The notes under the pieces: generated by a model
Told to the model about the DNA's origin: nothing
What the model saw: only the letters and a program-made list of their open reading frames with translations
Databases searched by the model: none
Made by a program: the position numbers and the translations under genes
Shown here: piece after piece, positions 1 to 64,000 of the stretch
How the letters are laid out: each line of letters starts with the position of its first letter
How positions within the stretch are numbered: the first letter of the stretch is position 1
DNA from: an uncultured Chitinophaga sp.
GTDB taxonomy: Bacteria; Bacteroidota; Bacteroidia; Chitinophagales; Chitinophagaceae
DNA length: 64,000 nucleotides
Direction of reading: 5' to 3'
Assembly: GCA_964386395.1 (NCBI GenBank)
Contig: CAYLRV010000001.1
Location: 23,807-87,806 of the forward strand

Positions 1-260
1 CTAAAAGTCCCTTGCTTAAAGAGACGAAACGGCTGGTAAGGGAAGTATTTGTGCCAGAAAAAAATATGCACCGTATCAGTTTTACACTTCCGCTGATTAA
101 TAAGGCCGCTAATGCAGCCTTCCTCGTTGCAGGTAAGGGCAAGGCTGCCATGCTGCAAACTATTTTGGGGCAAAAGAAAACGCAATTACCCGCAGCGCTG
201 GTTCACCCTGCCGGCAATCTATACTGGTTTCTTGACAAAGACGCTGCTTCACTCCTTTGA
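1..260 (+). CDS. pgl: 6-phosphogluconolactonase, C-terminal fragment (5' end outside window)
   Basis: The frame is open from the window edge to the stop at 258-260. The C-terminus RISFTLPLINKAANAAFLVAGKGKA...HPAGNLYWFLDKDAA resembles the DevB/SOL lactonase tail. Confidence 0.55.
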   Translation, partial: KSPLLKETKRLVREVFVPEKNMHRISFTLPLINKAANAAFLVAGKGKAAMLQTILGQKKTQLPAALVHPAGNLYWFLDKDAASLL

Positions 261-310
261 TACCTCCCGGCTTGCGCCATTCTGCCTATCTTAGGCTTAT
301 AATTTTTCGT

Positions 311-1855
311 ATGCGGTTATTGCTTTTATTCCTGCTTGCCCCGGCCTTTTGTTTTGCGCAACAACGCACCAATATTATTTATATCATGAGTGACGATCAT
401 GATGCAGATGCGATCAGCGCTTATAACAAAAAGTTTATTAGAACACCCAATCTTGATCGCTTAGCCAAAGAAGGGATGTTGTTCACCCGGAATTTTGTAG
501 CCAACTCCATCTGCGGGCCAGTACGGGCTACATTGATTACAGGACAACACTCACACAAGAATGGTATGAAGGATAACCGTACCCGTTTTGATTCATCGAA
601 ACTGACGATGCCGAAGATATTTCAGCAACATGGCTACCAGACAGCTATTGTGGGCAAGTGGCATCTCCACTCCTATCCCACCGGCTACGATTACTGGAAA
701 ATACTGCCGGGACAAGGTTTATATTTTGAGCCCCGCATTATTTCTATGAAGGGCGATACCAGCACCTATCATGGTTATGCTACAGACGTAATAACGGATG
801 AAGCCCTCAAATGGCTTGACAACCGTGCCCCTGATAAACCTTTTGTATTGCATATACACCATAAAGCGCCACACCGGTATTTTTTGGCACCGTTAAAATA
901 TATTGAACAGTACCATAGCAAAATATTTCCTGAGCCTCCGACATTGTATAATGATACGGTGGGGCATGGTACAGCCTGGCGTTTGCAAACCATGAGTATT
1001 CTGTACGACATGAAACTTTGCAGCGATTTGAAAGTTGACCCAAAATACCTGGCCGGTATTCCTGCTTTGAAACCAGATTCTGCTGAAGTGGCCTATTATA
1101 ATGCCATCTTCAACCGGATTCCGGAGCCAGACAGAAGCGCTATCAAAAAATTATATGAAGAAAGAGGAAAGCTGTTGCAGCAATTAAAACCATCGGGCAA
1201 AGAATTACTGAAATATAAATACCAGTGGTATATGCAGGACTACATGGCCTGTGTGGCTTCCGTAGATGAAAATGTGGGCAGAGTACTTGACTACCTCGAT
1301 AAAAACAAACTCACCAATAACACATTGGTCATGTACACCGGCGACCAGGGTATGTATTTAGGTGAAAACGGCTGGTTTGATAAGCGCTGGATGTATGATG
1401 TATCTATGAATGCCCCGCTGCTGGTACGCTGGCCCGGAAAAATCAAAGCCGGTTCTGTAAATGCCAACATGACGCAGACCATTGACTATGCCCCCACCCT
1501 TTTAGATGCTGCTAATATCAAAGTCCCGGATTTTATGCAAGGCATCAGCCTTGTTCCATCCATGACCGGGAAACAAAAAACGATTCCGCGGCATAGCCTC
1601 TATTACCATTTCTACGAAGACAAAGCTGATCATACTGTTTTAAAACACCTGGGTGTACGGAGCGAACGCTATAAGCTCATTTATTTCTATACCGTAGAAG
1701 AATGGGAATTATATGATTTGAAAAAAGATCCGCAGGAACAAAACAACCTGATCAAATCACCAAAACACCAGCAAATAATGGCTGATATGAAAAAGGAATT
1801 AAACCGGTTAAGGGATATCTATGATGATCATGAAAAGGCCGGATCACTTCAATAA
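311..1855 (+). CDS. Secreted sulfatase (formylglycine-dependent family)
   Basis: ORF 257..1855. The likely start is ATG 311 (MRLLLLFLLAPAFCFAQQ signal peptide). Contains IIYIMSDDHD and the CxPxR sulfatase signature SICGPVRATLITGQ. Confidence 0.85.
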   Translation: MRLLLLFLLAPAFCFAQQRTNIIYIMSDDHDADAISAYNKKFIRTPNLDRLAKEGMLFTRNFVANSICGPVRATLITGQHSHKNGMKDNRTRFDSSKLTMPKIFQQHGYQTAIVGKWHLHSYPTGYDYWKILPGQGLYFEPRIISMKGDTSTYHGYATDVITDEALKWLDNRAPDKPFVLHIHHKAPHRYFLAPLKYIEQYHSKIFPEPPTLYNDTVGHGTAWRLQTMSILYDMKLCSDLKVDPKYLAGIPALKPDSAEVAYYNAIFNRIPEPDRSAIKKLYEERGKLLQQLKPSGKELLKYKYQWYMQDYMACVASVDENVGRVLDYLDKNKLTNNTLVMYTGDQGMYLGENGWFDKRWMYDVSMNAPLLVRWPGKIKAGSVNANMTQTIDYAPTLLDAANIKVPDFMQGISLVPSMTGKQKTIPRHSLYYHFYEDKADHTVLKHLGVRSERYKLIYFYTVEEWELYDLKKDPQEQNNLIKSPKHQQIMADMKKELNRLRDIYDDHEKAGSLQ

Positions 1856-1861
1856 GGGGAT

Positions 1862-4483
1862 TTACAACTCCCTGTCACCATATTCACTAATCAGCTCTGC
1901 CACCAGGGCCGTCCATCCTGTTTGATGGCTTGCACCAATACCTTTACCGGTATCACCGTTGAAGTATTCATAAAATAATATAAGATGTTCATTGCCGGGT
2001 TGTCTATAAAACCAGTTGTACTCACCATTGAAACGGCGGTTGCCTTCCTCATCCCGCTCAAATAAACTAATCACCCGTCTCGTGAGCTCATATGCCACCT
2101 GCACCAGGTTCATTTTTACGCCTGAGCCAGTTGGATATTCCACCTGCAGATCATCACCATAGAATTCGCCGTAGTGCCGGAGCGACTGAATGATTAAAAA
2201 ATTAATCGGCATCCACATCGGCCCACGCCAGTTAGAATTACCACCAAATAAATCGGAGGTAGAATCACCCGGATCGTATTGAATAGTGTATGTTTGTCCA
2301 TCCATTCGTACGGAGTACGGATTTTGCTCATGGTATTTTGATAAGGCCCGGATACCGCTATCGGATAAGAACCCTTTTTCATCCAGCAGACGTTCGAGTA
2401 TTGAGACCAGCCTGTCTTTTGGTACTAACGATAAAAGAATTTCACCGTCCTTGCTTCGTTCTTCATTCGGCCAGAATTTATTATTCTTCAACCGGTAGTT
2501 TTCAAACCAGGTGATACGCTTTTTAAAATCAGGTAAGCTGTCCTGCCTCGCCTTGGATATGGTAGATACTGCATAGAGCGGGGCCACACCCACGATAGAC
2601 TGAATACGCAATGGTATGGGCGCAGCACCTGTCACACAAAGCACATCATAAAAGAACCGGTCTTCCTCATTCCACAAACCATGCTCATTGAGCGACTCGG
2701 CTATCAATACAAAGTGTTCAAAAAATTTAGTGGCTGTATCCTCAAAGGATTCATCGTGAATGGCAATTTCAATCGCCATATCCATCATATCAAGTGCGAA
2801 AGCACCCATCCAACTGGTGCCATCGGCCTGCTCCAGTTGTACTTCGCCAGTAAAGTGAAGGCTGCGGTTAAATACCCCGATATTATCCAGGCCAAGGAAA
2901 CCTCCCTCAAAAATGTTGTTGCCGTTTTTATCTTTCCGGTTTATCCACCAGGTAAAGTTGATAAGCAGCTTATGAAATACTTTCTTCAAAAAATTTATAT
3001 CACCGGAACCGCTTCTTCTTTTTTCAATCTGGTACACCTGCATTGCCGCCCATGCCTGTACCGGCGGGTTTACATCGCTGAAATTCCATTCATACGAGGG
3101 TAGTTGACCATCTGGCTTCATATACCATTCCCGCATAAGCAATAGTAACTGGTGTTTGGCAAAAGTGGGGTCTGCCACGGCCATTGAAATACACTGGAAA
3201 GCGAGATCCCAGGCCGCATACCAGGGATACTCCCATTTATCCGGCATCATAATGATGTCCTGGTTCTTCAGGTGCTGCCAGTCATTGTTGCGGCCTTTTT
3301 GTTTGCCCGGGTTTACCGGGGTGATTCCATCGCTTTTACCTATCCAGCGTTCCACATCAAAATGGTAAAACTGTTTGCTCCATAACATACCGGCCAATGC
3401 CTGGCGTTGTATACGTGCCACATCCTCATTCATTCCCTTTGGGAGAATAGCCGCATAATATTCATCCGCTTCTTGTTTGCGAAGTGTGAATACATCTTTC
3501 ACAATTTTTCCAAACGGCGCATCAAACAGTTCTGTACTGAGGCGGCAATAAATTGTTTTGGTAGCGCCACCGGCAATTTTCATTTTATATACCGGCGAAA
3601 ACTTAGTGCCCTTTTTTCGGGCGGCCAGCTCTTTTATATTCTTTCCTTCTATCACAGCATCATGAAAAGCGTCCTTTACAAAAATGTCTGCATTGGGTTG
3701 CCCGAGTATTTTTTCGTTGTTGGTTCGGTTATCGGTAAACAAGCAATTGTCTGCTGCCTGAAAATAGAAATAGTAATCACCAAGCCGTTCATGCTCCGCC
3801 CGTACCGTTGTTTTATCAATAAATTCAATACAAGGAAATTTTTTAAAGGCCTGGTAACTTTGCCTGTTATAAAACCAAAGGGTTGGCAGCACCGTTATTT
3901 CCGCTGCTTCTGTGTAGCGGTTGGTGATATCTATTTTGATAAAAATATCCTGCGCACTGTGTTTTGCATACGTAATCTGCACATCAAAATACTGGTTGTT
4001 ATCAAACACACCGGTATCTAATATTTCATACTCCGGCTCCAGCCTGTTGCGCTTCTTATTTTCGTCTTTCAGTTTTTGATAGGGAAATTCCTGCTGCGGG
4101 TATTTATATAAATACTCCATGTAGTAATGCGTGGGCAGGTTATCCAGGTAGTAGTATAGTTCTTTTACATCTTCTCCATGATTGCCCTGTGGATTGCTTA
4201 AACCAAAAAGCCTTTCCTTCAGAATTGGATCTTTACCATTCCATAAGGCCACTGCAAAACAGAGATTGCCAAAATAGTCGGTAATACCACCCAGGCCATC
4301 TTCGCCCCAGAGATAGCTGCGGCTATGGGCATGATCAAAAGGAAAATAATTCCAGGCATCTCCCCATTCCCCATAGTCTTCCCGCACGGTGCCCCATTGC
4401 CGTTCACTCAGGTAAGGCCCCCATTGCGCCAATGGAATTTCTTTGGTGGCGTTTACTGCCAGCCGTTGGTGTTCTGCTGTCAT
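1862..4483 (-). CDS. GH63-like / MGH1-like glycoside hydrolase
   Basis: 873-aa ORF. The size and W/Y-rich motifs (GGFLGLDNIGVFNRS, WRGPMWMPINF) recall YgjK / mannosylglycerate-hydrolase-type enzymes. The call rests on recollection of the family only. Confidence 0.5.
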   Translation of the reverse strand: MTAEHQRLAVNATKEIPLAQWGPYLSERQWGTVREDYGEWGDAWNYFPFDHAHSRSYLWGEDGLGGITDYFGNLCFAVALWNGKDPILKERLFGLSNPQGNHGEDVKELYYYLDNLPTHYYMEYLYKYPQQEFPYQKLKDENKKRNRLEPEYEILDTGVFDNNQYFDVQITYAKHSAQDIFIKIDITNRYTEAAEITVLPTLWFYNRQSYQAFKKFPCIEFIDKTTVRAEHERLGDYYFYFQAADNCLFTDNRTNNEKILGQPNADIFVKDAFHDAVIEGKNIKELAARKKGTKFSPVYKMKIAGGATKTIYCRLSTELFDAPFGKIVKDVFTLRKQEADEYYAAILPKGMNEDVARIQRQALAGMLWSKQFYHFDVERWIGKSDGITPVNPGKQKGRNNDWQHLKNQDIIMMPDKWEYPWYAAWDLAFQCISMAVADPTFAKHQLLLLMREWYMKPDGQLPSYEWNFSDVNPPVQAWAAMQVYQIEKRRSGSGDINFLKKVFHKLLINFTWWINRKDKNGNNIFEGGFLGLDNIGVFNRSLHFTGEVQLEQADGTSWMGAFALDMMDMAIEIAIHDESFEDTATKFFEHFVLIAESLNEHGLWNEEDRFFYDVLCVTGAAPIPLRIQSIVGVAPLYAVSTISKARQDSLPDFKKRITWFENYRLKNNKFWPNEERSKDGEILLSLVPKDRLVSILERLLDEKGFLSDSGIRALSKYHEQNPYSVRMDGQTYTIQYDPGDSTSDLFGGNSNWRGPMWMPINFLIIQSLRHYGEFYGDDLQVEYPTGSGVKMNLVQVAYELTRRVISLFERDEEGNRRFNGEYNWFYRQPGNEHLILFYEYFNGDTGKGIGASHQTGWTALVAELISEYGDREL

Positions 4484-4572
4484 TTACCGGTTTTATACTT
4501 TCCCATAACAGCAAGCAAAATCGTTGGAAAAGTGAAATTAGAAATTATAACGGAATTTAAGAAAGGATAAAG

Positions 4573-5406
4573 CTATTCGTATTTTTTACTAAGCTGGTAC
4601 AATACTTTCAGCTGCTGGTCATTTAATCCCTTCGTTGTATCCTGCAACCAATGACGTTTGAAACCAATAATGGCTGCATTACTGTCCTTTGTATCATATC
4701 CAATGATCCGCAAGGCATGCAAACGATTGAAATTTGCAGGTAGCTGCACATTCGCTATATCATCATACCAGTACCCGAATCCTTTCTCCGATAATTGCTT
4801 CCAGGGAAAGCGCCAGTTGGGATCATTTTTACGGGTGGGCGCTATATCGCCGTGGCCGATAAAATTGGCTGCTGGTATGGAGTACGCATTTTTCAAACGG
4901 CCAAGCAGGGTGATCAAGCTATTTATTTGTGCTTCGGAAAAAGGCTCAAAGCCATTATTATCAAGTTCGATACCAACTGAAGAGGAATTTAAGTCAGTAG
5001 CATTGCCCCATTTGCTTACACCGGCATGGTGTGCCCTTAATAAATCATTGAGCATATGGTGCACGGTACCATCCTTACAAATTACATAGTGTGCACTTAC
5101 TTCACGGTTGCCTTTCACGGTAAACGTTCTTAACGTTTCCTCACAACTTTTCTGGGCAGTATGGTGGATGATCACATAGTTAGGCCGGCGTATGGTGAAG
5201 TTGATAGTACCAGCCCAATCCGCAGCATAATTCAATCCCGCGGAATCCTGTAAAGGATATTCAGCCAACAACTTTGCATATGCTTTTACCTGTTGCTTAT
5301 AAATTTTATTCGTACCCGCATATTTCGATTGCGAACAACCACAGGCAATAATAAGGAAGGCAAGGGACAGGGAAATGAACAAGCGGCTTTTTAAAAAGGA
5401 TTTCAT
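4573..5406 (-). CDS. N-acetylmuramoyl-L-alanine amidase (amidase_2 / AmpD-like) lipoprotein
   Basis: Lipobox LIIACGCS. Motifs YVIIHHTA, SAHYVI, HHAG, NSSSVGIELDN and IGHGDIAPTRKNDP are typical of zinc amidase_2. Confidence 0.75.
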   Translation of the reverse strand: MKSFLKSRLFISLSLAFLIIACGCSQSKYAGTNKIYKQQVKAYAKLLAEYPLQDSAGLNYAADWAGTINFTIRRPNYVIIHHTAQKSCEETLRTFTVKGNREVSAHYVICKDGTVHHMLNDLLRAHHAGVSKWGNATDLNSSSVGIELDNNGFEPFSEAQINSLITLLGRLKNAYSIPAANFIGHGDIAPTRKNDPNWRFPWKQLSEKGFGYWYDDIANVQLPANFNRLHALRIIGYDTKDSNAAIIGFKRHWLQDTTKGLNDQQLKVLYQLSKKYE

Positions 5407-5424
5407 ACCACTAAAGTAAAGACC

Positions 5425-6366
5425 TTACTGGTACTTGCGGTACAATGCATAGATTATTTTACGCACGGTGGCATTCATGGCACCACCAGAGCCATCCCGC
5501 ATAAAGTGGCGCTTAAATGCCGAAACAGCCGATGAAGGGGAGGATATATCATAGCCGATTATACGCAGCGCCATCAGGTAGTCGAACTGATCCGGAACAA
5601 CCATATTCGTCGTATCACTCCACCACAGACCATAGCCCTTGTCGCTGAAGTGTTTCCAGGGAAAGCGGAAATTGGGATCCATTTTTCGTGTAGGTGCTAT
5701 ATCACCATGGCCAATAAAATTGGCATCCGGAATTTTATACGCTCTCTTCAGGCGGCCCAGTAATATTTCAAGGCTTTGCATTTGTGCGTCGGCAAAAGCT
5801 TCGTACCCGGTATTTTCCAGCTCGATGCCAATGCTTGCAGAGTTGAGATCGGTGGTATTCCCCCATTTACCATCACCAGCATGATGCGAACGAAGTAAAT
5901 CATTCAGCATGTGATACACGGTTCCGTCACGGCAAATAAGATAATGTGAACTGGCCTCCCGGCCACCTGGTTTTGTAAATTCTGCCAGCACTTCCCTGAA
6001 TCCCTGGGTGGCTGTGTGATGAATGATAACAAAGTTGGGACGGCGTATGCCCATATTGGGCGTACCCACCCACTCTGCTGCATAAGGCAAGCCGGCTGAG
6101 TCTTCCAGCGGAAATTCAGCAATCACCCTTGCCAGTGAATCAATCATTTTATAATACAACCGGTTTGCGTAAGCGTACCTGCCTGTTGGCATGTATCTGG
6201 CGCTATCTTTTAAAGCTGAATCCAATGGATTTTTTACGATCGGATTGGGGTATTCTGTAATAGGTTGTTCACCCGGTGGTTGTGCAGCAACTGCGCCACA
6301 AAAGAGAAGGGTGGCGATTGCGGAGAGAACAGTCAAATGTTTACATATTGTTAAGGGCTTGTACAT
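5425..6366 (-). CDS. N-acetylmuramoyl-L-alanine amidase, tandem paralog
   Basis: Shares the motif set of the neighbouring gene (FVIIHHTA, SSHYLI, HHAG, IGIELEN, IGHGDIAPTRKMDP) and has an extended N-terminus. Confidence 0.75.
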   Translation of the reverse strand: MYKPLTICKHLTVLSAIATLLFCGAVAAQPPGEQPITEYPNPIVKNPLDSALKDSARYMPTGRYAYANRLYYKMIDSLARVIAEFPLEDSAGLPYAAEWVGTPNMGIRRPNFVIIHHTATQGFREVLAEFTKPGGREASSHYLICRDGTVYHMLNDLLRSHHAGDGKWGNTTDLNSASIGIELENTGYEAFADAQMQSLEILLGRLKRAYKIPDANFIGHGDIAPTRKMDPNFRFPWKHFSDKGYGLWWSDTTNMVVPDQFDYLMALRIIGYDISSPSSAVSAFKRHFMRDGSGGAMNATVRKIIYALYRKYQ

Positions 6367-6384
6367 GGGGCTACACTATAACAG

Positions 6385-7680
6385 TTACCGCTTGTTTTTA
6401 TTGTTTGGATGACGATAAAAACGGCGTTGGGGTTTGCCAGCTCCGGCACTTCTTGTACGGGGTGTATAAGCAGGTACCGGGCCGAGTGAGGCCGGCACTT
6501 CTCCCTTATCCACTTCTTTTTCAATCAGTCTTTCTATAGCAGCGAATTTATTTTGTTCTTTCTCGCCCACCAATGTGTAGGCAACACCATCTGCTTCAGC
6601 CCTGGCTGTACGGCCAATGCGATGTACATAATCCTCTCCATCGCCCGGTACATCGTAGTTGATAACGAGATCGATAGTATCAATATCTATACCGCGGCTT
6701 AATATATCCGTAGCTACCAGCAGTGGAATTCTGCCGCTGGTAAATGCGGATAGTACATTTTCCCGCTGTGACTGCTCCAGGTCGCTATGTATTTCTTCTA
6801 TCGTAAAACCACCTTGCTTCAGTTCCCTGCGCAGCTGTTTTACTGTTTGCTTTTTACTGCAAAACACCAATGCATTTTTATATGGCGTTTCTTTCAGCAG
6901 CAGTTTTATCAGTGGCAGTTTTTGCGGATCATAAACTACAAAAGCTTTTTGTACCACTTTTGCCGGTGGTTTGGATATGGCAATATTGATTTCTGCCGGG
7001 TTTTGGAGAATACGGCGGGCCAGTTGCCTTATCTTATCCGGCATAGTGGCCGAGAACAAGAGGTTTTGTCTTTTTAACGGCAGCGCTTTGATAATTTTAT
7101 TAATGTCATCCTGGAAGCCCATGTCGAGCATACGGTCTGCTTCATCCAGTACAAGAAACTGCAGGCCCTTCATATTTACATAGCCCATGTTCAGGTGGGC
7201 AATCATACGGCCAGGTGTGCAAACGATTATATCAGCCCCCATTTGCAGGGCTTTTTTCTCAGCGATAAAATTATCGCCGCTGTTGCCACCATAAATGGCG
7301 ATAGAACTGAGATGGGTAAAATAAGAAAGCCCTTCAATATGTTGTGAAATCTGGATAGCCAGTTCACGGGTGGGAACCACGATCAATGCACCTGTTTGCC
7401 CGTCCACATGGTTCTTCAGCAGGCGGTTCATAACGGGAAGCAGGAAAGCTGCCGTTTTACCAGTGCCGGTTTGTGCGGAGGCAATCACATCCCTTCCTTC
7501 CAGAATAGGTGGTATAACCTGCTCCTGAACCGGGGTGGCGGTTTCGTAATTGGAGGCTTCAATGCCCTCTAAAACTTCTGGTAGAAAATCAAATTCGGTA
7601 AATCGCACTAGTTGCTCATTTTTAGGAAAGAGGCGAAGGTAGTTGAAAATAGTTTTAGCGGGGCAAGTAACCTTAATCAC
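6385..7680 (-). CDS. DEAD-box ATP-dependent RNA helicase (RhlE-like)
   Basis: Q motif TPVQEQ, Walker A AQTGTGKT, DEAD box VLDEAD, SAT, HRIGRTARA, and a basic C-tail. The true start is probably the in-frame GTG at 7608 (VRFTEFDF...). Confidence 0.9.
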   Translation of the reverse strand: MIKVTCPAKTIFNYLRLFPKNEQLVRFTEFDFLPEVLEGIEASNYETATPVQEQVIPPILEGRDVIASAQTGTGKTAAFLLPVMNRLLKNHVDGQTGALIVVPTRELAIQISQHIEGLSYFTHLSSIAIYGGNSGDNFIAEKKALQMGADIIVCTPGRMIAHLNMGYVNMKGLQFLVLDEADRMLDMGFQDDINKIIKALPLKRQNLLFSATMPDKIRQLARRILQNPAEINIAISKPPAKVVQKAFVVYDPQKLPLIKLLLKETPYKNALVFCSKKQTVKQLRRELKQGGFTIEEIHSDLEQSQRENVLSAFTSGRIPLLVATDILSRGIDIDTIDLVINYDVPGDGEDYVHRIGRTARAEADGVAYTLVGEKEQNKFAAIERLIEKEVDKGEVPASLGPVPAYTPRTRSAGAGKPQRRFYRHPNNKNKR

Positions 7681-8189
7681 AGCATTTGGAGCATTCCTTC
7701 AAACCGCCTCTTCATTTTCGCTCTCGAAAGCATGAAAAAATACAGGAAGAAAGGAGCCATCTGTAACAATATTATAGAAACATTAGAAAACCCCGTGTTA
7801 ACTATTTCGTACAGAGACAGCATACCAAGAATACCAGAGAGAAACAATAGCAAATAATTAGGACGGATGGTGATAGTAGTAATTGAACTTTCCGGTTCCT
7901 TACCAGCTTTTATACGACCTTCCAGTATAGCGAGGTGGCTCACGATTCCAAAAATTGCAAAATTGCCGAAGGTTATTTTTGGTTGCAGGATAAAGCTATT
8001 ATCATTCCTGAACCGGCCATAAAGATTAACCGACAAATCGTGCCAGGGTAAACTGATTAACTGCTTAATACCGGATTCAATACGCTCAACTGATCCATCG
8101 AGCGTATACTTATATTTTTTAGCTAAAAACAAGTGTCGGTTAAGATTACATATTCCGCCTGTACTGCCCCCCCACTTCATACAATGCAT
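7677..8189 (-). CDS. Hypothetical small membrane protein
   Basis: ORF only. It has a hydrophobic C-terminal half. Its 5' end overlaps the icmF stop region, so the real start is probably internal. Confidence 0.25.
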
Positions 8190-11100
8190 GTGTTATCTGC
8201 CCAAGCGAACAATACTTTACTGTTTCCATTAATTGTGCAAAGAGGTTTCCATTGTTGATGGCCACCCGCTTTAACTCTTTTAACTCCTTTTCACTCTTAG
8301 CTTCATTACGCTTCCAGAAAGCTTTTAAGGCCTCTATCTGCTGCTCCTTTTCTTCGGTGGTGCTGCGGATTACTTCGGAAGGGATTATTGTTGGTGAACC
8401 TTTTTTGTTCAGGAATGTATTCACACCAATCAAAGGCAATTCGCCGGTGTGTTTCTGGTGCTCATAGTACAGGCTTTCTTCCTGTATTTTATTCCGCTGG
8501 TACATTCTTTCCATGGCACCCAATACACCGCCTCTCTCGGTAATGCGGTCGAACTCGGCCAGCACTGCTTCTTCCACCAGGTCCGTCATTTCTTCAATAG
8601 CAAATGAACCCTGTGTAAAATTTTCTGTTTTGGCCGAACCCAATTCCCGGTTAATGATCAACTGTATAGCCATGGCCCGGCGCACACTTTCCTCTGTTGG
8701 TGTGGTAATCGCTTCATCATAGGCATTTGTATGCAGGGAATTGCAATTATCATATATCGCATATAAAGCCTGCAGCGTGGTGCGGATATCATTAAAATCT
8801 ATCTCCTGTGCATGTAAGCTTCTCCCCGATGTCTGAATATGGTATTTAAGCATCTGGCTGCGCTTGTTGGCTTTGTACTTATACTTCATTGCCTTCGCCC
8901 AAATGCGGCGGGCCACCCGGCCAATCACACTATACTCAGGGTCCATACCATTACTGAAGAAGAATGAGAGGTTTGGGGCGAAATCATCGATATTCATCCC
9001 CCGGCTGAGATAATACTCCACATAGGTAAATCCATTCGCCAGCGTAAACGCCAATTGTGTAATGGGATTAGCACCTGCCTCCGCAATATGATAACCACTG
9101 ATAGATACAGAATAAAAATTGCGGACTTTATTTTCAATAAAATATTCCTGCACATCACCCATCAGCTTCAATGCAAACTCTGTAGAAAATATACAGGTAT
9201 TCTGCGCCTGGTCTTCTTTTAATATATCTGCCTGCACCGTTCCCCTTACCTGTTGCAGGGCATCTGCTTTTATTTTGGCATATACATCAGCAGGTAACAC
9301 ATCGGCACCGGATAGGCCCAGCAACCGCAAGCCCAACCCGTTATTTCCGGCCGGTAGCTCACCATGCAGTTCACCTTTTTGCGGTATTACCGGTTTACCA
9401 TCCACACCAATATAGGTGGGCAATTCTCCGGCTTTATATTTTGCTTCAATAATTTTATTGACGTCCTCCCGCAGGTTATTCGCAATAATATATTTCTCAC
9501 ATTGCTGATCAATGGCTGCATTCATAAAAAAAGCAAGCAGCATCGGTGCAGGGCCGTTGATAGTCATACTTACCGAAGTCTTCGGATCGCATAAGTCAAA
9601 ACCACTGTATAATTTTTTGGCATCATCCACTGTGGCAATGCTCACGCCGCTGTTACCTACTTTACCATAGATATCAGGACGATGACCAGGATCTTCACCG
9701 TATAAAGTCACACTATCAAAAGCCGTGGATAAACGTTTGGCTGGCTGATCCACACTTACATAGTGAAAGCGCTTATTGGTACGTTCTGGTCCGCCTTCAC
9801 CCGCAAACATCCTCGTTGGATCCTCTCCTTCCCGCTTCAATGGAAATACACCGGCCGTAAAAGGGAAATGACCCGGCACATTTTCCTGTGCCTGCCATTT
9901 TAATATGTCACCCCAGTCTTTATATTTGGGCAATACCACTTTCGGGATTCTTGTACCGCTTAAACTGGTGCTCGTCATGGATTGTTTTATCACTTTATCC
10001 CTGACGGTGTATTCGTAAAAGTCTTTCTGGTATTCGGCTACTTTCTCCGGCCAGTTTGTTACCAGCTTGCGGCTTACCGGCGTAAGCTGCTCGGTATAAA
10101 AATCTATTTGCTCCTGTATTTGTGAAAGTAAAGACTGATCAGCCTTTTCTTTTAATACAACCAGCGAGCCATTCAACTGGTAAATTTTCGTGGCAATTGC
10201 AGCCTGGTCTTTTACCAGCTGATCATAATTACGGCTGGCCTCACTTATCTCACTCAGGTACCTGGTGCGGTTGGATGGAATAACAGCCGATGAAACCTTG
10301 GCCGTTTCCGCAAAATGAAATTCACCGAAACGGGTATTGGTCTTTGCTTCTATTTTCTTCAGCAACAGTTCAAAGAGATGGTTCACCCCGTCATCATTAA
10401 ACTTGCTGGCCATCGTTCCCACTATTGGCAATTCATCATCCTTCGCTGAAAACAACTGATGGTTGCGTTTATATTGCTTCTTTACATCAGCCAGTGCATC
10501 CAATGCGCCTGCTTTGTCAAATTTGTTGATGCAGACCAGGTCTGCATAGTCCAGCATATTGATTTTTTCTAATTGTGAAGCAGCCCCGTACTCCGGCGTC
10601 ATCACGTACATACTTACATCACAATAATCAAGGATACTGGCATCGCTTTGTCCCACACCGGCACTTTCCAGTATAACAAAATCAAAGCCCGCTGCTTTAC
10701 AAATATCAATGGCCTCCTGTACAGCACTGCTCAGTGCCGTATTATCTTCACGGGTGGCCAGGCTGCGCATATAAGCCCTGGGGTGGTTGATGGAATTCAT
10801 CCGTATCCTGTCACCCAATAAAGCGCCGCCTGTTTTTTTCTTGGATGGATCAACAGAGATTACGGCAATGGTTTTATCCGAAAAATTGTGCAGGAAGCGG
10901 CGTACAATTTCATCGGTTACCGATGATTTACCAGCGCCGCCTGTACCGGTAATACCGAGAACAGGAATCTTCCTGCCCTCAGCCGGAAGACCCGAAATTT
11001 CTTTAAGCTGGTTTGTATAATCACCTCCTTCCTCTGCAATACTGATTGCCCTTGCAATCCGCCGCACATCCTTCACTTCATCCAGTGGCAATTTTCCATT

Positions 11101-11547
11101 CCATTCTGCCGACTGCCTCATACCCGCTGCTGACTGATTAATCACATCCTCAATCATTCCTTCCAGTCCCATATGTCTTCCATCATCGGGCGAATAGATA
11201 CGGGTGATGCCGTAGTTATGTAATTCTTCTATTTCATCAGGTAAAATCGTACCGCCACCGCCGCCAAAGATTTTGATATGGCCGCAGCCGTTTTCTTCCA
11301 GCAAATCCTTCATGTATTTAAAAAATTCCACATGCCCGCCCTGGTAACTGGTAATAGCAATACCCTGCACATCTTCTTCAATAGCTGTTTCTACAATGTC
11401 TTTCACACTGCGGTTGTGCCCCAGATGGATGATTTCAGCCCCCTTACTCTGCATAATGCGCCGCATGATATTAATAGCGGCATCATGCCCGTCGAAGAGA
11501 CTGGCTGCTGTAACAATTCTAACCTTACTGACCGGGGTATAACTCAT
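8146..11547 (-). CDS. icmF: Fused isobutyryl-CoA mutase (B12-binding domain + MeaB-like GTPase + mutase domain)
   Basis: 1133 aa. N-terminal B12 motif [11 protein letters not shown], then P-loop [12 protein letters not shown], then a methylmalonyl-CoA-mutase-like catalytic domain. The domain order matches IcmF. Confidence 0.85.
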
Positions 11548-11817
11548 AAAAGCAATCTTAAGAAATGCAAATTTAGCTGATAAAGCTAATAACTGTTAGC
11601 TACAGGTTTTAGCCACGAATCACCCGAATTTCACGCATAATTCGATCCGGACCGGTATGTAATAGTTGTATCAAAAGATTTCCGGCATAGCACAGTTTTT
11701 TGATCCGAAAACAGCCCGTATGTTTTCCTGGCCTAACCGTTTTTAGTAAATAATCATTTGTGCGGTTCGTGGCATTCGTGGCCACCTCATTTGCGGCAGG
11801 TTATCTACATTTGCCAC

Positions 11818-13287
11818 ATGCAGCAAAAAACAGCATCCATTTCATCTTTATACACATCCTGGAAAGGCCAGGCCCCTGCATCGGTCGATCTGTTGCCTCA
11901 AAGTGGCAGCGAACGAAGATATTTCCGTTTACATGGCGGTGATGGCAGCACTGTTATCGGTACTTTCGGAGCCAACATACGTGAAAACGAAACGTTTATT
12001 TATTTCGCCCGCCAATTCACCAAACAAGGATTAGCGGCCCCTGAGATACTGGCTGTAAGCGACGACAAACAGTTTTACCTACAGGAAGATTTTGGTGATG
12101 TATCGCTGATCGATCACCTCGAACAAAAAGGCTATGTGCCTGAAGTTTATGAGTTGTTTAAAAAAAGCCTTGCTGCAATTGCCTTATTGCAGGTAAAAGG
12201 GGATAAAGGACTGGATTACAGCCAATGCCTGACCAATACCGAGTTTGGCAAACAGGCCATTATGGCCGACCTGCTATACTTCAAGTATTATTTCCTGGAC
12301 GCATTACGTAAGCCGTATGATAAACAAAAATTGATCGACGATTTTGAGGCGTTGAGCAATTACCTCACCCACACCGAATACAAATATTTCATGTTCCGCG
12401 ATTTTCAAAGCCGGAATATTATGATACGGGACGAACGACCCAATTTTATCGATTTCCAGGGGGGGATGAAGGGAGCACCTCAATACGATGTAGCGAGTAT
12501 GCTCTGGCAGGCAAGGGCCAACCTGCCCGATGACTGGAAAAACAATTTACTGGAAGATTATATTTCTGCATTTGAAGGGATAATAAAGCAGCCGGTTGAT
12601 CGTACCATATTCCGGAGCCAGTACAATGGGTATGTGCTGATTCGTTTATTGCAGGTCTTGGGCGCCTATGGTTTCCGTGGGTTGTTTGAACGTAAAGCAC
12701 ATTTTTTAACCAGCATACCATTGGCATTAAAAAACCTGAAAGAATTTTTTACCAGCAACAGTGTTGGTATTTCTGTCCCTGAATTTAAAAAAGTACTGGA
12801 TATCTGCGTAGCCGATGAAATCATTGCACAGTTTACACCTACACAGGCCACTGAACAAACACCTTTAGTAATAAAAGTTTGCAGTTTTTCCTATAAAAGC
12901 GGCGGTATTCCGACTGATGAATCGGAAAATGGTGGCGGCTTTGTTTTCGATTGCCGCGGTATTCTTAACCCCGGTCGTGTGGATAGTATGAAAACCCAAA
13001 CCGGCCGTGACAAAGAAGTAAAAGACTACCTCGAACAGCAAACGAAAATGCCCGAGTTCTTAAACAGTGTATTTGATATTGTAGATATTACTGTGGAGGA
13101 TTATATAAAACGTGGCTTTGGCAGCCTGATGGTGAGTTTTGGCTGTACCGGCGGACAACACCGCAGTGTATACGCAGCTGATGCCATGGCCCGGCATTTG
13201 AAAAATAAATTTAAAGTGAAGGTGGAGCTATCACATAAAATCCAGGATGCAAAAAACTGGCTGAACCCTTTACCTGACAAGAAATAA
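11818..13287 (+). CDS. APH-fold sugar kinase (AmgK-like) fused to a RapZ C-terminal-like domain
   Basis: Start at ATG 11818 (MQQKTASI). The N-terminal half has SERRYFRL and FRDFQSRNIM kinase motifs. The C-terminal roughly 150 aa has FVFDCRGILNPGR and GCTGGQHRSVYAADAMARHL, matching the RapZ C-terminal signature. Confidence 0.6.
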   Translation: MQQKTASISSLYTSWKGQAPASVDLLPQSGSERRYFRLHGGDGSTVIGTFGANIRENETFIYFARQFTKQGLAAPEILAVSDDKQFYLQEDFGDVSLIDHLEQKGYVPEVYELFKKSLAAIALLQVKGDKGLDYSQCLTNTEFGKQAIMADLLYFKYYFLDALRKPYDKQKLIDDFEALSNYLTHTEYKYFMFRDFQSRNIMIRDERPNFIDFQGGMKGAPQYDVASMLWQARANLPDDWKNNLLEDYISAFEGIIKQPVDRTIFRSQYNGYVLIRLLQVLGAYGFRGLFERKAHFLTSIPLALKNLKEFFTSNSVGISVPEFKKVLDICVADEIIAQFTPTQATEQTPLVIKVCSFSYKSGGIPTDESENGGGFVFDCRGILNPGRVDSMKTQTGRDKEVKDYLEQQTKMPEFLNSVFDIVDITVEDYIKRGFGSLMVSFGCTGGQHRSVYAADAMARHLKNKFKVKVELSHKIQDAKNWLNPLPDKK

Positions 13288-13324
13288 TTATTTACCGGGC
13301 TGCAGTACCCTGATTGGGCTTCCG

Positions 13325-13445
13325 TTGCGTCGCACACTTCAGCATCCTGTTCTCTAATCAACAATTTTCACCGCAGAGAAAAGAGAACGCTGAGTGTAAC
13401 GGAGAGGTCTCTGCAATTTTTTTACTCTTTTTCTCTGCGGTGACA
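13325..13445. repeat. Intergenic repeat: copy of the TTGCGTCGCACACTTCAGC element plus the CACCGCAGAGAAAAGAG inverted repeat
   Basis: The 19-mer at 13325-13343 recurs at 31167-31185 and inverted at 31338-31352. caccgcagagaaaagag (about 13369) and ctctttttctctgcggtg (about 13428) form an inverted pair. Confidence 0.6.
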
Positions 13446-13451
13446 AAAAAA

Positions 13452-14186
13452 ATGGGCATGCAAGCAATGATATTCAGCGCAGGATTAGGTACACGGTTTA
13501 AACCGTGGACTGATACACATCCAAAAGCATTGGCTATAGTCAATGGAAAGCCATTATTGCAACGCAATATTGAATACCTGCAGCGAAACGGTATTAAAGA
13601 TGTCATTGTCAACGTTCATCATTTTGCAGAACAAATAGAAGAAGCAATCGTTACCAACGACGGTTGGGGAAGCGATGTACTGGTAAGCGATGAAAGGGAT
13701 ATCGTATTAGAAACCGGCGGAGGTCTATTAAAAGCTAAAGATCTTTTTAACCCGGACGAACCTTTTATAACATGTAATGCAGATTTCTTAACCGACCTCG
13801 ATATCAATAAACTGATAGCATATCATAGTCAACAAAAAGCACTTATCAGCTTTGGCGTTACCAGCCGCAAATCTTCCCGCAACTTGTTATTCAATGCAGA
13901 CTACCGCCTGGTTGGCTGGAAAAACAACAGTACCGGAGAAACAAAAATTGCCATACCCGCAGAACCGGTTGCACATGAGCTGGCCTATAGCTGTGTGGTG
14001 GTGTTTGATTACCGCATTTTTGAACTGATGGAGCAATACGGCTTCAGTGGTAAATTCTCTTTGATAGACGTATATCTCAAACTTGCACCCGATCATCGGA
14101 TCATGGGCTACGAGCATACTGGCGACAAGCTGGTAGATGTGGGCAAACCGGAGAGTGTGGCAATAGCTGAAGCTTTATTCGAATAG
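13452..14186 (+). CDS. Sugar-1-phosphate nucleotidyltransferase (MurU-like)
   Basis: Start at ATG 13452. N-terminal IFSAGLGTRFKPWTDTHPKAL nucleotidyltransferase motif. Lies directly downstream of the AmgK-like kinase. Confidence 0.65.
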   Translation: MGMQAMIFSAGLGTRFKPWTDTHPKALAIVNGKPLLQRNIEYLQRNGIKDVIVNVHHFAEQIEEAIVTNDGWGSDVLVSDERDIVLETGGGLLKAKDLFNPDEPFITCNADFLTDLDINKLIAYHSQQKALISFGVTSRKSSRNLLFNADYRLVGWKNNSTGETKIAIPAEPVAHELAYSCVVVFDYRIFELMEQYGFSGKFSLIDVYLKLAPDHRIMGYEHTGDKLVDVGKPESVAIAEALFE

Positions 14187-14390
14187 GCAAGTGGCAAGAA
14201 GCTAGTGGGGGGTTACCATTCAACGGTTACACATCACCCCCTATTTTTTGCACCTCGCTACTTACATCAACCCCTACTCGCCACTTCCCACTTGCTACTA
14301 GCCTCTCCCTAAAGAAATGCAAATACCCTCCCCGCGGTACAGCCCTTGCAGCCTTTTGGCTTATCTTTCAATCCTAAAATAAAAAGACTG

Positions 14391-16352
14391 ATGAAGTACT
14401 TTCTTTCTTCCCTGCTGGGAATTCTATCCGTTACCATTTCCTTCTCACAAGTTTCGAAATATGACCATAAAGAAGCGTTTAACCCGAAGTTTTACCCATA
14501 CCCGGGCAATGATTACCGGAGTGCCAGCGGTGAGCCAGGGCCCAAATACTGGCAGAACCGAGCCGATTACGCCATCAACTGCACACTCGATACGGGTAAA
14601 CATACCGTAAGCGGCGACGTTACGATTACCTATACCAACAACAGCCCTGATAACCTGAAGTTCGTCTGGCTGCAGATGGATCAGAATATTTATAAGAAAG
14701 ACAGTAAAGGATCTGCAACTACGACTGAAACAGGCGGGCGTTGGGCCAATGGTGCTTTTACTGAGGGATATGTTACCTCCGGGTTGCAGATAAGTACTAA
14801 AGGATCCAGCTATAGTGATGCAAAAGTAATAACCAGTGATACCCGTATGCAGGTTTGGTTGAAAGAACCCCTGCGGAGTGGTGAAAAAGCAACCATCAAA
14901 ATGAACTATAGTTTCACTGTGCCTGAGTACGGTACAGATCGCATGGGGAGATTGAAAACAAAAAATGGAGTTGTATACGAAGTAGCACAATGGTTTCCCC
15001 GGCTCGCAGTATACGATGACATACAGGGATGGAATACCCTCCCCTATGTTGGCGCCGGAGAGTTTTATTTGGAGTATGGCGATATCAGCTTCAGCATTAC
15101 CGCCCCCGCTGATATGATTATCGTTGGTTCTGGTGAATTACAAAATCCGGCTGATTGTTATACCCCCGAACAAATGACCCGTTGGGCACAGGCGAAAAAC
15201 AGCGACAAAACAGTTATCATTCGCAGCGCTGCAGAAGTAAAAGATAAAAAAAGCCGTCCTTCAACTGCAAACATTACATGGAAGTTTAATATTACGAATA
15301 CCCGTGACGTTGCCTGGGCAGCAAGCAAAGCCTTTGTACAGGATGCAGCTAAAATTAATTTACCCAGCGGTAAAAATTGTATGGCCATCAGTGTCTATCC
15401 GGCTGAAAGTATTGTAAAAAATGGCTGGCAGCGGAGTACAGAATTCACTAAAGCAAGCATTGAACACTATTCTAATAAATGGTTTGAGTTTCCCTATCCC
15501 GCTGCAACCAATGTAGCTGGTATCGTTGGAGGCATGGAGTACCCGGGTATTGTATTCTGCAGTTCCGGTGCATCCGGTGGCGATTTGTGGGGGGTTACCG
15601 ATCATGAATTTGGCCATACCTGGTTCCCGATGATTGTAGGCAGCAATGAACGCAAATATGCCTGGATGGATGAAGGCTTCAACACATTCATCAATGATTT
15701 TTCAACTGCTGCATTTAATAAAGGCGAGTTTAAAGATCAGAGCTATTTCAGCGATCCCAACTCCTCCTTTATGATCAATTATACATTTGGCGAAACAATG
15801 GATGGGCTGTATAACGCACCTGACGTTATCCAGCAAAATAACCTTGGTATTGCCGCCTATATGAAGCCTGCACAAATGCTTCACCAGTTAAGAAATACAG
15901 TTATTGGTGCCGAACGTTTTGATGCAGCTTTCAAAGAATATATAAACCGGTGGGCGTTTAAACACCCCACTCCATGGGACTTTTTCCATACCATGGAAAA
16001 TGTAAGCGGGGAAGACCTCGGCTGGTTTTGGCGTGCCTGGGTGCTGAATACCTGGAAACTGGATATGGCCGTACGAACTGTGGAATATGAGGAGGAAAAT
16101 AAACCAGAAAAAGGTGCCCTTGTTACGATAGGCCTGGTGGAAAAAATGCCTATGCCGGTAACTGTTGTGGTTATAGAAACCAATGGCAAGCAACATACCT
16201 TTAATATGCCTGTGGAAATATGGCAGCGTACCCCCAACTGGACATTTGGTGTACCGAGTACCAGTGAAATTAAAGAAGTAATAATAGACCCCGACAATAA
16301 ACTGCCAGATGCTGACCGGGCAAACAATACCTGGAAGAAAAAAGGATTCTAG
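14391..16352 (+). CDS. M1-family zinc metallopeptidase, secreted
   Basis: Start at ATG 14391 (MKYFLSSLLGILS signal). HEXXH motif in VTDHEFGHTWF, with a downstream WMDEGF glutamate. Confidence 0.8.
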   Translation: MKYFLSSLLGILSVTISFSQVSKYDHKEAFNPKFYPYPGNDYRSASGEPGPKYWQNRADYAINCTLDTGKHTVSGDVTITYTNNSPDNLKFVWLQMDQNIYKKDSKGSATTTETGGRWANGAFTEGYVTSGLQISTKGSSYSDAKVITSDTRMQVWLKEPLRSGEKATIKMNYSFTVPEYGTDRMGRLKTKNGVVYEVAQWFPRLAVYDDIQGWNTLPYVGAGEFYLEYGDISFSITAPADMIIVGSGELQNPADCYTPEQMTRWAQAKNSDKTVIIRSAAEVKDKKSRPSTANITWKFNITNTRDVAWAASKAFVQDAAKINLPSGKNCMAISVYPAESIVKNGWQRSTEFTKASIEHYSNKWFEFPYPAATNVAGIVGGMEYPGIVFCSSGASGGDLWGVTDHEFGHTWFPMIVGSNERKYAWMDEGFNTFINDFSTAAFNKGEFKDQSYFSDPNSSFMINYTFGETMDGLYNAPDVIQQNNLGIAAYMKPAQMLHQLRNTVIGAERFDAAFKEYINRWAFKHPTPWDFFHTMENVSGEDLGWFWRAWVLNTWKLDMAVRTVEYEEENKPEKGALVTIGLVEKMPMPVTVVVIETNGKQHTFNMPVEIWQRTPNWTFGVPSTSEIKEVIIDPDNKLPDADRANNTWKKKGF

Positions 16353-16355
16353 ATT

Positions 16356-16386
16356 AAAAACCCTCTGTACTTCCAGAGGGTTTTTA
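16356..16386 (+). terminator. Rho-independent terminator
   Basis: ccctctg-tacttc-cagaggg hairpin (16361-16380) followed by ttttt. Confidence 0.75.
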
Positions 16387-16489
16387 ATAACAGCAAATGG
16401 GTTTTATCACCCTTTGTCTGTTATTGAACAGCTACTATCTTTACATCGATTGTAGCAATTTTATTAATTGAGGCTTTAACTTACTCCAC

Positions 16490-17323
16490 ATGAAACAAAA
16501 ACACTTTTTCTTTTACCTGTTCTTTACATTTATCAGTACCCTTGTTTTTGCGCAAAGCTCACCCTTCATCGGTACCTGGCAAGGAGAAATCCGCGGGTTT
16601 GATGACGATCTGTCACTGATTTGGCGGGCAAAAATAAAAGTAACGAGTTCAACCAGTGCTGAATTATTGTTGTATGATGATAATAAAGGCACTTATGTAT
16701 CCTATCTTACAGACAGCCGTTTTTCCGGACAAAAAAGAAAAGTAAGTTTTATCTCAAGCGGTATTACCGCCTCGCTGGTATTAAGTTATGAAAGCAGTAC
16801 GATGACCGGGCAGTCTGTATATAATATGCTTTATGATAGTAAAACGCAAATGGCCTCTGTTCTATGGAGCAATATGCATTCGGATATGACCGAATATTCC
16901 AAAGTGCTTGGCTATGGCGATTTCACGTCGGATAATAGCCCCGTCTACAGCGGCAGCAAACTGTTAGTAGGGGGTCAGTCCTATAGCTATATCAAGATTG
17001 ACAAAATCGCTGTGTCGGACCAGCAGACAGCCGTTACTTTTACTATTACCAATAATTCGGGCGAAGATATCAATGGCACATTTCATGAACCGGGCCACCC
17101 GACGGCTTTCTACATTACGAATGCAGACCGATCTGTAAAATACAAGCTGCGCTCAGCCGATAAAAGTTTACCCAAGGGTATAAAAATTGAACCAGGGAAA
17201 TCATTCACCATTACGCTCTATTTTGATCCTACTCCAAAATCAATGAAAGTGATGAATATTTTTGAAGGCGGCGACCCGACGACTGAACTCTGGAAATTTT
17301 TTGATATTGTGCTGAAAGACTAG
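16490..17323 (+). CDS. Hypothetical secreted protein
   Basis: ORF with a signal peptide (FFFYLFFTFISTLVFAQS). No recognisable motifs. Confidence 0.4.
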   Translation: MKQKHFFFYLFFTFISTLVFAQSSPFIGTWQGEIRGFDDDLSLIWRAKIKVTSSTSAELLLYDDNKGTYVSYLTDSRFSGQKRKVSFISSGITASLVLSYESSTMTGQSVYNMLYDSKTQMASVLWSNMHSDMTEYSKVLGYGDFTSDNSPVYSGSKLLVGGQSYSYIKIDKIAVSDQQTAVTFTITNNSGEDINGTFHEPGHPTAFYITNADRSVKYKLRSADKSLPKGIKIEPGKSFTITLYFDPTPKSMKVMNIFEGGDPTTELWKFFDIVLKD

Positions 17324-17334
17324 CAACACAAACC

Positions 17335-18435
17335 TCATAATGATAAATCAGACAGGGGGCTGCTTTCGAGCGGCTCCCTGCCTTTTTGGGCCGACCATTT
17401 CACCAGTCGTATCTCGCCGCCCTCAATTTCAATACCAGTAATATCTCCATCGCTGAAACAACAACACCCTGAATTAAAATAAGAGGGTTTCATCTGCATA
17501 TAGTCGACTGAAACAGAGGTAAAATCTTTCTCCCGCAGTCGTATCTCTTTTCGCACCGCATCCTGTTGGGCTTTATCGTCCCGCTTTATTGCATCCAGCA
17601 ATTGCTTATATAACCTTTCTAAATGTGTGAGTGAAGCAAAAACAGGCTGGTGCGTATGGCCGGTGATTAACACCAGCTTTTGCTGTTCACTGCTCCATTG
17701 GTACATGATATCATTATGCAGGGTTTTCCGCTCAGCATCGTAGGCAGGTGTATTCGGATTAATACGCAGGTAAGCCTGCAGTGGCGCCCATATCTTAGCA
17801 ACAAAAAACTTACTGAACCAGTTACCATCACTGCTTGCATCACCCTGATGCCCATGCGTTAAAAAAATAGTCAATGGCTTACTGCCTGCTGCAGACTGCT
17901 GACCGGAAGCTGAAGACTGTAGAACCACTCCCTCATACACCTTCACCTTTTGCCCGAAAATACTTTTCAATTGCCACCAGGCAAACGGATCATTATCCCA
18001 GAACAAATCGTGATTGCCGAATACTTTTATATATCGGTCTGCTGCTAAAAATTTCTTTTCCAGGTCAAAATTTTCCTTGTTATACTTCTTTACAGGCCAG
18101 AGACTGTTTTCCCATAATTCCTCGCTGTCACCCAAATTGATAAACGTGTACCCTTTCTCATAATAATATGCTAACGCTGCCATATAGTTTGGCTCAGCAA
18201 GCTTAAAATCATCTGCCCCGTTCTTTTTTCCTTTATGCTGATCAGAGAATATGATAAATTTTCCCGTTTGGCTGTCAAACGAAATAACCGGCCCCCGTTT
18301 ACCTGGTTCCGCATGAATGCTTTTATATAAATTATCTAAGGCAGTAAATATTCTTTCTTTCTTAGGCCTGGAAGAAAATTTAGCAGCCGCCCAAAGTATA
18401 GGCTTCAGCAATATGAACCGGAGAATTCTGCGCAT
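17335..18435 (-). CDS. Calcineurin-like metallophosphoesterase
   Basis: SDQHKG, GDSEELW, GNHD, THGHQGD and GHTH motifs appear in the order expected for the family. Confidence 0.65.
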   Translation of the reverse strand: MRRILRFILLKPILWAAAKFSSRPKKERIFTALDNLYKSIHAEPGKRGPVISFDSQTGKFIIFSDQHKGKKNGADDFKLAEPNYMAALAYYYEKGYTFINLGDSEELWENSLWPVKKYNKENFDLEKKFLAADRYIKVFGNHDLFWDNDPFAWWQLKSIFGQKVKVYEGVVLQSSASGQQSAAGSKPLTIFLTHGHQGDASSDGNWFSKFFVAKIWAPLQAYLRINPNTPAYDAERKTLHNDIMYQWSSEQQKLVLITGHTHQPVFASLTHLERLYKQLLDAIKRDDKAQQDAVRKEIRLREKDFTSVSVDYMQMKPSYFNSGCCCFSDGDITGIEIEGGEIRLVKWSAQKGREPLESSPLSDLSL

Positions 18436-18521
18436 GGATATTCCACAATATAATTATTCGGTACAAAATAAAAGTCCCGCCGGTTTGGCGGGACTTGGTT
18501 ATAATTAATTCCGAATACTAC

Positions 18522-21500
18522 TTATCGTATATGAACCTTCCCTTCTGCTAAGCGCTTGCCGGATGCATCGCCCACCACCAGGAGGTAAAGGCCAGTTCCC
18601 AGATGCGGCACAGTTACCGGCACTATGGTATAAGGTCCGCTCACGGCAAATTTGCTGTTATAAACCAGGGCACCTTTCGAATCGAATATGGTCATAGTGC
18701 GCTGAACAGAAGCACCACCAGGATTGTAATAGGAAACAGAGAAGTTACCATCGTTTGGAGATGGATAGATAAACAGTCTTGGGCTTACCGCTGCATCAAT
18801 ATTTAACACCTGTGAAAGCGCAGAGCAGAATAAACCTGAAGGCCATGTTTCCCGTACCTGTACCTGGTAAGCACCCGTATTGCCCACATTTACTACGTAG
18901 CTGTTACCTGTTACCGCCAGCGGATTTGTATTGTAGGTCCAAACAGTACTGAATGTACCCCCTGTTGATGCGCTCGTTGCCGCAGTAAGCGTCGTAGTTT
19001 GTCCCGGCAACAATGAAGTAAGTACCGGCGATTGGGTTAATGTAACAGTTGGCGTTAACCGTACCGTCAGCAAAGCTGCATTTGAAATGGTTGGTGCAGT
19101 GCAGGTTGCATTTGACACGAGAACACGATAACGGTTATTATTCATAACAATCAAAACACCGGGGACTGTCAACGTTGCTCCTGTTCCACCTGCCACGTTG
19201 GTCCATGTAGTACCACCATCTGTGCTAACCTGCCACACATAATTGATCGCTTCTGTACTATTGCCGGCTACTGTAAATGAAGCAGTAGTGCCGGAGCATA
19301 CTTCCGCATTCGAGGGCTGTGTGGTAATACTCACAGGTGCTACAACTGTAAGCACTGCTGCTGTCGTTGTGGCTGCCGGAGAACAAGTGCCGGCTACTAT
19401 ACAACGATAACGATAACCATTCATGCTAACCGTCACAGCAGAGACAGTATACGTTGAACTCGTCGCCCCGCTGATATTACTATACGTGACACCACCATCG
19501 GTACTCAACTGCCATTGATAAGTAATTGCTGTTCCGGTAGCTGTTACACTGAACGTACTACCAGCGCCAGCACAAAGCGTAACACTCTGCGGGTTGCTTG
19601 TTATGGCCGGCAACCTGTTTACGGTAAGTGTGGCCGCATTCGATGTGCCCGGTGTAGGGCATACACCGTTTGACACGATACAACGGTATTGGTTATTATT
19701 CAGAGCAACTGTTGCACCCGCAATACTATATGCAGAACTGGTTGCTCCGCTTATATTACCCCAGCTTGTGCCGCCATCAGTACTTAATTGCCATTGATAA
19801 CTCAGCCCTGCGCCACTGGCCCCTACCGTAAAGTTGGCATTACCCCCCTCGCAAACTGTCTGACTAACGGGTTGCGTGGTAATGGTAACGGAAGAAACAA
19901 CAGTGATTGTTGCACAGTTTGATGTGACAGTACCGCCGCAACCACCGCTCGCCGAAACTTTACAACGATAGGCGGCATTTGCAGACCCGGTTATAGTTAA
20001 ACAATTGCTGGTTGCGCCCGCTACATTCGTAAATGGCGCAGCACAGTTGGGCGCAGATTCCCATTGGTAGGTAAGTCCATTACCCGTTGCTGTAACACAA
20101 AGTGTAGTTGTTTGTCCCGTACAAACAGTAGCATCGCCGGGATGATTGGTAATAGTAGCCCCGGTATTCACAGTAAGTAACGCCGGGTTAGAATTTGTGC
20201 TGGCACATATATTACTTACCACACAGCGGTATTGATTGCCATTCATGCCTGCTGTTACTGCAGAAAGGGTTAAGGTTGAGGTTGTGGCTCCGCTGATATT
20301 TGCCCAGGTAGTACCGCCGTCTGTGCTTACCTGCCACTGGTACGTGCCAGTAGCCGTCACACTGAATGTTGCATTCGCACCAGCACAAACTGTTTGTGGC
20401 TGGGGCTGTACGCTAATCACTGGCCCTGTTCCGGGATTGATGGTAAAAGTAACAGTAGCTGTCTGTGTAACGCTGCCTGCCACACCTTGTATAGTTGCGG
20501 TATAGGTACCTGCCCCAAGTGTATTAGCATTATTCAGTGTTACAGTTGTGCTGTTACCTGGTGTAATAGAGGAAGGTAATACCGAAACGTTTAAACCTGC
20601 TGGGTTTGTTGATAATACGGTCAAGGAAATAGGTGTGGAGAATCCGCCCGTTGAAACCGTGGGCAATACCACATTCATTGTGGCAGGTGCAGGACAAGTA
20701 ACAGTGGTTGGTGTGGTGGCACCAAAAGTAAATCCTGATGCACCAGGAATAGTGGCTGTCCATATACCACGGCCGTGTGTACCCGCTGCAATAGTACGAT
20801 CAGATGAACGGTACTTGATCATGTCTGTTCTCACATTCGGGAAAGTAGTGTTCGGAGTCCACACTGTACTGGCACCATTCAATTGTTCTGTTTCCCATAC
20901 ACCGGTCTCGGTTGCGATAAATGCTTTCGTATCGCTATCAGGATGAAATAAGGCCCAGCGAACCGGCATATCAGGTAAGTTACCATCACTGGCAGCCCAT
21001 GTAGTACCACCATTCGTACTCACCCATACATTCGTTACACCGTAACTGGAGTAAGTAGCTATAAGATTATTGTCAGATGATCCGGTTACTATACTGTTCA
21101 AATAACCTGTTGCACCCGGAGGAGTAATGATAGTACTTGTAGGGGTTGCTGTATTCGCTGCATCCACTCTTACAAGCCTGTTGGTTCCACCACTTACGCC
21201 GAAGTATACACGGTGGGCTGTATAGGGTGATACGTGCACGGCTGAGACCTGCAGGCCGCCAAAATCTGTTATTGCAACCACGCTGGTCGTATTACCTGTT
21301 TGCGGATTATCCCAAAGCATATAATTGCCGGCTCCGCTGCATGCATAAATTTTGTTGTTGATATTATCGTAGTCCCAGGGGTTAACAAAACGCCCGGTAC
21401 TTTGATTATTCACCGGCGTTGTCCAGGTAGCTCCGTTATTTACACTACGCCGATAAACATTATAAACATACGACCCGAACTGAAACTGCGGTTCGTCCTG

Positions 21501-23069
21501 ATCAATAGCACTATAGCAACCATCACCGCCCACCACTTCCTGCGAGCTATCAAGGCCCGGGTGATTTAATTTGTGCATACCATTATCCTGTGTACCACCT
21601 ATAAAATGATTGGTTGAAGTAGGGTGTATTGCTACAGAATAAAACTGCTTTAACCGGAGTCCCTGGTTCCTGTCCGCCATCGACGTGCCTCCGTTGGTAG
21701 AATAGTGCACCCCGCCATCGCAGGCAAAGAGTAGTTTAGAACCCCCGTCCCACCATTGAATATTGTGCTGGTCAGCATGGATGTAAAAACCTGTTACGGC
21801 AGTGGCCCATCCGGATATTTTTACCCAGGTCAAACCACCATTGGATGTTTTGAAACAATCCAGACCGCCTACGATACACTCATCAGGATTAGCCGGATTT
21901 ATACCGCAGGACAATGAATACCAACCCTGCCCGCTCGCCCATCCGCTGGTAGGTTGTGTGGTAGTGGCCGCCCAGTTGATACCACCGTCGGTTGATTTAT
22001 ATATTGTCGGCACATTATTATTCGAATTATTTACCGGCAGGGCATATAGCCTGTCGCCCATTACGGCTATCTCGCATCTTTCATTAAATGTAGGAAATGC
22101 GGTGGCAGGTGCATTCCACCCGGCTGCGGTTGTAACGGTGGCAGGTATATCCGTATAGCGATAGGTTTGTGCTGAGCCAATACCTGTTACCATATGCAAT
22201 CTTGCTGGACCGGAGGTAGAACTGATTTCTAAATCACAAATACTTTGACTGGGCACACCTGCAGGTGTAATATTCGTCCAGCTTGTGCCACCATCTGTTG
22301 AGCGGTACAAGCCTCCGGGTGCACCGGCAGAGTTACGGGTAGCGAGATAGACATTGCCCTCGAAATCGCATACAATGCGGGTACATAGTATATGGGTACT
22401 GGTGCTGGACAAGAAATTCCAGGTGGCACCACCATCAATACTTTTAAATACACCGACCCCTCTCACTGCATCTGCGTTTCGGAATGATTCACCCGTACAG
22501 AAGTACATGATATTTTGAAAACCGGGGCGAGGATCCTGGCAAATAGCAGAGACTGCAAGATTACTCAGGTAGTCATTTACTAAAGTCCATGGCGAAGGGT
22601 TTACGGTAATATCCGTAGTTTTCCATAAACCTCCGTCCACACCACCGGCCCATACTGTTTTATGTGTCGGGTCTGTTGAGTCTACCATCAATGCCCGTAT
22701 CCTTCCGGATGTTTGCTGGCCTGTTGGCCTCGGGTTACCACCTACAGTAAAGTCACCTGTAGGGCCACGCTCCTGCCACGACAGGGCTTCCATAAAATCG
22801 GGTGTATTTCTACGGGCAGCTTTTGCCTGCTCTGTAAATTCTTTTGCCAGCCACAAACGGTTTGTTGGTACTCTGCCTGTGGCCGGATCCTTAGTCCGCT
22901 CCATTTCAAACAGCATAGCTAACTCAATACCATCGTAGCCATCCCTTCCCTCTTCTTCTTCATAGGCATATGCTGATTTATTGTTTTTGCCCTGGTTACA
23001 GGCGGCAAACAACAATACAAAAAAGGCTGCGGCAAGCAGCCAGAAACGATTTCTCAAAAATAATTGCAT
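18522..23069 (-). CDS. Giant T9SS-secreted protein (BNR/propeller-like N-terminal region, about 6 Ig-like repeats, Por C-terminal sorting domain)
   Basis: 1515 aa with a signal peptide. STDGG.TW / S.DGG..W propeller-like repeats, then repeated YQWQ.STDGGTTW...NQYRC.VSN modules. The C-terminus ...GTGLYLLVVGDASGKRLAEGKVHIR is typical of T9SS CTDs. Confidence 0.7.
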   Translation of the reverse strand: MQLFLRNRFWLLAAAFFVLLFAACNQGKNNKSAYAYEEEEGRDGYDGIELAMLFEMERTKDPATGRVPTNRLWLAKEFTEQAKAARRNTPDFMEALSWQERGPTGDFTVGGNPRPTGQQTSGRIRALMVDSTDPTHKTVWAGGVDGGLWKTTDITVNPSPWTLVNDYLSNLAVSAICQDPRPGFQNIMYFCTGESFRNADAVRGVGVFKSIDGGATWNFLSSTSTHILCTRIVCDFEGNVYLATRNSAGAPGGLYRSTDGGTSWTNITPAGVPSQSICDLEISSTSGPARLHMVTGIGSAQTYRYTDIPATVTTAAGWNAPATAFPTFNERCEIAVMGDRLYALPVNNSNNNVPTIYKSTDGGINWAATTTQPTSGWASGQGWYSLSCGINPANPDECIVGGLDCFKTSNGGLTWVKISGWATAVTGFYIHADQHNIQWWDGGSKLLFACDGGVHYSTNGGTSMADRNQGLRLKQFYSVAIHPTSTNHFIGGTQDNGMHKLNHPGLDSSQEVVGGDGCYSAIDQDEPQFQFGSYVYNVYRRSVNNGATWTTPVNNQSTGRFVNPWDYDNINNKIYACSGAGNYMLWDNPQTGNTTSVVAITDFGGLQVSAVHVSPYTAHRVYFGVSGGTNRLVRVDAANTATPTSTIITPPGATGYLNSIVTGSSDNNLIATYSSYGVTNVWVSTNGGTTWAASDGNLPDMPVRWALFHPDSDTKAFIATETGVWETEQLNGASTVWTPNTTFPNVRTDMIKYRSSDRTIAAGTHGRGIWTATIPGASGFTFGATTPTTVTCPAPATMNVVLPTVSTGGFSTPISLTVLSTNPAGLNVSVLPSSITPGNSTTVTLNNANTLGAGTYTATIQGVAGSVTQTATVTFTINPGTGPVISVQPQPQTVCAGANATFSVTATGTYQWQVSTDGGTTWANISGATTSTLTLSAVTAGMNGNQYRCVVSNICASTNSNPALLTVNTGATITNHPGDATVCTGQTTTLCVTATGNGLTYQWESAPNCAAPFTNVAGATSNCLTITGSANAAYRCKVSASGGCGGTVTSNCATITVVSSVTITTQPVSQTVCEGGNANFTVGASGAGLSYQWQLSTDGGTSWGNISGATSSAYSIAGATVALNNNQYRCIVSNGVCPTPGTSNAATLTVNRLPAITSNPQSVTLCAGAGSTFSVTATGTAITYQWQLSTDGGVTYSNISGATSSTYTVSAVTVSMNGYRYRCIVAGTCSPAATTTAAVLTVVAPVSITTQPSNAEVCSGTTASFTVAGNSTEAINYVWQVSTDGGTTWTNVAGGTGATLTVPGVLIVMNNNRYRVLVSNATCTAPTISNAALLTVRLTPTVTLTQSPVLTSLLPGQTTTLTAATSASTGGTFSTVWTYNTNPLAVTGNSYVVNVGNTGAYQVQVRETWPSGLFCSALSQVLNIDAAVSPRLFIYPSPNDGNFSVSYYNPGGASVQRTMTIFDSKGALVYNSKFAVSGPYTIVPVTVPHLGTGLYLLVVGDASGKRLAEGKVHIR
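19130..20470 (-). repeat. Tandem Ig-like coding repeats, period about 280 bp
   Basis: The reverse complement of the YQWQ/YVWQ codons recurs near 19231, 19509, 19788, 20062 and 20330. Confidence 0.6.
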
Positions 23070-23247
23070 AGTCTTGTTTTGAATAGTTAGGACACTAGTC
23101 CCTGAAGTCAGCGAAAGTAATCAAAAAAAGAGGTTAATTGCAAATCCGCCCTCAAGGATAACCACCTATAAATACCAGCGGGACAGAGTATAATTTTCAG
23201 TCATATATCGGGTAGGTAAGACGACATACGAATATGTATAGCAGGGA

Positions 23248-23628
23248 TTATTTCACCGCTATCATACTGATTTCCACATTTACAAACTTTGGCAGGGCGC
23301 CGGCTTGTACCGTTTCCCTGGCAGGAAAATCACCTTCAAAATATTTTCCGTACACTTCATTTACTTCAGAAAAACGGTGCATATCTGTAAGAAAGATGGT
23401 CGTCTTAACCACATTGCTGAAATCCATACCGGCTTCATGCAGTATTGCTTTCAGGTTGTGCATCACCTGATGTGCTTCTTCCTGGATATCCTTATTTTTT
23501 AAAGAGCCGGTAGCAGGATCAATACAAATTTGACCGGAAATAAACAGCATGCCGCCCGTAAGCACGGCCTGGTTATAAGGGCCAATAGGTGCAGGTGCCT
23601 GTGTTGTATTTATGATGGTTTTACTCAT
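23248..23628 (-). CDS. ridA: RidA family reactive-intermediate deaminase
   Basis: Start at ATG 23628 (MSKTIINTTQAPAPIGPYNQAV...). Full-length YjgF/RidA-like sequence of 126 aa. Confidence 0.85.
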   Translation of the reverse strand: MSKTIINTTQAPAPIGPYNQAVLTGGMLFISGQICIDPATGSLKNKDIQEEAHQVMHNLKAILHEAGMDFSNVVKTTIFLTDMHRFSEVNEVYGKYFEGDFPARETVQAGALPKFVNVEISMIAVK

Positions 23629-23701
23629 TTGTTTATGATTATAATAAATAGTGCAGACGAAATTAGGTTTATACGTTTTCTTTGCAAAAAATAACACCTG
23701 C

Positions 23702-24325
23702 ATGATAGCGGTAATAGCAGATGCACTGCAACAAAAGGAGCTGGCGGGATATGGTATCACTGAAGATCAACCCATTATCTGGTTGACAGCACCTGCAACG
23801 CATAATGCCGCAACGGTGTATATAGACCTGCGTTATGATGGCAGTAAGGAGCGGATCGAATTACTCCGGCAACTGCCTGCCGAATGCATTATCATCAATG
23901 ATGTGGCTGGCAGCCTGCGGGATTTGCCTGCTAATTTTGCTCGTTTCAACGGCTGGCCCGGCTTTTTACAACAAGCTGCCGTTGAGTGTGCCGTGGCAAA
24001 TGAAATACTCAAACCGGTTGTAGAAGAAACCTTTGCTATTTTCTCCAGGAAAGTTGTATTTACTCCCGACACACCCGGTTTTATCAGTGCCCGCATTATC
24101 GCTATGATTATTAATGAAGCTTATCTTGCAGCAGCAGAAGGTGTGAGCATAAAGCCGGAAACTGATACGGCTATGAAAATGGGAACAAATTATCCATACG
24201 GACCATTTGAGTGGGCCGAAAAAATCGGGTTGCAAAACCTGCACGCACTACTGGTAGCAATGGCCGATACCAATAAGCGTTATACACCGGCGCCTATGCT
24301 CACGCATGAAGCCACTACAACATGA
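23702..24325 (+). CDS. 3-hydroxyacyl-CoA dehydrogenase-family protein (C-terminal domain type)
   Basis: PGFISARIIAMIINEAYLAAAEGV...MKMGTNYPYGPFEWAEKIGL matches the HBD C-terminal domain. The N-terminus lacks a clear Rossmann GxGxxG. Confidence 0.5.
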   Translation: MIAVIADALQQKELAGYGITEDQPIIWLTAPATHNAATVYIDLRYDGSKERIELLRQLPAECIIINDVAGSLRDLPANFARFNGWPGFLQQAAVECAVANEILKPVVEETFAIFSRKVVFTPDTPGFISARIIAMIINEAYLAAAEGVSIKPETDTAMKMGTNYPYGPFEWAEKIGLQNLHALLVAMADTNKRYTPAPMLTHEATTT

Positions 24326-24990
24326 GTTATATTTTAAATATAGATACGGCACTGGAAACTGCCTCCATCTGTTTAGCAAAGAATGGCGAGACAGTTGCTT
24401 ATGCAGAGAACCACACGCAAAAAGATCATAGTACGTGGTTGCATTCAACTATTAAAACTGTCTTAGAAAAAAATGATTGCCAGCTAAGTCAACTTGAGGC
24501 TGTCAGTGTGAATAATGGGCCGGGGTCTTATACAGGTATTCGTATCGGCCTGTCTGCTGCAAAAGGTCTATGTTATGCATTACAAAAACCTTTACTAACC
24601 GTTACCAGCCTTGAACTGATTGCATTTACCGCTAAGAATATTGCATCCGGACTTATTTGTCCTGTTGTTGATGCCCGCAGGATGGAAGTATATTATGCTG
24701 TATATTCAAACGACATGGCATTACAACAAGAGCCTGCAGCACATATTATAACCGAAAATAGTTTTACCGATTTGTTACAATCAGGGCCAGTATTGTTTTG
24801 TGGTACGGGTTGCAAAAAACTGCAAACGGCTATACATCACCCCAATGCATCCTTCCATCCCATTAACGGAACTGCGAAGGAAATGAGCCCGATCAGTTTT
24901 AGAAAGTTCGAAAATGGAGAAACTGCACCGCTTGTGCAAACCGATCCTCTTTATATTAAAGATTTTTTTACTTTTGTCCAAAAGGCTTAA
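24322..24990 (+). CDS. tsaB: tRNA t6A biosynthesis protein TsaB
   Basis: MSYILNIDTALETASICL...GPGSYTGIRIGLSAAKGL is typical of YeaZ/TsaB. Confidence 0.8.
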   Translation: MSYILNIDTALETASICLAKNGETVAYAENHTQKDHSTWLHSTIKTVLEKNDCQLSQLEAVSVNNGPGSYTGIRIGLSAAKGLCYALQKPLLTVTSLELIAFTAKNIASGLICPVVDARRMEVYYAVYSNDMALQQEPAAHIITENSFTDLLQSGPVLFCGTGCKKLQTAIHHPNASFHPINGTAKEMSPISFRKFENGETAPLVQTDPLYIKDFFTFVQKA

Positions 24991-25096
24991 ATCTTTCTTC
25001 CGTCTTAGAGTAGAGCATAAAAAGATCATCAATAATTTTTATTAACGGGAATAGAAAATTAATTTTACTACCTATCCTCAAACAACGACCTGATCC

Positions 25097-25435
25097 ATGA
25101 ACAATTACTCGCTTACATTGAACAATGCCAAGGGAGGAGGTACGCCATTACAACTCGACCTCCTCAATCTGAAAAAAGCCGCACTTACGTTGCGTGCCGT
25201 TAATCACAAACTGCGGCAACAAATCCTGAAGATGATTGATGACCATGGTAAAATGACTGTAACAGAATTATATGTAAACCTCAGGTTAGAACAATCTGTT
25301 ACTTCCCAGCACCTGGCCATCCTGCGAAAAGCCGGTTTTGTAAAAACTACCCGTGATGGTAAGTTTATATATTACGCGGTAAACGCACCCCGTATTGAAG
25401 AACTGAACAGGTTTGTAAACCAGCTGCTCAACTGA
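25097..25435 (+). CDS. ArsR/SmtB-family transcriptional regulator
   Basis: 112 aa winged-helix protein (LRAVNHKLRQQILKMI...VTSQHLAILRKAGFV). Lies upstream of the MBL-rhodanese gene. Confidence 0.75.
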   Translation: MNNYSLTLNNAKGGGTPLQLDLLNLKKAALTLRAVNHKLRQQILKMIDDHGKMTVTELYVNLRLEQSVTSQHLAILRKAGFVKTTRDGKFIYYAVNAPRIEELNRFVNQLLN

Positions 25436-25451
25436 TTGTGGTCAAGCTTTT

Positions 25452-25481
25452 AAAGCCCTGTTTACTTAACAGGGCTTTTTA
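25452..25481 (+). terminator. Rho-independent terminator
   Basis: aaagccctg-tttacttaa-cagggcttt hairpin followed by a T-run. Confidence 0.7.
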
Positions 25482-25522
25482 TTTATTTGTGGTATTTTTG
25501 CTGCACAAATCAGCTATCACCT

Positions 25523-26932
25523 ATGTATATCAAACAATTATACACCGGCTGCCTGAGTGAGGCGGCTTATTATATAGAAAGTAACGGGGAGGCGGCCATT
25601 ATTGATCCGCTCAGAGATATTGATGTGTACCTGCAGCTGGCCAATGAAAGAAAAGCGAAAGTCAAGTATATATTTGAGACCCATTTTCATGCAGACTTTG
25701 TAAGCGGGCATATTGACCTTGGCAATGCCACTGGTGCTCCCATTGTGTATGGCCCGGGCACCATCACAAAATTTCCGGTACATGTGGCAAAAGATGGTGA
25801 AACGTTTTCTATCGGCGCACTCACCATTAAAGTATTGCATACACCCGGCCATACACTCGAATCAACCTGTTACCTATTGAAAGATGAAAACAACAACGAC
25901 CATTGTGTTTTCACCGGCGACACATTGTTTGTAGGCGATGTGGGCCGGCCCGATTTAGCACAGAAAGGGGAAGAATTGACGATGAATGACCTGGCAGGCA
26001 TGATGTATGACAGCATACAGAATAAGCTATTTCCCCTTGCCGATCATGTGATTGTATATCCTGCTCATGGCGCCGGCAGCAGTTGCGGCAAAAACCTGGG
26101 CAGTGAAACCTTCAGTACGATTGGTGAACAGAAAAAACATAACTATGCCCTGCAGGCTGCCAATAAGGAAGAGTTTATTAAGGCAGTAACGGACGGAATC
26201 AGCGCCCCGCCCCAGTATTTCCCTATCAATGCAAAAATTAACAAAGAAGGATACGACAGCATTGATGAAGTATTGAACAAAGGCATGCGGGCACTGTCGG
26301 TAGAAGAATTTAAAAAAGAAAACACAGATAATACTATTATACTGGATACACGTCATGCCGCTGTATTTACACAAGGATTTGTTCCGGGATCTATCAGCAT
26401 TGGATTAGAAGGCAGGTTTGCTGAATGGGCGGGAAGTGTGCTGCCCTTTTCACAACCCATTCTGCTTATAACAGAGGAAGGAAAAGAAAAAGAAACGATT
26501 ATTCGTCTTGCACGAGTTGGCTTTGATAAAATGATTGGATACCTCCAGGGCGGATTTGAAGCGTGGCAAAATGCCGGCGAACCTATCGATCTCATTATAG
26601 ATGTGGAAGCAGATGAACTGATCATGGATATTCCGCATGATCCTAAACTGGTAGTGGTGGACGTGCGCCGGGAAACAGAATATGCCGACGGCCATTTAAA
26701 AAACGCCATCAACCTGCCGCTGAACGAAATGAATGACCCCGCGATGATGGCCAGCCTTGAAGAGGATCAGAACATCTATGTGCATTGCGCCGGAGGATAC
26801 CGCAGCGTAATCGCTTCATCTATGTTGAAAAGACAAGGCATTCACAATATTCGTAACGTAGTCGGTGGCTGGTCTGCAATAAAAGAGCAGGAAAAAGCTG
26901 AGATAGTTAAAGAAACAAGTGTACTGAACTAA
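25523..26932 (+). CDS. MBL-fold persulfide-dioxygenase-like domain fused to two rhodanese domains
   Basis: Start at ATG 25523. THFHADFVSGH metallo-beta-lactamase motif. C-terminal rhodanese active-site loop HCAGGYRS. Confidence 0.8.
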   Translation: MYIKQLYTGCLSEAAYYIESNGEAAIIDPLRDIDVYLQLANERKAKVKYIFETHFHADFVSGHIDLGNATGAPIVYGPGTITKFPVHVAKDGETFSIGALTIKVLHTPGHTLESTCYLLKDENNNDHCVFTGDTLFVGDVGRPDLAQKGEELTMNDLAGMMYDSIQNKLFPLADHVIVYPAHGAGSSCGKNLGSETFSTIGEQKKHNYALQAANKEEFIKAVTDGISAPPQYFPINAKINKEGYDSIDEVLNKGMRALSVEEFKKENTDNTIILDTRHAAVFTQGFVPGSISIGLEGRFAEWAGSVLPFSQPILLITEEGKEKETIIRLARVGFDKMIGYLQGGFEAWQNAGEPIDLIIDVEADELIMDIPHDPKLVVVDVRRETEYADGHLKNAINLPLNEMNDPAMMASLEEDQNIYVHCAGGYRSVIASSMLKRQGIHNIRNVVGGWSAIKEQEKAEIVKETSVLN

Positions 26933-26952
26933 TAAACAGTTCTCCAAATTAT

Positions 26953-26983
26953 AAAGCCCTGTCATTTCTCATGACAGGGCTTA
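26953..26983. terminator. Bidirectional terminator between convergent genes
   Basis: aagccctgtcat-ttctc-atgacagggctt perfect 12-bp stem. Confidence 0.7.
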
Positions 26984-27003
26984 TTATTTAACTGCAGGTA
27001 TGC

Positions 27004-27711
27004 TTACATTTTTGATTTAATCCAGGCATCCAGTTCTGGTGAACTTTCTGTACTGATGATAGCTGCATACCTTGATTTTGTACCATTGTGTACCCCAACA
27101 TGCCAGAGTCGTTGAGAATCTACCACAAAGTGTGCACCTTTTGGCATCGGCACCCTCGCTTCTGATTCTTTAATAGGCAGGTTATTTTCATCACTATCGT
27201 AAAGCAGCATATAACTATCCGGATTGTCGGTAAGTTCTATCCACATGCGCACTACCCAACCTTCACCTTCCGGGTTCAGGCGGTTATTATCATCACGGTG
27301 TACAGATCGTATAGCCTGGTCATGTGTTTGTGGTTCAAGGCGTATGATACGCACCCTTCCGAAGTTGGCCGGAATCGATTTAATATATTCCATCAGTTTC
27401 GGGCAACCTTCAGAATTGGGTGTGAAGATGGCATCCTTATCTGTTTTACCATTTTCCCAAAACCCTTTGCATTCATTGGTGCCATCACAGGACGCCAGTG
27501 GTGCAAAGTTGGTATCGCCACCGCTTTTCCAGTCCATATACACTAAGTTTTCCCATTCAGATGCGGGAATATGCGATATGTCAAGCGTTTTCATAATAAC
27601 ATATCCTTTCTCTTCCATTACCGGCATGCGGTAGTGGTTTGTTTTGGCAGGAATTTTTACCGACCAATGCTCGCTATGCGGCCAGAAAATAGCAGGTGCA
27701 GGTGATGACAT
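27004..27711 (-). CDS. Hypothetical protein, possibly a cupin / 2OG-oxygenase-like fold
   Basis: ORF with good coding appearance. HRDD ... WHVGVH spacing is reminiscent of an HxD...H facial triad. No firm assignment. Confidence 0.3.
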   Translation of the reverse strand: MSSPAPAIFWPHSEHWSVKIPAKTNHYRMPVMEEKGYVIMKTLDISHIPASEWENLVYMDWKSGGDTNFAPLASCDGTNECKGFWENGKTDKDAIFTPNSEGCPKLMEYIKSIPANFGRVRIIRLEPQTHDQAIRSVHRDDNNRLNPEGEGWVVRMWIELTDNPDSYMLLYDSDENNLPIKESEARVPMPKGAHFVVDSQRLWHVGVHNGTKSRYAAIISTESSPELDAWIKSKM

Positions 27712-27727
27712 ATAAAATGATTAATGA

Positions 27728-29011
27728 TTGATTTTAAAATTCAAGGGCAAATTAATAAATAATCAGGTCCCCCCGCCTGATCTTCATCAAATTCCCCATC
27801 CGGCCTGTTGGTCTTTTATTTACCTTTCGGCAACAAAGACTGCCGTGAATCAACGCTTTTATTCCCTCGATGTATTCCGTGGTGCCACTGTTTGCCTGAT
27901 GATATTGGTAAATAATCCCGGCAGCTGGGGCCATATATATGATCCACTGGAGCATGCACCCTGGCATGGCCTCACTCCCACCGATTTGGTTTTCCCTTTT
28001 TTCCTGTTTGCCGTAGGCAATGCGATGGCTTTTGTGATGCCTAAACTGGAGCAGGCCGGAGATGCCTTGTTTTGGAAAAAAGTGATCAAAAGAAGTTTGC
28101 TGATTTTTGCGATTGGTCTATTTCTCGCCTGGTGGCCATTTTTTAAATGGAGTGGCGATTCATTGGTGTTCAAACCCTGGGAATACAGGGATGATAAAGG
28201 CAACCTGCAAGGTATTCGCATCATGGGGGTGCTTCCACGTATAGCTATTTGTTACTTCTTTGCGGCAATAATTGTATACTACTTGAAATTACGTAAGGCT
28301 TTTTATGTGGGTATGCTCATGCTTTTGTTGTATTGGGTACTTTCTGCTTTGTTAGGCGCAAAAGGAGATCCGTACAGCATTACCGGCTGGTTCGGCACCC
28401 GGGTGGATATTGCGGTACTGACGAAGGCCCACATGTACAAGGGGGAAGAACTGAACGGTATTAAGTACCTGTTTGATCCCGAAGGCCTGATGAGTACAAT
28501 GCCGGCAATTGTACAGGTAATCTTTGGGTATATAGCAGGTGACTATATTATAAAGAAGGGCAAAAACTATGAGATGGTGACAGGGCTTTTTGTAAGTGGT
28601 ATAGGTCTATTACTTGCCGGTTTTTGCTGGGATATGGTATTCCCCATCAATAAAAAAATATGGACAAGCTCTTATGTAGTATATACAACTGGTTTGGCGA
28701 TGATTACTATAGCCACCATGATATATATGATTGAATTCAAAAATGTAAAAGGGGGTCTGGCACGGTTCTTTGATGTATTTGGCAAGAATGCTTTGTTTGT
28801 ATTTGCGCTCAGCGCCTTTTTACCCAAGGGCCTTGCCCTTATCCGGTTGGGCGATGGGGTGAATCCATGGAACTGGTTGTACAAAAAAGTACTTGTCTAT
28901 ACACCCGGTCCCAAAGAAAATGGCTCACTATTATATGCTATATGTGTTATCATCTTTATGTGGGCCATTTGCTGGTGGATGGATAAGAAGAAAATATATG
29001 TGAAAGTGTAG
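27728..29011 (+). CDS. Heparan-alpha-glucosaminide N-acetyltransferase-like membrane acyltransferase (DUF1624/DUF5009 type)
   Basis: Polytopic membrane protein. LDVFRGATVCLMILVNNPGSW...WHGLTPTDLVFPFFLF matches the family N-terminus. The real start is probably GTG 27845. Confidence 0.6.
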   Translation: MILKFKGKLINNQVPPPDLHQIPHPACWSFIYLSATKTAVNQRFYSLDVFRGATVCLMILVNNPGSWGHIYDPLEHAPWHGLTPTDLVFPFFLFAVGNAMAFVMPKLEQAGDALFWKKVIKRSLLIFAIGLFLAWWPFFKWSGDSLVFKPWEYRDDKGNLQGIRIMGVLPRIAICYFFAAIIVYYLKLRKAFYVGMLMLLLYWVLSALLGAKGDPYSITGWFGTRVDIAVLTKAHMYKGEELNGIKYLFDPEGLMSTMPAIVQVIFGYIAGDYIIKKGKNYEMVTGLFVSGIGLLLAGFCWDMVFPINKKIWTSSYVVYTTGLAMITIATMIYMIEFKNVKGGLARFFDVFGKNALFVFALSAFLPKGLALIRLGDGVNPWNWLYKKVLVYTPGPKENGSLLYAICVIIFMWAICWWMDKKKIYVKV

Positions 29012-29104
29012 CCGGTTTCATTAACAATGTTTTAAACAAAAGCAGTAGTTGTGGGTTGTGTAGTCAATCTTCCAATTGCATCTATTAGCTGTAAAACTAA
29101 AATT

Positions 29105-29533
29105 ATGAAATCACTACATGTAATAGTTGCAGCGACGATGCTGGTTATAGCATCTTCCTGCTCCGCTCCTAAAACAGTTGTCGCAGAAGCACCGGCTGCC
29201 TCCCTGTATGACACAAAATGGTCTTTAAAGAAGATTTATGCCGATGGTGTGGTGCAGGACGTAGATACCAAGGCATTTATCCGTTTTGACAAAGAAAAAA
29301 ACAGTGCCGGAGGAAACGGCAGTTGCAATAGTTTTGGCAGCACGACCACCATCAATGGCAGCAGTGTAAGTCTTAAAAATATCTTCTCAACAAAAATGTT
29401 TTGCGAAGCAGTACAGAAAACAGAGGATAGTTTTTTCAGCCAGTTGGGAAAGGTAACTACTTACACGATAAAAGGTAAAACATTACAGTTGCTGGCCGAC
29501 AATACAGTGTTACTGGAGTTTATAGCAGAGTAA
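29105..29533 (+). CDS. META-domain (HslJ-like) lipoprotein
   Basis: Start at ATG 29105, lipobox VIASSCS. TKWSLKKI...FDKEKNSAGGNGSCNSF...MFCE pattern. Confidence 0.7.
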   Translation: MKSLHVIVAATMLVIASSCSAPKTVVAEAPAASLYDTKWSLKKIYADGVVQDVDTKAFIRFDKEKNSAGGNGSCNSFGSTTTINGSSVSLKNIFSTKMFCEAVQKTEDSFFSQLGKVTTYTIKGKTLQLLADNTVLLEFIAE

Positions 29534-29551
29534 ATAATCTTCTTCTTATAT

Positions 29552-29578
29552 AAAAGCCCGGTTTAGAACCGGGCTTTT
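29552..29578. terminator. Bidirectional terminator
   Basis: aaaagcccggtt-tag-aaccgggctttt. Confidence 0.7.
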
Positions 29579-29583
29579 GTTAT

Positions 29584-31035
29584 TTACTCTCCTACAACCT
29601 CCTCGCTTCCTTTCTTTCGCCAGGATCTATGTTTAGCCCCGTCCATTTTTACAATCTTCGGGGTAAACTTACCGACCACATCCACCAATGCCTTCTGTGA
29701 TTGCATCACAACATTAATATCCTTGTAGGCAAAAGGTGATTCATCCAGTCCGCCACCCAGCAGTTTTACGCCAAACTTATCCAGTTCGTCTTTCATCTGC
29801 TTATCGGTAACAGAAGCGATGGCCCTTGTACGGCTCATCTTCCGTCCGGCACCATGCGAGGCAGAGTTGACAGATGCGGATTCGCCTTTACCTTTTACAA
29901 TAAATCCATCGGCGGTCATTGAGCCCGGTATAATACCCAATACATCTTTACCTGCAGGTGTTGCGCCTTTACGGTGAACGATCACATCCTTACCTTCCCA
30001 TTTTTCTTTCCAGGCAAAATTGTGGTGATTCTCCACCATCTTCACTGGTTTACGTCCCAGTTGCTTCGCAATTTTGGCATGTATTACATGGTGACAGGCG
30101 CTGGCATAATCACCAGCCAGGTTCATTGCATTCCAATACTCTATGCCTTCTTCTTCATCCAGCAAAAGCCAGGCAAGATTTTTTGATTCCTGCGGCAAAC
30201 GCCTTTTGCTGATAGCCAGTTTAGTATAGTGGTTCGCTATGTTAGCACCTAGTGCCCGAGAACCGGAGTGAGTAAGAAAACCAATGTACTTACCAGCTTC
30301 TATACCCAATACCTGATCTTCTTCTGCAATATCCACGACGCCAAATTCGGCGAAGTGGTTACCCGACCCGGATGAACCTAACTGCTTCCACACACGGCCA
30401 TGCAATTTTTTCAGCATCGGTAGTTGAAAAAATAATTCATGCTCCATCACTTCGTGGTTAGCCGCCCGATCGAATTGTGCGCCGCTGCCAAACAATGTAG
30501 CCTCATTGATTTCACGGGCAAAATATGATTCCCGGTCCGTCAGATCTTTTGGGTTGATATCGAATACACTCAGGCACATACGGCATCCGATGTCTACTCC
30601 TACTCCGTAAGGGATAACAGCATTCTCGGTTGCCAGTACGCCACCGATTGGCAATCCATACCCGCTATGTGCATCTGGCATCAAGGCGCCGGCCACACTC
30701 ACCGGCAATTTAGCTGCCTGGTACATCTGGTGCATAGCGCCTTCTTCGATATGTTCCTGTCCAAATACATTAAACTGTATGCCGGTTTGGTTCAGCGAAA
30801 TTTCTGCCCCTTCCGTTTCTTTCTTTGGTATCAGCTGTTCTGCTATCAATGCAAGTACTGCGTCATTGCTGTACTCGATTGGATTGGCCAATACTTTTTG
30901 TAATAGTTCCATCACTTCCTCCTTTCCATGATGCTTATATTTTTTTTGCATCACATCCATTGCTATGCTAATTACCGGTCCTTCCGGGTAGCCAATAGTC
31001 CTTAGTTCTTTTCCTGTTATTTTTAGTTTACTCAT
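29584..31035 (-). CDS. rtcB: RNA 3'-phosphate/2',3'-cyclic-phosphate to 5'-OH ligase RtcB
   Basis: Start at ATG 31035 (MSKLKITG). Diagnostic blocks MPDAHSGYGLPIGGV, GVDIGCRM, GSGNHF, HSGSR, NHHNFA and SASHGAGR. The roughly 90-aa N-terminal extension is not found in E. coli RtcB. Confidence 0.9.
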   Translation of the reverse strand: MSKLKITGKELRTIGYPEGPVISIAMDVMQKKYKHHGKEEVMELLQKVLANPIEYSNDAVLALIAEQLIPKKETEGAEISLNQTGIQFNVFGQEHIEEGAMHQMYQAAKLPVSVAGALMPDAHSGYGLPIGGVLATENAVIPYGVGVDIGCRMCLSVFDINPKDLTDRESYFAREINEATLFGSGAQFDRAANHEVMEHELFFQLPMLKKLHGRVWKQLGSSGSGNHFAEFGVVDIAEEDQVLGIEAGKYIGFLTHSGSRALGANIANHYTKLAISKRRLPQESKNLAWLLLDEEEGIEYWNAMNLAGDYASACHHVIHAKIAKQLGRKPVKMVENHHNFAWKEKWEGKDVIVHRKGATPAGKDVLGIIPGSMTADGFIVKGKGESASVNSASHGAGRKMSRTRAIASVTDKQMKDELDKFGVKLLGGGLDESPFAYKDINVVMQSQKALVDVVGKFTPKIVKMDGAKHRSWRKKGSEEVVGE

Positions 31036-31039
31036 TGTT

Positions 31040-31130
31040 TTGTTTTTTGAAACACGGTGACAGAGAGACAGGGGCGGCACAGTGTTTTTCGGTGTTGCCC
31101 TGTGTCGTTATGCCTTTGTGGTTCTATTTT
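31040..31130. repeat. GAACCACRRAG-type repeat arm (family shared with the GxxExxY cassette flanks)
   Basis: The reverse complement reads gaaccacaaaggcataacgacacagggcaac.... Compare gaaccacggagacacaaggacaggg at 38937. Confidence 0.45.
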
Positions 31131-31166
31131 TTGTTTACCAGCGACAGTAACTCCGGTCATCTTATG

Positions 31167-31352
31167 TTGCGTCGCACACTTCAGCTGCATATCCCTAATC
31201 ATCATAATCCCACATAATTTACCCTTTATTTAGATTCTCAAGCGCATCAATAAACTGTGCAACCCTTTCATCTTCTGACTCCTTGATAATAAAATCTAAC
31301 CGTTCAAAAGTATTTTCCAATAGAATTACAACAGTACAAGTGTGCGACGCAA
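31167..31352. repeat. Perfect 15-bp inverted repeat (TTGCGTCGCACACTT) bracketing about 150 bp
   Basis: 31167-31181 is the reverse complement of 31338-31352. The left arm is also found at 13325. Confidence 0.7.
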
Positions 31353-31383
31353 GGGACGATGATAGAAGCAATACAGCCTGTAA

Positions 31384-31425
31384 CATAAAAACATAAAACA
31401 TCCGGTACCGTTATAATACCGGATG
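31384..31425 (-). terminator. Rho-independent terminator after the SPFH gene
   Basis: 9-bp stem catccggta/taccggatg (31399-31425). On the minus strand it is followed by TTTTATGTTTTTATG. Confidence 0.75.
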
Positions 31426-31429
31426 TATA

Positions 31430-32527
31430 TTATTTACTTACCAAAATCTGCTTCAACTGCTCTAATAGCTGACCGTTACCGCCTACGCTGATATTGCTGA
31501 TTTTGTCGGCAATTTTCTCCACGTATTCCATTTCCTTCAGCTTCCAAAGCATGGCATTTTCTTCCATCAGTTTGGCTGTGTTCAGCAGGCTACGGGTGCT
31601 GGCAGTTTCTTCACGACGCATAATGGTGTTGGCCTGCGCCTTCTTTTCTGCCACCAGTACCTGGTTCATAATCTCTTTCATATCACCTGGCAGTATGATA
31701 TCACGAATACCAAAACCATTCACCGCAACACCCAATGCTTCTGCTTTTCCTTTCACACTTTGCAGGATAAAAGGAGCAATGGCTTCCTTCTTTTCCAGCA
31801 ATTCATCAAAGCCGAATCCGGCAATGTATTCACGCAGGGCCAGTTGCAGCGCCACGTACAGTTGCTTATCGTATTCTTTGTTCAGCACCATAGCTATTTC
31901 AAGGTCTGTTACGTTGTACTGTGACCAGGCATTGATACGCAATGCAGCCTTATCACGGGTCAGTATTTCCTGACCGTTGATTTCCAGTTGTTGCTGACGC
32001 ATATCTGCTTTCGCTACATGGATAGTGATACTGTTCTTCCACCAATAGTAGGTACCTGCATCCAGTTGCTTTACAAACTTACCATCTATGAACAACACCG
32101 CTTTCTCATAGCTTTGCACCTCGTAGTTACGCACCCAGTTGCTCACCGGTGCTTTTACCAGTACGGCACGGTCGATAGCCGTATCGATTTCAACCTGGCT
32201 GATATCAGCCCGAACGAAATCATTTTGCACAACAGATTTCCAGAATGCATAACGGCCGGCCGCCAGCACCTGCTTCAACAGGCCATTTTCGTATTGCAAC
32301 ACTATTTCTGTGTCTTTCACTTCCACTACCTGCAGTATAGCAGCCAGCTCCTTGTCCTGCAACAGGATGTTTAGTTCTACCGGTGCAGTGAATTGTTTGG
32401 TAATATCATAGATATATACCTGTTCGTTTTTCCAGAACCAGTAATTACCAGTCAGCAGCAGGCGCTTGTAGGCGCCATCTTTGAACACCAAACCAACCTG
32501 CCATGCGTTAATTTTTACTTTTTTCAT
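31430..32527 (-). CDS. SPFH/band-7 (slipin-like) domain protein with a duplicated N-terminal beta-rich region
   Basis: Start at ATG 32527 (MKKVKINAWQVGLVFKDG). C-terminal SPFH-type block IRDIILPGDMKEIMNQVLVAEKKAQANTIMRREETA. The N-terminal half contains two similar YWFWKN / YYWWKN segments. Confidence 0.7.
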   Translation of the reverse strand: MKKVKINAWQVGLVFKDGAYKRLLLTGNYWFWKNEQVYIYDITKQFTAPVELNILLQDKELAAILQVVEVKDTEIVLQYENGLLKQVLAAGRYAFWKSVVQNDFVRADISQVEIDTAIDRAVLVKAPVSNWVRNYEVQSYEKAVLFIDGKFVKQLDAGTYYWWKNSITIHVAKADMRQQQLEINGQEILTRDKAALRINAWSQYNVTDLEIAMVLNKEYDKQLYVALQLALREYIAGFGFDELLEKKEAIAPFILQSVKGKAEALGVAVNGFGIRDIILPGDMKEIMNQVLVAEKKAQANTIMRREETASTRSLLNTAKLMEENAMLWKLKEMEYVEKIADKISNISVGGNGQLLEQLKQILVSK

Positions 32528-32839
32528 TTTACTTGTTTTGCCCGTCAATAAACATTTATTTACTGTCAGCATGATTAATTAAAATAAAGCCGTGCTTGCC
32601 GCCACCAGTTACTACGGAATGAGATTAATACAACCCAGTTTCGTACAGTTCTTCACTCCCTCATCAGCTATACGTATATAACAAACTATGAGTGACGAAG
32701 TATAGTCAACTTCATTATACGCTTCTTATTTCGGGTAGCTGCCCGGCTGTATTGGTACAGGCTGCTTTAGCGTCCCGACCAATTACAGGCAACAAACCCG
32801 GCTTTTATCGGTCACCATTTTTTGAGAAGTGGTGTACTT

Positions 32840-33020
32840 CTTTGATACAAGCATCCTAAGTGCTTTGCGTTTACCATTTCCGCCATTTCCCCTTTAGAGG
32901 GAAAGCGGGATTCGAACCCGCATATTGTCTGTTGCTCTGTCCACTAAGCTACCGGGCCCATTGCCCGGATGGGATTCGAACCCATGACCCACAGGTTGTG
33001 GTGATATATGTATCAGTGAA
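32840..33020 (-). ncRNA. Structured RNA with two tandem, circularly permuted tRNA-like modules (YrlA / Y-RNA-like)
   Basis: Minus-sense order is: GATAC ATAT [ATCACCACAA] CCTGT GGGTC; T-arm1 ATGGG-TTCGAAT-CCCAT (32969-32985); loop-closed acceptor hairpin CCGGGC-AATGG-GCCCGG; TA; D-arm1 GCTT-AGTGGACA-GAGC; A; ACAG ACA ATAT G; T-arm2 GCGGG-TTCGAAT-CCCGC (32905-32921); hairpin TTTCCCT-CTAAA-GGGGAAA; TG; D-arm2; anticodon-like arm AAGCA-CTTAGGA-TGCTT; GTATC. The outer segments GATAC/GTATC, ATAT/ATAT and CCTGT/ACAG are complementary. The ends of the RNA are uncertain. Confidence 0.5.
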
Positions 33021-33163
33021 ATAATAGCATACAGATAGCTATTGCGTCTGCACTGCCATGCTTGTTAAACATGTACCTGGTTTATTTTCAACAGGCATAT
33101 ATCATCTTGCCGTTAAGCAAGCCATTACGTTGATGTTTTCGCATCAACAATATTGTAAAGAGC

Positions 33164-34240
33164 TTAATTCATCAATGTCTCCGGCAGGCGAAACCCAATT
33201 ATCTCGGTCTGCTTTACTTCCTGCTGCTTTTCATGCGGGTTGGCGATCTCCGCTATTGTCATCGGACCGGTTATTGTTTTATCATATCCCAAATGTTCGC
33301 TTAGCCGCTGCGCTTTTTCTTTACTGAGCTTTCCGAATTCATAACGGGCTATCAACCTTCCTTTCCGCAACAGGGCACTGTCAATGGCTGTCAGTGAACT
33401 GTTGAATGTGCATATCAATTGCACATTCAGGAAGTCGGCCAGCAGACCATCTGATATATTCAGCAGGTTACTCACCGCTGAACTGCTGTTTTGCTTCCTG
33501 TCCATGATAATATTCTCGGCATCTTCAATTATCAAGACTGTATTCGGGTTATTGATCAGCAGTTCGATAAACTCAGGGTTCATCAGGTTTCCCGCTACCG
33601 ATGGTGAAAGGAATAAAACCCTTTTCTTTACCTTACCCACCAGGTACCGTAAATAGGTTGTCTTTCCTGTACCCGGTAAACCATGCAGCAGTACAATACC
33701 TTTGTCATTCTTTTGCCTGAGCCTTTTTTGTATGACCGTATCCACATCTTTAAAATCGTCTTCGTAAAAAAGTCCCAGATCCAGCTTTGTCCGTTTTATT
33801 TCCATCGCCCGCAGATCCATCGAATTCCGGCTTTGCACAATCAGGTTGATCTCCAATGGCTGCCGGCGTTGCCTTTCTTTAAACTGAAGGGCAATGGCAA
33901 CAATCGCTTTTACCAGTTCCCCGTCACTGCCATCGTGGAGTATTTCGCAATAGTCATCCTCCAGCTCCACAATACAGTTTTGTTGCAACACAATAAGCGT
34001 TTTATCAAACTGAAATTTCTTCTTTTTACGCTTGTACCAGGTCGTCCGATGAATGTTCTTTATTGATTGCGCAAATTTCTCCTGCAATACAGCAAACACC
34101 TTCTCCCCTTCCACATCGCTGATAAAATTGATGTTTGGCAGTGCGTTAAAACTGTACAGGTACAACATCTTTGCGTCCAGGAAAGAGTCGCCAAACACAT
34201 TGTTTGCGTTTATAACTTTCTGACTGTATAGATTTTCCAT
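33164..34240 (-). CDS. AAA+ ATPase (classical AAA clade, Bcs1-like architecture) with an uncharacterised N-terminal domain
   Basis: Walker A HGLPGTGKTT, Walker B VLIIEDAE, second region of homology with RKGRL. The N-terminal roughly 190 aa carry no recognisable motifs. Confidence 0.8.
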   Translation of the reverse strand: MENLYSQKVINANNVFGDSFLDAKMLYLYSFNALPNINFISDVEGEKVFAVLQEKFAQSIKNIHRTTWYKRKKKKFQFDKTLIVLQQNCIVELEDDYCEILHDGSDGELVKAIVAIALQFKERQRRQPLEINLIVQSRNSMDLRAMEIKRTKLDLGLFYEDDFKDVDTVIQKRLRQKNDKGIVLLHGLPGTGKTTYLRYLVGKVKKRVLFLSPSVAGNLMNPEFIELLINNPNTVLIIEDAENIIMDRKQNSSSAVSNLLNISDGLLADFLNVQLICTFNSSLTAIDSALLRKGRLIARYEFGKLSKEKAQRLSEHLGYDKTITGPMTIAEIANPHEKQQEVKQTEIIGFRLPETLMN

Positions 34241-34341
34241 TGTCTTACATTTTAGCTGTTCCGTTGCCGGTAACAGTGTTCCTATTAATTTTTCGTTCCT
34301 TTCCTAATCTCCCGCCCGCAGGCAGGAGACCGAAAAGGTTG

Positions 34342-34848
34342 TTACTGTACCACTTTATTTGCACAGCTGGAGCTGGCAAAAGCTTCCGGTTTAGCCTTGA
34401 AAGCAAAACCCCTGCCTGTCCGGCAGGCAGGCATTCCCATGATATAGCCCATAGCTTCCTTCAGGGCATCGTTACTTTTAAAGTTTGGGTTGGTGTTGAT
34501 GTCCGCATGCACTTCCATATCCACACTGTAGCGGCTGAATATGTTGCACAGTGCATAGGCTACTTCGATACTTTTCTGTACTTCCATCAACATCCGTTCT
34601 TTAATCGTCATACGCTGGCGGGTTGTTTCATTATGGATATACATGAAACCACCTTTCCCTTTCCGGATGAATACGATTACCGTGGCAAACTCAGTCACCC
34701 TGGCTTTCACCTGGCTATCGGTACCAATGCAGACTTTCAATTCATGTCCATTCTCTTTTTCCTGCATCAATACACGGCTTACCTCTTCCGCAATCGGGAT
34801 TTGAATCCGTTCACCGGTCAATTTTCTCCATTGTTGTTCCTGTTCCAT
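34342..34848 (-). CDS. YkuK/DUF458-family RNase-H-like protein
   Basis: 168 aa. KVCIGTDSQ, FATVIVFIRKGKGGF and KPEAFASS resemble the DUF458 family. Carries the 21-nt palindrome in frame at 34411-34431. The start codon lies 30 nt downstream (minus sense) of the last tRNA-like element. Confidence 0.55.
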   Translation of the reverse strand: MEQEQQWRKLTGERIQIPIAEEVSRVLMQEKENGHELKVCIGTDSQVKARVTEFATVIVFIRKGKGGFMYIHNETTRQRMTIKERMLMEVQKSIEVAYALCNIFSRYSVDMEVHADINTNPNFKSNDALKEAMGYIMGMPACRTGRGFAFKAKPEAFASSSCANKVVQ

Positions 34849-34877
34849 TGTTTTTGTTTTTCAATGTTGTGCTGCAT

Positions 34878-34943
34878 AAGTACAAGGATTCGATCCACCT
34901 CCGGTGGATTGTAAGCCATTATGCTACCGTTACATCATACTTG
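34878..34943 (-). ncRNA. Degenerate tRNA-like element A (66 nt)
   Basis: Acceptor-like pairing AAGTATG/TGTACTT plus A73. The interior has a CTTACAA loop-like segment, the hairpin TCCACC-GGA-GGTGGA, and TCGAATCC, but no canonical T-stem. Confidence 0.3.
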
Positions 34944-34950
34944 CTTTTGT

Positions 34951-35022
34951 GGACAAAACAGGATTCGAACCTGTACTGCTGCGGCTTCAACGCAGTGCTC
35001 TGCCATTGGAGCTATTTGTCCT
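34951..35022 (-). tRNA. tRNA-Phe(GAA)
   Basis: GGACAAA TA GCTC-CAATGGCA-GAGC A CTGCG-TTGAAGC-CGCAG CAGT ACAGG-TTCGAAT-CCTGT TTTGTCC A. A fully canonical cloverleaf with no encoded CCA. Confidence 0.9.
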
Positions 35023-35116
35023 TTTGTTTGTACCTGCACTGGCTGATCTTTTACACTTCATCACCGAATTGTGTTGCACAAACTCTGTCTTCCCGCCATA
35101 GCGGAATTATCATTGC

Positions 35117-35204
35117 GGAGAGTAAAGGATTCGAACCTTTGTACCGTTGTGAACGACAGCCCAAGCTTAGCAGGCTGGCACATTACCACTCTGTCAACCC
35201 TCCT
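35117..35204 (-). tRNA. tRNA-Ser(GCU), class II
   Basis: GGAGGGT TG ACA-GAGTGGTAA-TGT G CCAGC-CTGCTAA-GCTTG, long variable arm GTCGTT-CAC-AACGGT, AAAGG-TTCGAAT-CCTTT ACTCTCC G. There is one C.U mismatch in the anticodon stem. Confidence 0.75.
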
Positions 35205-35208
35205 TTGT

Positions 35209-35292
35209 GTGATTAATAAGATTCGAACTTATTCAGCCCGAAGGCAACGGTTTTACAGACCGTTACGACTCTCCGTCTTCGTCGTACTCACC
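35209..35292 (-). tRNA. tRNA-Tyr(GUA), class II
   Basis: GTGAGTA CG ACGA-AGACGGAGAG-TCGT A ACGGT-CTGTAAA-ACCGT, variable arm GCC-TTCG-GGC, ATAAG-TTCGAAT-CTTAT TAATCAC A. Has C8 instead of U8 and one G.A mismatch in the acceptor. Confidence 0.8.
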
Positions 35293-35303
35293 AAAATTTC
35301 AGC

Positions 35304-35380
35304 GGATGAAGAAAGGGTCGAACTTTCAACCATCGGCTTAACATCCGCCACTGGCGGACTGCCATTGAGCTATTCATCCA
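35304..35380 (-). ncRNA. tRNA-like element E (perfect acceptor and T-arm, non-canonical core)
   Basis: GGATGAA TA GCTC AATGGCAG [TCCGCC-AGT-GGCGGA] TGTTAAGCCGATGGTT GAAAG-TTCGACC-CTTTC TTCATCC G. It has no D-stem partner and no 5-bp stem with a 7-nt anticodon loop. ATGTTAA could be a GUU (Asn) loop only with a poor stem. Confidence 0.4.
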
Positions 35381-35384
35381 TTGT

Positions 35385-35458
35385 TGTCCCGGTGAGATTC
35401 GAACTCACAACCCCCCGGTTAAAAGCCGGGTACATCTTCCAGTTGAGCTACGAGACAT
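35385..35458 (-). tRNA. tRNA-Lys(UUU) with a weak D-stem
   Basis: TGTCTCG TA GCTC-AACTGGAA-GATG TA CCCGG-CTTTTAA-CCGGG GGGTT GTGAG-TTCGAAT-CTCAC CGGGACA A. U1-A72 pair. Only 2 of 4 D-stem pairs form. Confidence 0.65.
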
Positions 35459-35464
35459 TTTTGT

Positions 35465-35556
35465 TGCGGCTACCGGATTCACTGTCTGCCGACAGGCAGG
35501 GAACCAGTAACTCCTGCCATGTAAAAACAGCTTTCTCCCATTGAATTAAGCCGCAC
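35465..35556 (-). tRNA. tRNA-Val(UAC)-like with a 20-nt T-loop insertion
   Basis: TGCGGCT TA ATTC-AATGGGA-GAAA G CTGTT-TTTACAT-GGCAG GAGTT ACTGG-TTC[CCTGCCTGTCGGCAGACAGT]GAAT-CCGGT AGCCGCA A. The insertion occupies plus 35482-35501. Confidence 0.6.
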
Positions 35557-35573
35557 TGCTTCATAAGGTTTGT

Positions 35574-35645
35574 GATGGTTGACAGATTCGAACTGTCAGC
35601 CGCTATCGTATCAGGATAGTACTCTGCCATTGAGTTAAACCATCA
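35574..35645 (-). tRNA. tRNA-Ile(GAU)
   Basis: GATGGTT TA ACTC-AATGGCA-GAGT A CTATC-CTGATAC-GATAG CGGCT GACAG-TTCGAAT-CTGTC AACCATC A. Canonical cloverleaf. Confidence 0.9.
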
Positions 35646-35649
35646 TTGT

Positions 35650-35721
35650 TGCGGCTGCCAGATTCGAACCAGCATTTGAAGCTTATGAGACTTCTGAGTT
35701 AGCCATTACGCTAAACCGCAA
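35650..35721 (-). tRNA. tRNA with CAU anticodon (Met or Ile2; cannot be distinguished here)
   Basis: TGCGGTT TA GCGT-AATGGCTA-ACTC A GAAGT-CTCATAA-GCTTC AAAT GCTGG-TTCGAAT-CTGGC AGCCGCA A. One D-stem mismatch and a G.U-rich T-stem. Confidence 0.7.
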
Positions 35722-35730
35722 TTAATATGT

Positions 35731-35804
35731 AAGCCTGGTGAGAATCGAACTCACACTACATGGCTTCTAAGGCCATTGCCTCTCCCAATTGGGCTACAAG
35801 CTTA
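35731..35804 (-). tRNA. tRNA with Leu anticodon UAG on a class I (short variable loop) body
   Basis: AAGCTTG TA GCCC-AATTGGGAG-AGGC A ATGGC-CTTAGAA-GCCAT GTAGT GTGAG-TTCGATT-CTCAC CAGGCTT A. Confidence 0.7.
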
Positions 35805-35814
35805 TTTCATTTGT

Positions 35815-35887
35815 CGGCCAGACTGGATTCGAACCAGTAACCTTTTGCGTATAAGGCAACTGCTCACACCGTTGAGCTACAGGCCGC
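35815..35887 (-). tRNA. tRNA-Ile(UAU)
   Basis: CGGCCTG TA GCTC-AACGGTGT-GAGC A GTTGC-CTTATAC-GCAAA AGGTT ACTGG-TTCGAAT-CCAGT CTGGCCG A. One U.U mismatch in the acceptor. Confidence 0.8.
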
Positions 35888-35895
35888 TTGTTTGC

Positions 35896-35988
35896 TGACT
35901 CAGAAAGATTCCCTGCCAGTCGGCAGACAGGGAACTTTCATCTCCTCATTCGTAGTGAGGTGTTCTTCTCCATTGAACTATAAGTCAT
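35896..35988 (-). tRNA. tRNA-Arg(ACG) with a 20-nt T-loop insertion
   Basis: TGACTTA TA GTTC-AATGGAGAA-GAAC A CCTCA-CTACGAA-TGAGG AGAT GAAAG-TTC[CCTGTCTGCCGACTGGCAGG]GAAT-CTTTC TGAGTCA G. The insertion occupies plus 35913-35932. All four stems are otherwise good. Confidence 0.7.
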
Positions 35989-35993
35989 CATTG

Positions 35994-36110
35994 TACGGCT
36001 TCAGGAATTCCTGCCTGGCCGGCAGCCAGGGAACCTCTGCAACGATCACCTGCTATTTTCCTCTCAGAAAGAAAGGGAGGTGATTATGTTTCCATTACAA
36101 CAAGCCGTAT
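35994..36110 (-). tRNA. Aberrant tRNA-like gene (possible Gln-CUG) with a T-loop insertion and an elongated anticodon arm
   Basis: Acceptor ACGGCTT/AAGCCGT (or TACGGCT/AGCCGTA). Outer stem CACCT/AGGTG encloses CCC TTTCT-TTCTGAG-AGGAA AATAGC. T-loop TTC[CCTGGCTGCCGGCCAGGCAG]GAAT (insertion at plus 36012-36031). The T-stem is weak. Confidence 0.4.
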
Positions 36111-36113
36111 TGG

Positions 36114-36186
36114 GTGCACTGCGGGGCTCGAACCCTGTTCTCCCGATGCACAGTCGGGCACTTTACCAAATAAGCTACAGCCACCA
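36114..36186 (-). tRNA. tRNA-His(GUG) with encoded G-1
   Basis: G(-1) GTGGCTG TA GCTT-ATTTGGTA-AAGT G CCCGA-CTGTGCA-TCGGG AGAA CAGGG-TTCGAGC-CCC.. CAGTGCAC C. G-1 lies opposite C73. The 3' acceptor strand has TG where C is expected, giving a 1x2 internal loop. Confidence 0.7.
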
Positions 36187-36191
36187 TCTGT

Positions 36192-36283
36192 TACCCGGCT
36201 CAGACTCCCTGTCTGCTGACAGGCAGGGAACTGAGAATACCAGACTCAAATTCTGGTGTGTTGCCAATTACACCACCCGGTAA
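36192..36283 (-). tRNA. tRNA-Gln(UUG) with a 20-nt T-loop insertion
   Basis: TACCGGG TG GTGT-AATTGGCA-ACAC A CCAGA-ATTTGAG-TCTGG TATT CTCAG-TTC[CCTGCCTGTCAGCAGACAGG]GAGT-CTGAG CCGGGTA A. The insertion occupies plus 36209-36228. Confidence 0.7.
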
Positions 36284-36287
36284 TCGT

Positions 36288-36335
36288 GCAGCATGAGTGA
36301 ATCCCTGTCTGCAGACTGGAAGTGAACATGCAGCC
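36288..36335 (-). ncRNA. Acceptor-stem-like hairpin enclosing a short copy of the palindrome, flanked by AGTGAA direct repeats
   Basis: gcagcatg (36289-36296) pairs with catgcagc (36328-36335) with one mismatch. The interior is agtgaa-tccctgtctgcagactgg-aagtgaa. The 3' side is followed by CGAT, like the CAAT trailers of the array. Confidence 0.3.
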
Positions 36336-36455
36336 TTCCGCCGCGGCGGATATCCGGCCAATCGAAATGCTCCTATATTTTGCTCAAAGAACTTTTGGAA
36401 AAGCATCCCCGCTGCACCTGCGGGGAGCTTTGTCCCTCCTTCTGCACATAATCTG

Positions 36456-36593
36456 TTAACGCAGTTCATATTCTGCAGGGTGACGAACTTTGCAGTTGGT
36501 CATTCCTTTGTGATGAACATTGCTTTTATTTTCTTTCTTTATCAGCACTTTCACTATAAAGTGAATGGCCAGTACTATCAGTAAAAATTTCAT
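36456..36593 (-). CDS. Small hydrophobic peptide (45 aa), possibly a leader or toxin-like ORF
   Basis: MKFLLIVLAIHFIVKVLIKKENKSNVHHKGMTNCKVRHPAEYELR. The ATG at 36593 is preceded by GAAAGGAGGTAGCT, a strong SD-like AGGAGG that is unusual for this genome. Confidence 0.35.
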   Translation of the reverse strand: MKFLLIVLAIHFIVKVLIKKENKSNVHHKGMTNCKVRHPAEYELR

Positions 36594-36712
36594 AGCTACC
36601 TCCTTTCTATTAACTGCATTTTTTATTTCCGCACTCTTCACCAATTGATTTCCTAACACTTCAACGACGGGAAATCTTTGTGGCAACCCACCTTCGCCAA
36701 AGCTTCGGTGGG

Positions 36713-36749
36713 TAAATAAAAAAACCCGGTCGTTTTTAGCGACCGGGTT
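36713..36749 (-). terminator. Rho-independent terminator (minus strand)
   Basis: aacccggtcg-tttttag-cgaccgggtt hairpin (36723-36749). In minus sense it is followed by TTTTTTTATTT. Confidence 0.75.
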
Positions 36750-37080
36750 TCCTGGCAAGCACAATTGTACTTACCTATGGATTGTCCGGTCGCCGATGGT
36801 GATCATTCTCATTACCTATGGGCACAATACTCCTGTTCGCTTGCGCAGAGCAATAGCATATGGCTGATAGTTGATCATTCATCGTTTGACTAAATCGTTT
36901 ATGTCGTAATAGTTTCAGCATTCTTTATTTTTCGGTTACAATAGATTCAAAACTTTTCCGATTACATAACTATTTTTCTTGTCCACTTACACTGAAGCTT
37001 GGGATTATCGCTTTCGCTTGCGCTGTGGGTAACACTTCTTCGCCGGCGGGTAACCCACCTTCGCTAAAGCTACGGTGGGT

Positions 37081-37109
37081 AAATAAAAAGCCCCGACGTT
37101 TGCCGGGGC
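37081..37109 (-). terminator. Rho-independent terminator after the Dabb gene (minus strand)
   Basis: gccccg-acgtttgc-cggggc hairpin. In minus sense it is followed by TTTTTATTT. Confidence 0.7.
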
Positions 37110-37331
37110 CTGTATTTCATTGAATTCGTTAGTATAACTTATCCTGGCAAAATACATGCCCCACAAACAGTGTAGTCTCCCTTGGGACTAAACCAATTCG
37201 CTGATTCAATATGTAATTTTATGCGTAGCATGTTTTTGTTTTGCAGTGCAAAGATGAATTTATTTTTTTGATGTTGCCAAATTTTTCTTGAAGAATTTTT
37301 AAAAATTATTTTTTTGCGCACAATTCCTATT

Positions 37332-37739
37332 TCAAATATCAACTGAATCATACACTATTACTTTACTCCACAAATGCGAATATTCCTCAATGAAAAGCAG
37401 GTGAATGGGATCAGTTTGATAACTCGCATGGTCTGCATCATTTTCAAAATACACCAGCCAGGATACAGCATAGCCTCTTTCAATTACTTCACGATTAGTA
37501 TCAGCCGGTTTACCAATCCGGAAACTTTTTATCGTTTTTACTTTCGATAATTTATGCAAACCTTCCACTAATTTTTCCCTGTCAGCAAGATTGTCCGTAT
37601 TCTTTAACCAGAAGAATACATGATGAATAAATGCAGCCTTCTTTTTGCCAGTTGATTTTGTTCCTGAAAAAGAAGATAACCCTGTTACGAGTGCGGCTGC
37701 ACCTGCTTTATTGATAAATTGTTTGCGGGTTTGTTTCAT
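37332..37739 (-). CDS. Dabb (stress-responsive A/B barrel) family protein with a Tat-like signal
   Basis: Start at ATG 37739 (MKQTRKQFINKAGAAALVTG). FIHHVFFWLKN...ASYQTDPIHLLFIE is typical of Dabb domains. Confidence 0.65.
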   Translation of the reverse strand: MKQTRKQFINKAGAAALVTGLSSFSGTKSTGKKKAAFIHHVFFWLKNTDNLADREKLVEGLHKLSKVKTIKSFRIGKPADTNREVIERGYAVSWLVYFENDADHASYQTDPIHLLFIEEYSHLWSKVIVYDSVDI

Positions 37740-37800
37740 GATGCCTGTATTTTCGGCATAAGGTAATGCAAAATTAAATGCCGGCAATCGCAGACCTGTT

Positions 37801-38910
37801 TCAAAACAACCTCCCCTGCCCGCCCGGTACCTGGAACTTACTCCTGTCAAGGCTCCATTCCTCCGCATTCATGCCGTATAGCTTACCGTATTTTTTATAC
37901 TGCATCGCTACCATCTCTGCGATATTCCCTTCGCCACGCATGCGTACGCCCCATCGGGTATCATTTACTTTTCCATCGTGGCTTTGTTCGATCAGGTGCC
38001 ACACTTTATCTGCCCTGTCGGGAAAGTTCTTATATAACCAGTCGTGAAATAGAAATTTTATCGCCCCGTTGAGCCGTATGAATGTATACGCTGTAAAGGT
38101 TGCGCCGTTGTCCTTCGCTGCTTTCATGATACGCTGCATTTCATGTTCATTCAGGCCCGGTATCATCGGCCCCATCATGATGCCCATCCGTACTCCTGCG
38201 CTGCTTAACTCGTTTATCACTTTCAGTTTTTGCTTAGCTGTGGTGGTGCGTGGCTCCATTGCCCTTCGCAGATCTTCATTGAAGGATGTAATGGATACCA
38301 TGGCTGACACAATCTGTTTCTTGCCCATTTCCTGCAGCACATCCTTGTCCTTCAGTATCCAGGAGTTTTTGGTGAGTATACCTACCGGCTGGTTAAATTC
38401 ATTGCAGACTTCCAGTAATCCTCTCGTCAGCCGGTATTTTTGTTCGGCAGGCTGGTAGCAATCGGTATTGCCACTGAGCATGATCGGCGTGGCATCCCAA
38501 TCCTTTTTCATCAGGAATTTTCGCAGCAGTTGTGGTGCATTTTTCTTGACAATTATTTTTCGCTCAAAATCCAGCCCGGCACTGTAACCCCAGTATTCAT
38601 GCACATTTCTTGCATAGCAATAGATGCAGCCATGCTCGCACCCGGCATACGGGTTCATGCTGTACATCATTCCCACATCCCTGCTCTCTACTTTGTTTAC
38701 GATGGTTTTTGATTCCTGTTCCATGTAAATAGTTGGCACATTTGATTCTTCCCAGTCGTCAATGCCTTCAATGTGCTCTCTTGTTGTTTCATTTTTTAAA
38801 AACCGGTTCTTTGTATTGAACTGGGCACCGCGACCGGCGAGGTAGGGCTTTGTTTCTTCAGGTTGCTTCACTTCTACTTTGAAATGATCTTGTTGCAAAT
38901 CCTTGCTCAT
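37801..38910 (-). CDS. Radical SAM protein (PA0069 / SplB-like COG1533 family)
   Basis: CxxxCxxC cluster motif in AGCEHGCIYCYARN. The length and remaining sequence fit the PA0069-type family. Confidence 0.75.
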   Translation of the reverse strand: MSKDLQQDHFKVEVKQPEETKPYLAGRGAQFNTKNRFLKNETTREHIEGIDDWEESNVPTIYMEQESKTIVNKVESRDVGMMYSMNPYAGCEHGCIYCYARNVHEYWGYSAGLDFERKIIVKKNAPQLLRKFLMKKDWDATPIMLSGNTDCYQPAEQKYRLTRGLLEVCNEFNQPVGILTKNSWILKDKDVLQEMGKKQIVSAMVSITSFNEDLRRAMEPRTTTAKQKLKVINELSSAGVRMGIMMGPMIPGLNEHEMQRIMKAAKDNGATFTAYTFIRLNGAIKFLFHDWLYKNFPDRADKVWHLIEQSHDGKVNDTRWGVRMRGEGNIAEMVAMQYKKYGKLYGMNAEEWSLDRSKFQVPGGQGRLF

Positions 38911-38929
38911 GCAATTGTTTTAAATAGTG

Positions 38930-39482
38930 ATTATTTTGAACCACGGAGACACAAGGACAGGGAGATGCACAGATATACACATACTGCCGGGAGACAGTCA
39001 CGGTGAGCTGGCGACAGGGAGAAGCACAAAAGCCGTGCTTATTTTTAAAGAATCATCCTTTTAATGCCATCTTTCATAAGCGGTGCGTGAAAATTTAATA
39101 CATAGCCAAGCCGCTTTTGTGTAAGGCGCAGGTAACTTAATAGCTGGGCATCCCAAACGGGATGATAGTTATCCTGCGCTTTCAATTCAACAATTATTAA
39201 ATTGTCAATCAATATATCAATCCGAAGACCATCACTAATGATCAATTTATCGTATACCAGTTCTACATTTTTTTGAACAACAAACGGAATATCCCTTTTG
39301 GTCAATTCATAACAGAAGCATTTTTCATACACACTTTCAATTAAGCCCGGACCGAGAAACCTATGGATCTTTATAGCAATATCCATTATTTGATATGTCA
39401 GCCATATTTCCCTTTCGGTTAAAGGTTTATGCTTTTTTTCTGTGCCGCTCCGTGCCGTCATGCCGCTGTGGTTCAAAATATA
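38930..39482. mobile_element. GxxExxY gene cassette bounded by GAACCAC...GTGGTTC inverted repeats
   Basis: Left arm gaaccacggagacacaaggacaggg (about 38937). Right arm ...ccgtcatgccgctgtggttc (about 39455-39474). The gene sits between them. Confidence 0.5.
39045..39461 (-). CDS. GxxExxY protein (PD-(D/E)XK-like family)
   Basis: Eponymous motif GPGLIESVYEKC (G-x-x-E-x-x-Y). The likely start is ATG 39461. Confidence 0.8.
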   Translation of the reverse strand: MTARSGTEKKHKPLTEREIWLTYQIMDIAIKIHRFLGPGLIESVYEKCFCYELTKRDIPFVVQKNVELVYDKLIISDGLRIDILIDNLIIVELKAQDNYHPVWDAQLLSYLRLTQKRLGYVLNFHAPLMKDGIKRMIL

Positions 39483-39483
39483 A

Positions 39484-40095
39484 TCAGAATAACTCCCCCT
39501 GCTTCGTTGCAACCGGCAGGTTCTGGAATTGGAATGTTGCTGCAATACGATATTTCATTTCCCCCACCGGCCGTTTGAGCAAAGTCATGCCATCAGCAAT
39601 AAACCGACCGGTAAAATGCTTTTGACTATACTCCAGCCAGCCCTTTTCATACTGCCAGGGCTTTAATTTCCGGGCAATGGTCAGGTGGGGCTCCATGATA
39701 AAATGCGGTTTATTATCCTCGTTCAGTTTCATCAGGCGCTGGCTTTCTGTACGGATGCTTTTTACCAGGCCTTGTACCGGTAATTTGCTGGTTACATTGA
39801 TATAAATAGTATGCGCCGGAAAACTGCCAAAATCTTTCAGCTCCACTTTAAATGGCGGGAAGCCCATGGCCACATTCCGCAGCCGGTTTAGTATCCGTTC
39901 TTCCAGCATGGCATGCTGCACAAAATTGACCAGCGTAATATGCGGCTTGCCCCATCTTGCATGATCCGATTTGTACGCAGTAGCAAAATCCTCCTTCACT
40001 TTCATTATCCTTTTCCATAGCTCTTCGTGCGGACTAAGCACCAATAAGTACTCATATTCCCGGTAGCCCGGGATCGTGTTGATAATACTTTCCAT
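39484..40095 (-). CDS. 2H-phosphoesterase superfamily protein (LigT / ThpR-like 2'-5' RNA ligase family)
   Basis: Two HxT motifs at the expected spacing: KPHITLVNF and EPHLTIARK. Confidence 0.7.
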   Translation of the reverse strand: MESIINTIPGYREYEYLLVLSPHEELWKRIMKVKEDFATAYKSDHARWGKPHITLVNFVQHAMLEERILNRLRNVAMGFPPFKVELKDFGSFPAHTIYINVTSKLPVQGLVKSIRTESQRLMKLNEDNKPHFIMEPHLTIARKLKPWQYEKGWLEYSQKHFTGRFIADGMTLLKRPVGEMKYRIAATFQFQNLPVATKQGELF

Positions 40096-40247
40096 AACCC
40101 ACCCATTTAGGAATTGAAAAAATACTTACCCATTTTATTAGCATAAATTTACTAAATTATTTAGCTTTACCAAAAATTACCCCATTAAATTTTTGAAATA
40201 ATTTTTTCACCCCAGCCGGCACAGCCGGCAGGATAAACTGATTAACT

Positions 40248-40685
40248 ATGGACGGAGAAGATTTTTTTGGGGCCGCATATAAGGGCTCAAAGCAGTTCAA
40301 GCAACAGGAAGTAAAAACAGCGAACGCCACCGGCTTTGGCGCTGCCGCCGATGATTATATGGAACGGGGTATTGATTTGAATGAGCAACTGATACGAAAC
40401 AAGCCCGCCACCTTCTTCTTCCGCATGAAAGGCGACGCTATGCAGGAAGCAGGTATTTTTGACGGCGATACGCTTATTGTAGATCGCTCTATAAAACTGG
40501 CTAACGGAAAAATAATCGTAGCCATTCTTAACGGAGAATTACTGGTACGCCGGTTCCATAAAAACTTTTCTTCCGCTTTCCTGATTGCCGAAAACAACCG
40601 GTATAAAAATATCAACCTGGCCGAGTTCAGCAACTTCGCTGTGTGGGGGGTGGTGACGTATACGATACACCCCGTCGGCGGTTGA
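40248..40685 (+). CDS. umuD: UmuD-like S24-family protein lacking the Ser/Lys catalytic dyad
   Basis: Collinear with E. coli UmuD (DYMERGIDLNEQLI..., DGDTLIVDRS...). GDSM is replaced by GDAM, and the TVKK lysine region reads LVRR. Confidence 0.7.
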   Translation: MDGEDFFGAAYKGSKQFKQQEVKTANATGFGAAADDYMERGIDLNEQLIRNKPATFFFRMKGDAMQEAGIFDGDTLIVDRSIKLANGKIIVAILNGELLVRRFHKNFSSAFLIAENNRYKNINLAEFSNFAVWGVVTYTIHPVGG

Positions 40686-41371
40686 AAACCCGGCGGGGTT
40701 CGCTTACTAATAAAATTAATTTGTATGGATATTCAACCGATAATCGAAGGCCAGTACTTCCATATTTACAATCGTGGTGTAAACAGCGAAGATATTTTTA
40801 AAGAAAAAAAGAATTACTACTATTTTCTTAAACAGTACAGCTTTTATTGCAATACGGTACTGGATACACTGGCGTATTGCTTATTGAAAAATCATTTTCA
40901 TTTACTCGTGTATGTCAAAGAAAATGTGGAAGTACCCCGCACTGACGGAAAAGAAGGCAGCTTTCGTCTGCATGCATCCAAACAACTGGGGCATTTTTTC
41001 AACTCCTACGCCCAATCCATCAATAAGGCCTATAAACGTACGGGACAACTTTTCGAATCCCCGTTTGAAAGAAAACTGGTGGACGATGAAAGTTATATGA
41101 TGTCCCTGATCTATTACTGTAATCAAAACGCCGTACATCATGGCTTCGTTAAGAGCACAAATGACTGGGAATTTTCTTCCTACCACGCTGTAATAAAAAA
41201 CGATAAAAGCCTTGTGGCTGTAGACCAGGTACTAAAGCGATTTGGCGATATTCAGCGATTTAAAGAAGCGCATACAACTAATAGCATAAAAGAAAAAGAG
41301 CAACAATATATTATAGACTATTAATCACTCTCCTATTTTAAACTACCGTCGGGGCCTACAGCCGCCGACGG
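40672..41371 (+). mobile_element. Y1-transposase-like cassette inserted between umuD and umuC, bounded by a 13-bp inverted repeat
   Basis: accccgtcggcgg (about 40669-40681, overlapping the umuD stop) versus ccgccgacggagt (41362-41374). 12 of 13 positions are complementary. Confidence 0.5.
40725..41324 (+). CDS. IS200/RAYT-like Y1 (HUH) transposase-family protein
   Basis: YFHIYNRG, the HUH-like NHFHLLV motif, and the C-terminal tyrosine helix LIYYCNQNAVHHGFV. Confidence 0.65.
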   Translation: MDIQPIIEGQYFHIYNRGVNSEDIFKEKKNYYYFLKQYSFYCNTVLDTLAYCLLKNHFHLLVYVKENVEVPRTDGKEGSFRLHASKQLGHFFNSYAQSINKAYKRTGQLFESPFERKLVDDESYMMSLIYYCNQNAVHHGFVKSTNDWEFSSYHAVIKNDKSLVAVDQVLKRFGDIQRFKEAHTTNSIKEKEQQYIIDY

Positions 41372-41383
41372 AGTTTGCCGAAG

Positions 41384-42667
41384 ATGATGAAAGCAATCGT
41401 TGACTGTAATAACTTCTACTGTTCCTGCGAAAGGTTGTTTAAACCGGCGCTGGAGAATAAACCCGTTGTTGTACTGAGCAACAATGACGGCTGCATCATT
41501 TCACGCAGTAACGAAGCAAAAAAACTGGGCGTTGAAATGGCCGGGCCCTTCTTTATGGCCAGGCCCCTGATTAAAAAATATGATGTCGCTGTTTTCTCGT
41601 CTAATTACAATTTGTATGGCGACCTGAGCTGGCGGGTAATGGAAACCCTGCGGATACTATTGGGGGAAAATAATGTAGAAGTTTATTCGGTAGATGAAGC
41701 CTTCCTTGATCTGGATATTTTTCCGGTGAATGATCTGCAGGCCATCGGAGAAAAAATAAAAACCACAGTTGAAATGTGGACAGGTATTAAAGTATCTGTT
41801 GGTGTGGCTCCTACCAAGGTATTGGCCAAAGCAGCTAACCGCCTTGCAAAAAAGAACCCGGAGAAATACCAGGGCGTAATGGTGCTGCACAATGAAGAAG
41901 AAATTATATCGGCACTGCGGCAAACACAAATAGACGATATATGGGGTGTGGGCAGGCAGTATGCCCAGAAACTGAAAGAGCAGTATTGCATTTATGACGC
42001 CCTGCAGTTAAGCCGGATGAGTGAAGAGTTTGGAAGAACACAGTTAGGCGGTGTCACCGGCGTCCGCCTCCTGAAAGAACTGAAAGGAGAACCTGCGAAA
42101 GATATGGAAGATGAACTGGTGGTAAAAAAAATGATTGCCACTACCCGTATGTTCGGCAGCCCTGTGGGCGATATCGCATCTATCAAAGAAGCCGTAGCCA
42201 CTTATGCATCGAGGGCCGCTGAAAAATTAAGAAGGCAACATAGTGCGGCAAAAGTGATCAATGTCTTTGTCGTAACCAAAGAGGAGAACCACAATGTAGA
42301 TTTCCGGGGCGCCACCAACGGAACGTCCGTTATACTGCCCGCTGCTACGTCCGCTACCAATGAACTGATAAAACCGGCGGTGGCACTGGTTGACAAGTTA
42401 TTTGAAGCAGGAAAACTATATAAAAAAGCAGGCGTAATGCTGAGTGGCATTGTGCCAGACAACTCTATACAGGGTAATCTCTTTCTCCCCGGCACCAAAA
42501 ACTGCGAACGAAAACTGATGGACATGATTGATAACGTCAACTTCAGCCAGCGGGATGATGTTTTAAAATTTGCGGCCAGCGGTACTACCCGCAACTGGAA
42601 GATGCAGCAGAATTTTATCAGCGATCGTTATACCAGCCGTTGGAATGAATTGTATGAAGTAAGCTGA
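41384..42667 (+). CDS. umuC: Y-family DNA polymerase (UmuC, Pol V catalytic subunit)
   Basis: MMKAIVDCNNFYCSCE..., SNNDGC, YSVDEAFLD, KVLAK. The ORF-track start at 41375 is a TTG, so ATG 41384 or 41387 is more likely. Confidence 0.85.
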   Translation: MMKAIVDCNNFYCSCERLFKPALENKPVVVLSNNDGCIISRSNEAKKLGVEMAGPFFMARPLIKKYDVAVFSSNYNLYGDLSWRVMETLRILLGENNVEVYSVDEAFLDLDIFPVNDLQAIGEKIKTTVEMWTGIKVSVGVAPTKVLAKAANRLAKKNPEKYQGVMVLHNEEEIISALRQTQIDDIWGVGRQYAQKLKEQYCIYDALQLSRMSEEFGRTQLGGVTGVRLLKELKGEPAKDMEDELVVKKMIATTRMFGSPVGDIASIKEAVATYASRAAEKLRRQHSAAKVINVFVVTKEENHNVDFRGATNGTSVILPAATSATNELIKPAVALVDKLFEAGKLYKKAGVMLSGIVPDNSIQGNLFLPGTKNCERKLMDMIDNVNFSQRDDVLKFAASGTTRNWKMQQNFISDRYTSRWNELYEVS

Positions 42668-44923
42668 TTAGAACCCCTTGATTTCTTCATCGTTGTCCAT
42701 GGCTATTTTATAAGCCTTAATAAACAAAGCGCCGAGGTTTTTATACGGTGGGGTGTAGTCTTCTATTTCAGACTCATAAGAGCATGCCACCATCTCCTTC
42801 CAAAATGGCACCCAATCTACATTTTTTCCAGCCAGCATTTTGTCCGTCAGTACCTTCAAAAAACATTTATTAATCCCAGTGGCACCAATTTGTTTGGTGG
42901 ATACAATATGGGCATCTGAGGAAACCTCTAATACATCCTTTATCAGATGATATCCGCCGCAAGAACCAAGAAACACAATTTTGGAAGATGGTGCCATCTG
43001 CTGAATCGTTGATTCGGCATAATAACTATGACCACGGTGAACCGTTACAGTCGGATATAATTTATTTTTTACCAGGTATTCACCCAGCTCCTTTTGTGCC
43101 TTTTCATCTTCGCCGCCTTCTTCAGGCAGGGCCCGGTTGGCATAGATAGTAACCGGCTTTCCTTTTACCGAACGGACTTCAATCCATTTTTCCTTCGGTA
43201 TAATTTTCCAATTGCTGTTGGAGAACTGTTTTACAAACCCATTGAACACACCCATGCCATCCTTATCGCCATAGAAAAACTGCTGCATGATCACCCGGCC
43301 GCTGTCATTGGCCAGCGCTTTGAAGGGCACTTCATATACTGGCGGTATACCCAGTTCCTTTGTTAAATCAATATTCTTTGTGCTATCCGCGGAAAGAAAC
43401 AGGTAGTTCAATATTTTATATATCGCTATGCCCGTTTTGTTATTTGCTTCCGTATTACGCTGGTAGTTCTCCTGAACATTTTTCAGCATTTCATCAGCCA
43501 GTGGCTTTAATGTTTCGGCAATACTGGCATAGGAGTCGGCCACATCCACGGCATCTTCCGGACCATCGGATTTCTCCAGATTCTTCACAAACGATTTCAT
43601 CAGCACTTCGGCATCACTGGCCTCGCCCGGACTGCGCCGTGGCGGAAAGGACGCAAGGAATATACCCAGTGTATTATAACCCGCTGCCATTTTTATCAGC
43701 TTACGGTATTTATCAAAATGAACAGCCACCAACAGCGAATCGCCCCTGTTATTTATTTTTTTCATCATCAGGGGGAATACACCTTTTACAAAACTGGATG
43801 TATAGATGGACCCGTCTGATGACACAGCCAGATAATACAGTTCTTCCGCGGTTAAAGGTTGTATTGATTTGAACCGCACCTCTGCACTTTCATTATGAAG
43901 TCCGTTGATTACATTGACAAAATTTTCTTTTGCTTTTTTCTCCAGTCGCTTAGTCAGTTCTTTATATTCAAAAGCTGTGTCTTTGTTGTGCAGGCGTTCT
44001 ACATAGTCGATCTGTGTCTTTACGAGCAGACGATAATATTTCAGGGAATCGTCCTTTGCCGCATCAATATCTGCCAGTGTCATTTTGCCCCGGAAGATAT
44101 TATCAAAGAAAGGAAAGTACTGCATCCCGTTCTTGCTGCGGGCCATATCGGATATGGTCTTTATAAAAATGTCGTCTTTGATATTACGTATGACTGTACT
44201 TAGCTTACTGTTGGATTGTGCATAATCATACAATTGTTTGGGGTATCGCTGTGCCACAAGTCTTACCACACTGTCTGCAAAAGGCATATCCGGGTTATCG
44301 TACAATGTCCGCAGTGCTTTGGCCGGATAGGCCAAACAATACTTGAGTATTACTGTTTGCTTGCTTTCTGTATAACCTGCATTTTTTACGAACGTTACAT
44401 GGCTGCCATCCACCAGCGAGAGGGCTGTTTCATAAGGATAGGTTTTTATAACATCGGCAATTGATTTTCCGGCCCTGTCCAATGCATACATTTTCTCATA
44501 AGCGCTGATAATGTCTGGCAGGCGGAGCTTGCTGATTTTACCTGCCCGGGCATTTGCTATGTATGACCGCAGCTGGTTTTCTATTCCTTTCAGGTATTTC
44601 TTCTTTACCTGGTCGCCCATAGTGCTGTCCGTTTCAATCTGGCACTGCAGTGCATCAATGCGCTGAGTAGCAGCTTGTGTGAGCATAAAATTCACTTCTT
44701 CATTGGCCGAGGGTGTAAACTTATCGTCGGCTTTACCGTCAATACCAAGAATATTTTTTTGCTGTGTATCAACGTAGTCATGAAACAGTGACCGCTTGAA
44801 ATCAGGCTTACAGCCAGGTGCCGCAGTTGTGCTGCTCGACGCAAAAGATAGTTGTGCTGTGCTTTTTAAAACCAGCAATATAGAACTCGCTGCAAGGACC
44901 AGGTATCTCATTGATGTTGTCAT
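42668..44923 (-). CDS. Large hypothetical secreted protein
   Basis: 751-aa ORF with a signal peptide. The C-terminal TVHRGHSYY...VFLGSCGGY spacing is compatible with a His/Cys (clan CD-like) dyad, but no family was recognised. Confidence 0.4.
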   Translation of the reverse strand: MTTSMRYLVLAASSILLVLKSTAQLSFASSSTTAAPGCKPDFKRSLFHDYVDTQQKNILGIDGKADDKFTPSANEEVNFMLTQAATQRIDALQCQIETDSTMGDQVKKKYLKGIENQLRSYIANARAGKISKLRLPDIISAYEKMYALDRAGKSIADVIKTYPYETALSLVDGSHVTFVKNAGYTESKQTVILKYCLAYPAKALRTLYDNPDMPFADSVVRLVAQRYPKQLYDYAQSNSKLSTVIRNIKDDIFIKTISDMARSKNGMQYFPFFDNIFRGKMTLADIDAAKDDSLKYYRLLVKTQIDYVERLHNKDTAFEYKELTKRLEKKAKENFVNVINGLHNESAEVRFKSIQPLTAEELYYLAVSSDGSIYTSSFVKGVFPLMMKKINNRGDSLLVAVHFDKYRKLIKMAAGYNTLGIFLASFPPRRSPGEASDAEVLMKSFVKNLEKSDGPEDAVDVADSYASIAETLKPLADEMLKNVQENYQRNTEANNKTGIAIYKILNYLFLSADSTKNIDLTKELGIPPVYEVPFKALANDSGRVIMQQFFYGDKDGMGVFNGFVKQFSNSNWKIIPKEKWIEVRSVKGKPVTIYANRALPEEGGEDEKAQKELGEYLVKNKLYPTVTVHRGHSYYAESTIQQMAPSSKIVFLGSCGGYHLIKDVLEVSSDAHIVSTKQIGATGINKCFLKVLTDKMLAGKNVDWVPFWKEMVACSYESEIEDYTPPYKNLGALFIKAYKIAMDNDEEIKGF

Positions 44924-45143
44924 AAGGATGATTGTGCAAAGGTAACAAGCATACAGTATAAATAAACCAAATGCTTTGCCCTGATACAGACTGGTTTACA
45001 CATAAAAAGGCTGTCCCGGCCCTCATATTTATTTTCATCCATCAAAATGGATGTATTAACTTATCATTAAGTCTCTGTAAACAAGACCACAGATATTTCA
45101 TTGACATTCATTTAACAAGTAGGTTTGCGAAAATTTTTCCCTG

Positions 45144-45842
45144 ATGGAAAATTCCAAAGGAATCCATTCTGACAAGGCCCGGAAAGTACTAATAGCAGAC
45201 GATGAGCCGGATATTTTGGAGATTTTAAAGTACAACCTCGCAGCGGAAGGCTATGATGTGGTAACGGCCAAAGATGGTGATGAGGCCTTGGAAAAAGCCC
45301 GCCGTAACCAGCCCGACCTGATTGTTCTTGACGTAATGATGCCTAAAAAAACCGGGGTGGAAGTTTGTGGACTTTTGCGTGCCCAGGCCGCTTTTAAGGA
45401 CACCCTTATCATTTTCCTGACTGCACTAAATGATGAAAATACACAGATTAAGGGCCTGGAAACCGGTGCCGACGATTATATCAGCAAACCGATTAGTCCG
45501 AAAGTGTTTATTTCCCGGGTAAATGCACTTTTCCGCAGGCTGAATAAAACCGAAGCCCGCATCCTCACTATCGAAAATATGGTCATCGACCCCGAACGTT
45601 TTATCGTTACCGTGGGCGACCAGGAAATTGTACTGGCCAAAAAAGAGTTTGAGCTTTTATACCTGCTGGCGATTAAACCTGGCCGGGTTTTCCTCCGGCA
45701 TGAAATATTGAACCAGGTTTGGGGCAATGATGTGATTGTTGGCGACCGCACTATCGACGTACATATCCGTAAAATACGGCAGAAACTGGGCGTGGATTGT
45801 ATTACCACTGTAAAAGGTGTTGGCTATAAGTTTGAGCTCTGA
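45144..45842 (+). CDS. OmpR/PhoB-type response regulator
   Basis: Receiver domain (DDEPDI...DVMMPK) plus a winged-helix C-terminus (TVKGVGYKFE). Confidence 0.9.
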   Translation: MENSKGIHSDKARKVLIADDEPDILEILKYNLAAEGYDVVTAKDGDEALEKARRNQPDLIVLDVMMPKKTGVEVCGLLRAQAAFKDTLIIFLTALNDENTQIKGLETGADDYISKPISPKVFISRVNALFRRLNKTEARILTIENMVIDPERFIVTVGDQEIVLAKKEFELLYLLAIKPGRVFLRHEILNQVWGNDVIVGDRTIDVHIRKIRQKLGVDCITTVKGVGYKFEL

Positions 45843-45918
45843 CAAAAAGTTCAGGGCGCAAGCCTCTTATTAAATGAAGTTACTGGTCGCTGCAGCCCTG
45901 TATCTTGTTCCTTGATCC

Positions 45919-46983
45919 ATGTACCTTCGCAATATGTTCTCTACGAAAAACATTTCCCCTAAACAAATTGCCTTTTTTACAGCCCTGGTACTCGCTATAC
46001 CTGAGAGCCTGCTGGTATATATCGTGGAGAAAAAATGGTTGTGGGCAGTGGGTTCTTTTGTCATCTTCTTTACAGGCAGTTATTTCCTGGTTGCTTTCAT
46101 GCTCGAACGTTTTATTTACCGTAAAATAAAACTGATCTATAAGTTCATCAATAAAACGAAAGCCACCAGGCGGGAGGAAACCTTTTACAAATATGTATTG
46201 CCACAGAAAAGCATCGACGAAGTGCGGGAAGATGTAGAAAAATGGGCAGCCGAAAATGAAAAAGAACTGGAACTGCTGCGGCAAAACGAACAGTTCAGGC
46301 GTGAATTTTTGCAAAACCTTTCGCATGAGTTTAAAACACCGGTTTTTGCTATACAGGGATATGTAGATACCCTGCTAAATGGCGCATTGGCCAACCCGGA
46401 GGTAAACAAAAAATTCTTAGAAAAGACTTCCAAAAACGTCGACCGGCTTACCCACCTGCTTAGCGATCTCGATGAAATATCCAGCCTGGAAAGAGGGGAG
46501 CTGGTTTTATACAAACAGAATTTTATTATACAGGAGGTTGCGCGGGATGTTTTTGAAAGCCTGTCAGTAAAGGCGGAGGCGCAAAACATTACCTGTACTA
46601 TTAAGAAGGGCTGTGAGTCGCCACTCACCGTTTTTGCTGATAAAGAAAAAATAAGACAGGTTTTTACCAATCTTGTAGAGAACTCAGTTAAGTATGGAAA
46701 GATGCATGGAACAATCACCGCCAGTATGTATAAGACTGACGGCAAACGCATACTGATAGAAATTACTGATGATGGAATTGGTATTGGCGAAAAACACCTG
46801 CCCCGTTTGTTTGAACGGTTTTACCGTACGGATGAAGGCCGGAGCATTGATGTCAGCGGCAGTGGCCTGGGATTAGCTATTTGCAAACATATTATCGAAG
46901 CACACGGGCAAACAATACATGTGCGCAGCACCGCCGGCGTGGGCACCACGGTTGGGTTTACACTGGATGTGAAAAAAGACTAA
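45919..46983 (+). CDS. Sensor histidine kinase
   Basis: Two TM segments, H-box LSHEFKTP, N box NLVENSVKY, G boxes DDGIGI and GSGLGLAI. Confidence 0.85.
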   Translation: MYLRNMFSTKNISPKQIAFFTALVLAIPESLLVYIVEKKWLWAVGSFVIFFTGSYFLVAFMLERFIYRKIKLIYKFINKTKATRREETFYKYVLPQKSIDEVREDVEKWAAENEKELELLRQNEQFRREFLQNLSHEFKTPVFAIQGYVDTLLNGALANPEVNKKFLEKTSKNVDRLTHLLSDLDEISSLERGELVLYKQNFIIQEVARDVFESLSVKAEAQNITCTIKKGCESPLTVFADKEKIRQVFTNLVENSVKYGKMHGTITASMYKTDGKRILIEITDDGIGIGEKHLPRLFERFYRTDEGRSIDVSGSGLGLAICKHIIEAHGQTIHVRSTAGVGTTVGFTLDVKKD

Positions 46984-47393
46984 TACCAGCTTTTCCCCTC
47001 ACCAAGACTTTTCAGAAAATCAACTGCTTCGTTGCTCATTTCCGTACTCATGACTTTATTGTCAAGGTCAAAAGAGAAATGTTTACAATCATTTTCACTG
47101 AACTTAAATACAACAGGCAGTACCTGCTGGCCGTTGCGGAAGAACAGCATATTCCCGTCGTATCCGCATTTATATAATGCCGAAGCCTTTCCGTTCAGAA
47201 ATTTAGCCATACGTTGAATAGCCTTGGTATCAGTCGTACTCACCATTTTTATTACAGAATCGCTGTTGGGTGCATTGAAGTTAATCACCATGCTATCGCA
47301 GCCCTTTAATTTCTTACCTATTGCTGAATTGTTACAACTGCATAAAAACAGGACAACGCTTACCGGGATAAAGAGTTTGGAGAAGTGCTTCAT
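46980..47393 (-). CDS. Hypothetical lipoprotein
   Basis: Lipobox LFLCSCNN. No other motifs. Confidence 0.4.
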   Translation of the reverse strand: MKHFSKLFIPVSVVLFLCSCNNSAIGKKLKGCDSMVINFNAPNSDSVIKMVSTTDTKAIQRMAKFLNGKASALYKCGYDGNMLFFRNGQQVLPVVFKFSENDCKHFSFDLDNKVMSTEMSNEAVDFLKSLGEGKSWY

Positions 47394-47434
47394 ATTCCAA
47401 ATATAATTATCCGCCCAAACATTTTCATCTGTTT

Positions 47435-48532
47435 CTACCGGACAGATAAAGGAGGTGCCGCTTCCCCAATTTCATATTCCTCGCCCACCACCCATGCAAT
47501 CGTCTTCGCCAGTTGTGCTGTGTATTGCTGTTCCTTGTCTGTTATTTCACCCAGCGGGTGAATACCAGGTCCCAACAACGCTGCCCATGTTTGCGATGAT
47601 CCACTTATAAACCGGCCATGTGCATCCCAACGTTTTGTTTTATTTCCCCTGCCATGATCGGTGGTGATAATAAACGTGGTGCTATTCTTATATCCCGGTG
47701 TACTCTGAACCAGTTGCCACAGCTCAGCAATCATACGGTCTGCTTCGGCTGCTTTCTGCAAGTAAAGATCGTAGCGGCCTTCATGTGCATATTCATCTGT
47801 TTCGCCAAGGCCCAGGAATACAACCCTCGGCTGCTGCGTCTTTATATATTCTTTGGCGGTAAGAAAAGTAAGCATATCCTGCCTCGTGCTGTGCCTTTCC
47901 CTGGTTATCTTTTCCTGCACAGCATTAATGTACCGCTGTTCGGCTGAAGCATTATTGACCATATTCATATACCCGCTATTTACCGGCAGTGCATTTCGTT
48001 CCGTATTTAGAATATACGGAAATACATCCCATGATGTAAAAGCCACCACCTCACCTGCAAAGCCCGGACGTGCCGCAATATGCTCCAGCACATTGATATT
48101 GGGGTTCTCAATTTTCCGGTTGGAAGATATACGCGGATCGGCATGGCCTGTGAGCATCTCATTGTAACCCGGGTATGATATAGCATAGCTATTCGCCACA
48201 TTTAGTTTATTACCTGCATCCCGGTTACCCAGCAATTGTCCCTTCGTTGCTATTACATTCCAGAAAAATGGAAGTAACTTCTTTCGTCGTTCTTCCGCAG
48301 TTGACCCACCATATAAAAGCATGGCTGTTTCACTATCAGGTGTGCATTCGTCATCCAGCAGCAGCGATGAGTCGGCACCCCTGTACAACTCCTGCCAGCG
48401 AAAACCATCCAGTGTAATAATGAAAAGATTTTTAGTGGGTGTAATAGCAGGTTCCGCTGCAGGTGCCCAGGTTTTTGAGCCCGGTGATTGAATGATGGCC
48501 AGGCACACGAGTGGCCCGATCAGTTTTTTCAT
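47435..48532 (-). CDS. Alkaline-phosphatase-superfamily metalloenzyme (ENPP / phosphodiesterase-like)
   Basis: Start at ATG 48532. FIITLDGFRWQE, GETDEYAH and ITTDHGRG motifs. Confidence 0.6.
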   Translation of the reverse strand: MKKLIGPLVCLAIIQSPGSKTWAPAAEPAITPTKNLFIITLDGFRWQELYRGADSSLLLDDECTPDSETAMLLYGGSTAEERRKKLLPFFWNVIATKGQLLGNRDAGNKLNVANSYAISYPGYNEMLTGHADPRISSNRKIENPNINVLEHIAARPGFAGEVVAFTSWDVFPYILNTERNALPVNSGYMNMVNNASAEQRYINAVQEKITRERHSTRQDMLTFLTAKEYIKTQQPRVVFLGLGETDEYAHEGRYDLYLQKAAEADRMIAELWQLVQSTPGYKNSTTFIITTDHGRGNKTKRWDAHGRFISGSSQTWAALLGPGIHPLGEITDKEQQYTAQLAKTIAWVVGEEYEIGEAAPPLSVR

Positions 48533-48612
48533 TGTGTAACGGTTTTGCAAAGGAACAACGGCAGTTTAAACCCAGTTTTATGCAAACGTTACGGTTAGGT
48601 TATATCACCAGG

Positions 48613-49182
48613 TCAATGCTGGTGACCATGACCTGCAGTTATCCATGCACTGATCTTATTTCGTTCCTGCAATGGCAGCAGGCCAGTCTGCGGCATGGGT
48701 GAAGGATTGCCATCAACTGCCCTCGCTTTTATCCGATCCCAGTTATTGAGTATGTCACAGCTGCGTGTCCAATCATGGCCTGCCTGTGGGTTTACTCCGC
48801 TATGGCAGGAAAGGCAATTTGCTGCAAGCAATGATTTAACGGCAGTAAATAAAGTCCCTGCATTGCTTTCAGGTATTATTATTGATGATGTGTATTCACA
48901 TCCACCGTTATCTCTTGCCACTACTTTATACGTACCCGGTAGCAAAGAAGAGAAAACGGGTGAGGATTGAAAAGCGCTGTTTCCAATCTTGTATGAGATC
49001 CCATTACCAACCGGAGAAGTAATGCTGATGCTGCCGCCAGCCACACATGGATGTGATGATGCAGTATCCGCTGTAATAACCAACGCCGGGCAATTGGCGG
49101 GTGATGTGGCATTTTTTGAACAACTTATCAAATAAGAAAGTATTGCCAGCAGGGCGATATAAATTCTTCCACAGCTTGCCAT
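48613..49182 (-). CDS. Lipoprotein with a C-terminal c-type haem-binding motif
   Basis: Lipobox YLISCSKN. One CxxCH motif (CLSCH). Confidence 0.5.
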   Translation of the reverse strand: MASCGRIYIALLAILSYLISCSKNATSPANCPALVITADTASSHPCVAGGSISITSPVGNGISYKIGNSAFQSSPVFSSLLPGTYKVVARDNGGCEYTSSIIIPESNAGTLFTAVKSLLAANCLSCHSGVNPQAGHDWTRSCDILNNWDRIKARAVDGNPSPMPQTGLLPLQERNKISAWITAGHGHQH

Positions 49183-49183
49183 A

Positions 49184-50992
49184 TCAATACACTTGACGTT
49201 TATCAGTCAGCGATTGCATGAACGAAACAATTGCCCTTTTTTCATTTACGTTTAATGTCAGTGAATCAAACGGCAGCGACTGGTAAGGCAAATCGATTCC
49301 GAGCCCCACACCTCCACCCTTGTGGTAAAACTCGACTACTTCATCCAACGTCCCATAAACCCCATTATGCATATACGGGGCTGTCATTGCCGCATTGCGA
49401 ACAGTGGGCGTTTTAAATGCGTATAACAATTCGTTGAGCTGATTAATACGGTAACGGCCCGAATCACGGTCAATCACTGCACCCCGCCAAACCGGTTTTG
49501 CCGGCACACCAATAATTTCTGACTCTGACTTCGTAAACCACGGGGGTATGTTGCCGTTAAACAAAGGAACAAAATGGCAGGTGGCACATTTTGCTTTACC
49601 TGCAAAGAGGTTAAACCCATTTTTCTCTTCTGCACTCAGTGCATTATTGTCGCCTTGCATATATTCATCAAAACGGGAGGAGAATGGGTTCAGTGAACGG
49701 ACAAAGGCAGCCAGTGCATTTCTCACTTCATATCCGCCGATAGTGTCAATGCCGGGGAAAGCTTCAAAAAAAAGATTCCTGTAGCCTGTATCCCTGCTGA
49801 GCTTATTAGCTATACCAGATGAGCTGAATGCAAACTCCTGGTGGTTCTTCATCACCTCATTTGCCTGATCTTCCAGTGTAACCGCCCGCAGATCGTAGAA
49901 TTGATGACTTTGTAAAGAAGCGTAATAGAGGCCGGGTGTATTTCTTTCCAGTAATCCGCCATGTACCAGATTACCGGCCTTTTCTTTTCCGTCTGTAAAG
50001 AATTTATCCGGCTGATGGCAACTGCCACAACTTATCTTACCCGAGAGCGAAAGCGATTTGTCGAAGAATAGTTTTTTACCGAGGCTTGTTTTTTCTGCGC
50101 TGGTGGTAGCAGACGCATAGCCAGCATAATAATCCGGATTCAATCCATTGCCTTCCAGCAAATCGGCTAAAGTCCCATCAAATACCTTTATTGCCAGGCT
50201 GTCGGTATCCGTCTTCTTATCCTCATTCACCAGCATTTTACTAAGCGGTGCCAGGTAATGCCGCATAAAAGTGAGCCTGTCAAAGGAATCGAAATCGGTG
50301 TGCCGGTCAAGATACTCTATGCACTTGTTAAAATTAGTACCCCATCTATCATTACCAGTTTCACCAAAATATAAATGGCTAAAGGACGCCACACCTTGCA
50401 GCGCCGCCCTGGCCTCCGGCAGTGATTGCTTGCTCAAGGGTGCATCGAAGCCCGTAATGCCCTGTGTAGCTATGCGTATCAGCTCATGTTGAATAATTTC
50501 CCGGGCATGTTGTGGCAATATTGTGGTTTGCTCCATGGAAGTTTTAATAAACCGCAGATCTGTTTGGAGCAATTTTATTTCGTTGGACACAACAGGGGCC
50601 AATGAATCGTGGTAGCTGATATACAAATATTGCTCTATTACCTGGAACCCATGGGGCGGCCATACCTGGCCGTCCTCCGTTTTCACATCCGGTAATGCCG
50701 GCCCGTTCACCCGTTTCATCAATCCCTGGAAATAATATTCAGTTATACCCTCAGTTTGTTTGTATAACAATCTAGCTTTACCAAACTGATTTTTAAGTTC
50801 GGTTGCGGGACGCTTTCCCTGTGCGGCCTTACTGAGTTCATCCAGTTGTGCAAGCAGGGAATCTGTCTGTCTGTTGAAATATTCTTTCACCACAGGTTCG
50901 CCATACTGCTTATTATTTATCCGGCAACTCTGGATCAACACATAGCCCGTAGTAATAATGAATGCCAGTAAGCCAGTGACTTTTTGTTTCAT
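49184..50992 (-). CDS. Di-haem cytochrome c peroxidase family protein
   Basis: Two CxxCH motifs (CGSCHQ and CATCHF) with CCP/MauG-like surrounding sequence (PTVRNAAMTAPYMHNG). Confidence 0.8.
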   Translation of the reverse strand: MKQKVTGLLAFIITTGYVLIQSCRINNKQYGEPVVKEYFNRQTDSLLAQLDELSKAAQGKRPATELKNQFGKARLLYKQTEGITEYYFQGLMKRVNGPALPDVKTEDGQVWPPHGFQVIEQYLYISYHDSLAPVVSNEIKLLQTDLRFIKTSMEQTTILPQHAREIIQHELIRIATQGITGFDAPLSKQSLPEARAALQGVASFSHLYFGETGNDRWGTNFNKCIEYLDRHTDFDSFDRLTFMRHYLAPLSKMLVNEDKKTDTDSLAIKVFDGTLADLLEGNGLNPDYYAGYASATTSAEKTSLGKKLFFDKSLSLSGKISCGSCHQPDKFFTDGKEKAGNLVHGGLLERNTPGLYYASLQSHQFYDLRAVTLEDQANEVMKNHQEFAFSSSGIANKLSRDTGYRNLFFEAFPGIDTIGGYEVRNALAAFVRSLNPFSSRFDEYMQGDNNALSAEEKNGFNLFAGKAKCATCHFVPLFNGNIPPWFTKSESEIIGVPAKPVWRGAVIDRDSGRYRINQLNELLYAFKTPTVRNAAMTAPYMHNGVYGTLDEVVEFYHKGGGVGLGIDLPYQSLPFDSLTLNVNEKRAIVSFMQSLTDKRQVY

Positions 50993-51053
50993 AGAAATAA
51001 AAATATCCCCCCGCTAATAAGGCAAGGGGGATGTTATAATTGCTGATAGTATT

Positions 51054-52478
51054 TTAACGGGGAACGCCTCTTAACAACAATGTTTGTCCACCTGATTTAT
51101 ATGCCTGCACGGAAGTAGCCCGGCTTGGATTCAGGAACCTGTCTCCTTCCACCCATGAATGGGCATGTATATTTATGATGAATGTATTCGGCTCTCCAAT
51201 AATATCAGAGATGTCAAGCATAGCACCATGCTCCCACAAGGCAAAGCGCTGATCATTGGTTGGGTTATAAACAGTAGAACCCAGTGTTTTATTCTTCAAA
51301 TCAATCATACGCTTCTTCGTACCTGTGGCAATATCATATTGCCATATCAGTGAATTGTGCGAAGCGCCGGGGAAGAATGAGTCGCCGTCTTCCTGTATGT
51401 ACACATAGTTCTGTGTTACGCAAAGGTTATCGGGGTTGATAATTTCATTACCTGGATTTAAATCGCCATCTTCAACAATATCAAGCTTACCTGTCAATGG
51501 ATTAGCGGCATCCATTTTCAAACGGTACACACGGCCCCAGTATGTTTTTTCAGGCTGGCCGCTTACACCTGTTGCAACAAAATACACTTCGCGGCTGTTG
51601 GCACCACCGCCCTTACGGTAATCCAGATCTTCCACCCGGGCAAACTGTATAGACTTCAGTGAACTGTTCAGGTTTTCAATCTCAGCACCCGTCAGGTTTT
51701 TAGCATTGGGCACTTCCACAAATTCCACATCGTACACATTGCCTTTGGTCATGTTTGTTTCGATCTGGTTCTGGTTGGTCCTTCTGAGCACATACAGTTT
51801 ACCATTATCCAAATCACCGGGTGTATTGGATACATACAGATACACCTGTCCGTTACCGGCATCTTCGCCAAGGATAATTACTGTTTTACCAGCGTATGCA
51901 TCTTTTGCTAATGGCACTGCGTTCTCCCCGCTGAATTTACCCAAGGCTGGCTTTACCCGTGACTGATTAGCTGCGTCTGCCGGAGCAATTGGATCAATTG
52001 CATGTGTCATAGCGTTTACATTGCTCTCGCCTGTGGAAAGGAACATCGGTTTAGGAAATCCGTGTTCTTCCGGCGTGGCCAAAGTTCCGGAGCAAAGGCG
52101 GAACATACCACCATCTGTATTGACAATATACTCCCCTTTAACCGGGTTCAGTTTTTTATCAAGATAAACCCTGGATATGGCGTAGGTATTCTCATGATTG
52201 GTAACCATGATATAACCGCTTCCGTCGGGATTCTTTAGGAAACCTTGTCCATCCGGCGCACCACCATACACAAAATTGGGATAACCGGGAATAGTGTCAC
52301 TGCTGCTTATCAATGTGTAAGCACTTACACCGGAAAACGCCGGATCAATGGTGACAAAAGATTCTGCATTTGACCGGTTTTTAAACTCAGGCTTTTCTGC
52401 CGGTTGGTCATTTTTGTTTTTCTTGCAGCTGGCAAAAAAGATAGCGGCTACAGCGGTTAAGGTTACAATTTTTCTCAT
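51054..52478 (-). CDS. Hypothetical lipoprotein
   Basis: Lipobox FFASCKK. Beta-rich sequence with no diagnostic motifs. Confidence 0.4.
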   Translation of the reverse strand: MRKIVTLTAVAAIFFASCKKNKNDQPAEKPEFKNRSNAESFVTIDPAFSGVSAYTLISSSDTIPGYPNFVYGGAPDGQGFLKNPDGSGYIMVTNHENTYAISRVYLDKKLNPVKGEYIVNTDGGMFRLCSGTLATPEEHGFPKPMFLSTGESNVNAMTHAIDPIAPADAANQSRVKPALGKFSGENAVPLAKDAYAGKTVIILGEDAGNGQVYLYVSNTPGDLDNGKLYVLRRTNQNQIETNMTKGNVYDVEFVEVPNAKNLTGAEIENLNSSLKSIQFARVEDLDYRKGGGANSREVYFVATGVSGQPEKTYWGRVYRLKMDAANPLTGKLDIVEDGDLNPGNEIINPDNLCVTQNYVYIQEDGDSFFPGASHNSLIWQYDIATGTKKRMIDLKNKTLGSTVYNPTNDQRFALWEHGAMLDISDIIGEPNTFIINIHAHSWVEGDRFLNPSRATSVQAYKSGGQTLLLRGVPR

Positions 52479-52694
52479 CGGGATTTTGTTGAATTGTGTT
52501 TCAAATAATATATATCATCTGCTGATTTCGCTGCAAAACTGCCATGTCAATGTTACCTTCCTGTTAGCCAAAGTTTACCAGATTATGAAATGAATTGTTG
52601 CCGTGGATAATTTGCAGAAGTGATTTCGTTTATACATATAAAAAAAGCCAGTCCTCCAAGAGGAGGACTGGCTTTTCAAACTACAATTACCTGA

Positions 52695-55600
52695 TTACTG
52701 CTTAACGAATTTCTGCGAACTGCCATCTGCAAAACGCAGCAGGTAATAACCGGCAGCTAACTGTGAAATGTTTATGGTTGTTGATTGATTGCTGATTCGT
52801 ATTGATGATAATTGGCGCCCCTGCATATCATGCAATTGCACAGTAGTGTTTTGAAGTGCTGCAGGAACAGTCAAAACAATCACATCACTCGACGGGTTGG
52901 GATAAAGCGTAATCAGTCCTTCGCCGGTGGTACTCAGTTTCATCACTGCAGAATAACCAGAACGTCCGCTAAATTCAACCTGCCTGATACGGAAGAAGGC
53001 AGTACCGGTAAGGCGTACGGGTTGAGTAAACGTATAGCTGTTTTCACCATTACCGCTGCTGCTTACGGTGCCAATGAGGGTGTAGTTTATTCCATCCTCA
53101 CTTCTTTCAATTTCATAACGGGCAATGTTTGATTCCTGTACTTTCCATTTTATAACTGGCTGTTTCAAACTGTTGAGGCTACCAGCAACAGTTAACCAGT
53201 TCAATGGTAATGTACTGCCGATTGATTTAATAAAGAACCCGCTGAAGCCCGTTACATCAAAACTGATTTCCCAGCGATTGTCAACATTGTTCCATACAAT
53301 ATCGGCGTCGTTCGGGTTTATTGTTTCCGGTGCCCCGGGATAGGAGGCCGGCAGACCTGAACCATCACTGCTTGTACCACCTCTTTTTTCAACCAGCAGG
53401 TTAGCCTTACCAGCAGCGTCACCGGGATTTTGTGGTAACAGTGCTGTGTTCAATGCATTGAAATCATCAAAATCTTGTTGTGTAAAGAATAAGGTAATCC
53501 GCCCTGTTGAAGTAGCAGGGTTTGTAACAGGTGTTATTTCGTAATGTCTTTTTACAAATTCGGCAGGAGGCGTGCTTTCAATCCAAACTTCTGCATCCAC
53601 TTGCCCGGTTACAGGGCTTGCACCGGCCTGTGCCAGGTTTGCAATAAGACTGGTACAGGTGCCAAATGAGGTAACAGTACCTTGTGTGGTCTGCACTGCA
53701 ACATTTGTCATAGCCAGGGAAGATGAAATAAGGCTAAACTCATATATCGTTACAGTCCGGCTTACTTCGGCAGTAGCAATCACCAATGCCCTTCCGGTTG
53801 GGCTTTGATTGGCGGGTACAAATAACAATCCCTCCACACCCAGGTCGGCAGGATGATCAATGTATTGCAGGAACACGGGTGCAAGCGGGTTGCTGATATC
53901 ATAAACAAAAATATCACCGGTACGTTCACTACCTACGAATGCATACAATACACCATTTACTGTTCCGGTGGTAACCGCTTCTACTTCTGGTCCTTTATTA
54001 TCGCTACGTGTATCAAAACTTGCTGATGTACCATCGGAGTTGAATACCGTTGGGTTTTGTTGTGCGGAAATTTGCTCTAACTGATCGCCACTGTCAAACA
54101 CCTGTGTATAGCTGCTGTTCCAGATGCTGAATGAACGTGCACCCAAGGCATGTATCTGATCGTAATCACCATCAGTATCTGTATCACCAGTAGCGCTTGT
54201 CAGTTGCAGACGGCCCAGGTTCTGGTTTAATTTTAAAGTGGCTGCATTTGGAAATACAGTCGGATCCAGTGTATATCCACCAGCACCTACCCTTATTTCT
54301 TCTGAAAAACCTGTCCAAGCCCTTGCATCACCTTCGTTGGCTGTTATATAGTAAGTATTGCCTCCAACAGTAAAGCTGCCAATGGCATCCGGCTGGTACA
54401 TCCCAAATACCGGCCAGTTTTGAATATTAATAGCACCTGTGCTGAAGCCCGGTGCCAAATCACGGTCACTGGCATCAAGGCCGTTGCCGGCCAGGTTATG
54501 ATTTTTTAATCCGAGTGGAACAATCTGTGTTACGGTAGCTGATGCAATATCCACTTCTGCCAGTGCATTATTCTCCTGTAAGGTTACGATTGCTTTTGTA
54601 CCGTCACCGGAGAAGGTGATATATTCCGGTTCCAGGTCCTGTGCTACGGTAGCACCAGGACCATAGATGCGTACACCGGCTGCCCGCAGGGCAGCAATTT
54701 GCGGATTGAAACTCGCAAAGCCTGCGGTTTGTACGGTTGCGGCTAATACACCTCCGGATATATCAATGATGGAAACAGAACCTTCCGGATCAAATGAATT
54801 GCCTTGTCCATAACTATTGGGTTCCCCTTCGTTGGCCGTCAGTACTTTTGTTCCGTCTGGTGAGAAGGTAACCATATCCGGCAGATAGCCTACAGTTACA
54901 TGGTTGATATACGCACCGGTAGCTGCTGTATAGAAAGCAACAATACCCTGTTCTTGTGCACTGCTGCTGTTATTTACAATCGCATAGCCTACGGCAACGA
55001 TACCATTTCTTATTGCAACACTATTGGGCAGCGCCGTGGTGCCGCCGGGTGCACTAAACCCGAATGGGAGGTTGGTTGGGCCACCGATTGTGCCTGTATT
55101 ACTTACAGTATAATATTCCATAGCAGGGCCTGCGACGGTATAAATTCGTAACGAAGCCGCATCGAATGCTGAAATCTCTGCACCATTTGCACTCGTTCCT
55201 GTTGATTTATGAATAAGTACCTGGCAGGTATTATCTGCAATGGTTATATTTTGTGAAACGGGTGAACCCAATATGACACCCGCAGAGGGGTTGCTGATGG
55301 TTAGTACAGCCGTTTCAGCTCCTTCCGTCGCTGCATCATTTCTTATTGTAAATGTTACCGTACCTGTGGTTTGTCCGTTCAGGATAGTGATAGTAGTACC
55401 GGATAATATATAATCACCCGCTGTAATACCCGTGCCGTTTACAGCCAGGTTCACTGTTTGATTCCCCGATACCGGTGCGGATGCGGTAGCCGTTACGGTA
55501 ATGGAGGTAGCAGCCGCTTCACTACCTGCGTTGCTGCTCACAGACAGGTTCACTGTTGGTAAAGCCACATCATTATCGGTGATATCTACGTTCTGGGAAA

Positions 55601-56597
55601 GAGTAGAGCCCAATATAATACCTGCTGATGGGTTGCTGATGGTTAATACCGCTGTTTCCAGGCTTTCGATTACAGCATCATCTACAACGGTAAACGTGAC
55701 CGTACCCAGGGTAGCTCCGTTCGGAATGGTTATCGTCGTGTTCGATAAATTATAATCACCTGCTGTAATATTTGTCCCGCTTACACCAAGGCTTACGGTC
55801 TGATCACCTGTAACTGGTGCTGATGCTGTAGCTGTTACCGTAATACTTGTAGCCGCTGCCTCGCTGCCAGCATTGCTGCTTACAGAGAGTGACACGGATG
55901 GGGTTGCTGCTATATCTGTGCCGCTTACTGTCACCATATCAAAACGCCAGGTACCTGAGCCTGCATAACTGCTGCCTGAATTGGAAGGTGCATAGGCTGA
56001 AGTAGAAGGCGCAAAAACCGATACGATACGGAAAGCGAAATTGGGGTTATTGTTAACCGCAGTTACTGAACTCAAATCAATAGTACGCTGGTTAAACCAG
56101 GTATCGCCGGCATTGCCATCGAAGGGAGCGCCGAAGTCAACAAAGGTTGATCCGTTGGTACTGTACTGAAACTGTTCGTAGCGGCTGGATGTGTTACTAT
56201 GCCGCAAATCATAACGGATAATAATATTTTGCTTTCCTGCTGTACTTACATTGTATTGGGTACCCGCAGTTTTGTTGGCTGCTCCCACAGCCGGATACGT
56301 GGTCGTACCCCAGCCATAGTTGGGCGGGCTGGTAGTTACCGGGTCACTTGAGCCACCATTGGATACACCACTTGCATACGAAGCGGTTGCGCCCCCAATT
56401 AATGCCGCAGTCCCAGTACCTGTAGCAGGGGTAGGTGCGGTGGTGCCTCCGGGAACAGTGCTGGTGGACGTCCCGTTAAAATTCCATTGTGTAATCACTG
56501 TTTGTGCTTGCATCACAGGGCCAATCGCCATGAGCAACAAAACCATAGAAGTTGTCAAAAAACCGTAAACACTTTTTTGCGTATAACTTTTTCTCAT
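52695..56597 (-). CDS. Giant T9SS-secreted protein with two Calx-beta-like repeats and a propeller-like central region
   Basis: The likely start is ATG 56597. Two near-identical roughly 110-aa modules (SVSSNAGSEAAATSITVTATASAPV...TAVLTISNPSAG). C-terminal Por sorting domain (LYPNPSSDVIVL...GYYLLRFADGSSQKFVKQ). Confidence 0.7.
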   Translation of the reverse strand: MRKSYTQKSVYGFLTTSMVLLLMAIGPVMQAQTVITQWNFNGTSTSTVPGGTTAPTPATGTGTAALIGGATASYASGVSNGGSSDPVTTSPPNYGWGTTTYPAVGAANKTAGTQYNVSTAGKQNIIIRYDLRHSNTSSRYEQFQYSTNGSTFVDFGAPFDGNAGDTWFNQRTIDLSSVTAVNNNPNFAFRIVSVFAPSTSAYAPSNSGSSYAGSGTWRFDMVTVSGTDIAATPSVSLSVSSNAGSEAAATSITVTATASAPVTGDQTVSLGVSGTNITAGDYNLSNTTITIPNGATLGTVTFTVVDDAVIESLETAVLTISNPSAGIILGSTLSQNVDITDNDVALPTVNLSVSSNAGSEAAATSITVTATASAPVSGNQTVNLAVNGTGITAGDYILSGTTITILNGQTTGTVTFTIRNDAATEGAETAVLTISNPSAGVILGSPVSQNITIADNTCQVLIHKSTGTSANGAEISAFDAASLRIYTVAGPAMEYYTVSNTGTIGGPTNLPFGFSAPGGTTALPNSVAIRNGIVAVGYAIVNNSSSAQEQGIVAFYTAATGAYINHVTVGYLPDMVTFSPDGTKVLTANEGEPNSYGQGNSFDPEGSVSIIDISGGVLAATVQTAGFASFNPQIAALRAAGVRIYGPGATVAQDLEPEYITFSGDGTKAIVTLQENNALAEVDIASATVTQIVPLGLKNHNLAGNGLDASDRDLAPGFSTGAINIQNWPVFGMYQPDAIGSFTVGGNTYYITANEGDARAWTGFSEEIRVGAGGYTLDPTVFPNAATLKLNQNLGRLQLTSATGDTDTDGDYDQIHALGARSFSIWNSSYTQVFDSGDQLEQISAQQNPTVFNSDGTSASFDTRSDNKGPEVEAVTTGTVNGVLYAFVGSERTGDIFVYDISNPLAPVFLQYIDHPADLGVEGLLFVPANQSPTGRALVIATAEVSRTVTIYEFSLISSSLAMTNVAVQTTQGTVTSFGTCTSLIANLAQAGASPVTGQVDAEVWIESTPPAEFVKRHYEITPVTNPATSTGRITLFFTQQDFDDFNALNTALLPQNPGDAAGKANLLVEKRGGTSSDGSGLPASYPGAPETINPNDADIVWNNVDNRWEISFDVTGFSGFFIKSIGSTLPLNWLTVAGSLNSLKQPVIKWKVQESNIARYEIERSEDGINYTLIGTVSSSGNGENSYTFTQPVRLTGTAFFRIRQVEFSGRSGYSAVMKLSTTGEGLITLYPNPSSDVIVLTVPAALQNTTVQLHDMQGRQLSSIRISNQSTTINISQLAAGYYLLRFADGSSQKFVKQ
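55230..55905 (-). repeat. Tandem duplication encoding the two Calx-beta-like modules
   Basis: Blocks starting near 55545 and 55890 are highly similar at the DNA level (gcagccgcttcactacctgcgttgctgct versus gtagccgctgcctcgctgccagcattgctgct). Confidence 0.6.
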
Positions 56598-56808
56598 ATC
56601 CAGTAATAGTTTGCGCAAAGAAACCTGTGCGGCATGATGTATATGTTACCGCTATGTTACCAGAATATTATCATGGTCCGGTTGAATTCATCATACTATC
56701 AAAACAAGCGTTACTTAACATTTACATAATAGCAAAGTCATGGTAATTTAAACTTACCGTCTCATTCAGGTAACAAACAGTTGTGTTCTTTGCCAAACCC
56801 CTGTACAC

Positions 56809-57654
56809 TTGAAAAAAAGAAACCTTGGCGTTGTTGTTATCTCCGATGTTCACCTGGGCACATATGGTTGCCATGCCGGGGAACTGGTCAACTACCTCCG
56901 CAGCATCAGTCCGCAAATACTTATCCTGAATGGTGACATCATTGATGGCTGGCAGTTCAGCAAACGGTACTTTCCTCCCACGCATTTACAGGTAATAAAA
57001 GAAGTGCTGAATATGCTTAGCAACGGTACCCGTGTTATCTATATCACCGGCAACCATGATGAAATGATGCGCCGGTACTGCGACTTACAACTCAGCCATT
57101 TTCAGCTTACAGATAAGCTGGTTATGGAAATCAATGGGAAGACAACCTGGATATTTCATGGCGATGTGTTTGACAACACCACAAAAGGCAGTGCTAAATT
57201 CTTCGCAAGGCTTGGTGGCCACGGGTACGACTGGCTGATACTGCTGAACCGTTTTGTAAACTGGTCGCTGAAGAAAATGGGCCGGCCGAGAATGAGTTTT
57301 AGCAAAAAGATAAAAGATGGAGTAAAGAAAGCCGTAAAGTGGATTGCTGATTTTGAGCAGACGGCTGCTGAACTGGCTATTGAAAAAAAATATGACTATG
57401 TCATCTGCGGGCATATCCACCAGCCGCAAAAGCGGGTCATTGAAACAGCCAATGGCAAAGTTATTTACCTGAACAGCGGCGACTGGGTGGAGAACCTCAC
57501 TGCGCTGGAGTACAATGACAATGAATGGACGATTTACCAATATAAAGAAGAGCATTATGAAGCAGCTCCAGTTATTCCGCTCGACAAGAAGTTACCAGTG
57601 CTGAATGTGGTAACAGATGAAATAAACCTGTTTATAAATTCACTCGGAACCTAA
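56809..57654 (+). CDS. UDP-2,3-diacylglucosamine diphosphatase-like metallophosphoesterase (LpxH family)
   Basis: VVISDVHLG, LNGDIIDGW, GNHDE and CGHIH motifs. Confidence 0.7.
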   Translation: MKKRNLGVVVISDVHLGTYGCHAGELVNYLRSISPQILILNGDIIDGWQFSKRYFPPTHLQVIKEVLNMLSNGTRVIYITGNHDEMMRRYCDLQLSHFQLTDKLVMEINGKTTWIFHGDVFDNTTKGSAKFFARLGGHGYDWLILLNRFVNWSLKKMGRPRMSFSKKIKDGVKKAVKWIADFEQTAAELAIEKKYDYVICGHIHQPQKRVIETANGKVIYLNSGDWVENLTALEYNDNEWTIYQYKEEHYEAAPVIPLDKKLPVLNVVTDEINLFINSLGT

Positions 57655-57663
57655 ATCCAACGT

Positions 57664-58707
57664 ATGAAGATATTCTACGCCGTACAGGCCACGGGCAATG
57701 GCCATATCAGCCGGGCCATGGAATTATTACCGCACTTGCAGCAACATGGCACAGTGGATGTTTTTTTAAGCGGCAACAACAGCCATCTTGAACCCAATTT
57801 GCCGGTAAAATTCAGAAGTAAGGGCCTCAGCCTGTATTATAATTGTAAAGGCGGGCTTAGCTACTGGAAAATGCTGAAAGACTTCCATCCCTTCCGAATA
57901 AGACAGGAGATAAAAGACTTACCGGTGGAAAACTATGATTTGGTACTGAATGATTTTGATTATATCACTTCCGCAGCCTGTGCGGCAAAGAAAGTACCAT
58001 CGGTACATTTTGGCCACCAGGCCAGTTTTCAATCAGCGGACACTCCACGCCCTGCATCTGTCAGCCAAACCGGTGAATGGTTGCTGAAGAACTATGTGAA
58101 AGCTACGCATCATGTGGGCATTCACTTTAAACGCTATGCTGATTTTATTTTCCCTGCCGTGGTAAAGAAGGCTATTTTACTGGCCGAGCCAGTTGATAAG
58201 AACTATGTCACGGTTTATCTTCCTTCCTATTGTGAAAAGCAACTGACCGCTATCCTGCATGGCCTGCCGGACTTTCGTTTTGAAGTATTTTCCCGTGAGG
58301 CAAGTGCAGTAAGAACAGAAAAAAACATAACTTTTATTCCCATTCAAAAAGATCGGTTTACGGAGAGCCTGATCAATTGTACCGGTATTATTTCCGGTGG
58401 TGGTTTTGAAACACCTGCGGAGGCATTGCATTTAGGTAAACGCATAATTGCCATACCTATCCGCGGGCAGTATGAGCAGCAGTGTAATGCGGCGGCATTG
58501 GCGGGCACTGGTGCGCTATGCCTGGACAAGATAGACGACCAATTCCCAAACTTATTTCACCAATGGATAAGCGGCCCGGCCCCTGCTGCCTGCAATTATA
58601 ATGGCGCTGCTGAAGCCTGTATTGAGTATATCCTTTCACTCCAACTCCATCGTCGCCCTCACTACGCATATCCTGCCACAGCAGACAATGGAGGAAAGGC
58701 GGCATAA
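57664..58707 (+). CDS. Glycosyltransferase (GT-B, MurG/GT28-like family)
   Basis: MKIFYAVQATGNGHISRA N-terminus and a C-terminal GGGFETPAEALHLGKR nucleotide-sugar-binding block. Confidence 0.65.
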   Translation: MKIFYAVQATGNGHISRAMELLPHLQQHGTVDVFLSGNNSHLEPNLPVKFRSKGLSLYYNCKGGLSYWKMLKDFHPFRIRQEIKDLPVENYDLVLNDFDYITSAACAAKKVPSVHFGHQASFQSADTPRPASVSQTGEWLLKNYVKATHHVGIHFKRYADFIFPAVVKKAILLAEPVDKNYVTVYLPSYCEKQLTAILHGLPDFRFEVFSREASAVRTEKNITFIPIQKDRFTESLINCTGIISGGGFETPAEALHLGKRIIAIPIRGQYEQQCNAAALAGTGALCLDKIDDQFPNLFHQWISGPAPAACNYNGAAEACIEYILSLQLHRRPHYAYPATADNGGKAA

Positions 58708-58897
58708 AAAAACCATCCCGGAGAACCGGAATGGTTAACTGCTTGAGAAAAATCGGGAATTTACGCTAACGGTAAGCGCAGCTGTTATGCAACCTGATCA
58801 AGAACTGGTGCAAAATTGACGGCTGCTTGTTACCAGTTTATTTCGTTGTGGTTAAGCTATCGTTACGTTATTCAGTGCCTGGCTTTCACAAACGAGT

Positions 58898-58952
58898 TAT
58901 AGGCATACTATAGGCGAATTATAGGCATATTATAGGCGTACTATAGGCAAAC
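58898..58952. repeat. Five tandem 11-bp repeats TATAGGCNNNN
   Basis: TATAGGC starts at 58898, 58909, 58920, 58931 and 58942. Two TATAGAT motifs follow. Confidence 0.85.
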
Positions 58953-59047
58953 ATCGCTATAGATGCTGTATAGATATTGTACTGATATGGTAGCTGTCAC
59001 CGATAGTTTAACAGTCATTAAGTTGTTGTTATCGTATTTATTCCTGC

Positions 59048-60862
59048 TTAGTTTGATTTCTTTTTCATGGCGGCATTTTCTGCTTCCAGTTTTTCCAGGC
59101 GCTTGTTCATCTCAATCATATGCAGGGTCATTTCTTCAATTTTCTTCAGGAGTACCGCCTGCCCGTCACCAAGATCAAGGCCTTCTTTTTCTATTTCTTT
59201 TGCAGAGGGAACGCCGGGCAGGTGACTATTGGCTTTTATGAACTGTTCTGTTTCAGGGAGGGTTGGCAGGTTGTAACTGGGCTTAAATACATAATCAGGC
59301 CAGATGCTTGACTGCAATTTTACCCTTACCTTTTCAGCAATAACATTGCCTGCTACTGCCAGTTTGTAATTGCCTGTGGCAGGAAAAGTAGTGACAGCAC
59401 CAATACTAACTTCTCCGTTAAGATGCGTGGTGCCGCTTACAGCCAGCTTGTATGCCGGCGTAGTGACACCTATACCTACATTTCCACTATTGTAATATAT
59501 ATCAGAACCGGTTGTTGTCCATTGGCTGCTACCACCACCGCTACCTACTGCAGACCAGCCTGAGGATTTATATTGATAGAGCCCTTCAGTGCCATCTGTT
59601 TGGTAGACTACTAAGCCTGTGGCAGGACTGCTGATGGCAGAACGTTGTGTTGCTGTCATACGGGGTGGCAGGAAACCCTTTGTTGTGGAATTGGCTGTTA
59701 GTACTGCACTCGATGCAATACCGCCGTCTCCAAATGATCCATTACCGTAACTATAAAAATCACCATTCCCATAAAATATATGGGTAGTCGGGCCGGAGAA
59801 GGTTGGCACATTTATGCCAATATCACCCGAGGAGTTAATGATGCCAATTCCCCTGGATATCACACCACTTAAGTCGAGTGTCAACGATGGACGTATATTA
59901 TCCCTGATCTGTATACCAGCATTACCACTGCTTGTTTCTGTTACCAGAGATGTGGCTGCGCCAGTATACAGGTATGATGTGGCGGTTGCAGAATAAGACA
60001 GCATGGACACATTACCTGTAAATCGGCCAGTACCATTCACATCAAGTTTATAAGCTGGCGATGTGGTTCCAATACCAAGGCGGCCAGCATCATCAAAGAA
60101 GGCGGTGGTGATTGCATTGGCACCGATAGATAATGTTGTTGTACCGGGCCTGGCTCTTGTATTAATAGCATTTGGAGTAAGTTCAAGCCCATCCAATCCA
60201 TCGTTATCAGAATTGATTCGCAGTTTTCTTTTTAATATGACATTGTCGTTTTGCCCGCCATCGTGTTTACCCATTAAATATAGCGGGCCGTTATTGGCTA
60301 CCAGCATACCTCCAGAAGCCCGGTACGAATACAGCGCATCTATCTCCGCACCATCCGGGTTAATTACCCACCCGTATGAACTGCTGTTACCAAAAATAGC
60401 TTTGCCGGTACCGCGAATAGTGCCATCAACTTCCAGTTTATGAGCCGGGCTGGTGGTGCCAATACCCACATTACCATCGGAAGCAACCCTGAACCTTGCC
60501 AGGCTGTTTGTATAAATCGTATAATTGGCATTTTCATAACCGTACAAATAAAGATCGTTGCTATTATTTGCCCCATATCCAAAATTCCAGCCACCGCCTG
60601 CATTGGTAGATTGCTTCAGGTGCATCACCAGCTGTCCTGTTTGGGCCGTACTGCCGAAATGAAAACTGGGTCCCCCCACTTTTAAACTACCGTTTACATC
60701 CAGCCTTACCGTTGGGTTGTTGGTGCCGATACCTACATTACCCAGTTGAGTATTATAGATATCATCGCTGGTGCTGCCTACAGAAGACCAGAGTGCCTGT
60801 GCATTGGCCATACTTGCTGACAGCAAAGCAACTGCCAGGATCATTACTTGTATTATTCGCAT
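59048..60862 (-). CDS. Secreted repeat protein with tail-fibre-like repeats and a C-terminal coiled coil
   Basis: Signal peptide. Repeated GNVGIGT..P..KL.V.G blocks. C-terminus WPDYVFKPSYNLPTLPETEQFIKANSHLPGVPSAKEIEKEG... followed by heptad-rich sequence. Confidence 0.55.
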   Translation of the reverse strand: MRIIQVMILAVALLSASMANAQALWSSVGSTSDDIYNTQLGNVGIGTNNPTVRLDVNGSLKVGGPSFHFGSTAQTGQLVMHLKQSTNAGGGWNFGYGANNSNDLYLYGYENANYTIYTNSLARFRVASDGNVGIGTTSPAHKLEVDGTIRGTGKAIFGNSSSYGWVINPDGAEIDALYSYRASGGMLVANNGPLYLMGKHDGGQNDNVILKRKLRINSDNDGLDGLELTPNAINTRARPGTTTLSIGANAITTAFFDDAGRLGIGTTSPAYKLDVNGTGRFTGNVSMLSYSATATSYLYTGAATSLVTETSSGNAGIQIRDNIRPSLTLDLSGVISRGIGIINSSGDIGINVPTFSGPTTHIFYGNGDFYSYGNGSFGDGGIASSAVLTANSTTKGFLPPRMTATQRSAISSPATGLVVYQTDGTEGLYQYKSSGWSAVGSGGGSSQWTTTGSDIYYNSGNVGIGVTTPAYKLAVSGTTHLNGEVSIGAVTTFPATGNYKLAVAGNVIAEKVRVKLQSSIWPDYVFKPSYNLPTLPETEQFIKANSHLPGVPSAKEIEKEGLDLGDGQAVLLKKIEEMTLHMIEMNKRLEKLEAENAAMKKKSN

Positions 60863-60972
60863 ACCTGTTGGTTTTAGTTATGTTAATTCTTTTTTATTGT
60901 AAAAAAACTACTCTTAAATAAATGCCACCCACGCTGTTCTGAGTTTGCAACTCAGGACACGACACTCACATA

Positions 60973-61548
60973 CTATATTAATACAACTTCCAGCAATCCG
61001 CACTTCTTTCCAAACGCATAATCCCTGCCGCTGCTATACAAATAATCTTCGGGCTTGAGTACTATCCATGCTTCCACAGGATTATTATGAATATAGTTCA
61101 GCTTTTGTACAGTAAACCCTGAACTAAAAAGCTCTTTTGGCTGATTATCTTGCCTCCAGAACTGGTAGTTACTATTCCGGCTGTTGCACTCTCCCGCTTT
61201 TCTAAATATTTCCAGCATCCATTCCCTCCTGCTTTCTTTTTTATTTTCCTGTATAGCTTTTATAATTTTTTTACTGGTAAACTTCTTAAAGTCCCTTAAT
61301 ATCTCACTTGTATCATTGCTTTTGGCCGCCACTACCATATGGATATGGTTGCTCATCAAGCACCATGCATATAACACCAATCCCTTTTCTGCCTGGCAAT
61401 ACCTGATACTTTCCAGCACGATGTCCCTGTATTCCTTTCTTGTAAACACGTCCACCCATTCGACTACGGCAAATGTTATAAAATGAATACCTTCTTTGTT
61501 TCGTATTTTATAACCTCCGTCATTGATATTTTCATCCGTTTGCTTCAT
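60973..61548 (-). CDS. REP-associated tyrosine transposase (RAYT) / IS200-like Y1 transposase-family protein
   Basis: IHFITFAVVEW, the HUH motif NHIHMVV, and the tyrosine helix YIHNNPVEAWIV. Confidence 0.7.
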   Translation of the reverse strand: MKQTDENINDGGYKIRNKEGIHFITFAVVEWVDVFTRKEYRDIVLESIRYCQAEKGLVLYAWCLMSNHIHMVVAAKSNDTSEILRDFKKFTSKKIIKAIQENKKESRREWMLEIFRKAGECNSRNSNYQFWRQDNQPKELFSSGFTVQKLNYIHNNPVEAWIVLKPEDYLYSSGRDYAFGKKCGLLEVVLI

Positions 61549-61760
61549 TTTTACAGATAGCCTTAGTTGTTAACTAAAACAAATAATATTCCTTTTTACT
61601 TTAGCAGCATATACTGCTGTCTATTTTTACGGCTTTTACAAAGCCGGTACTGAGACACAGTCTCAGCACAGCCTTTCAACATTTTTTTACGACTTCATCG
61701 TTTCCTGTTGATTTTATCGTTCTCCCTTTTTTGCCGAACACTACGGACAGCGGGGGAACA

Positions 61761-62210
61761 TTACCACACTCCTATGAACTTTGTTTCCTTTTGATAAACA
61801 ATTGTCTCCAAAGCTTCAAAAAAATTACGCCCAATTTCAAAAATTGCATCATCGTCAGCTATAAAAAAAACTCCTGAATAAGATACTAATAATAATCCTG
61901 AATAGAAATGTACACACCCAACAGCTATTATTTTATCCTGAATCAAAAGCTCACATTTCTTTATAGCTTTTTTGTCAACGCCCAACCCATAATCTATATT
62001 TAGCTTGATATTGCTAAACTGGCCATCCGGCGTTTTAAACTCCAATTCAATATTCCAAAATTCTGTTAATAAACTTGCAATCAATTGATTGGGCAGATTG
62101 TATCCTCTCTTATTCAGGTCCTCAATCATATAATCTATTTCAATCTTTCGGCCAGGGTACCATCCAGATTCTTCTAAAATTTCTCTTATCTGATTATTCA
62201 TTAGTTTCAT
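61761..62210 (-). CDS. SUKH-family immunity protein (SUKH-3-like)
   Basis: 149 aa. N-terminal ILEESGWYPGRKI. Lies immediately downstream of the RHS toxin C-terminus. Confidence 0.55.
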   Translation of the reverse strand: MKLMNNQIREILEESGWYPGRKIEIDYMIEDLNKRGYNLPNQLIASLLTEFWNIELEFKTPDGQFSNIKLNIDYGLGVDKKAIKKCELLIQDKIIAVGCVHFYSGLLLVSYSGVFFIADDDAIFEIGRNFFEALETIVYQKETKFIGVW

Positions 62211-62222
62211 CGTAATAATTTT

Positions 62223-64000
62223 TTAATTCCCTTTTGTTCCTTTTAGAGTTTGAACACAATTGGCACATGCTGGAACTGCTTTAATCGGGTTAGGCTTAAT
62301 ATAGTCTAAAGTAATTGGGCTATTTCCCCTATAGCTAAATCCGCTTTTTAAAGTAAATGAACTTGAATATATCGTTGCCTCATCAGTAACTAGTAGCGCT
62401 TGTGAAACTGTAATATTTCTCTTTTTTATTCCCAAATTTAAAAGTGTATTTATTGCTTTTGGCTCTGCGCACTGCAATGCTGGCCTTCCACTTTTCATCA
62501 AACTCACCAATGGAGCTTTCAGGTTTCTATTAATATTCATTGGATAATGACTTCCATTAACTCCAACAGAAACAAAGCCATTCCCTTCAGCTGCTGATAC
62601 TACTTGAATACCTTTATTATTAATTGGAGCTAAATGTGTCATCTTGAGAATAGCATAATCATTTGCAGCCATTTGAGCAGTATATTTTGCAGCAGGAGCA
62701 GATGCGATTTTTATACCACTGGAGATCTTCGAAGTATAACCTGGGGCTAGGAAAGCAATTCCATTCTCCAAGGTTTGAGGATTTTTGAGAGCATTCCATG
62801 AGTCCTCTAATTGTACTCCAAATGGAGTGTTCCAGGTATAATTCCATGAGCTTACGACACTATTGTTAATACCACTACTTATAACATTTAACTCATCAGC
62901 CAAATCAGCAAAAAAAGTTCCATTCTTAATACTATTTACGCCTTTGATGGTTCCATTCGTAAAATCCACAACTGTCCAATTCCATGCTTTTATTAGTCCA
63001 TTAGGCACCGCACTTAACCAGTCTACAAGATTTCCTTGCTGAGGAATTGTACGAACATATCCTACATATGGAATATCATTAGCTGTCTTAGGATCTGCGC
63101 ATTCTCCGCTATGTTCTTTTCCGCAGACCGGGCAATTCCCACCGGCATGGTCACCATTCACATCAGATAAAAGAACTGGATTCCCTGCAAAACATAAATA
63201 AGAACTTTCATATTCTTTAACTATCGGGTCCACATTCCACCTCCTCACAATCCTTGCATCATACTGCCAGAACTCTGCAGTTGTACTATTAGCTCCAATT
63301 TCCGGCGTTTTCTCCTGCCCGTTTATTGAGTACCGGTAACTGCTGCCCGCCTGCTCAAATTTCCGGCCCGGCATTTCCATACCACCACTGTAGCCGTCAA
63401 CGGCTGTAGCCACATCAGCCGTGTAATATGCTACCGTTGTATTGTTGGTACTCACCTGTATCTTCCTGTCACTCACCGTTACCAGCACATTCCCTAAATG
63501 GTTACTCAGCTCATACACCGTACTGCCCCTTTCAAAACTGTAGATACCTATTGTATTTGCAACCGGGTTCTCCACATTTACATCGCGGTTCACAATACCG
63601 AGACGACTGCTGCCATAGAGGTGTACTTCGGCTTGTATCAAATCCTTCATCGAGCCACCAATTACATCCGAAGGCAATGGCAGCTTTTCATATACACTCA
63701 TTACATTACCACTGGCATCACGCACATAAATAGTGGTGCTGGGGCCGCCCGTTGCTATAGGAGGAGTTACCACTTTGCTGATACGATTACCACCTGCATC
63801 ATAGGTATAAGCAATCGTAGTAGTTTCACCACTCTTCACTTTAGTTATGCTGCTTATTTTTCCATATACATTCCACTCAATATTAGTAATACCTTCTTTT
63901 ATATCTTTTACCAGGTTACCAATCTCATCGTACTCATAATTATCATCTGCCTGGTTGTCTATATCTTCCTGGTAGTTAGCATCGCCTATGGCATCTTTTA
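62223..64000 (-). CDS. RHS/YD-repeat polymorphic toxin, C-terminal part (N-terminus outside window)
   Basis: The frame is open to the window edge (...YEYDEIGNLVKD...IEWNVYGKI...YTYDAGGNRISK). The core ends at NPVLLSDVNGD (PxxxxDPxGL-like). A variable C-terminal domain of about 310 aa follows. Confidence 0.8.
   Translation of the reverse strand, partial: KDAIGDANYQEDIDNQADDNYEYDEIGNLVKDIKEGITNIEWNVYGKISSITKVKSGETTTIAYTYDAGGNRISKVVTPPIATGGPSTTIYVRDASGNVMSVYEKLPLPSDVIGGSMKDLIQAEVHLYGSSRLGIVNRDVNVENPVANTIGIYSFERGSTVYELSNHLGNVLVTVSDRKIQVSTNNTTVAYYTADVATAVDGYSGGMEMPGRKFEQAGSSYRYSINGQEKTPEIGANSTTAEFWQYDARIVRRWNVDPIVKEYESSYLCFAGNPVLLSDVNGDHAGGNCPVCGKEHSGECADPKTANDIPYVGYVRTIPQQGNLVDWLSAVPNGLIKAWNWTVVDFTNGTIKGVNSIKNGTFFADLADELNVISSGINNSVVSSWNYTWNTPFGVQLEDSWNALKNPQTLENGIAFLAPGYTSKISSGIKIASAPAAKYTAQMAANDYAILKMTHLAPINNKGIQVVSAAEGNGFVSVGVNGSHYPMNINRNLKAPLVSLMKSGRPALQCAEPKAINTLLNLGIKKRNITVSQALLVTDEATIYSSSFTLKSGFSYRGNSPITLDYIKPNPIKAVPACANCVQTLKGTKGN

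Follow-up and report, generated by a model that had tools for sequence, protein, structure and literature searches.

Organization of the locus and its leader region

We analyzed a stretch of DNA of 64,000 nucleotides (referred to here as the window), in which a gene cluster on the minus strand comprises, in the order of transcription, a leader open reading frame (ORF), a tRNA array, a DUF458 gene, an AAA ATPase gene, a structured noncoding RNA (ncRNA), an SPFH gene, and rtcB. The elements and the order that an earlier note on this DNA had placed on one strand are all present. Since the cluster is conserved in dozens of genomes, chance is excluded and the island is a real gene cluster.

The leader ORF (45 amino acids; 36456 to 36593, minus strand) is conserved upstream of the array in at least 12 related loci. 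As the earlier note had claimed, it is led by a strong Shine-Dalgarno sequence (AAGGAGG) and is hydrophobic, with an N-terminal hydrophobic helix (KD19 of 2.1) followed by a variable middle rich in K, N, H, and E and a conserved C terminus, RHPAE(F/Y)xLR. Directly 3' of it lies a terminator-like GC hairpin with a U-run (36397 to 36431, minus strand; dG of -25.6 kcal/mol, z of -2.5), a candidate attenuator that is kept in related loci; the conserved GCAGAAGGAGG before it pairs into the extended stem. The leader ORF and this hairpin may gate transcription of the operon, in which case disturbed leader translation, caused by translation stress or the loss of particular tRNAs, would lead to more read-through.

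A divergent array of tRNAs and tRNA-like elements

Reading the sequence against orthologous arrays, we found about 17 tRNAs or tRNA-like elements between 34874 and 36373, all on the minus strand, while detection programs counted 7 (ARAGORN default), 9 (Rfam gathering threshold), or 10 to 11 (relaxed settings). The previous figure of about 15 was therefore fair, but only about half of the elements are canonical. ARAGORN detected tRNA-Ile-UAU (35813 to 35886; Rfam, 64.2 bits), tRNA-Leu-UAG (35729 to 35803; 59 bits), a CAU-anticodon tRNA for Met or Ile2 (35648 to 35720; 49.8 bits), tRNA-Ile-GAU (35572 to 35644; 65.8 bits), tRNA-Lys-UUU (35383 to 35457; 53.5 bits), whose noncanonical D stem is conserved across loci, tRNA-Ser-GCU (35115 to 35203; 52.8 bits), and tRNA-Phe-GAA (34949 to 35021; 63.5 bits), the array member retained most widely across loci. 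Scores were weak for tRNA-His-GUG (36112 to 36185; 36.3 bits, above the gathering score) and tRNA-Tyr-GUA (35209 to 35293; 38 bits). The elements at the Asn-GUU (35302 to 35379; 33.2 bits) and Trp-CCA (34874 to 34944; 23.6 bits) positions of related arrays are degenerate, as is the first member by synteny, a Pro-UGG-like tRNA (36287 to 36373) that, compared with orthologous Pro(tgg) genes, has a shortened anticodon loop and a palindrome-like insert in the T arm.

A palindromic repeat interrupts five array members in this genome. Gln-UUG (36191 to 36282; 17.9 bits), Arg-ACG (35894 to 35989; 26.2 bits), and Val-UAC (35464 to 35556, at the position of Val(tac) in related arrays) were missed by the detectors because each carries a 20-nt palindrome inside its T-loop; in Gln-UUG it sits between TTC and GAGT, and the orthologous Gln of another locus (L013) has the same kind of insert. 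Element X (35994 to 36108), a conserved tRNA-like element that we aligned with 14 orthologs between His and Arg, has an anticodon arm expanded by ∼21 nt and, in this genome, a T-loop palindrome too. Element Y (35022 to 35114), aligned with 15 orthologs, is a conserved hairpin spacer of ∼70 nt between Ser and Phe with the core TGATGA...ATCAG. The interrupted members, and the several others that are degenerate, may be decaying rather than functional.

The earlier note had also seen an enrichment for targets of anticodon nucleases. Lys-UUU, His-GUG, Tyr-GUA, and CAU were recovered by the programs, but the proposed Asn is a degenerate element, and Arg-ACG and Gln-UUG exist only in interrupted form. 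The bias itself agrees with the tRNAs kept most often in arrays, namely, Phe, Lys-UUU, Asn, Arg-ACG, Gln-UUG, His, Asp, and Glu, with array size varying from 0 to 16 across genomes. The array tRNAs are strongly divergent from a housekeeping tRNA. Read-through would produce a polycistronic transcript of about 17 such divergent tRNAs and tRNA-like RNAs, apparently biased to two-codon-box, wobble-modified species (Lys, Asn, His, Asp, Gln, Glu, Phe, and Arg-ACG), which could be spares and/or decoys for anticodon nucleases; it is the gene order that suggests a role as decoy, spare, or repair substrate.

DUF458 protein and AAA ATPase

The gene for a DUF458/YkuK RNase-H-like protein of 168 amino acids (34342 to 34848, minus strand; Pfam DUF458/RNaseH_like, 2e-34) closely follows the last tRNA-like element, although at a gap of 25 nt (34874 versus 34848) instead of the 30 nt stated before. 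Residues D44, E89, E112, H114, and D116 are invariant, and the coding sequence holds a 21-nt copy of the palindrome, in frame (34411 to 34431). In Vibrio phages, DUF458 adjoins a DUF2828/vWA “RNA-binding protein,” which we take to be Ro/TROVE-related. The intact acidic residues and the location of the gene suggest that the DUF458 nuclease may trim or process array RNAs or damaged ends.

The next gene encodes a classical-clade, Bcs1-like AAA ATPase of 358 amino acids (33164 to 34240, minus strand; PF00004, 3e-11) with an N-terminal alpha/beta domain of ∼170 amino acids without assigned function; its structural model is poor (pLDDT of 49). We found no relative of it in viral contigs. A distant, 40%-identical homolog lies in an RtcB-PrfH-AAA operon, AAA-RtcB operons occur in distant lineages as well, and a further lineage has RF-1-domain genes in the vicinity of AAA and RtcB. 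Other distant homologs are paired with WYL/PDDEXK_4 or AbiE (AbiEi/AbiEii) and not with RtcB which, together with the separability of the parts, suggests that the role of the AAA protein may be more general than a partnership with RtcB.

A structured RNA upstream of the SPFH gene

Between the AAA and SPFH genes lies a structured ncRNA of ∼330 nt (32790 to 33128, minus strand), whose 5' part consists of hairpins and a conserved CAG..CTGTATGCTG core. Two permuted tRNA-like modules follow, each with a T-arm, a closed acceptor-like stem, and a D-arm, so that the double permuted tRNA-like RNA proposed earlier is real; the 3' part contains an anticodon-like arm and then a hairpin-loop pseudoknot. 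Compensatory changes were observed in 39 of 67 pairs, and the pseudoknot showed 7 pair types, with the observed value reached in 0 of 2,000 shuffles. The ncRNA is not represented in Rfam, where it partially matches YrlA (39 bits versus a gathering score of 69). The covariance model places it ahead of each SPFH gene tested and detects it in no locus that lacks SPFH. Full-length SPFH homologs in Citrobacter, E. coli, and Subdoligranulum, which adjoin rtcR, RlaP, or RtcB, are likewise preceded by T-arm motifs.

The SPFH/Band-7 protein itself (31430 to 32572, minus strand; Pfam SPFH/Band_7, 5e-27) is stomatin-like and soluble, with no transmembrane segment and a likely start at M16 (position 32527). 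We infer that the soluble SPFH oligomer and its cognate double tRNA-like RNA could form a ribonucleoprotein scaffold, possibly analogous to Ro-Y RNA, on which the Bcs1-like AAA ATPase would load or remodel substrates. The Pfam search found no TROVE/Ro domain among the island ORFs, in line with the earlier remark that no Ro/Rsr homolog is visible.

RtcB and the variable slot upstream of it

An intrinsic-terminator-like hairpin follows the SPFH gene (31398 to 31426, minus strand), and behind it are 25-nt inverted repeats that are 84% complementary and bound 156 nt (31157 to 31362, strand not assigned), as had been described. The ORF of the 3'-phosphate RNA ligase RtcB extends from 29584 to 31080, with a likely ATG at 31035 (29584 to 31035, minus strand; 483 amino acids; Pfam, 3e-81). 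It is of the archaeal/eukaryotic-length type with intact metal-binding and GMP-histidine motifs. Given the terminator and a 350-nt spacer upstream, RtcB may be a separate transcription unit. RtcB enzymes seal 2',3'-cyclic-phosphate/5'-OH breaks, and this one would reseal such breaks here.

The inverted repeats fill a variable slot that in other genomes contains RlaP (in pairs), HEPN (HEPN_LA2681, HepT-like genes, DUF5677), or DinB genes, the HEPN genes in a minority of loci only. The RNA-repair framing of the earlier note gains support from these RlaP RNA-repair nucleotidyltransferases and HEPN RNases, as well as from the RtcB-PrfH-AAA operon of distant AAA homologs.

Conservation across the Chitinophagaceae

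Searching species genomes, we found 356 relatives of the AAA ATPase, and the best 80 of these loci belong to Chitinophagaceae or unclassified Bacteroidota, save one metagenome-assembled genome labeled Bordetella. Among the 54 Chitinophagaceae AAA loci with full flanks, which defined our linkage census, the AAA gene is accompanied by RtcB in 46, DUF458 in 40, at least three tRNAs in 38, and SPFH in 33. Array, DUF458, SPFH, and RtcB co-occur in 25 of the 54 (24 if the ncRNA, detected by BLAST, is added), while 13 have AAA and RtcB without SPFH and 5 the AAA gene alone. The array is associated with DUF458 (Fisher P = 2e-4) and with SPFH (P = 7e-4), in loci that are phylogenetically nonindependent. 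The comparison called for earlier thus shows that the parts recur jointly in this family, including in a Niastella-type locus in which the gene order is rearranged and every part is kept. Across the family, the proteins are 65 to 87% identical, with intact ORFs and motifs. Given its syntenic flanking genes and unremarkable composition, the cluster is a fixed chromosomal site and not a recent mobile insert.

Interpretation of the locus

We think it rather probable that this is a chromosomal, vertically inherited, inducible operon with which the Chitinophagaceae back up their tRNAs and repair RNA, most likely keeping tRNAs working under damage by toxins or translation stress. Built on the observed anatomy, conserved linkage, ncRNA structure, and protein family membership, this functional assignment argues from guilt by association throughout. 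One competitor is synteny without shared function, with the array as an extra tRNA operon (e.g., for codon demand) and its neighbors inherited as a block. The linkage could indeed be inherited, since the best 80 loci are nearly all from one family and their flanks are syntenic too; seven array tRNAs are canonical, and rtcB is set apart by a spacer of its own that follows a terminator. We nevertheless regard this as unlikely, because the rearranged Niastella-type locus retains every part, the SPFH gene and its RNA come and go together, AAA and SPFH genes are each found next to rtcB in other lineages as well, genes for RNA repair and HEPN proteins have entered the locus, the array tRNAs diverge strongly from a housekeeping tRNA, and the same component classes are coregulated though unlinked in a cyanobacterium (PMC10272220).

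Similarly doubtful is an RNA-targeting defense or abortive-infection island, in which a HEPN-type RNase in the slot cleaves tRNAs on infection and translation is then restored by a reversal or antidote arm made up of RtcB, spare tRNAs, and the SPFH ribonucleoprotein. HEPN_LA2681, HepT-like, and DUF5677 genes between SPFH and RtcB, distant AAA homologs beside AbiEi/AbiEii and WYL regulators, and an array matching the usual anticodon-nuclease targets would fit it, but the slot in the window holds no nuclease gene, HEPN genes are confined to a minority of loci, PADLOC models match no island component, and the locus keeps its place in the chromosome instead of being shuffled like a defense island. 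Less likely still is ribosome or rRNA repair, or rescue of stalled ribosomes, by RtcB and the AAA protein, with the tRNA-like RNA as an A-site or P-site mimic targeting damaged ribosomes. The published RtcB2-PrfH ribosome repair (PMC9223846, PMC13166195), the RtcB-PrfH-AAA operon with its 40%-identical AAA homolog, and the RF-1-domain genes of another lineage point that way, against which Pfam found no PrfH or RF-1 gene among the island ORFs, and, locally, the system has its strongest partner in the tRNA array. That array and partners are what is left of an L-array element acquired long ago and now pseudogenizing seems very improbable: in its favor are the five palindrome-interrupted tRNAs, the several degenerate ones, the variable array size, and the palindrome within the DUF458 coding sequence, yet this insertion is in frame, the ncRNA has evolved by compensatory changes, and the proteins are conserved and intact.

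Relation to known RtcB systems

Burroughs and Aravind (2016) are said to have predicted SPFH/Band-7 proteins and a cognate tRNA-like RNA as parts of RtcB systems. The earlier note held that the partners found here were undescribed with RtcB, but for SPFH and tRNA-like RNA this does not stand, as Pelobacter was noted in 2012 to have a tRNA-like gene with a stomatin-like protein and rtcA/rtcB (PMC3543383) and the P. aeruginosa rtc locus includes an SPFH gene (PMC13086221). Nor is the idea of sponge or spare tRNAs with RtcB new, having been published for Anabaena (PMC8421152). For the links of DUF458 and of the AAA ATPase with RtcB, the candidate leader attenuator, and the ncRNA architecture, we found no description in the literature. 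Further members of the Anabaena TrcR regulon are a slipin and an AAA ATPase (PMC10272220), and the tRNA L-array, rtcB, slipin, and AAA ATPase are coinduced by translation inhibitors (PMC8421152, PMC10272220). The component classes are coregulated but unlinked there (PMC10272220), whereas they are linked in the Chitinophagaceae, a comparison made, for the AAA and SPFH proteins, at the level of protein class. The best explanation is that the cluster extends the repair system of RtcB, SPFH, and tRNA-like RNA.

Protein-coding genes of the island

We analyzed the minus-strand cluster at 29584-36593 (the island), in which the earlier note had read, all on one strand, a leader open reading frame (ORF), a tRNA array, genes for DUF458, AAA ATPase and SPFH proteins, a tRNA-like RNA, and RtcB. 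Every element was recovered on the minus strand, the four proteins as Pfam matches and the array as ∼17 elements. The RtcB gene lies at 29584-31080 (-), with a probable ATG at 31035 (PF01139, 3e-81). Aligned with RtcB of T. thermophilus, its product shows the motifs PDAHxGYG, GVDIGC, GSGNHF, HSGSR, HN, and SxHGAGR, and the metal-binding Cys/His/Asp motifs and GMP-accepting histidine by which the family is recognized are intact. The SPFH/Band-7 gene (31430-32572, -; PF01145, 5e-27) encodes a stomatin-like protein according to structure-database matches (E value, 4e-15). No transmembrane segment was found in it, and we therefore regard it as soluble, without a membrane anchor; its nearest solved structures, stomatin and QmcA in the PDB, are cages of 16 to 26 subunits.

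The AAA ATPase (33164-34240, -; PF00004) belongs to the classical clade, with Afg2, Bcs1, and Rpt3 as its best matches of known structure. Its AlphaFold model is poor (pLDDT of 49), and the full-length Foldseek match to Bcs1 is weak (TM score of 0.19). The DUF458/YkuK protein (34342-34848, -) matches the RNaseH_like model PF04308 (2e-34), and in an alignment with phage homologs D44, E89, E112, H114, and D116 are invariant, so that the RNase-H-type acidic residues are retained; nuclease activity has never been shown for this family (PMC3985635). As the earlier note had stated, no Ro/Rsr homolog is present: Pfam returned no TROVE/Ro60 or vWA domain among the island ORFs. RlaP, RtcA, and RtcR are likewise absent from the island ORFs of the window, and we take all three to be optional, not defining, members of systems that combine RtcB, SPFH, and a tRNA-like RNA.

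Conservation and genomic context

Relatives of the AAA ATPase numbered 356 among species-representative genomes, and the best 80 of these loci come from Chitinophagaceae or unclassified Bacteroidota, except for one MAG labelled Bordetella. For a census we used the 54 loci whose flanks extend for 4 kb or more upstream and 7 kb or more downstream. Alongside the AAA gene we found RtcB in 46 loci, DUF458 in 40, SPFH in 33, and the tRNA-like noncoding RNA (ncRNA), as detected by BLAST, in 31, never without SPFH. Arrays of at least three tRNAs accompanied it in 38 loci and of at least 10 in 19, with a maximum of 16. Array, DUF458, SPFH, and RtcB were all present in 25 of the 54 loci (24 if the ncRNA by BLAST is also required), so the combination whose conservation the earlier note had raised as a check does recur in full-flank, Chitinophagaceae-type loci. 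RtcB accompanies SPFH in 33 of 33 SPFH-positive full-flank loci, and all parts are retained in a Niastella-type order of array, AAA, DUF458, RNA, SPFH, and RtcB.

The flanks are also syntenic: the radical SAM gene of the PA0069 family was matched in 35 loci, the gene for a 2H phosphoesterase in 41, and a NagX-like gene in 20. Together with an unremarkable GC content and the absence of AAA relatives from IMG/VR viral contigs, this argues that the island is an old chromosomal fixture of Chitinophagaceae and not a recent mobile insert; we reject a prophage or mobile-island origin on the same grounds. In the window, the 2H phosphoesterase/LigT-like gene (39484-40095, -; PF13563, 2.4e-21; HITL and HLTI motifs) is found upstream of the array, at a distance of ∼3 kb. 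An enzyme of this RNA 2',3'-cyclic phosphodiesterase type could be part of the island's RNA-end metabolism or a coincidental neighbor. Between it and the island lie the radical SAM gene (37801-38910, -), up to ∼95% identical among the best of the 35 related loci, and a gene for a GxxExxY/PDDEXK_3 protein (39045-39545, -).

The stretch between the SPFH and RtcB genes, here called the slot, varies in content. In the window its sole content is a 25-nt inverted repeat that encloses 156 nt. Elsewhere it contains pairs of RlaP RNA repair nucleotidyltransferases (5 loci), HEPN_LA2681 RNases (2 loci), DinB_2 (6 loci), DUF5677, a weakly matching HepT-like gene, and several large proteins without a Pfam match. 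Examples, in our numbered comparison loci around homologs in other genomes, are L017:6916-8532, L045:4084-5688, L035:15768-16313, and L023:8307-10101, among others.

The tRNA array and its palindromic insertions

ARAGORN detected 7 tRNAs in the array and Rfam 9 at the gathering score, rising to 10 or 11 at relaxed settings, while reading the sequence against orthologous arrays gave ∼17 elements within 1.5 kb, many separated by spacers of only 3 to 10 nt. Their order on the minus strand is a degenerate Pro-like element, Gln-UUG, His-GUG, element X, Arg-ACG, Ile-UAU, Leu-UAG, CAU, Ile-GAU, Val-UAC, Lys-UUU, a relic at the Asn position, Tyr-GUA, Ser-GCU, element Y, Phe-GAA, and a relic at the Trp position. 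This is the makeup of an L-array, i.e., at least 10 tightly spaced same-strand tRNAs diverged from housekeeping copies; the sporadic, horizontally spread distribution that is a further L-array trait was not found, the site being chromosomally fixed with syntenic flanks in 20 to 41 loci. The array tRNAs are strongly diverged from one nonarray Phe tRNA. They have unusual D stems, CCA is not encoded, and one Phe type has a 9-nt anticodon loop. Across related loci the commonest members are Phe-GAA (33), Lys-UUU (31), Asn-GUU (29), Arg-ACG (27), Gln-UUG (27), His-GUG (23), Asp-GUC (22), and Glu-UUC (18); Thr occurs in no array of this census, and Ala, Val, and Gly are rare. The commonest set corresponds to the two-codon-box tRNAs with wobble modification, the preferred targets of known anticodon nucleases.

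Two of the elements, X and Y, are conserved without being ordinary tRNAs. Element X (35994-36108, -) is a tRNA-like element between His and Arg that the tRNA finders missed, with orthologs in L001, L005, L010, L012, L017, L018, L025, L027, and other loci. Its anticodon arm is ∼21 nt longer than usual, with an outer stem TCATCT/AGATGA, an inner CCTC/GAGG hairpin, a TTTCT loop, and an 8-nt 3' bulge. Element Y (35022-35114, -) is a conserved hairpin of ∼70 nt between Ser-GCU and Phe-GAA with orthologs in 15 loci; it has an outer stem GTTTG..CAAAC and a core TGATGA...ATCAG, and it may serve as a signal for processing or protein binding.

A 20-nt palindrome of the CCTGCCTG..CAGGCAGG family interrupts the T-loops of Gln-UUG, element X, Arg-ACG, and Val-UAC, in each case exactly between TTC and GAAT, and the T arm of the degenerate Pro-like element contains an insert of related, palindrome-like sequence. 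The copies in these five members lie at 36208-36230, ∼36011-36033, 35912-35934, 35481-35503, and 36304-36326. The T-loop inserts, themselves palindromic, sit at the center of a TTC|GAA palindrome, and their excision restores TTCGAAT. A sixth copy, of 21 nt (34411-34431), lies in frame in the DUF458 coding sequence, where its seven codons (PACRTGR) account for a 7-residue insertion relative to all homologs. No copy was found elsewhere in the 64-kb window, all six being inside the island; we found related copies in 11 further loci, where most lie within arrays and some at non-tRNA sites.

The palindromes would most simply be REP-like DNA insertions with a striking local bias. A RAYT-like gene (REP-associated tyrosine transposase; 40725-41324, +), with a weak match of 45.9 bits versus a cutoff of 80, could be their mobilizer; it adjoins a UmuD/LexA-like gene (40248-40685). 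Archaeal-type bulge-helix-bulge introns were rejected, as the inserts show either a symmetric 3x4 loop or one continuous hairpin, and the in-frame DUF458 copy and the non-tRNA copies contradict them as well. These same copies weaken any splicing reading, and we give next to no credence to the idea of protein-spliced introns removed by DUF458 and RtcB.

A conserved leader and a structured noncoding RNA

Upstream of the array, a leader ORF of 45 amino acids is conserved in at least 12 loci. The peptide has the form MKFLxxVLAxxF, followed by a variable K/N/E-rich middle and RHPAE(F/Y)xLR. A strong AAGGAGG Shine-Dalgarno sequence precedes the ORF (36594-36610, -) and recurs just past its stop codon (36431-36440, -). 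Shine-Dalgarno-led initiation is unusual in Bacteroidota, and both sequences may be relevant to the sensing of ribosome state. On the 3' side of the ORF come a conserved GCAGAAGGAGG and then a GC hairpin with a U-run, and this arrangement leads us to propose leader and terminator as a candidate attenuator. A scan for the sigma-70 promoter consensus, from which that of Bacteroidota differs, returned 13 sites versus 13.1 expected.

The spacer between the AAA and SPFH genes holds the ncRNA of ∼330 nt (∼32790-33128, -), conserved in 50 of 80 related loci at 67 to 80% nucleotide identity (BLAST). The earlier note had described it as a double permuted tRNA-like RNA, and the two T-arms, closed stems, and D-arms found here uphold this description. 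RNAalifold predicted 67 pairs from 27 sequences, 39 of them with compensatory changes. From the 5' end, hairpins and an invariant CAG..CTGTATGCTG core are followed by two modules joined by a short linker, each made up of a T-arm, a closed stem (acceptor-like in the first module), and a D-arm; an anticodon-like arm and a final hairpin complete the 3' part. The loop of this last hairpin forms a pseudoknot with four downstream bases, for which we counted seven distinct pair types over 46 sites; the observed value was attained in 0 of 2,000 shuffles.

A covariance model built from the Chitinophagaceae RNA core recovered the RNA, at 62 to 172 bits, in front of each SPFH gene tested, among them two where BLAST had missed it. 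The model also cross-matches tandem array tRNAs at 20 to 60 bits. We infer that roughly three tandem array tRNAs, read out of register, gave rise to the ncRNA. Rfam gave a partial match to YrlA (RF02553) of 39.2 bits, below the gathering score of 69 and confined to model positions 23 to 88, the tRNA-like module; the Ro-binding terminal stem of YrlA is absent from this match. As a structured RNA family, the ncRNA is well supported and has no entry in Rfam.

Homologs in distant lineages

Full-length SPFH homologs with 36 to 42% identity occur in Citrobacter, E. coli, and Subdoligranulum. The Citrobacter gene lies beside rtcR and an annotated nucleotidyltransferase gene, the E. coli gene beside a nucleotidyltransferase of the same kind, probably RlaP in both cases, and the Subdoligranulum gene beside RtcB. 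Upstream of each we found one or two T-arm motifs (L081:5700-5990, L082:5760-6050, and L083:7560-7830), and the enteric regions also have a sigma-54-like TGGCACGCTTCTGGCA element. No Rfam family was reported in these enterobacterial and Subdoligranulum regions. Our covariance model gave 18 bits in Subdoligranulum and did not recover the enterobacterial RNAs. The SPFH-upstream RNAs share T-arms, but with this low recovery we do not group them as a single cross-phylum RNA family.

The AAA family comprises 1,796 clusters at an E value of <1e-30. Among distant homologs with 33 to 42% identity, one that is 40% identical lies in an RtcB-PrfH-AAA operon, and in Chitinophaga skermanii the AAA gene is directly upstream of RtcB. 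Other homologs neighbor RF-1 and RtcB genes, accompany WYL, in some cases together with PDDEXK_4, or lie beside AbiEi/AbiEii. Outside Chitinophagaceae, the family recurs in three kinds of context, with RtcB (and PrfH), with WYL, and with AbiEi/AbiEii (P0171 contig, L095, L093, L097, L099, L100, and L089). The Bernardetia and Persicobacter homologs are solitary, without tRNAs or RtcB.

DUF458 homologs were present in 75 large phage records. In the T4-like/jumbo Vibrio phages EniLVp02 and D484 (L087:3275-5471 and L088:3485-5492), DUF458 immediately follows a DUF2828 plus DUF7788/vWA "RNA-binding protein," which we take to be Ro/TROVE related, and in a Pseudomonas phage it is near tRNA genes. The Vibrio phage gene order suggests that DUF458 may repeatedly be paired with scaffold proteins for tRNA-like RNAs.

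A proposed model of spare tRNAs and RNA repair

We lean, by a modest degree, toward a mechanism in which array tRNAs would be supplied inducibly as spares or decoys and RtcB repair would be scaffolded by the SPFH protein together with its RNA. The main rivals are inherited synteny, by which the genes would stay together without a shared function, decay, repair directed at the ribosome, and a defense island with a repair arm. As for a ribosome-directed role, RtcB2-PrfH systems employ RtcB and accessories against ribotoxin damage (PMC9223846, PMC13166195, and PMC6514570), and the island is linked to them through the 40%-identical AAA homolog; its ORFs show no RF-1 domain or PrfH by Pfam, and its AAA ATPase is not among the PrfH-RtcB accessories listed in the excerpts of PMC6514570. 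Against a defense island, PADLOC gave weak P-loop matches only, and at its sensitivity we reject a known defense system.

A bolder version of the spare-tRNA and repair mechanism, in our view improbable as a whole, is a self-contained "tRNA emergency kit." Here, the translated leader peptide and terminator would act as an attenuator that senses loss of array tRNA classes (Lys, Asn, His, and similar) and turns on spares and repair factors. In addition, the soluble SPFH cage, the Bcs1-like AAA ATPase, and the double-headed tRNA-like RNA, derived from tandem array tRNAs, would form a cytosolic ribonucleoprotein compartment that captures nicked tRNAs, with DUF458 trimming them and RtcB receiving them. 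If true, attenuator and compartment would be two features undescribed for any RNA repair system.

RtcB is widespread in bacteria, its natural substrates and partners being largely unknown, and we know of no experimental work on the SPFH-linked branch. Because one conserved operon contains every proposed component, i.e., spare or decoy tRNAs, nuclease, ATPase, scaffold with its own RNA, and ligase, the RtcB-SPFH and "L-array as RNase sponge" hypotheses become directly testable by genetics, and the carriers are culturable soil bacteria (Terrimonas, Niastella, Lacibacter, and Chitinophaga relatives). The island also provides a first functional lead for DUF458, and further new leads in the recurrent AAA-RtcB pairing and in the candidate attenuator, which would sense translation and belongs to a phylum that mostly does without Shine-Dalgarno sequences.

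Comparison with known systems

HflK/C-FtsH and stomatin cages are SPFH oligomers that enclose an AAA+ machine or client. The island resembles them in encoding an SPFH protein with a classical-clade AAA ATPase, but its SPFH protein lacks a membrane anchor, its AAA ATPase lacks a protease domain, and an RNA would be the partner. Phage tRNA arrays with T4 Pnkp/Rnl1 repair of PrrC-cut tRNA-Lys likewise pair spare tRNAs with an RNA ligase against anticodon nucleases (PMC7824862), whereas the island is host chromosomal, uses RtcB and not an ATP-grasp ligase, and has an AAA ATPase for which IMG/VR gave no viral relatives. With rsr-yrlBA-rtcBA of Salmonella (PMC7790460 and PMC4201824) it shares a tRNA-mimicking RNA beside a putative scaffold protein and RtcB; however, SPFH takes the place of the Ro/TROVE scaffold, and the YrlA match is subthreshold and without the Ro-binding stem.

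The spare- or decoy-tRNA idea of the earlier note gains from the recurrent linkage and the array composition, but it is not new: in Anabaena, a long tRNA array is coinduced with rtcB by translation inhibitors, and a model of spare tRNAs or an RNase sponge with RtcB repair was proposed there (PMC8421152). The Anabaena TrcR translational-stress regulon also holds a slipin and an AAA-family ATPase (PMC10272220). The island is alike in its divergent long array tied to rtcB, the AAA and slipin being likened by family class. The Anabaena genes are scattered, with the array on a megaplasmid and control by the TrcR repressor, and L-arrays are thought to be horizontally spread (PMC8421152 and PMC10272220). 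In contrast, the parts of the island are clustered at a fixed chromosomal site behind a leader ORF and terminator.

The closest likeness is to systems of RtcB, SPFH, and tRNA-like RNA. Burroughs and Aravind reportedly predicted in 2016 that SPFH/Band-7 scaffolds act with cognate tRNA-like RNA in RtcB systems, and they are said to have named RlaP. In Pelobacter, the tRNA-like gene Pcar_R0061, a stomatin-like gene, rtcA, and rtcB were described in 2012 under RtcR (PMC3543383), and the P. aeruginosa rtc locus contains the SPFH gene PaFlo8 (PMC13086221). The claim that the partners are undescribed with RtcB hence fails for SPFH and a tRNA-like RNA and may hold for the link to DUF458 and for recurrent AAA-RtcB pairing, for which our literature search found no description; nor did it find one of all modules physically in one operon, of the leader and terminator, or of the double permuted architecture. 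The island shares with these systems a soluble stomatin-like SPFH protein encoded after a tRNA-like ncRNA on the same strand as RtcB, and RlaP is an optional accessory both in them and in relatives of the island. It differs in having no RtcR, sigma-54 promoter, or RtcA, in its RNA, which is a ∼330-nt double permuted form with a pseudoknot where theirs is a single mutant tRNA, and in the addition of a 17-member tRNA array, DUF458, a Bcs1-like AAA ATPase, and a leader ORF.

Follow-up and report, generated by a model that had tools for sequence, protein, structure and literature searches.

A conserved RNA with two non-chargeable tRNA look-alikes accompanies an SPFH gene in the RtcB gene cluster of Chitinophagaceae

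Introduction

For the Y-like tRNA mimics of bacteria, as for the Rtc RNA-repair operon, only the outlines are understood. YrlA is a stable tRNA mimic that is modified by TruB and DusA (PMC4201824). Although the rsr-rtcBA operon contains both YrlA and YrlB, the two are stable RNAs that act in trans (10.1101/312249). The YrlA pattern is imitated by dimeric tRNAs, as Chen et al. (2014) caution, and tandem tRNA genes are a known source of false positives for the YrlA model.

A second type of tRNA-like RNA was predicted by Burroughs and Aravind (2016), who, as cited in 10.1101/312249, proposed a Band-7-associated tRNA-like ncRNA (b7a-tRNA) beside RtcB and, occasionally, YrlA beside Band-7. According to the same secondary account, the b7a-tRNA "strongly resembles an authentic tRNA"; in our literature text search it was named in this source only. 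The SPFH/Band-7 branch of Rtc systems, proposed in 2016, has so far been a matter of computational prediction. In the RlaP preprint and the Pseudomonas aeruginosa SPFH paper, an SPFH gene is placed within the rtc locus, and neither mentions the RNA.

Here we describe a structured RNA from the window, i.e., the whole 64,000-nt stretch of DNA analysed. A preliminary description had read positions 32840-33020 as two tandem permuted tRNA-like modules resembling YrlA and had considered such a version without a Ro partner to be new. As far as the secondary account tells, the concept of a Ro-less tRNA-like or YrlA-like RNA beside Band-7 and RtcB was already predicted in 2016 and is not new; measured against that account, the RNA found here is a new variant of the class predicted at that time.

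Results

Two permuted tRNA-like modules

We found that the RNA is encoded on the minus strand, with a computed length of ~310-335 nt (~33122-32813), and that conservation in the alignment runs from ~33126 to ~32790, with an additional motif from 33165. The span assigned initially was therefore too narrow and left out the domain 5' of the modules and the pseudoknot 3' of them. Two tRNA-like modules occupy positions 32994-32849 (minus strand); in both, the T-arm is followed by a loop-closed acceptor hairpin and this in turn by the D-arm. Their elements are as follows:

32929..32994, minus strand: module 1, YrlA-like tRNA mimic (Rfam YrlA 39.2 bits, model positions 23-88; covariation)
32994-32991 with 32932-32929, minus strand: module 1 stem CUGU/ACAG, in the anticodon-stem position
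within 32929..32994, minus strand: module 1 variable-loop-like GGGUC
32985-32969, minus strand: T-arm 1, AUGGG-UUCGAAU-CCCAU
32968-32952, minus strand: closed acceptor-like hairpin 1, CCGGGC-AAUGG-GCCCGG, then UA
32949-32934, minus strand: D-arm 1, GCUU-AGUGGACA-GAGC, then A26
32922..32928, minus strand: inter-module linker, variable in length and sequence
32849..32921, minus strand: module 2, permuted complete tRNA mimic (helices 5-8 covary)
32921-32905, minus strand: T-arm 2, GCGGG-UUCGAAU-CCCGC
32904-32886, minus strand: closed 7-bp acceptor hairpin 2, UUUCCCU-CUAAA-GGGGAAA, then UG
32883-32867, minus strand: D-arm 2, tRNA-Leu-like, then A
32865-32849, minus strand: anticodon arm AAGCA-CUUAGGA-UGCUU (loop CUUAGGA, triplet UAG)

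Computational comparison establishes this as a real, strongly conserved structured RNA of Chitinophagaceae. The covariance model R1 scores 183.9 bits at the window locus and 130-186 bits in 47 other loci (48 in total), and the architecture is kept across many genera; carriers include cultivable soil bacteria (Terrimonas, Niastella, Lacibacter and Pinibacter relatives). In the alignment, 97.2% of base-pair cells are paired, as against 74.4% after shuffling (none of 500 shuffles reached 97.2%) and 36-46% when the structure is slid along the alignment. Compensatory double changes were detected in 35 of the 43 pairs across the R1 loci. For module 1 (helices 1-4) pairing amounts to 95-99.6% with double changes in 17/19 pairs, and for module 2 (helices 5-8) to 93-99.6% with double changes in 18/20 pairs. 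The two T-arms, closed hairpins and D-arms, their unusual order and the anticodon-like arm of module 2, all contained in the preliminary description, are thereby borne out, as is the covariation that it had proposed to look for in related loci.

Module 1 lacks an anticodon arm; its anticodon stem opens into the remainder of the RNA. Two pairings had been put forward to close it, and while the CUGU/ACAG stem stands, the ATAT/ATAT pairing is present in 40.6% of cells (45 sequences), which equals background. In module 2, the anticodon loop keeps Y32, U33, R37 and A38 in most species, while the triplet is hypervariable, a property not explained by a simple scaffold role. Three other pairing schemes were considered. 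The single-sequence minimum free energy fold, in which the two near-palindromic T-arms pair together, was rejected, as the local hairpins covary independently. Between the linker separating the modules and the one that follows the anticodon arm, a helix is plausible by eye in the tRNA-Leu-like class (AAUC/GAUU) and absent from the Ile-like class. A 3-bp long-range pairing suggested by RNAalifold (GCU/AGC) exhibits one-sided changes only.

The preliminary description had also named an ordinary tRNA parse as the reading to be checked with Infernal and Rfam. Neither ARAGORN nor the Rfam tRNA model called a tRNA in the RNA region (Rfam tRNA ≤24 bits). The RNA departs from the canonical gene order (acceptor-D-anticodon-T-acceptor with a free 3' end), and its acceptor strands pair as closed hairpins. 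It has nonetheless to be asked whether the modules could be circularly permuted tRNA genes, whose transcripts would be excised, joined by RtcB at the variable loop, opened at the acceptor loop (RNase P/RNase Z) and provided with CCA to yield a functional tRNA. Module 2 does retain all tRNA elements in permuted form (7-bp acceptor stem, U8, G18/G19, T-loop) and an anticodon loop frame that is canonical in most species, and a ligase able to circularise RNA is encoded next door. Yet such tRNA genes are extremely improbable here: an anticodon arm is missing entirely from module 1; U33 is missing from 11/48 module 2 loops and the triplets are erratic; the acceptor hairpins of loci L010, L047 and L078 are far longer than 7 bp; the flanks to be joined are variable and form no conserved helix or bulge-helix-bulge; the tRNA-Leu-like module 2 class has no long variable arm; and single-module as well as D/AC-less forms occur.

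The reading of the modules as functionless, decayed remnants of tandem tRNA genes draws on the presence of a tRNA array 2 kb upstream, on the imitation of the YrlA pattern by dimeric tRNAs (Chen et al., 2014) and on the fact that R1 weakly matches true tRNA arrays (≤80 bits). It is effectively refuted by the far higher R1 scores of the RNA loci across genera, by covariation, e.g., of helices 3 and 6, in which the acceptor strands pair with their adjacent neighbor and not across a tRNA body, and by the fixed position of the RNA relative to the SPFH gene.

The 5' domain and the 3' pseudoknot

Outside of the modules, the following elements were recognized:

33148..33165, minus strand: conserved motif AAG(C/U)UCUUUAnAAUAUU(G), overlapping the AAA+ stop codon (33164-33166)
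33129..33148, minus strand: hairpin GUUGAUG-CGAAAA-CAUCAAC (by eye, the sequence differs per locus and the hairpin is always there)
33105..33122, minus strand: 5' hairpin P0, CUUGC/GCAAG, covarying (UA 33, CG 5; GC 30, CG 8; CG 33, GC 4, UA 2)
33055..33076, minus strand: 5' hairpin P1, columns 80-87 with 98-104 (GC 24/AU 11, UA 23/CG 8, GC 26/AU 14)
33029..33053, minus strand: 5' hairpin P2, GUGCAGA...UCUGUAU, covarying (AU 26-30 with GC 6, CG 6; UA 27-28 with CG 13-17)
32995..33028, minus strand: leader with a semi-conserved CCNCCA-type segment, structure not established
32813..32840, minus strand: H-type pseudoknot with covarying S2
32840-32837 with 32829-32826, minus strand: pseudoknot stem S1, GAAG/CUUC, invariant (helix 9)
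32834-32830 with 32817-32813, minus strand: pseudoknot stem S2, CACC(A)/(U)GGUG
32785..32805, minus strand: conserved AAAGCCGGG...CCGGC-type segment 3' of the pseudoknot

The AAG(C/U) motif accompanies the RNA whatever gene is located upstream, including loci L031, L071, L075 and L041 where that gene differs, and may represent either the 5' boundary of the RNA or a promoter; upstream of the RNA, we found no convincing Bacteroidetes-type TAnnTTTG promoter. Hairpin P2 is directly followed on its 3' side by a near-invariant UGUAUGCUNUUG. The connecting loop of the pseudoknot is A-rich (UCAAAAAA). Its S2 stem changes in a concerted manner at pair 1 (C-G 47, G-C 3), pair 2 (A-U 46, G-C 6) and pair 3 (C-G 41, G-C 10, U-A 2, with zero mismatches). 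A riboswitch (e.g., preQ1) was considered for the pseudoknot and discarded, there being no Rfam match up to E = 10. From the segment at 32785..32805, weaker conserved patches extend to the start of the SPFH gene.

Relation to YrlA

Module 1 is the sole part of the RNA detectable with Rfam. A local search with the YrlA model (RF02553) matches 32927-32993 on the minus strand with E = 4e-7 and 39.2 bits, against a threshold of 69, and covers model positions 23-88 only, so that the Ro-binding helix (positions 1-22 and 89-114) is unmatched. At the gathering threshold, Rfam returned no YrlA in the window, and none was found at E ≤ 1e-5 in 9 related loci. The likeness to YrlA proposed beforehand thus holds for the core of module 1 and does not extend to membership in the family. 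No conserved terminal or Ro-binding helix was found, as candidate clamps pair at 41-43%, i.e., at background; this applies also to GATAC/GTATC, which had been thought to clamp the whole RNA (42.5% of cells paired across 45 sequences). The preliminary description was right in seeing no TROVE/Ro gene in the window: PF05731 is absent from the 38 Pfam-scanned ORFs, which include every ORF of at least 350 aa, and, in relatives, from ten Pfam-scanned gap ORFs.

A genuine Ro-binding Y RNA, i.e., an orthologue of YrlA with its Ro60/Rsr gene at another place in the genome, would agree with the YrlA-like core of module 1 and with the nearby RtcB, as in Salmonella. We judge it very unlikely in view of the sub-threshold score, the unmatched model ends, the lack of a conserved terminal helix and of TROVE in the ORFs scanned, and the observation that the RNA tracks SPFH and no other gene.

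Gene context and linkage to SPFH

The RNA is located among the following genes:

29584..31080, minus strand: RtcB RNA ligase gene (PF01139, 3e-81)
31430..32527, minus strand: SPFH/Band-7 (slipin) gene, obligate neighbor of the RNA (conserved start ATG 32527)
33164-34240, minus strand: upstream AAA+ ATPase gene, a conserved pair with the PF04308 gene
34342-34848, minus strand: upstream gene of an RNaseH-like PF04308 protein, a conserved pair with AAA+
34949..36184, minus strand: tRNA gene array of 7-9 genes, same strand as the RNA, conserved and larger in relatives

The tRNA array, ~2 kb upstream of the RNA, comprises Lys-UUU, Asn, His, Asp, Tyr, Arg-ACG, Gln and Glu species. The rtcB gene lies 1.8 kb downstream on the same strand; neither this nor the co-occurrence with SPFH had been noticed in the preliminary description. 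In relatives, the interval between SPFH and RtcB contains inserted RlaP or HEPN genes. When the neighboring proteins were scanned with PADLOC and NCBIfam, nothing informative was returned apart from RtcB and a weak match to HflK. The DNA of the window is ordinary chromosomal DNA of Bacteroidota; a phage origin was rejected, as megablast (10 kb) and tblastn of SPFH against phage genomes found nothing.

The SPFH protein consists of N-terminal beta-repeats, a stomatin-like SPFH domain and long helices, in this order, and inspection by eye showed no hydrophobic run of the length that a transmembrane segment needs. Its AlphaFold model (mean pLDDT 56.6) was too poor for a search for related folds or for an RNA-binding surface.

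The computed linkage between the RNA and SPFH is strict. Both are present in 50 loci, SPFH alone in 0 and neither in 25, the latter including AAA+ loci without an RtcB match and three loci with a C-terminal remnant of SPFH only. In 50/50 loci with a full SPFH gene, reordered loci included, the RNA ends 226-384 nt upstream of it on the same strand. Comparative genomics thus suggests the product of the SPFH gene directly downstream as the candidate partner of the RNA.

The same arrangement can be read in another way. Since no intrinsic terminator was found between the RNA and SPFH, the RNA could function as nothing but a cis-acting leader: the mimics would sit in the 5' UTR of the SPFH(-RtcB) mRNA, where agents attacking tRNAs, e.g., anticodon nucleases, would cut, modify or bind them, this event or its repair would be the switch of repair-gene expression, and the pseudoknot with the 226-384-nt spacer would form the expression platform. 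We regard such a damage sensor as possible, though rather unlikely. It accords with the invariable strand and constrained distance, with the conserved patches running up to the SPFH start codon, with a module 2 loop that keeps its frame and varies its triplet, as expected of a bait, and with the clustering with a tRNA array and, in some relatives, HEPN RNases. Moreover, in Citrobacter a sigma-54-like promoter beside the divergent rtcR precedes the tRNA-like element, which places the element in a leader there. However, YrlA and YrlB act in trans from within an operon (10.1101/312249), so position does not discriminate cis from trans; we found neither an alternative terminator/antiterminator pairing nor one that would sequester the RBS; and the strict co-loss of RNA and SPFH with RtcB retained fits a protein partner at least equally well.

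Tr­NA-like elements are also located upstream of distant SPFH orthologues (36-42% identity) from other phyla, i.e., in Photobacterium, Burkholderia, Subdoligranulum, Citrobacter and E. coli. These genes occur beside RtcB, in Citrobacter with RtcR and a nucleotidyltransferase gene, and in E. coli with a nucleotidyltransferase gene only. In Burkholderia (L084) and Photobacterium (L085) the elements are tRNA-like units in normal order which score 42-54 bits on Rfam tRNA. As far as it can be judged from the secondary account, these distant loci fit the prediction of a "Band-7-associated tRNA" made by Burroughs and Aravind (2016).

Discussion

We consider it probable that the RNA belongs functionally with the downstream SPFH gene inside the RtcB RNA-repair cluster and serves the SPFH protein as a tRNA-mimicking cofactor that cannot be charged. 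The D- and T-loops are intact in both modules, which implies a tRNA elbow, while the acceptor stems are sealed by a short loop and therefore offer neither a free 3' end to aminoacylate nor an ordinary substrate for RNase P/RNase Z. We infer that the RNA would be transcribed on the operon strand and processed into a stable species, which may bind the presumably oligomeric SPFH protein much as Y RNA binds Ro. As a tRNA-like scaffold, adaptor or decoy, it could bring tRNA-recognising repair factors (RtcB and, in relatives, RlaP nucleotidyltransferases) to damaged tRNA or shield them.

A bolder proposal, which we find doubtful, is that the components of the locus together form an integrated defence against anticodon nucleases. 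The spare tRNA array would cover the usual nuclease targets, RtcB would reseal cut tRNAs, and the double mimic would serve as an uncharged bait or sensor: module 2 preserves the loop frame around an apparently fast-evolving triplet, and cleavage of the mimic, or its capture by the SPFH assembly, might report or absorb the attack. If true, a Y-like RNA and a soluble SPFH protein would both acquire a new role.

The cofactor role is directly testable, as the locus offers a richly covarying RNA with one- and two-module variants, a strict candidate protein partner and cultivable carriers. The alignment may also be used as a seed for a family absent from Rfam 15.

Comparison with known systems

The RNA shares with YrlA (Chen et al., 2013, 2014; Wang et al., 2018, 10.1101/312249) the T-arm 5' of the D-arm, the loop-closed acceptor stem, the anticodon stem open toward the remaining RNA (module 1) and the clustering with RtcB. 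It differs in having no Ro-binding helix, no nearby Ro/TROVE gene and only a sub-threshold score, in the extra parts that it carries (a complete tRNA-like module 2, a pseudoknot on the 3' side and a 5' domain of three hairpins), and in its obligate neighbor, which is an SPFH protein gene.

With the b7a-tRNA, which can be compared by its secondary description only, it has in common that a tRNA-featured ncRNA lies directly upstream of Band-7/SPFH and beside RtcB, and that both are computational predictions. Going by that description, the RNA of the window is distinguished by its arms, since the tRNA-like D-, T- and anticodon arms stand in permuted order and are missed by ARAGORN and Rfam tRNA, and by its two-module, closed-acceptor (YrlA-type) build with extra domains.

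Circularly permuted tRNA genes were reportedly described by Soma and colleagues in 2007 in Cyanidioschyzon merolae. As in these genes, module 2 has its 3' part (T-arm plus 3' acceptor strand) first, and a short loop joins this to the 5' part (5' acceptor strand, D-arm and anticodon arm). Unlike them, the RNA has no conserved junction helix or bulge-helix-bulge, its anticodon loops are erratic, and it belongs to a bacterium without the context of a splicing endonuclease.

In vault particles, which hold small vault RNAs, the shoulder domain of MVP adopts an SPFH-like fold, and TEP1 contains a TROVE domain. That the SPFH protein of the window might likewise form cages or bind RNA is conjectural. 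The locus resembles vaults and Ro RNPs in the genetic coupling of a presumably oligomeric SPFH-fold protein to a small structured RNA, in a system with evolutionary ties to Ro/TROVE modules of RNA surveillance.

Gene neighbourhood and upstream tRNA array

The RNA lies within a run of features encoded on one strand of the window in the order tRNA array, PF04308 RNaseH-like gene, AAA+, RNA, SPFH, two small ORFs and RtcB:

34949-36184 (-), tRNA array of 7-9 ordinary tRNAs, 2 kb upstream of the RNA (ARAGORN, Rfam curated thresholds)
34342-34848 (-), RNaseH-like PF04308 protein
33164-34240 (-), AAA+ ATPase
31430-32527 (-), SPFH/Band-7 protein
31032-31401 (-), two small ORFs, the only ones between SPFH and RtcB
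29584-31080 (-), RtcB (PF01139, 3e-81)

RtcB, downstream of the RNA, had been overlooked in the preliminary description. The mechanically called SPFH ORF begins at ATG 32572, but the part conserved among relatives starts only at ATG 32527 (MKKVK...), probably the real initiation codon; the untranslated spacer between the RNA and SPFH is therefore longer. AAA+ and SPFH homologues number in the thousands, and the closest among the matches listed (70-86% identity) all belong to Chitinophagaceae or other Bacteroidota. The AAA+ ATPase carries an uncharacterised N-terminal region of ~170 residues, and its partner gene is the PF04308 RNaseH-like one; the pair retains 70-83% identity across Chitinophagaceae and adjoins RtcB also in loci that have neither SPFH nor the RNA. 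Elsewhere the window resembles ordinary Bacteroidota chromosome, T9SS sorting tails included.

The tRNA array upstream of the RNaseH-like/AAA+/RNA/SPFH/RtcB cluster is conserved, with 7-9 genes in the window (36113-36184 and 35303-35379 scoring weakly) and up to 16 in relatives. In the 80 relatives' loci (L001-L080) it lies at ~3000-6900, on the same strand as the cluster. The commonest tRNAs, by number of loci, are Phe-GAA (51), Lys-UUU (44), Asn-GUU (40), Arg-ACG (36) and Gln-UUG (34), followed by His-GUG (33), Asp-GUC (28), Ile-GAU (24) and Glu-UUC (22). Since these, Phe-GAA and Ile-GAU excepted, are largely classical anticodon-nuclease targets, the conserved array suggests a set of spare tRNAs. 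Further upstream, the minus strand at 37332-38910 encodes a radical SAM protein (PF04055) together with a stress-barrel protein of the Dabb type; both may belong to the same island, as they are syntenic in many relatives (radical SAM at 70-94% identity).

Structure and covariation of the RNA

The double-module RNA, encoded on the minus strand, is a real and elaborate feature. Its conserved span, ~33126 to ~32790, is larger than previously reported, and the region comprises, 5' to 3':

33165-33148 (-), motif AAGYUCUUUAnAAUAUU, with a hairpin of variable sequence
33122-33105, 33076-33055 and 33053-33029 (-), three 5' hairpins with covarying pairs, followed by near-invariant UGUAUGCUNUUG
(-), start of module 1, CUGU, then GGGUC
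32985-32969 (-), T-arm 1, AUGGG-UUCGAAU-CCCAU
32968-32952 (-), closed hairpin 1, CCGGGC-AAUGG-GCCCGG, then UA
32949-32934 (-), D-arm 1, GCUU-AGUGGACA-GAGC, then A
(-), ACAG, pairing partner of the opening CUGU
(-), 7-nt linker between ACAG and T-arm 2
32921-32905 (-), T-arm 2, GCGGG-UUCGAAU-CCCGC
32904-32886 (-), closed hairpin 2 (7 bp), UUUCCCU-CUAAA-GGGGAAA, then UG
32883-32867 (-), D-arm 2, then A
32865-32849 (-), module 2 anticodon arm, AAGCA-CUUAGGA-UGCUU
32840-32813 (-), H-type pseudoknot, after a variable linker directly 3' of the tRNA-like modules

Scanning species-representative genomes with the AAA+ protein yielded the 80 Chitinophagaceae loci, 47 of which contain paired T-loops 57-69 nt apart by a simple T-loop pattern. 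On a plain MAFFT alignment, RNAalifold recovered all proposed arms, with compensatory changes in 32 of 50 pairs. Under a covariance model made for this RNA (R1; 197 positions, 43 pairs), the window scores 183.9 bits and 47 other loci 130-186 bits, as against at most ~80 bits for genuine tRNA arrays. In the resulting 48-sequence alignment, standard pairs occupy 97.2% of cells vs 74.4% after shuffling (a level reached by 0 of 500 shuffles), sliding the partners by 1-3 columns lowers pairing to 36-46%, both sides change in 35 of 43 pairs, and the covariation score is 0.618 vs 0.194 shuffled; this alignment was fitted to R1 and is thus biased towards structure, but the unfitted MAFFT/RNAalifold result agrees. 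All helices covary save the invariant pseudoknot stem S1. The proposed order of T-arm, closed acceptor and D-arm, with an anticodon arm in module 2, describes the core correctly, and the four-pair CUGU/ACAG stem that closes module 1 in place of an anticodon stem is 99.5% paired, with covariation in 4/4 pairs.

The outer clamps fared otherwise. For the suggested ATAT/ATAT and GATAC/GTATC helices, the paired fraction of cells is 40.6% and 42.5% (45 sequences), which is background in variable stretches where the alignment is imprecise, and a Y-RNA-like terminal helix is therefore not supported. The 3' pseudoknot comprises the invariant S1 (GAAG/CUUC) and the covarying S2 (CACC/GGUG), whose pair 1 is C-G in 47 and G-C in 3 sequences, pair 2 A-U in 46 and G-C in 6, and pair 3 C-G in 41, G-C in 10 and U-A in 2, with no mismatches. 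Its connecting loop is A-rich and 5 or 8 nt long, and no Rfam riboswitch or other Rfam family matched it. S1, a 4-bp hairpin with a 7-nt loop, sits where a T-arm would follow the module 2 anticodon arm.

Linkage to the SPFH gene

In synteny maps of the Chitinophagaceae loci, the RNA goes with SPFH rather than with AAA+ or RtcB. RNA and SPFH occur together in 50 loci and SPFH without the RNA in none, which makes SPFH the candidate partner by synteny; the first interpretation was mistaken about a missing partner. Where the RNA occurs alone (five loci), either the contig ends there or SPFH is truncated. Neither was found in 25 loci, three of which retain a C-terminal SPFH remnant, and AAA+ abuts RtcB in at least 10 of the 25. 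In L020, L036, L031, L071, L072, L075 and others, SPFH is shifted relative to AAA+, yet the RNA stays linked to it.

The SPFH-RtcB gap of relatives holds a tandem RlaP nucleotidyltransferase pair (PF10127) or an LA2681-type HEPN protein (PF18733), a predicted RNase (e.g., L017 6916-8532; L046 4114-5688; L027 9839-11669; also L060, L078, L059, L023 and L040), with no TROVE gene among the ten gap ORFs scanned with Pfam; among 38 window ORFs (Pfam; all ORFs >=350 aa plus local ones) none has a TROVE domain. The gap appears to be a variable cassette slot.

Where SPFH is full-length (50 loci), a spacer of 226-384 nt (median 292) separates the end of the RNA from the gene downstream. The main rival reading starts here, namely that the element is a cis-acting leader or sensor instead of an SPFH-bound RNA. 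The AAGYUCUUUAnAAUAUU motif and its variable hairpin accompany the RNA even when the upstream gene differs, and may represent its promoter or true 5' end. Reasoning from the Ro-Y RNA precedent, we consider it most likely that the RNA is processed to a stable form, which would bind the SPFH oligomer and act as scaffold, adaptor or decoy in tRNA repair centred on RtcB.

Natural variants and the module 2 anticodon loop

In four loci (L045 1982-2131; L048 7456-7605; L058 9234-9380; L050 5729-5915) module 1 is reduced to a plain hairpin retaining a CUGU/ACAG-type stem, while a complete module 2 and the pseudoknot persist; in a fifth (L032 9967-10128) module 2 is missing its D- and anticodon arms. 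All five retain the pseudoknot and the 5' hairpin P2 (33053-33029 in the window).

The module 2 D/anticodon arms fall into two classes, tRNA-Ile(GAU)-like and tRNA-Leu-like, the window belonging to the latter with triplet UAG (32849-32865, minus strand; columns 173-189 of alignment A5). The loop frame is conserved (Y32 in 44, U33 in 37, R37 in 47 and A38 in 45 of 48 species), and within it we counted 34 different 7-mers and 21 different triplets. This hypervariable triplet is left unexplained by a simple scaffold reading; given a variable triplet in a fixed frame and arrays rich in anticodon-nuclease targets, a role as bait or decoy is conceivable.

SPFH loci beyond Bacteroidota

Searching plasmid and chromid records with SPFH (tblastn) returned full-length orthologues of 36-42% identity. 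In both Photobacterium and Burkholderia, RtcB follows SPFH, and upstream of SPFH are normal-order tRNA-like units (two and one, respectively; Rfam tRNA 42-54 bits), of which one per organism is labelled "tRNA-???" by ARAGORN owing to an abnormal anticodon loop. The Subdoligranulum SPFH-RtcB pair is preceded by a T-arm, then a second T-arm, a closed 7-bp hairpin and D-like and anticodon-like arms, which matches the permuted layout of module 2. In Citrobacter (L082 5640-5900) and E. coli (L081 5700-5930), SPFH (slipin) is followed by a nucleotidyltransferase gene, not RtcB, and both leaders contain a sigma-54-like promoter and a T-arm, closed 7-bp hairpin and long stem-loop with a 7-nt loop, an element with no annotation in the records and no Rfam match at E <= 0.01. 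Citrobacter SPFH, behind this promoter, adjoins a divergent rtcR; the E. coli record, with its incomplete gene table, lists none. Judging from these sequences, a tRNA-like RNA upstream of SPFH is general in Rtc-type repair loci, in two forms, normal-order and closed-acceptor.

Comparison with known tRNA-like RNAs

Rfam 15 holds no family for this RNA. In a permissive Rfam scan, YrlA (RF02553) was the single meaningful match (32927-32993, minus strand; 39.2 bits, E = 4e-7); the proposed kinship held for model positions 23-88, i.e., the tRNA-like core, but the score stayed under the 69-bit threshold. YrlA was defined near Rsr, with a warning on tandem-tRNA false positives (Chen et al., 2014; PMC4201824). 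That explanation, and with it a re-parsing as ordinary tRNA genes, was rejected because the closed hairpins covary; neither ARAGORN nor Rfam at curated thresholds calls an ordinary tRNA at the locus. Since threshold, Ro helix and Ro neighbour all fail, the RNA lies outside the YrlA family as defined.

The novelty first claimed was too high. Burroughs and Aravind, in their 2016 abstract, reportedly described SPFH/Band-7 modules with "a novel tRNA-like molecule" as cofactors. Wang et al. (bioRxiv 10.1101/312249) summarise those 2016 predictions, which put a tRNA-like ncRNA linked to Band-7 beside RtcB, and in occasional cases YrlA beside Band-7, and are without experimental validation. A 2026 paper places an SPFH gene within the P. 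aeruginosa rtc locus with the RNA unmentioned. Relative to the tRNA linked with Band-7 (termed b7a-tRNA) that was predicted in 2016, as known from such second-hand accounts, the window RNA is a variant: it shares the Band-7/SPFH association but differs in topology and in its extra domains. We rate it as a variant form of a kind already predicted and experimentally unexplored, and by analogy file it as probably working like YrlA and b7a-tRNA, a non-chargeable tRNA mimic serving as RNA cofactor of a repair-operon protein.

Follow-up and report, generated by a model that had tools for sequence, protein, structure and literature searches.

An in-frame 21-nt palindrome in ykuK belongs to a miniature repeat family shared with tRNA loops, many bacterial phyla and phages

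We found that a 21-nt palindrome within the ykuK gene of a Chitinophagaceae-related host is a copy of a real, non-chance, DNA-level miniature palindromic insertion, similar in concept to the Rickettsia palindromic elements (RPEs). The copy (P21) belongs to a repeat family, P, which carries no gene and whose consensus is the perfect 20-nt palindrome CCTGCCTGCCGGCAGGCAGG. Copies sit precisely at their sites with no duplication of the target, are present in some relatives and absent from others, and have kept the reading frame wherever they lie in ykuK. We consider it likely that P21 is an in-frame copy of such a miniature repeat, inserted at the DNA level and probably moved by a transposase of the HUH/Y1 class. 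All positions refer to the window, by which we mean the whole 64-kb stretch of DNA that was analysed (Table 1).

Table 1. Positions of P21, related palindromes and neighbouring genes in the window
Feature	Position	Strand	Remarks
GC-rich hairpin TCTCCCGCCCGCAGGCAGGAGA	34308..34329		directly past the ykuK stop codon; GGCAGG half in common with P
ykuK, YkuK/DUF458 RNase H-like protein, 168 aa	34342..34848	-	Pfam PF04308, E 2e-34
P21, in-frame palindrome	34411..34431	-	CCTGCCTGCCGGACAGGCAGG, encoding PACRTGR (YkuK residues 140-146); site empty in most homologues
Extra tRNA gene array	34949..36290	-	directly upstream of ykuK; 10 tRNAs above the Rfam threshold plus interrupted ones
P copy, 20 nt, T-loop 56/57 of tRNA-Val(tac)	35481..35500	-	gene ~35463-35555; rescued by excision
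P copy, 20 nt, T-loop 56/57 of tRNA-Arg(acg)	35912..35931	-	gene ~35894-35987; rescued by excision
P copy, 21 nt, T-loop region of a degenerate tRNA-like gene	36010..36030	-	excision rescues no tRNA; nearest to the coding copy
P copy, 20 nt, T-loop 56/57 of tRNA-Gln(ttg)	36208..36227	-	gene ~36190-36282; excision gives a 73-nt tRNA; cloverleaf kept in the fold, T-arm lengthened
REP-like imperfect palindrome upstream of the RAYT-like ORF	40669..40699		CCGTCGGCGG in common with 41346-41371, inverted
RAYT-like ORF, 199 aa	40725..41324	+	NCBIfam NF047646 (REP_Tyr_transpos), E 5e-12, 45.9 bits, below the cut-off of 80
REP-like imperfect palindrome downstream of the RAYT-like ORF	41346..41371		CCGTCGGCGG in common with 40669-40699, inverted

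P21 reads CCTGCCTGTCCGGCAGGCAGG / cctgcctgtccggcaggcagg on the plus strand and lies inside the minus-strand open reading frame of ykuK, where its coding-strand codons (CCT GCC TGC CGG ACA GGC AGG) place the seven residues in the protein context GYIMGM-PACRTGR-GFAFKAKPEAF. The earlier note had reported a 21-nt element within the YkuK coding sequence that encodes these residues and preserves the frame, and its coordinates and translation agree with ours. As RNA, P21 forms a hairpin (-13.8 kcal/mol) whose 8-bp stem closes a loop of 5 nt. Its sequence is that of the consensus plus one loop base. When up to three mismatches were allowed, the 21-mer had one other match in the 64-kb window, the copy at 36010-36030, which differs from it by 2 bases, and 100 dinucleotide-preserving shuffles gave none. 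The hairpin just past the stop codon may be either a decayed copy of P or a terminator.

The host protein is a clear member of PF04308 (RNaseH_like), scoring 118.9 bits against a cut-off of 25 and covering profile positions 11-143 of 145; no protein identical to it is on record. Most homologues run directly from GM to GF where PACRTGR stands. This empty configuration was observed in about 100 of the 120 closest homologues (Chitinophagaceae/Bacteroidota metagenome proteins, 80-88% identical) and in all 51 other sequences of a diverse PF04308 alignment, namely 49 representatives at 27-55% identity and 2 close homologues. In DNA, the empty site GGNATG^GGNTTYG was found in 79 of 80 orthologous metagenome loci. 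PACRTGR is a lineage-specific insertion. The earlier note had reasoned that homologues carrying the residues but not the palindrome would speak against an insertion; when DUF458 homologues were aligned, those without the palindrome also proved to be without the seven residues, so that objection falls away. At the junction, the window reads GGGAATG[CCTGCCTGCCGGACAGGCAGG]GGTTTTGC and the empty locus L005 reads GGGAATG^GGCTTTGC, with no base duplicated and none lost at GM^GF.

We further modelled the protein with AF2. The model built on the diverse alignment (pLDDT 92.9, pTM 0.88) places residues 140-146 in a loop between helix 124-138 and strand 149-153, as the least confident internal stretch; a model on a shallow alignment of close homologues, in which the pLDDT of residues 117-168 stayed under 50, was set aside in its favour. 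A sequence search for a solved structure of YkuK found none, and a search for YkuK relatives in viral contigs returned one distant match only.

The C-terminal insert is present in six lineages with identical arms, except for one C-to-T change in L278, and only the central unpaired base varies (A for Thr, G for Ala, T for Ser). Identity of the surrounding coding sequence is 76-84% overall and no more than 55-67% at third codon positions. Invariant arms amid such diverged third positions imply either a constraint on the DNA or RNA sequence or a recent lateral transfer. Selection may act on the arms as nucleic acid; alternatively, the insert may have moved between lineages or been lost precisely many times. 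A neighbour-joining (NJ) tree without support values set the window YkuK apart from the other PACRxGR proteins, with insert-free proteins as its nearest relatives; given this kind of tree and the high divergence, we do not claim independent gain.

The ykuK genes of relatives carry further in-frame palindromes, at three loop sites in all and in both orientations. At GM^GF itself, other lineages have a different, imperfect palindrome of 27 nt that forms a second family, encoding ARPDDPVGR in L002 and, in the opposite orientation, PVRPGHPGG and PVRAGHPGG in L003/L232. One codon boundary has thus received P21 and the 27-nt palindrome in both orientations, and tolerance by itself does not explain three different inserts at one place. 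After Gln5, L276 reads CAA[CCTGCCTACCGGACAGGCAGG]CAATGG, a P21 copy encoding PAYRTGR, and L003 reads CAA[TCTGTCTGTCCGGCAGGCAGG]CAATGG, a P21 copy in the other orientation encoding SVCPAGR. An additional 27-nt copy lies between Lys48 and residue 49 in L232, at a beta-turn of the AF2 model. The three sites map to a coil, this beta-turn and the helix-strand loop. Every coding copy in ykuK is either 21 nt long (the C-terminal and N-terminal sites) or 27 nt long (the second family, at two sites), whereas 20 nt is the usual length of non-coding copies, a few of which have 19, 21 or 22 nt. Such a length pattern is expected from insertion at the DNA level followed by survival of only those copies that preserve the frame in tolerant loops.

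The tRNA gene array next to ykuK is a local hotspot of P. The window holds 5-6 P-like copies, all within 34.3-36.3 kb (about 2 kb) and inside genes, and none was found in the remaining ~62 kb. ARAGORN predicted seven tRNAs on the window and three more (Gln-ttg, Arg-acg and Val-tac) after the palindromes had been cut out, each with a normal 5-bp T-stem and the T-loop TTCGAAT or TTCGAGT. Since excision yields canonical 7-nt T-loops, each insert lies precisely between nucleotides 56 and 57 (TTC^GAAT). TTCGAA is itself palindromic, so that the insert occupies the symmetry centre of the T-arm, which becomes one long hairpin; in two of the three predicted folds the rest of the cloverleaf is kept. 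In the window, divergence of the T-loop copies amounts to 2-4 bases and has left mismatches in their full-length stems. These results bear out the proposal of the earlier note that the coding sequence and tRNA T-loops harbour the same element, as removal of three 20-nt copies restores three canonical tRNAs. They also reveal a source of annotation error, namely interrupted tRNA genes that are overlooked by tRNA finders.

The array lies in a conserved island with the gene order LigT, (PD-(D/E)XK), radical SAM, Dabb, a small-RNA-like region, the tRNA array and YkuK, followed by an AAA ATPase, a Y-RNA-like element, Band_7 and RtcB. It resembles the long tRNA arrays of cyanobacteria, which have spread horizontally, are stress-induced and co-regulated with rtcB, and include some pseudogenes among their members (PMC8421152). 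Redundant tRNAs of such an array would be tolerant of insertions.

Comparison of close relatives, another check proposed in the earlier note, revealed that the palindrome is present or absent at many orthologous sites. The consensus 20-mer occurs in the arrays of relatives. In tRNA-Arg(acg), P occupies the T-loop in the window and position 9/10 in L162 and is absent from L163/L005; in tRNA-Asp it lies at 53/54 in L005 and is absent from L002; and a 19-nt copy in the D-loop of tRNA-Ile(gat) in L002 is absent from L003. At the intergenic site GAATTCGATAA^TGAGGAAA, L002, L162, L201, L208 and L211 have P, whereas L003, L005 and L163 do not. The 80 metagenome loci yielded 11 P-like copies, every one of them in the tRNA array upstream of ykuK; 8 are in T-loops (5 at 56/57 and 3 at 53/54), and 175 kb of downstream DNA from these loci contained none. 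Most related arrays hold 0-2 copies, at varying positions.

P is widely distributed beyond the island. The exact 20-mer was found in at least 120 stretches of a species-representative genome collection from many phyla, against a chance expectation that we estimate at ~0.5 for uniform composition and at no more than ~15 if every genome had 70% G+C. Among the matches listed are Patescibacteria, Omnitrophota, Bacteroidota, Planctomycetota, Proteobacteria, Chloroflexi and others, with Winogradskyella, Flagellimonas and Longitalea as cultured Bacteroidota; one of the exact copies is that of Longitalea luteola SYSU D00799. Viral DNA contains the exact P in 35 stretches, with up to 6-7 copies per contig, whereas a viral search with two composition-matched control palindromes gave no match. 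The 21-nt variants occur in 30 viral stretches, 28 of 32 copies inside open frames of at least 150 codons, a count that is no more than suggestive, as many long frames in high-GC contigs look antisense. PACRTGR also stands near the C-terminus of a phage AAA_22 ATPase and is missing from each of the 12 homologues aligned with it. Besides tRNA loops, at least two unrelated proteins contain P in frame.

Of the copies outside this lineage, several were located in the D-loop or variable loop of a tRNA, in another hairpin's loop or among 7-nt tandem repeats. The flanks of 121 copies contained no shared target or guide motif, the only trend being a mild preference for A at -1 (41%). Target-site duplication was absent at the coding and T-loop sites, and a 7-nt flanking repeat accompanied just 4 of the 121 copies. 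We rejected the idea that cross-phylum P lies mainly in tRNA genes: excision left a clean tRNA in 2 of 167 cases and a tRNA lay within 150 nt in 8 of 167, so the tRNA preference is a trait of the island and of some phages and not of the whole P family. Likewise rejected was the idea that P travels with the RNA-repair island, as tblastn of the island proteins against 155 P-bearing loci located the island in L014 only. A literature search for the exact P sequence found no paper.

Taken together, the presence and absence in relatives, the extra in-frame copies, the length filter and the spread across phyla and phages support the view favoured by the earlier note, that of a DNA-level palindrome inserted in frame and RPE-like in concept. 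Other explanations fit parts of these data. One, which we judge improbable, is that the hairpin is a functional RNA signal common to the transcripts of the tRNA array and the ykuK mRNA and read by an island factor such as RtcB, LigT or YkuK, for example as a signal for processing or stabilisation, a cleavage-and-ligation site or an internal terminator or attenuator. It would account for the concentration of copies in the island (6 in 2 kb versus 0 in 62 kb; 11 of 11 upstream of ykuK in relatives), for the two exact T-loop positions (56/57 and 53/54), for the cloverleaf kept in two of three predicted folds of interrupted tRNAs and for coding-copy arms that are invariant across six diverged lineages, bar the one C-to-T in L278. 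The hairpin followed by GGUUUUGCUU also has a terminator-like score on the mRNA strand. Moreover, the island encodes RNA-repair enzymes, and RtcB is the ligase of tRNA and HAC1/XBP1 splicing in other systems (PMC8421152 and references therein). However, the element is missing from most orthologues (79 of 80 coding sites are empty and arrays mostly hold 0-2 copies), which argues that it is not a required part of the system. The coding copies keep the frame, which would be needless if the hairpin were cut from the mRNA; the T-loop copies of the window are decayed, with 2-4 diverged bases and mismatched stems; and the 20-mer often turns up in unrelated settings, among them phyla and phages that lack the island. 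An RNA hairpin recognised by a common factor had been the secondary idea of the earlier note; it is neither needed nor supported by our data, and absence, frame and decay make it the weaker reading.

We are equally doubtful of a purely local origin without transposition, in which P would have spread by template switching during replication or by short-patch gene conversion, for instance between adjacent tRNA T-arms with a spill-over into ykuK. The clustering of copies in the tRNA array fits this idea, and so does the use of the same T-loop position within a genome (56/57 for all four window copies and for both copies of L197, 53/54 for both copies of L005). The T-arm flanks GGTTC / GAATCC offer microhomology, and both orientations at one site are consistent with flipping in place. 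On the other hand, no T-arm homology exists at the ykuK, D-loop, 9/10 and intergenic sites, and the exact 20-mer could not have reached distant phyla and phages unless the element itself had moved horizontally. Local template switching between T-arms may be an added mode that contributes to the clustering, rather than a full alternative.

Less probable still is that P is a 20-bp element of bacteria and phages which targets single-stranded loops at hairpin tips, favouring tRNA T-loops, and that the interrupted extra tRNAs of the island remain functional: the hairpin would be cut from the RNA, possibly by YkuK or another island nuclease, before the co-encoded RtcB ligase rejoined the ends. If true, the interrupted tRNAs rejoined by RtcB would be a bacterial counterpart of archaeal tRNA mini-introns. 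The mini-introns of Thermoproteales are 10-30 nt long, occur at many tRNA positions including the T-loop and show signs of transposition between tRNA genes; they form a bulge-helix-bulge motif that is cut by the endonuclease EndA. P resembles them as a short tRNA insert, in the T-loop among other places, with an RtcB ligase gene nearby. It differs in its bacterial host, in that no EndA was seen among the island genes, and in being translated when it lies in a gene; were the hairpin removed from mRNA, the frame preservation seen in every coding copy would be unexpected.

A chance match, an assembly artefact or an ordinary adaptive loop expansion that happened to be palindromic is hardly credible: short GC-rich palindromes can arise randomly and protein loops often vary in length, but none of the 100 shuffles matched, the identical insert recurs in independent assemblies from JGI, ENA and Logan, and the P family occurs at more than 150 places elsewhere against none for the control palindromes. 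Sequencing adaptors and assembly artefacts were ruled out by agreeing diverged copies, in-frame variants and independent assemblies, and the constancy of the sequence rules out P-nucleotide or de novo palindrome generation.

Insertion of a miniature DNA repeat is our preferred reading. On this reading a copy of P entered ykuK as DNA, landing precisely at the Met/Gly codon boundary of GM^GF and leaving the target unduplicated. The frame would be lost with a copy of 20 nt; with one extra loop base the coding copy is 21 nt long and so adds the seven residues PACRxGR to the helix-strand loop. Other copies entered loops of the neighbouring extra tRNAs and nearby intergenic sites, most commonly the palindromic T-arm centre TTC^GAA. 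P is tolerated because it lands in loops of proteins or RNAs, and the insert is most likely without function for the cell.

As to how P moves, we infer that it travels as a single-stranded DNA hairpin and that another locus of the genome supplies the enzyme, for which an HUH/Y1 tyrosine transposase (IS200/RAYT type) is the most plausible candidate; P also seems to prefer exposed single-stranded loops at hairpin tips. HUH/Y1 tyrosine transposases act on single-stranded DNA hairpins, and precise duplication-free insertion, the hairpin itself and a preference for single-stranded loops all fit this class. A RAYT-like ORF with an HUH (HFH) motif and YYCNQNAVHHG lies at the island edge, ~6.3 kb from P21, and an IS200-like Y1_Tnp gene occupies the same edge in L005, L006 and L014. 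The RAYT-like ORF would be the candidate mover of P. Against such a link, the ORF scores below the cut-off of its family, the palindromes that flank it differ in sequence from P, the flanks of P share no guide-like motif, and elsewhere a Y1 gene was found near P in 1 of ~155 P-bearing loci, for which 2-15 kb around P had been fetched. Free transposition is also called into question by the distribution of P in the window, where copies are confined to 2 kb rather than dispersed, and in relatives, where 11 of 11 copies lie in the arrays; such clustering is not what a freely transposing repeat would be expected to give.

Several known families invite comparison with P. RPEs, reportedly described by Ogata et al. 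in 2000, are ~100-150 bp long and confined to Rickettsia and close relatives, and to our knowledge Rickettsia is the best-known case of in-frame palindromic insertions in bacterial proteins. Like them, P adds a short in-frame peptide at a surface position and leaves the protein intact, occurs also in RNA genes and intergenic DNA and has no gene of its own; P21 likewise is an in-frame insertion in a conserved protein that is absent from orthologues. P differs from RPEs in being a perfect palindrome of 20-21 bp that occurs in many phyla and in phages and has no sequence relationship to them. It thus shares neither their length and consensus nor their restriction to Rickettsiales, the host here being Chitinophagaceae-related.

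The small dispersed repeats (SDRs) of Nostocaceae are said to have been described by Elhai et al. in 2008 (Genome Res 18:1484). Tandem heptamer repeats are among the places where SDRs occur, and several cross-phylum copies of P are similarly placed, within 7-nt tandem repeats or inside another palindrome's loop. We know of no description of in-frame coding copies or of T-loop targeting for SDRs. Three papers that cite the SDR study present SDRs as hairpin-forming repeats of 21-27 nt with precise insertion (PMC4390886, PMC5861425, PMC3116915); one of these gives SDR5 a fixed insertion position inside the HIP1 palindrome (PMC4390886), and another reports SDRs in heterocyst-forming cyanobacteria only (PMC5861425). 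P is likewise a hairpin repeat that inserts precisely with no target duplication, at 20-21 nt versus 21-27 nt. In contrast to SDRs, it is found in Bacteroidota, Patescibacteria, Planctomycetota, Proteobacteria and phages, and the host here is not a cyanobacterium. By size and insertion precision SDRs are the closest known relatives in kind, as judged from published descriptions of SDRs.

REP/REPIN elements with their RAYT transposases are gene-less palindromes of 20-40 nt with GTAG or CGTC at one end (PMC3116915, PMC3733652). P matches them in size and palindromic form (20-21 nt, 8-10 bp stem, gene-less), the window has a RAYT-like gene between inverted palindromes, and an HUH enzyme acting on single-stranded hairpins would explain duplication-free insertion. 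However, P failed three of the four REP criteria that we tested: it has no GTAG or CGTC head, and its 121 flanks have no conserved motif except A at -1; it is not extragenic, not high-copy in the window and forms no doublets; and the RAYT-like ORF is flanked by the other palindrome, CCGTCGGCGG, and not by P. Nor does P fit the MITEs, which combine terminal inverted repeats with a target-site duplication of fixed length, since its coding and T-loop sites have no duplication. The GC-clusters of yeast mitochondria and the organelle palindromes of Volvox are short GC-rich hairpin repeats that can also lie in coding and RNA genes (PMC2670323); they differ from P in being confined to organelles, in sequence and length, and in being spread through whole AT-rich genomes as opposed to one island.

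The smallest proposed mobile repeats, those of 21-27 nt, have so far come from one cyanobacterial lineage only, and P shows that the like exists in Bacteroidota. If confirmed, our reading would mean that gene-less elements barely above primer length can become very widespread, altering the loops of proteins and splitting tRNA genes, and P would provide a defined substrate for finding the enzyme that mobilises it.

Three tRNA genes of the array, the run of extra tRNA genes upstream of ykuK (YkuK/DUF458), carry a 20-nt palindrome within the T-loop. Because the palindrome splits this loop, ARAGORN did not call any of the three in the window with it in place, and Rfam matched tRNA-Arg-acg alone, partially and below threshold. 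When the palindrome was cut out, all three became canonical tRNAs. The array also holds a tRNA-like gene, within the Rfam tRNA hit at 35303-35379 (-), whose anticodon arm at 35344-35358 is the hairpin TCCGCC-AGT-GGCGGA. Its 3-nt loop leaves this gene without a usable anticodon. A similar tRNA-like gene was observed in the related locus L002 (TCCGCCAGTCGGCGGA).

Features of the window
Feature	Position	Strand	Remark
tRNA-Val-tac	35463-35555	-	palindrome between nt 56/57
tRNA-Arg-acg	35894-35987	-	palindrome between nt 56/57
tRNA-Gln-ttg	36190-36282	-	palindrome between nt 56/57
PD-(D/E)XK_3 nuclease gene	39045-39545	-	between LigT and radical SAM
RAYT-like ORF	40725-41324	+	HUH and Tyr motifs
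REP-like palindromes	40669-40699 and 41346-41371		mutually inverted, flanking RAYT-like ORF

Upstream of the array, a 28-nt hairpin, ACCCACCTTCGC(C/T)AAAGCT(T/A)CGGTGGGT, occurs twice (36686-36713 and 37053-37080), with a strong terminator-like hairpin after each copy (36725-36750 and 37088-37111); the arrangement may represent a duplicated small-RNA or leader module. Another hairpin, TCTCCCGCCCGCAGGCAGGAGA (34308-34329), is located 13 nt past the ykuK stop codon. It has the GGCAGG half of P, the perfect 20-mer palindrome, and may be either a decayed P copy or the ykuK terminator.

Between AAA ATPase and Band_7 genes, at 32927-32993 (-), Rfam gave a YrlA (Y RNA-like) match of 39 bits (E 4e-6), which is below the family's gathering score of 69. 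The locus, with this YrlA-like element and genes for RtcB, LigT and a radical SAM protein, resembles an RNA-repair island that includes a tRNA-like decoy RNA. The PD-(D/E)XK_3 nuclease gene is missing from the same place in three related loci (L003, L005 and L014) and is therefore another small insertion into the island. The RAYT-like ORF, the candidate mover of P, lies between umuD (40248-40685) and umuC (41375-42667); palindromes related to its flanking pair (GTCGGCGGTTGAAAACCC...) are found within the island of the relatives L003 (~4949) and L162 (~650).

The ykuK genes of relatives contain further in-frame palindromes (L003 5016-5036; L276; L232 about 3139-3166). After Gln5, P21, the 21-nt version of P, is present in both orientations among relatives, a 27-nt palindrome family occupies the beta-turn site at Lys48/49, and one protein, P0004, carries two P21 copies.

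In a viral contig (L160, 3914-4142), a 21-nt P variant, CCATGCCTACCGGCAGGCAGG, is repeated in tandem at least ten times up to the contig end; this run could be a real array or an assembly effect. The phage AAA_22 ATPase P0271 (L167, viral contig IMGVR_UViG_3300044606_000228) has the same PACRTGR insert as the window YkuK. Its closest homologue, P0272, has instead a 15-aa insert, TSPQPSPYKGEGANP, at another place, which looks as if it were encoded by another palindrome, CCCTCTCC...GGAGAGGG; free hairpins of this palindrome also occur at 3752-3771 of L003 and in a further locus, L086. In-frame insertion may not be confined to a single family of tiny palindromes.
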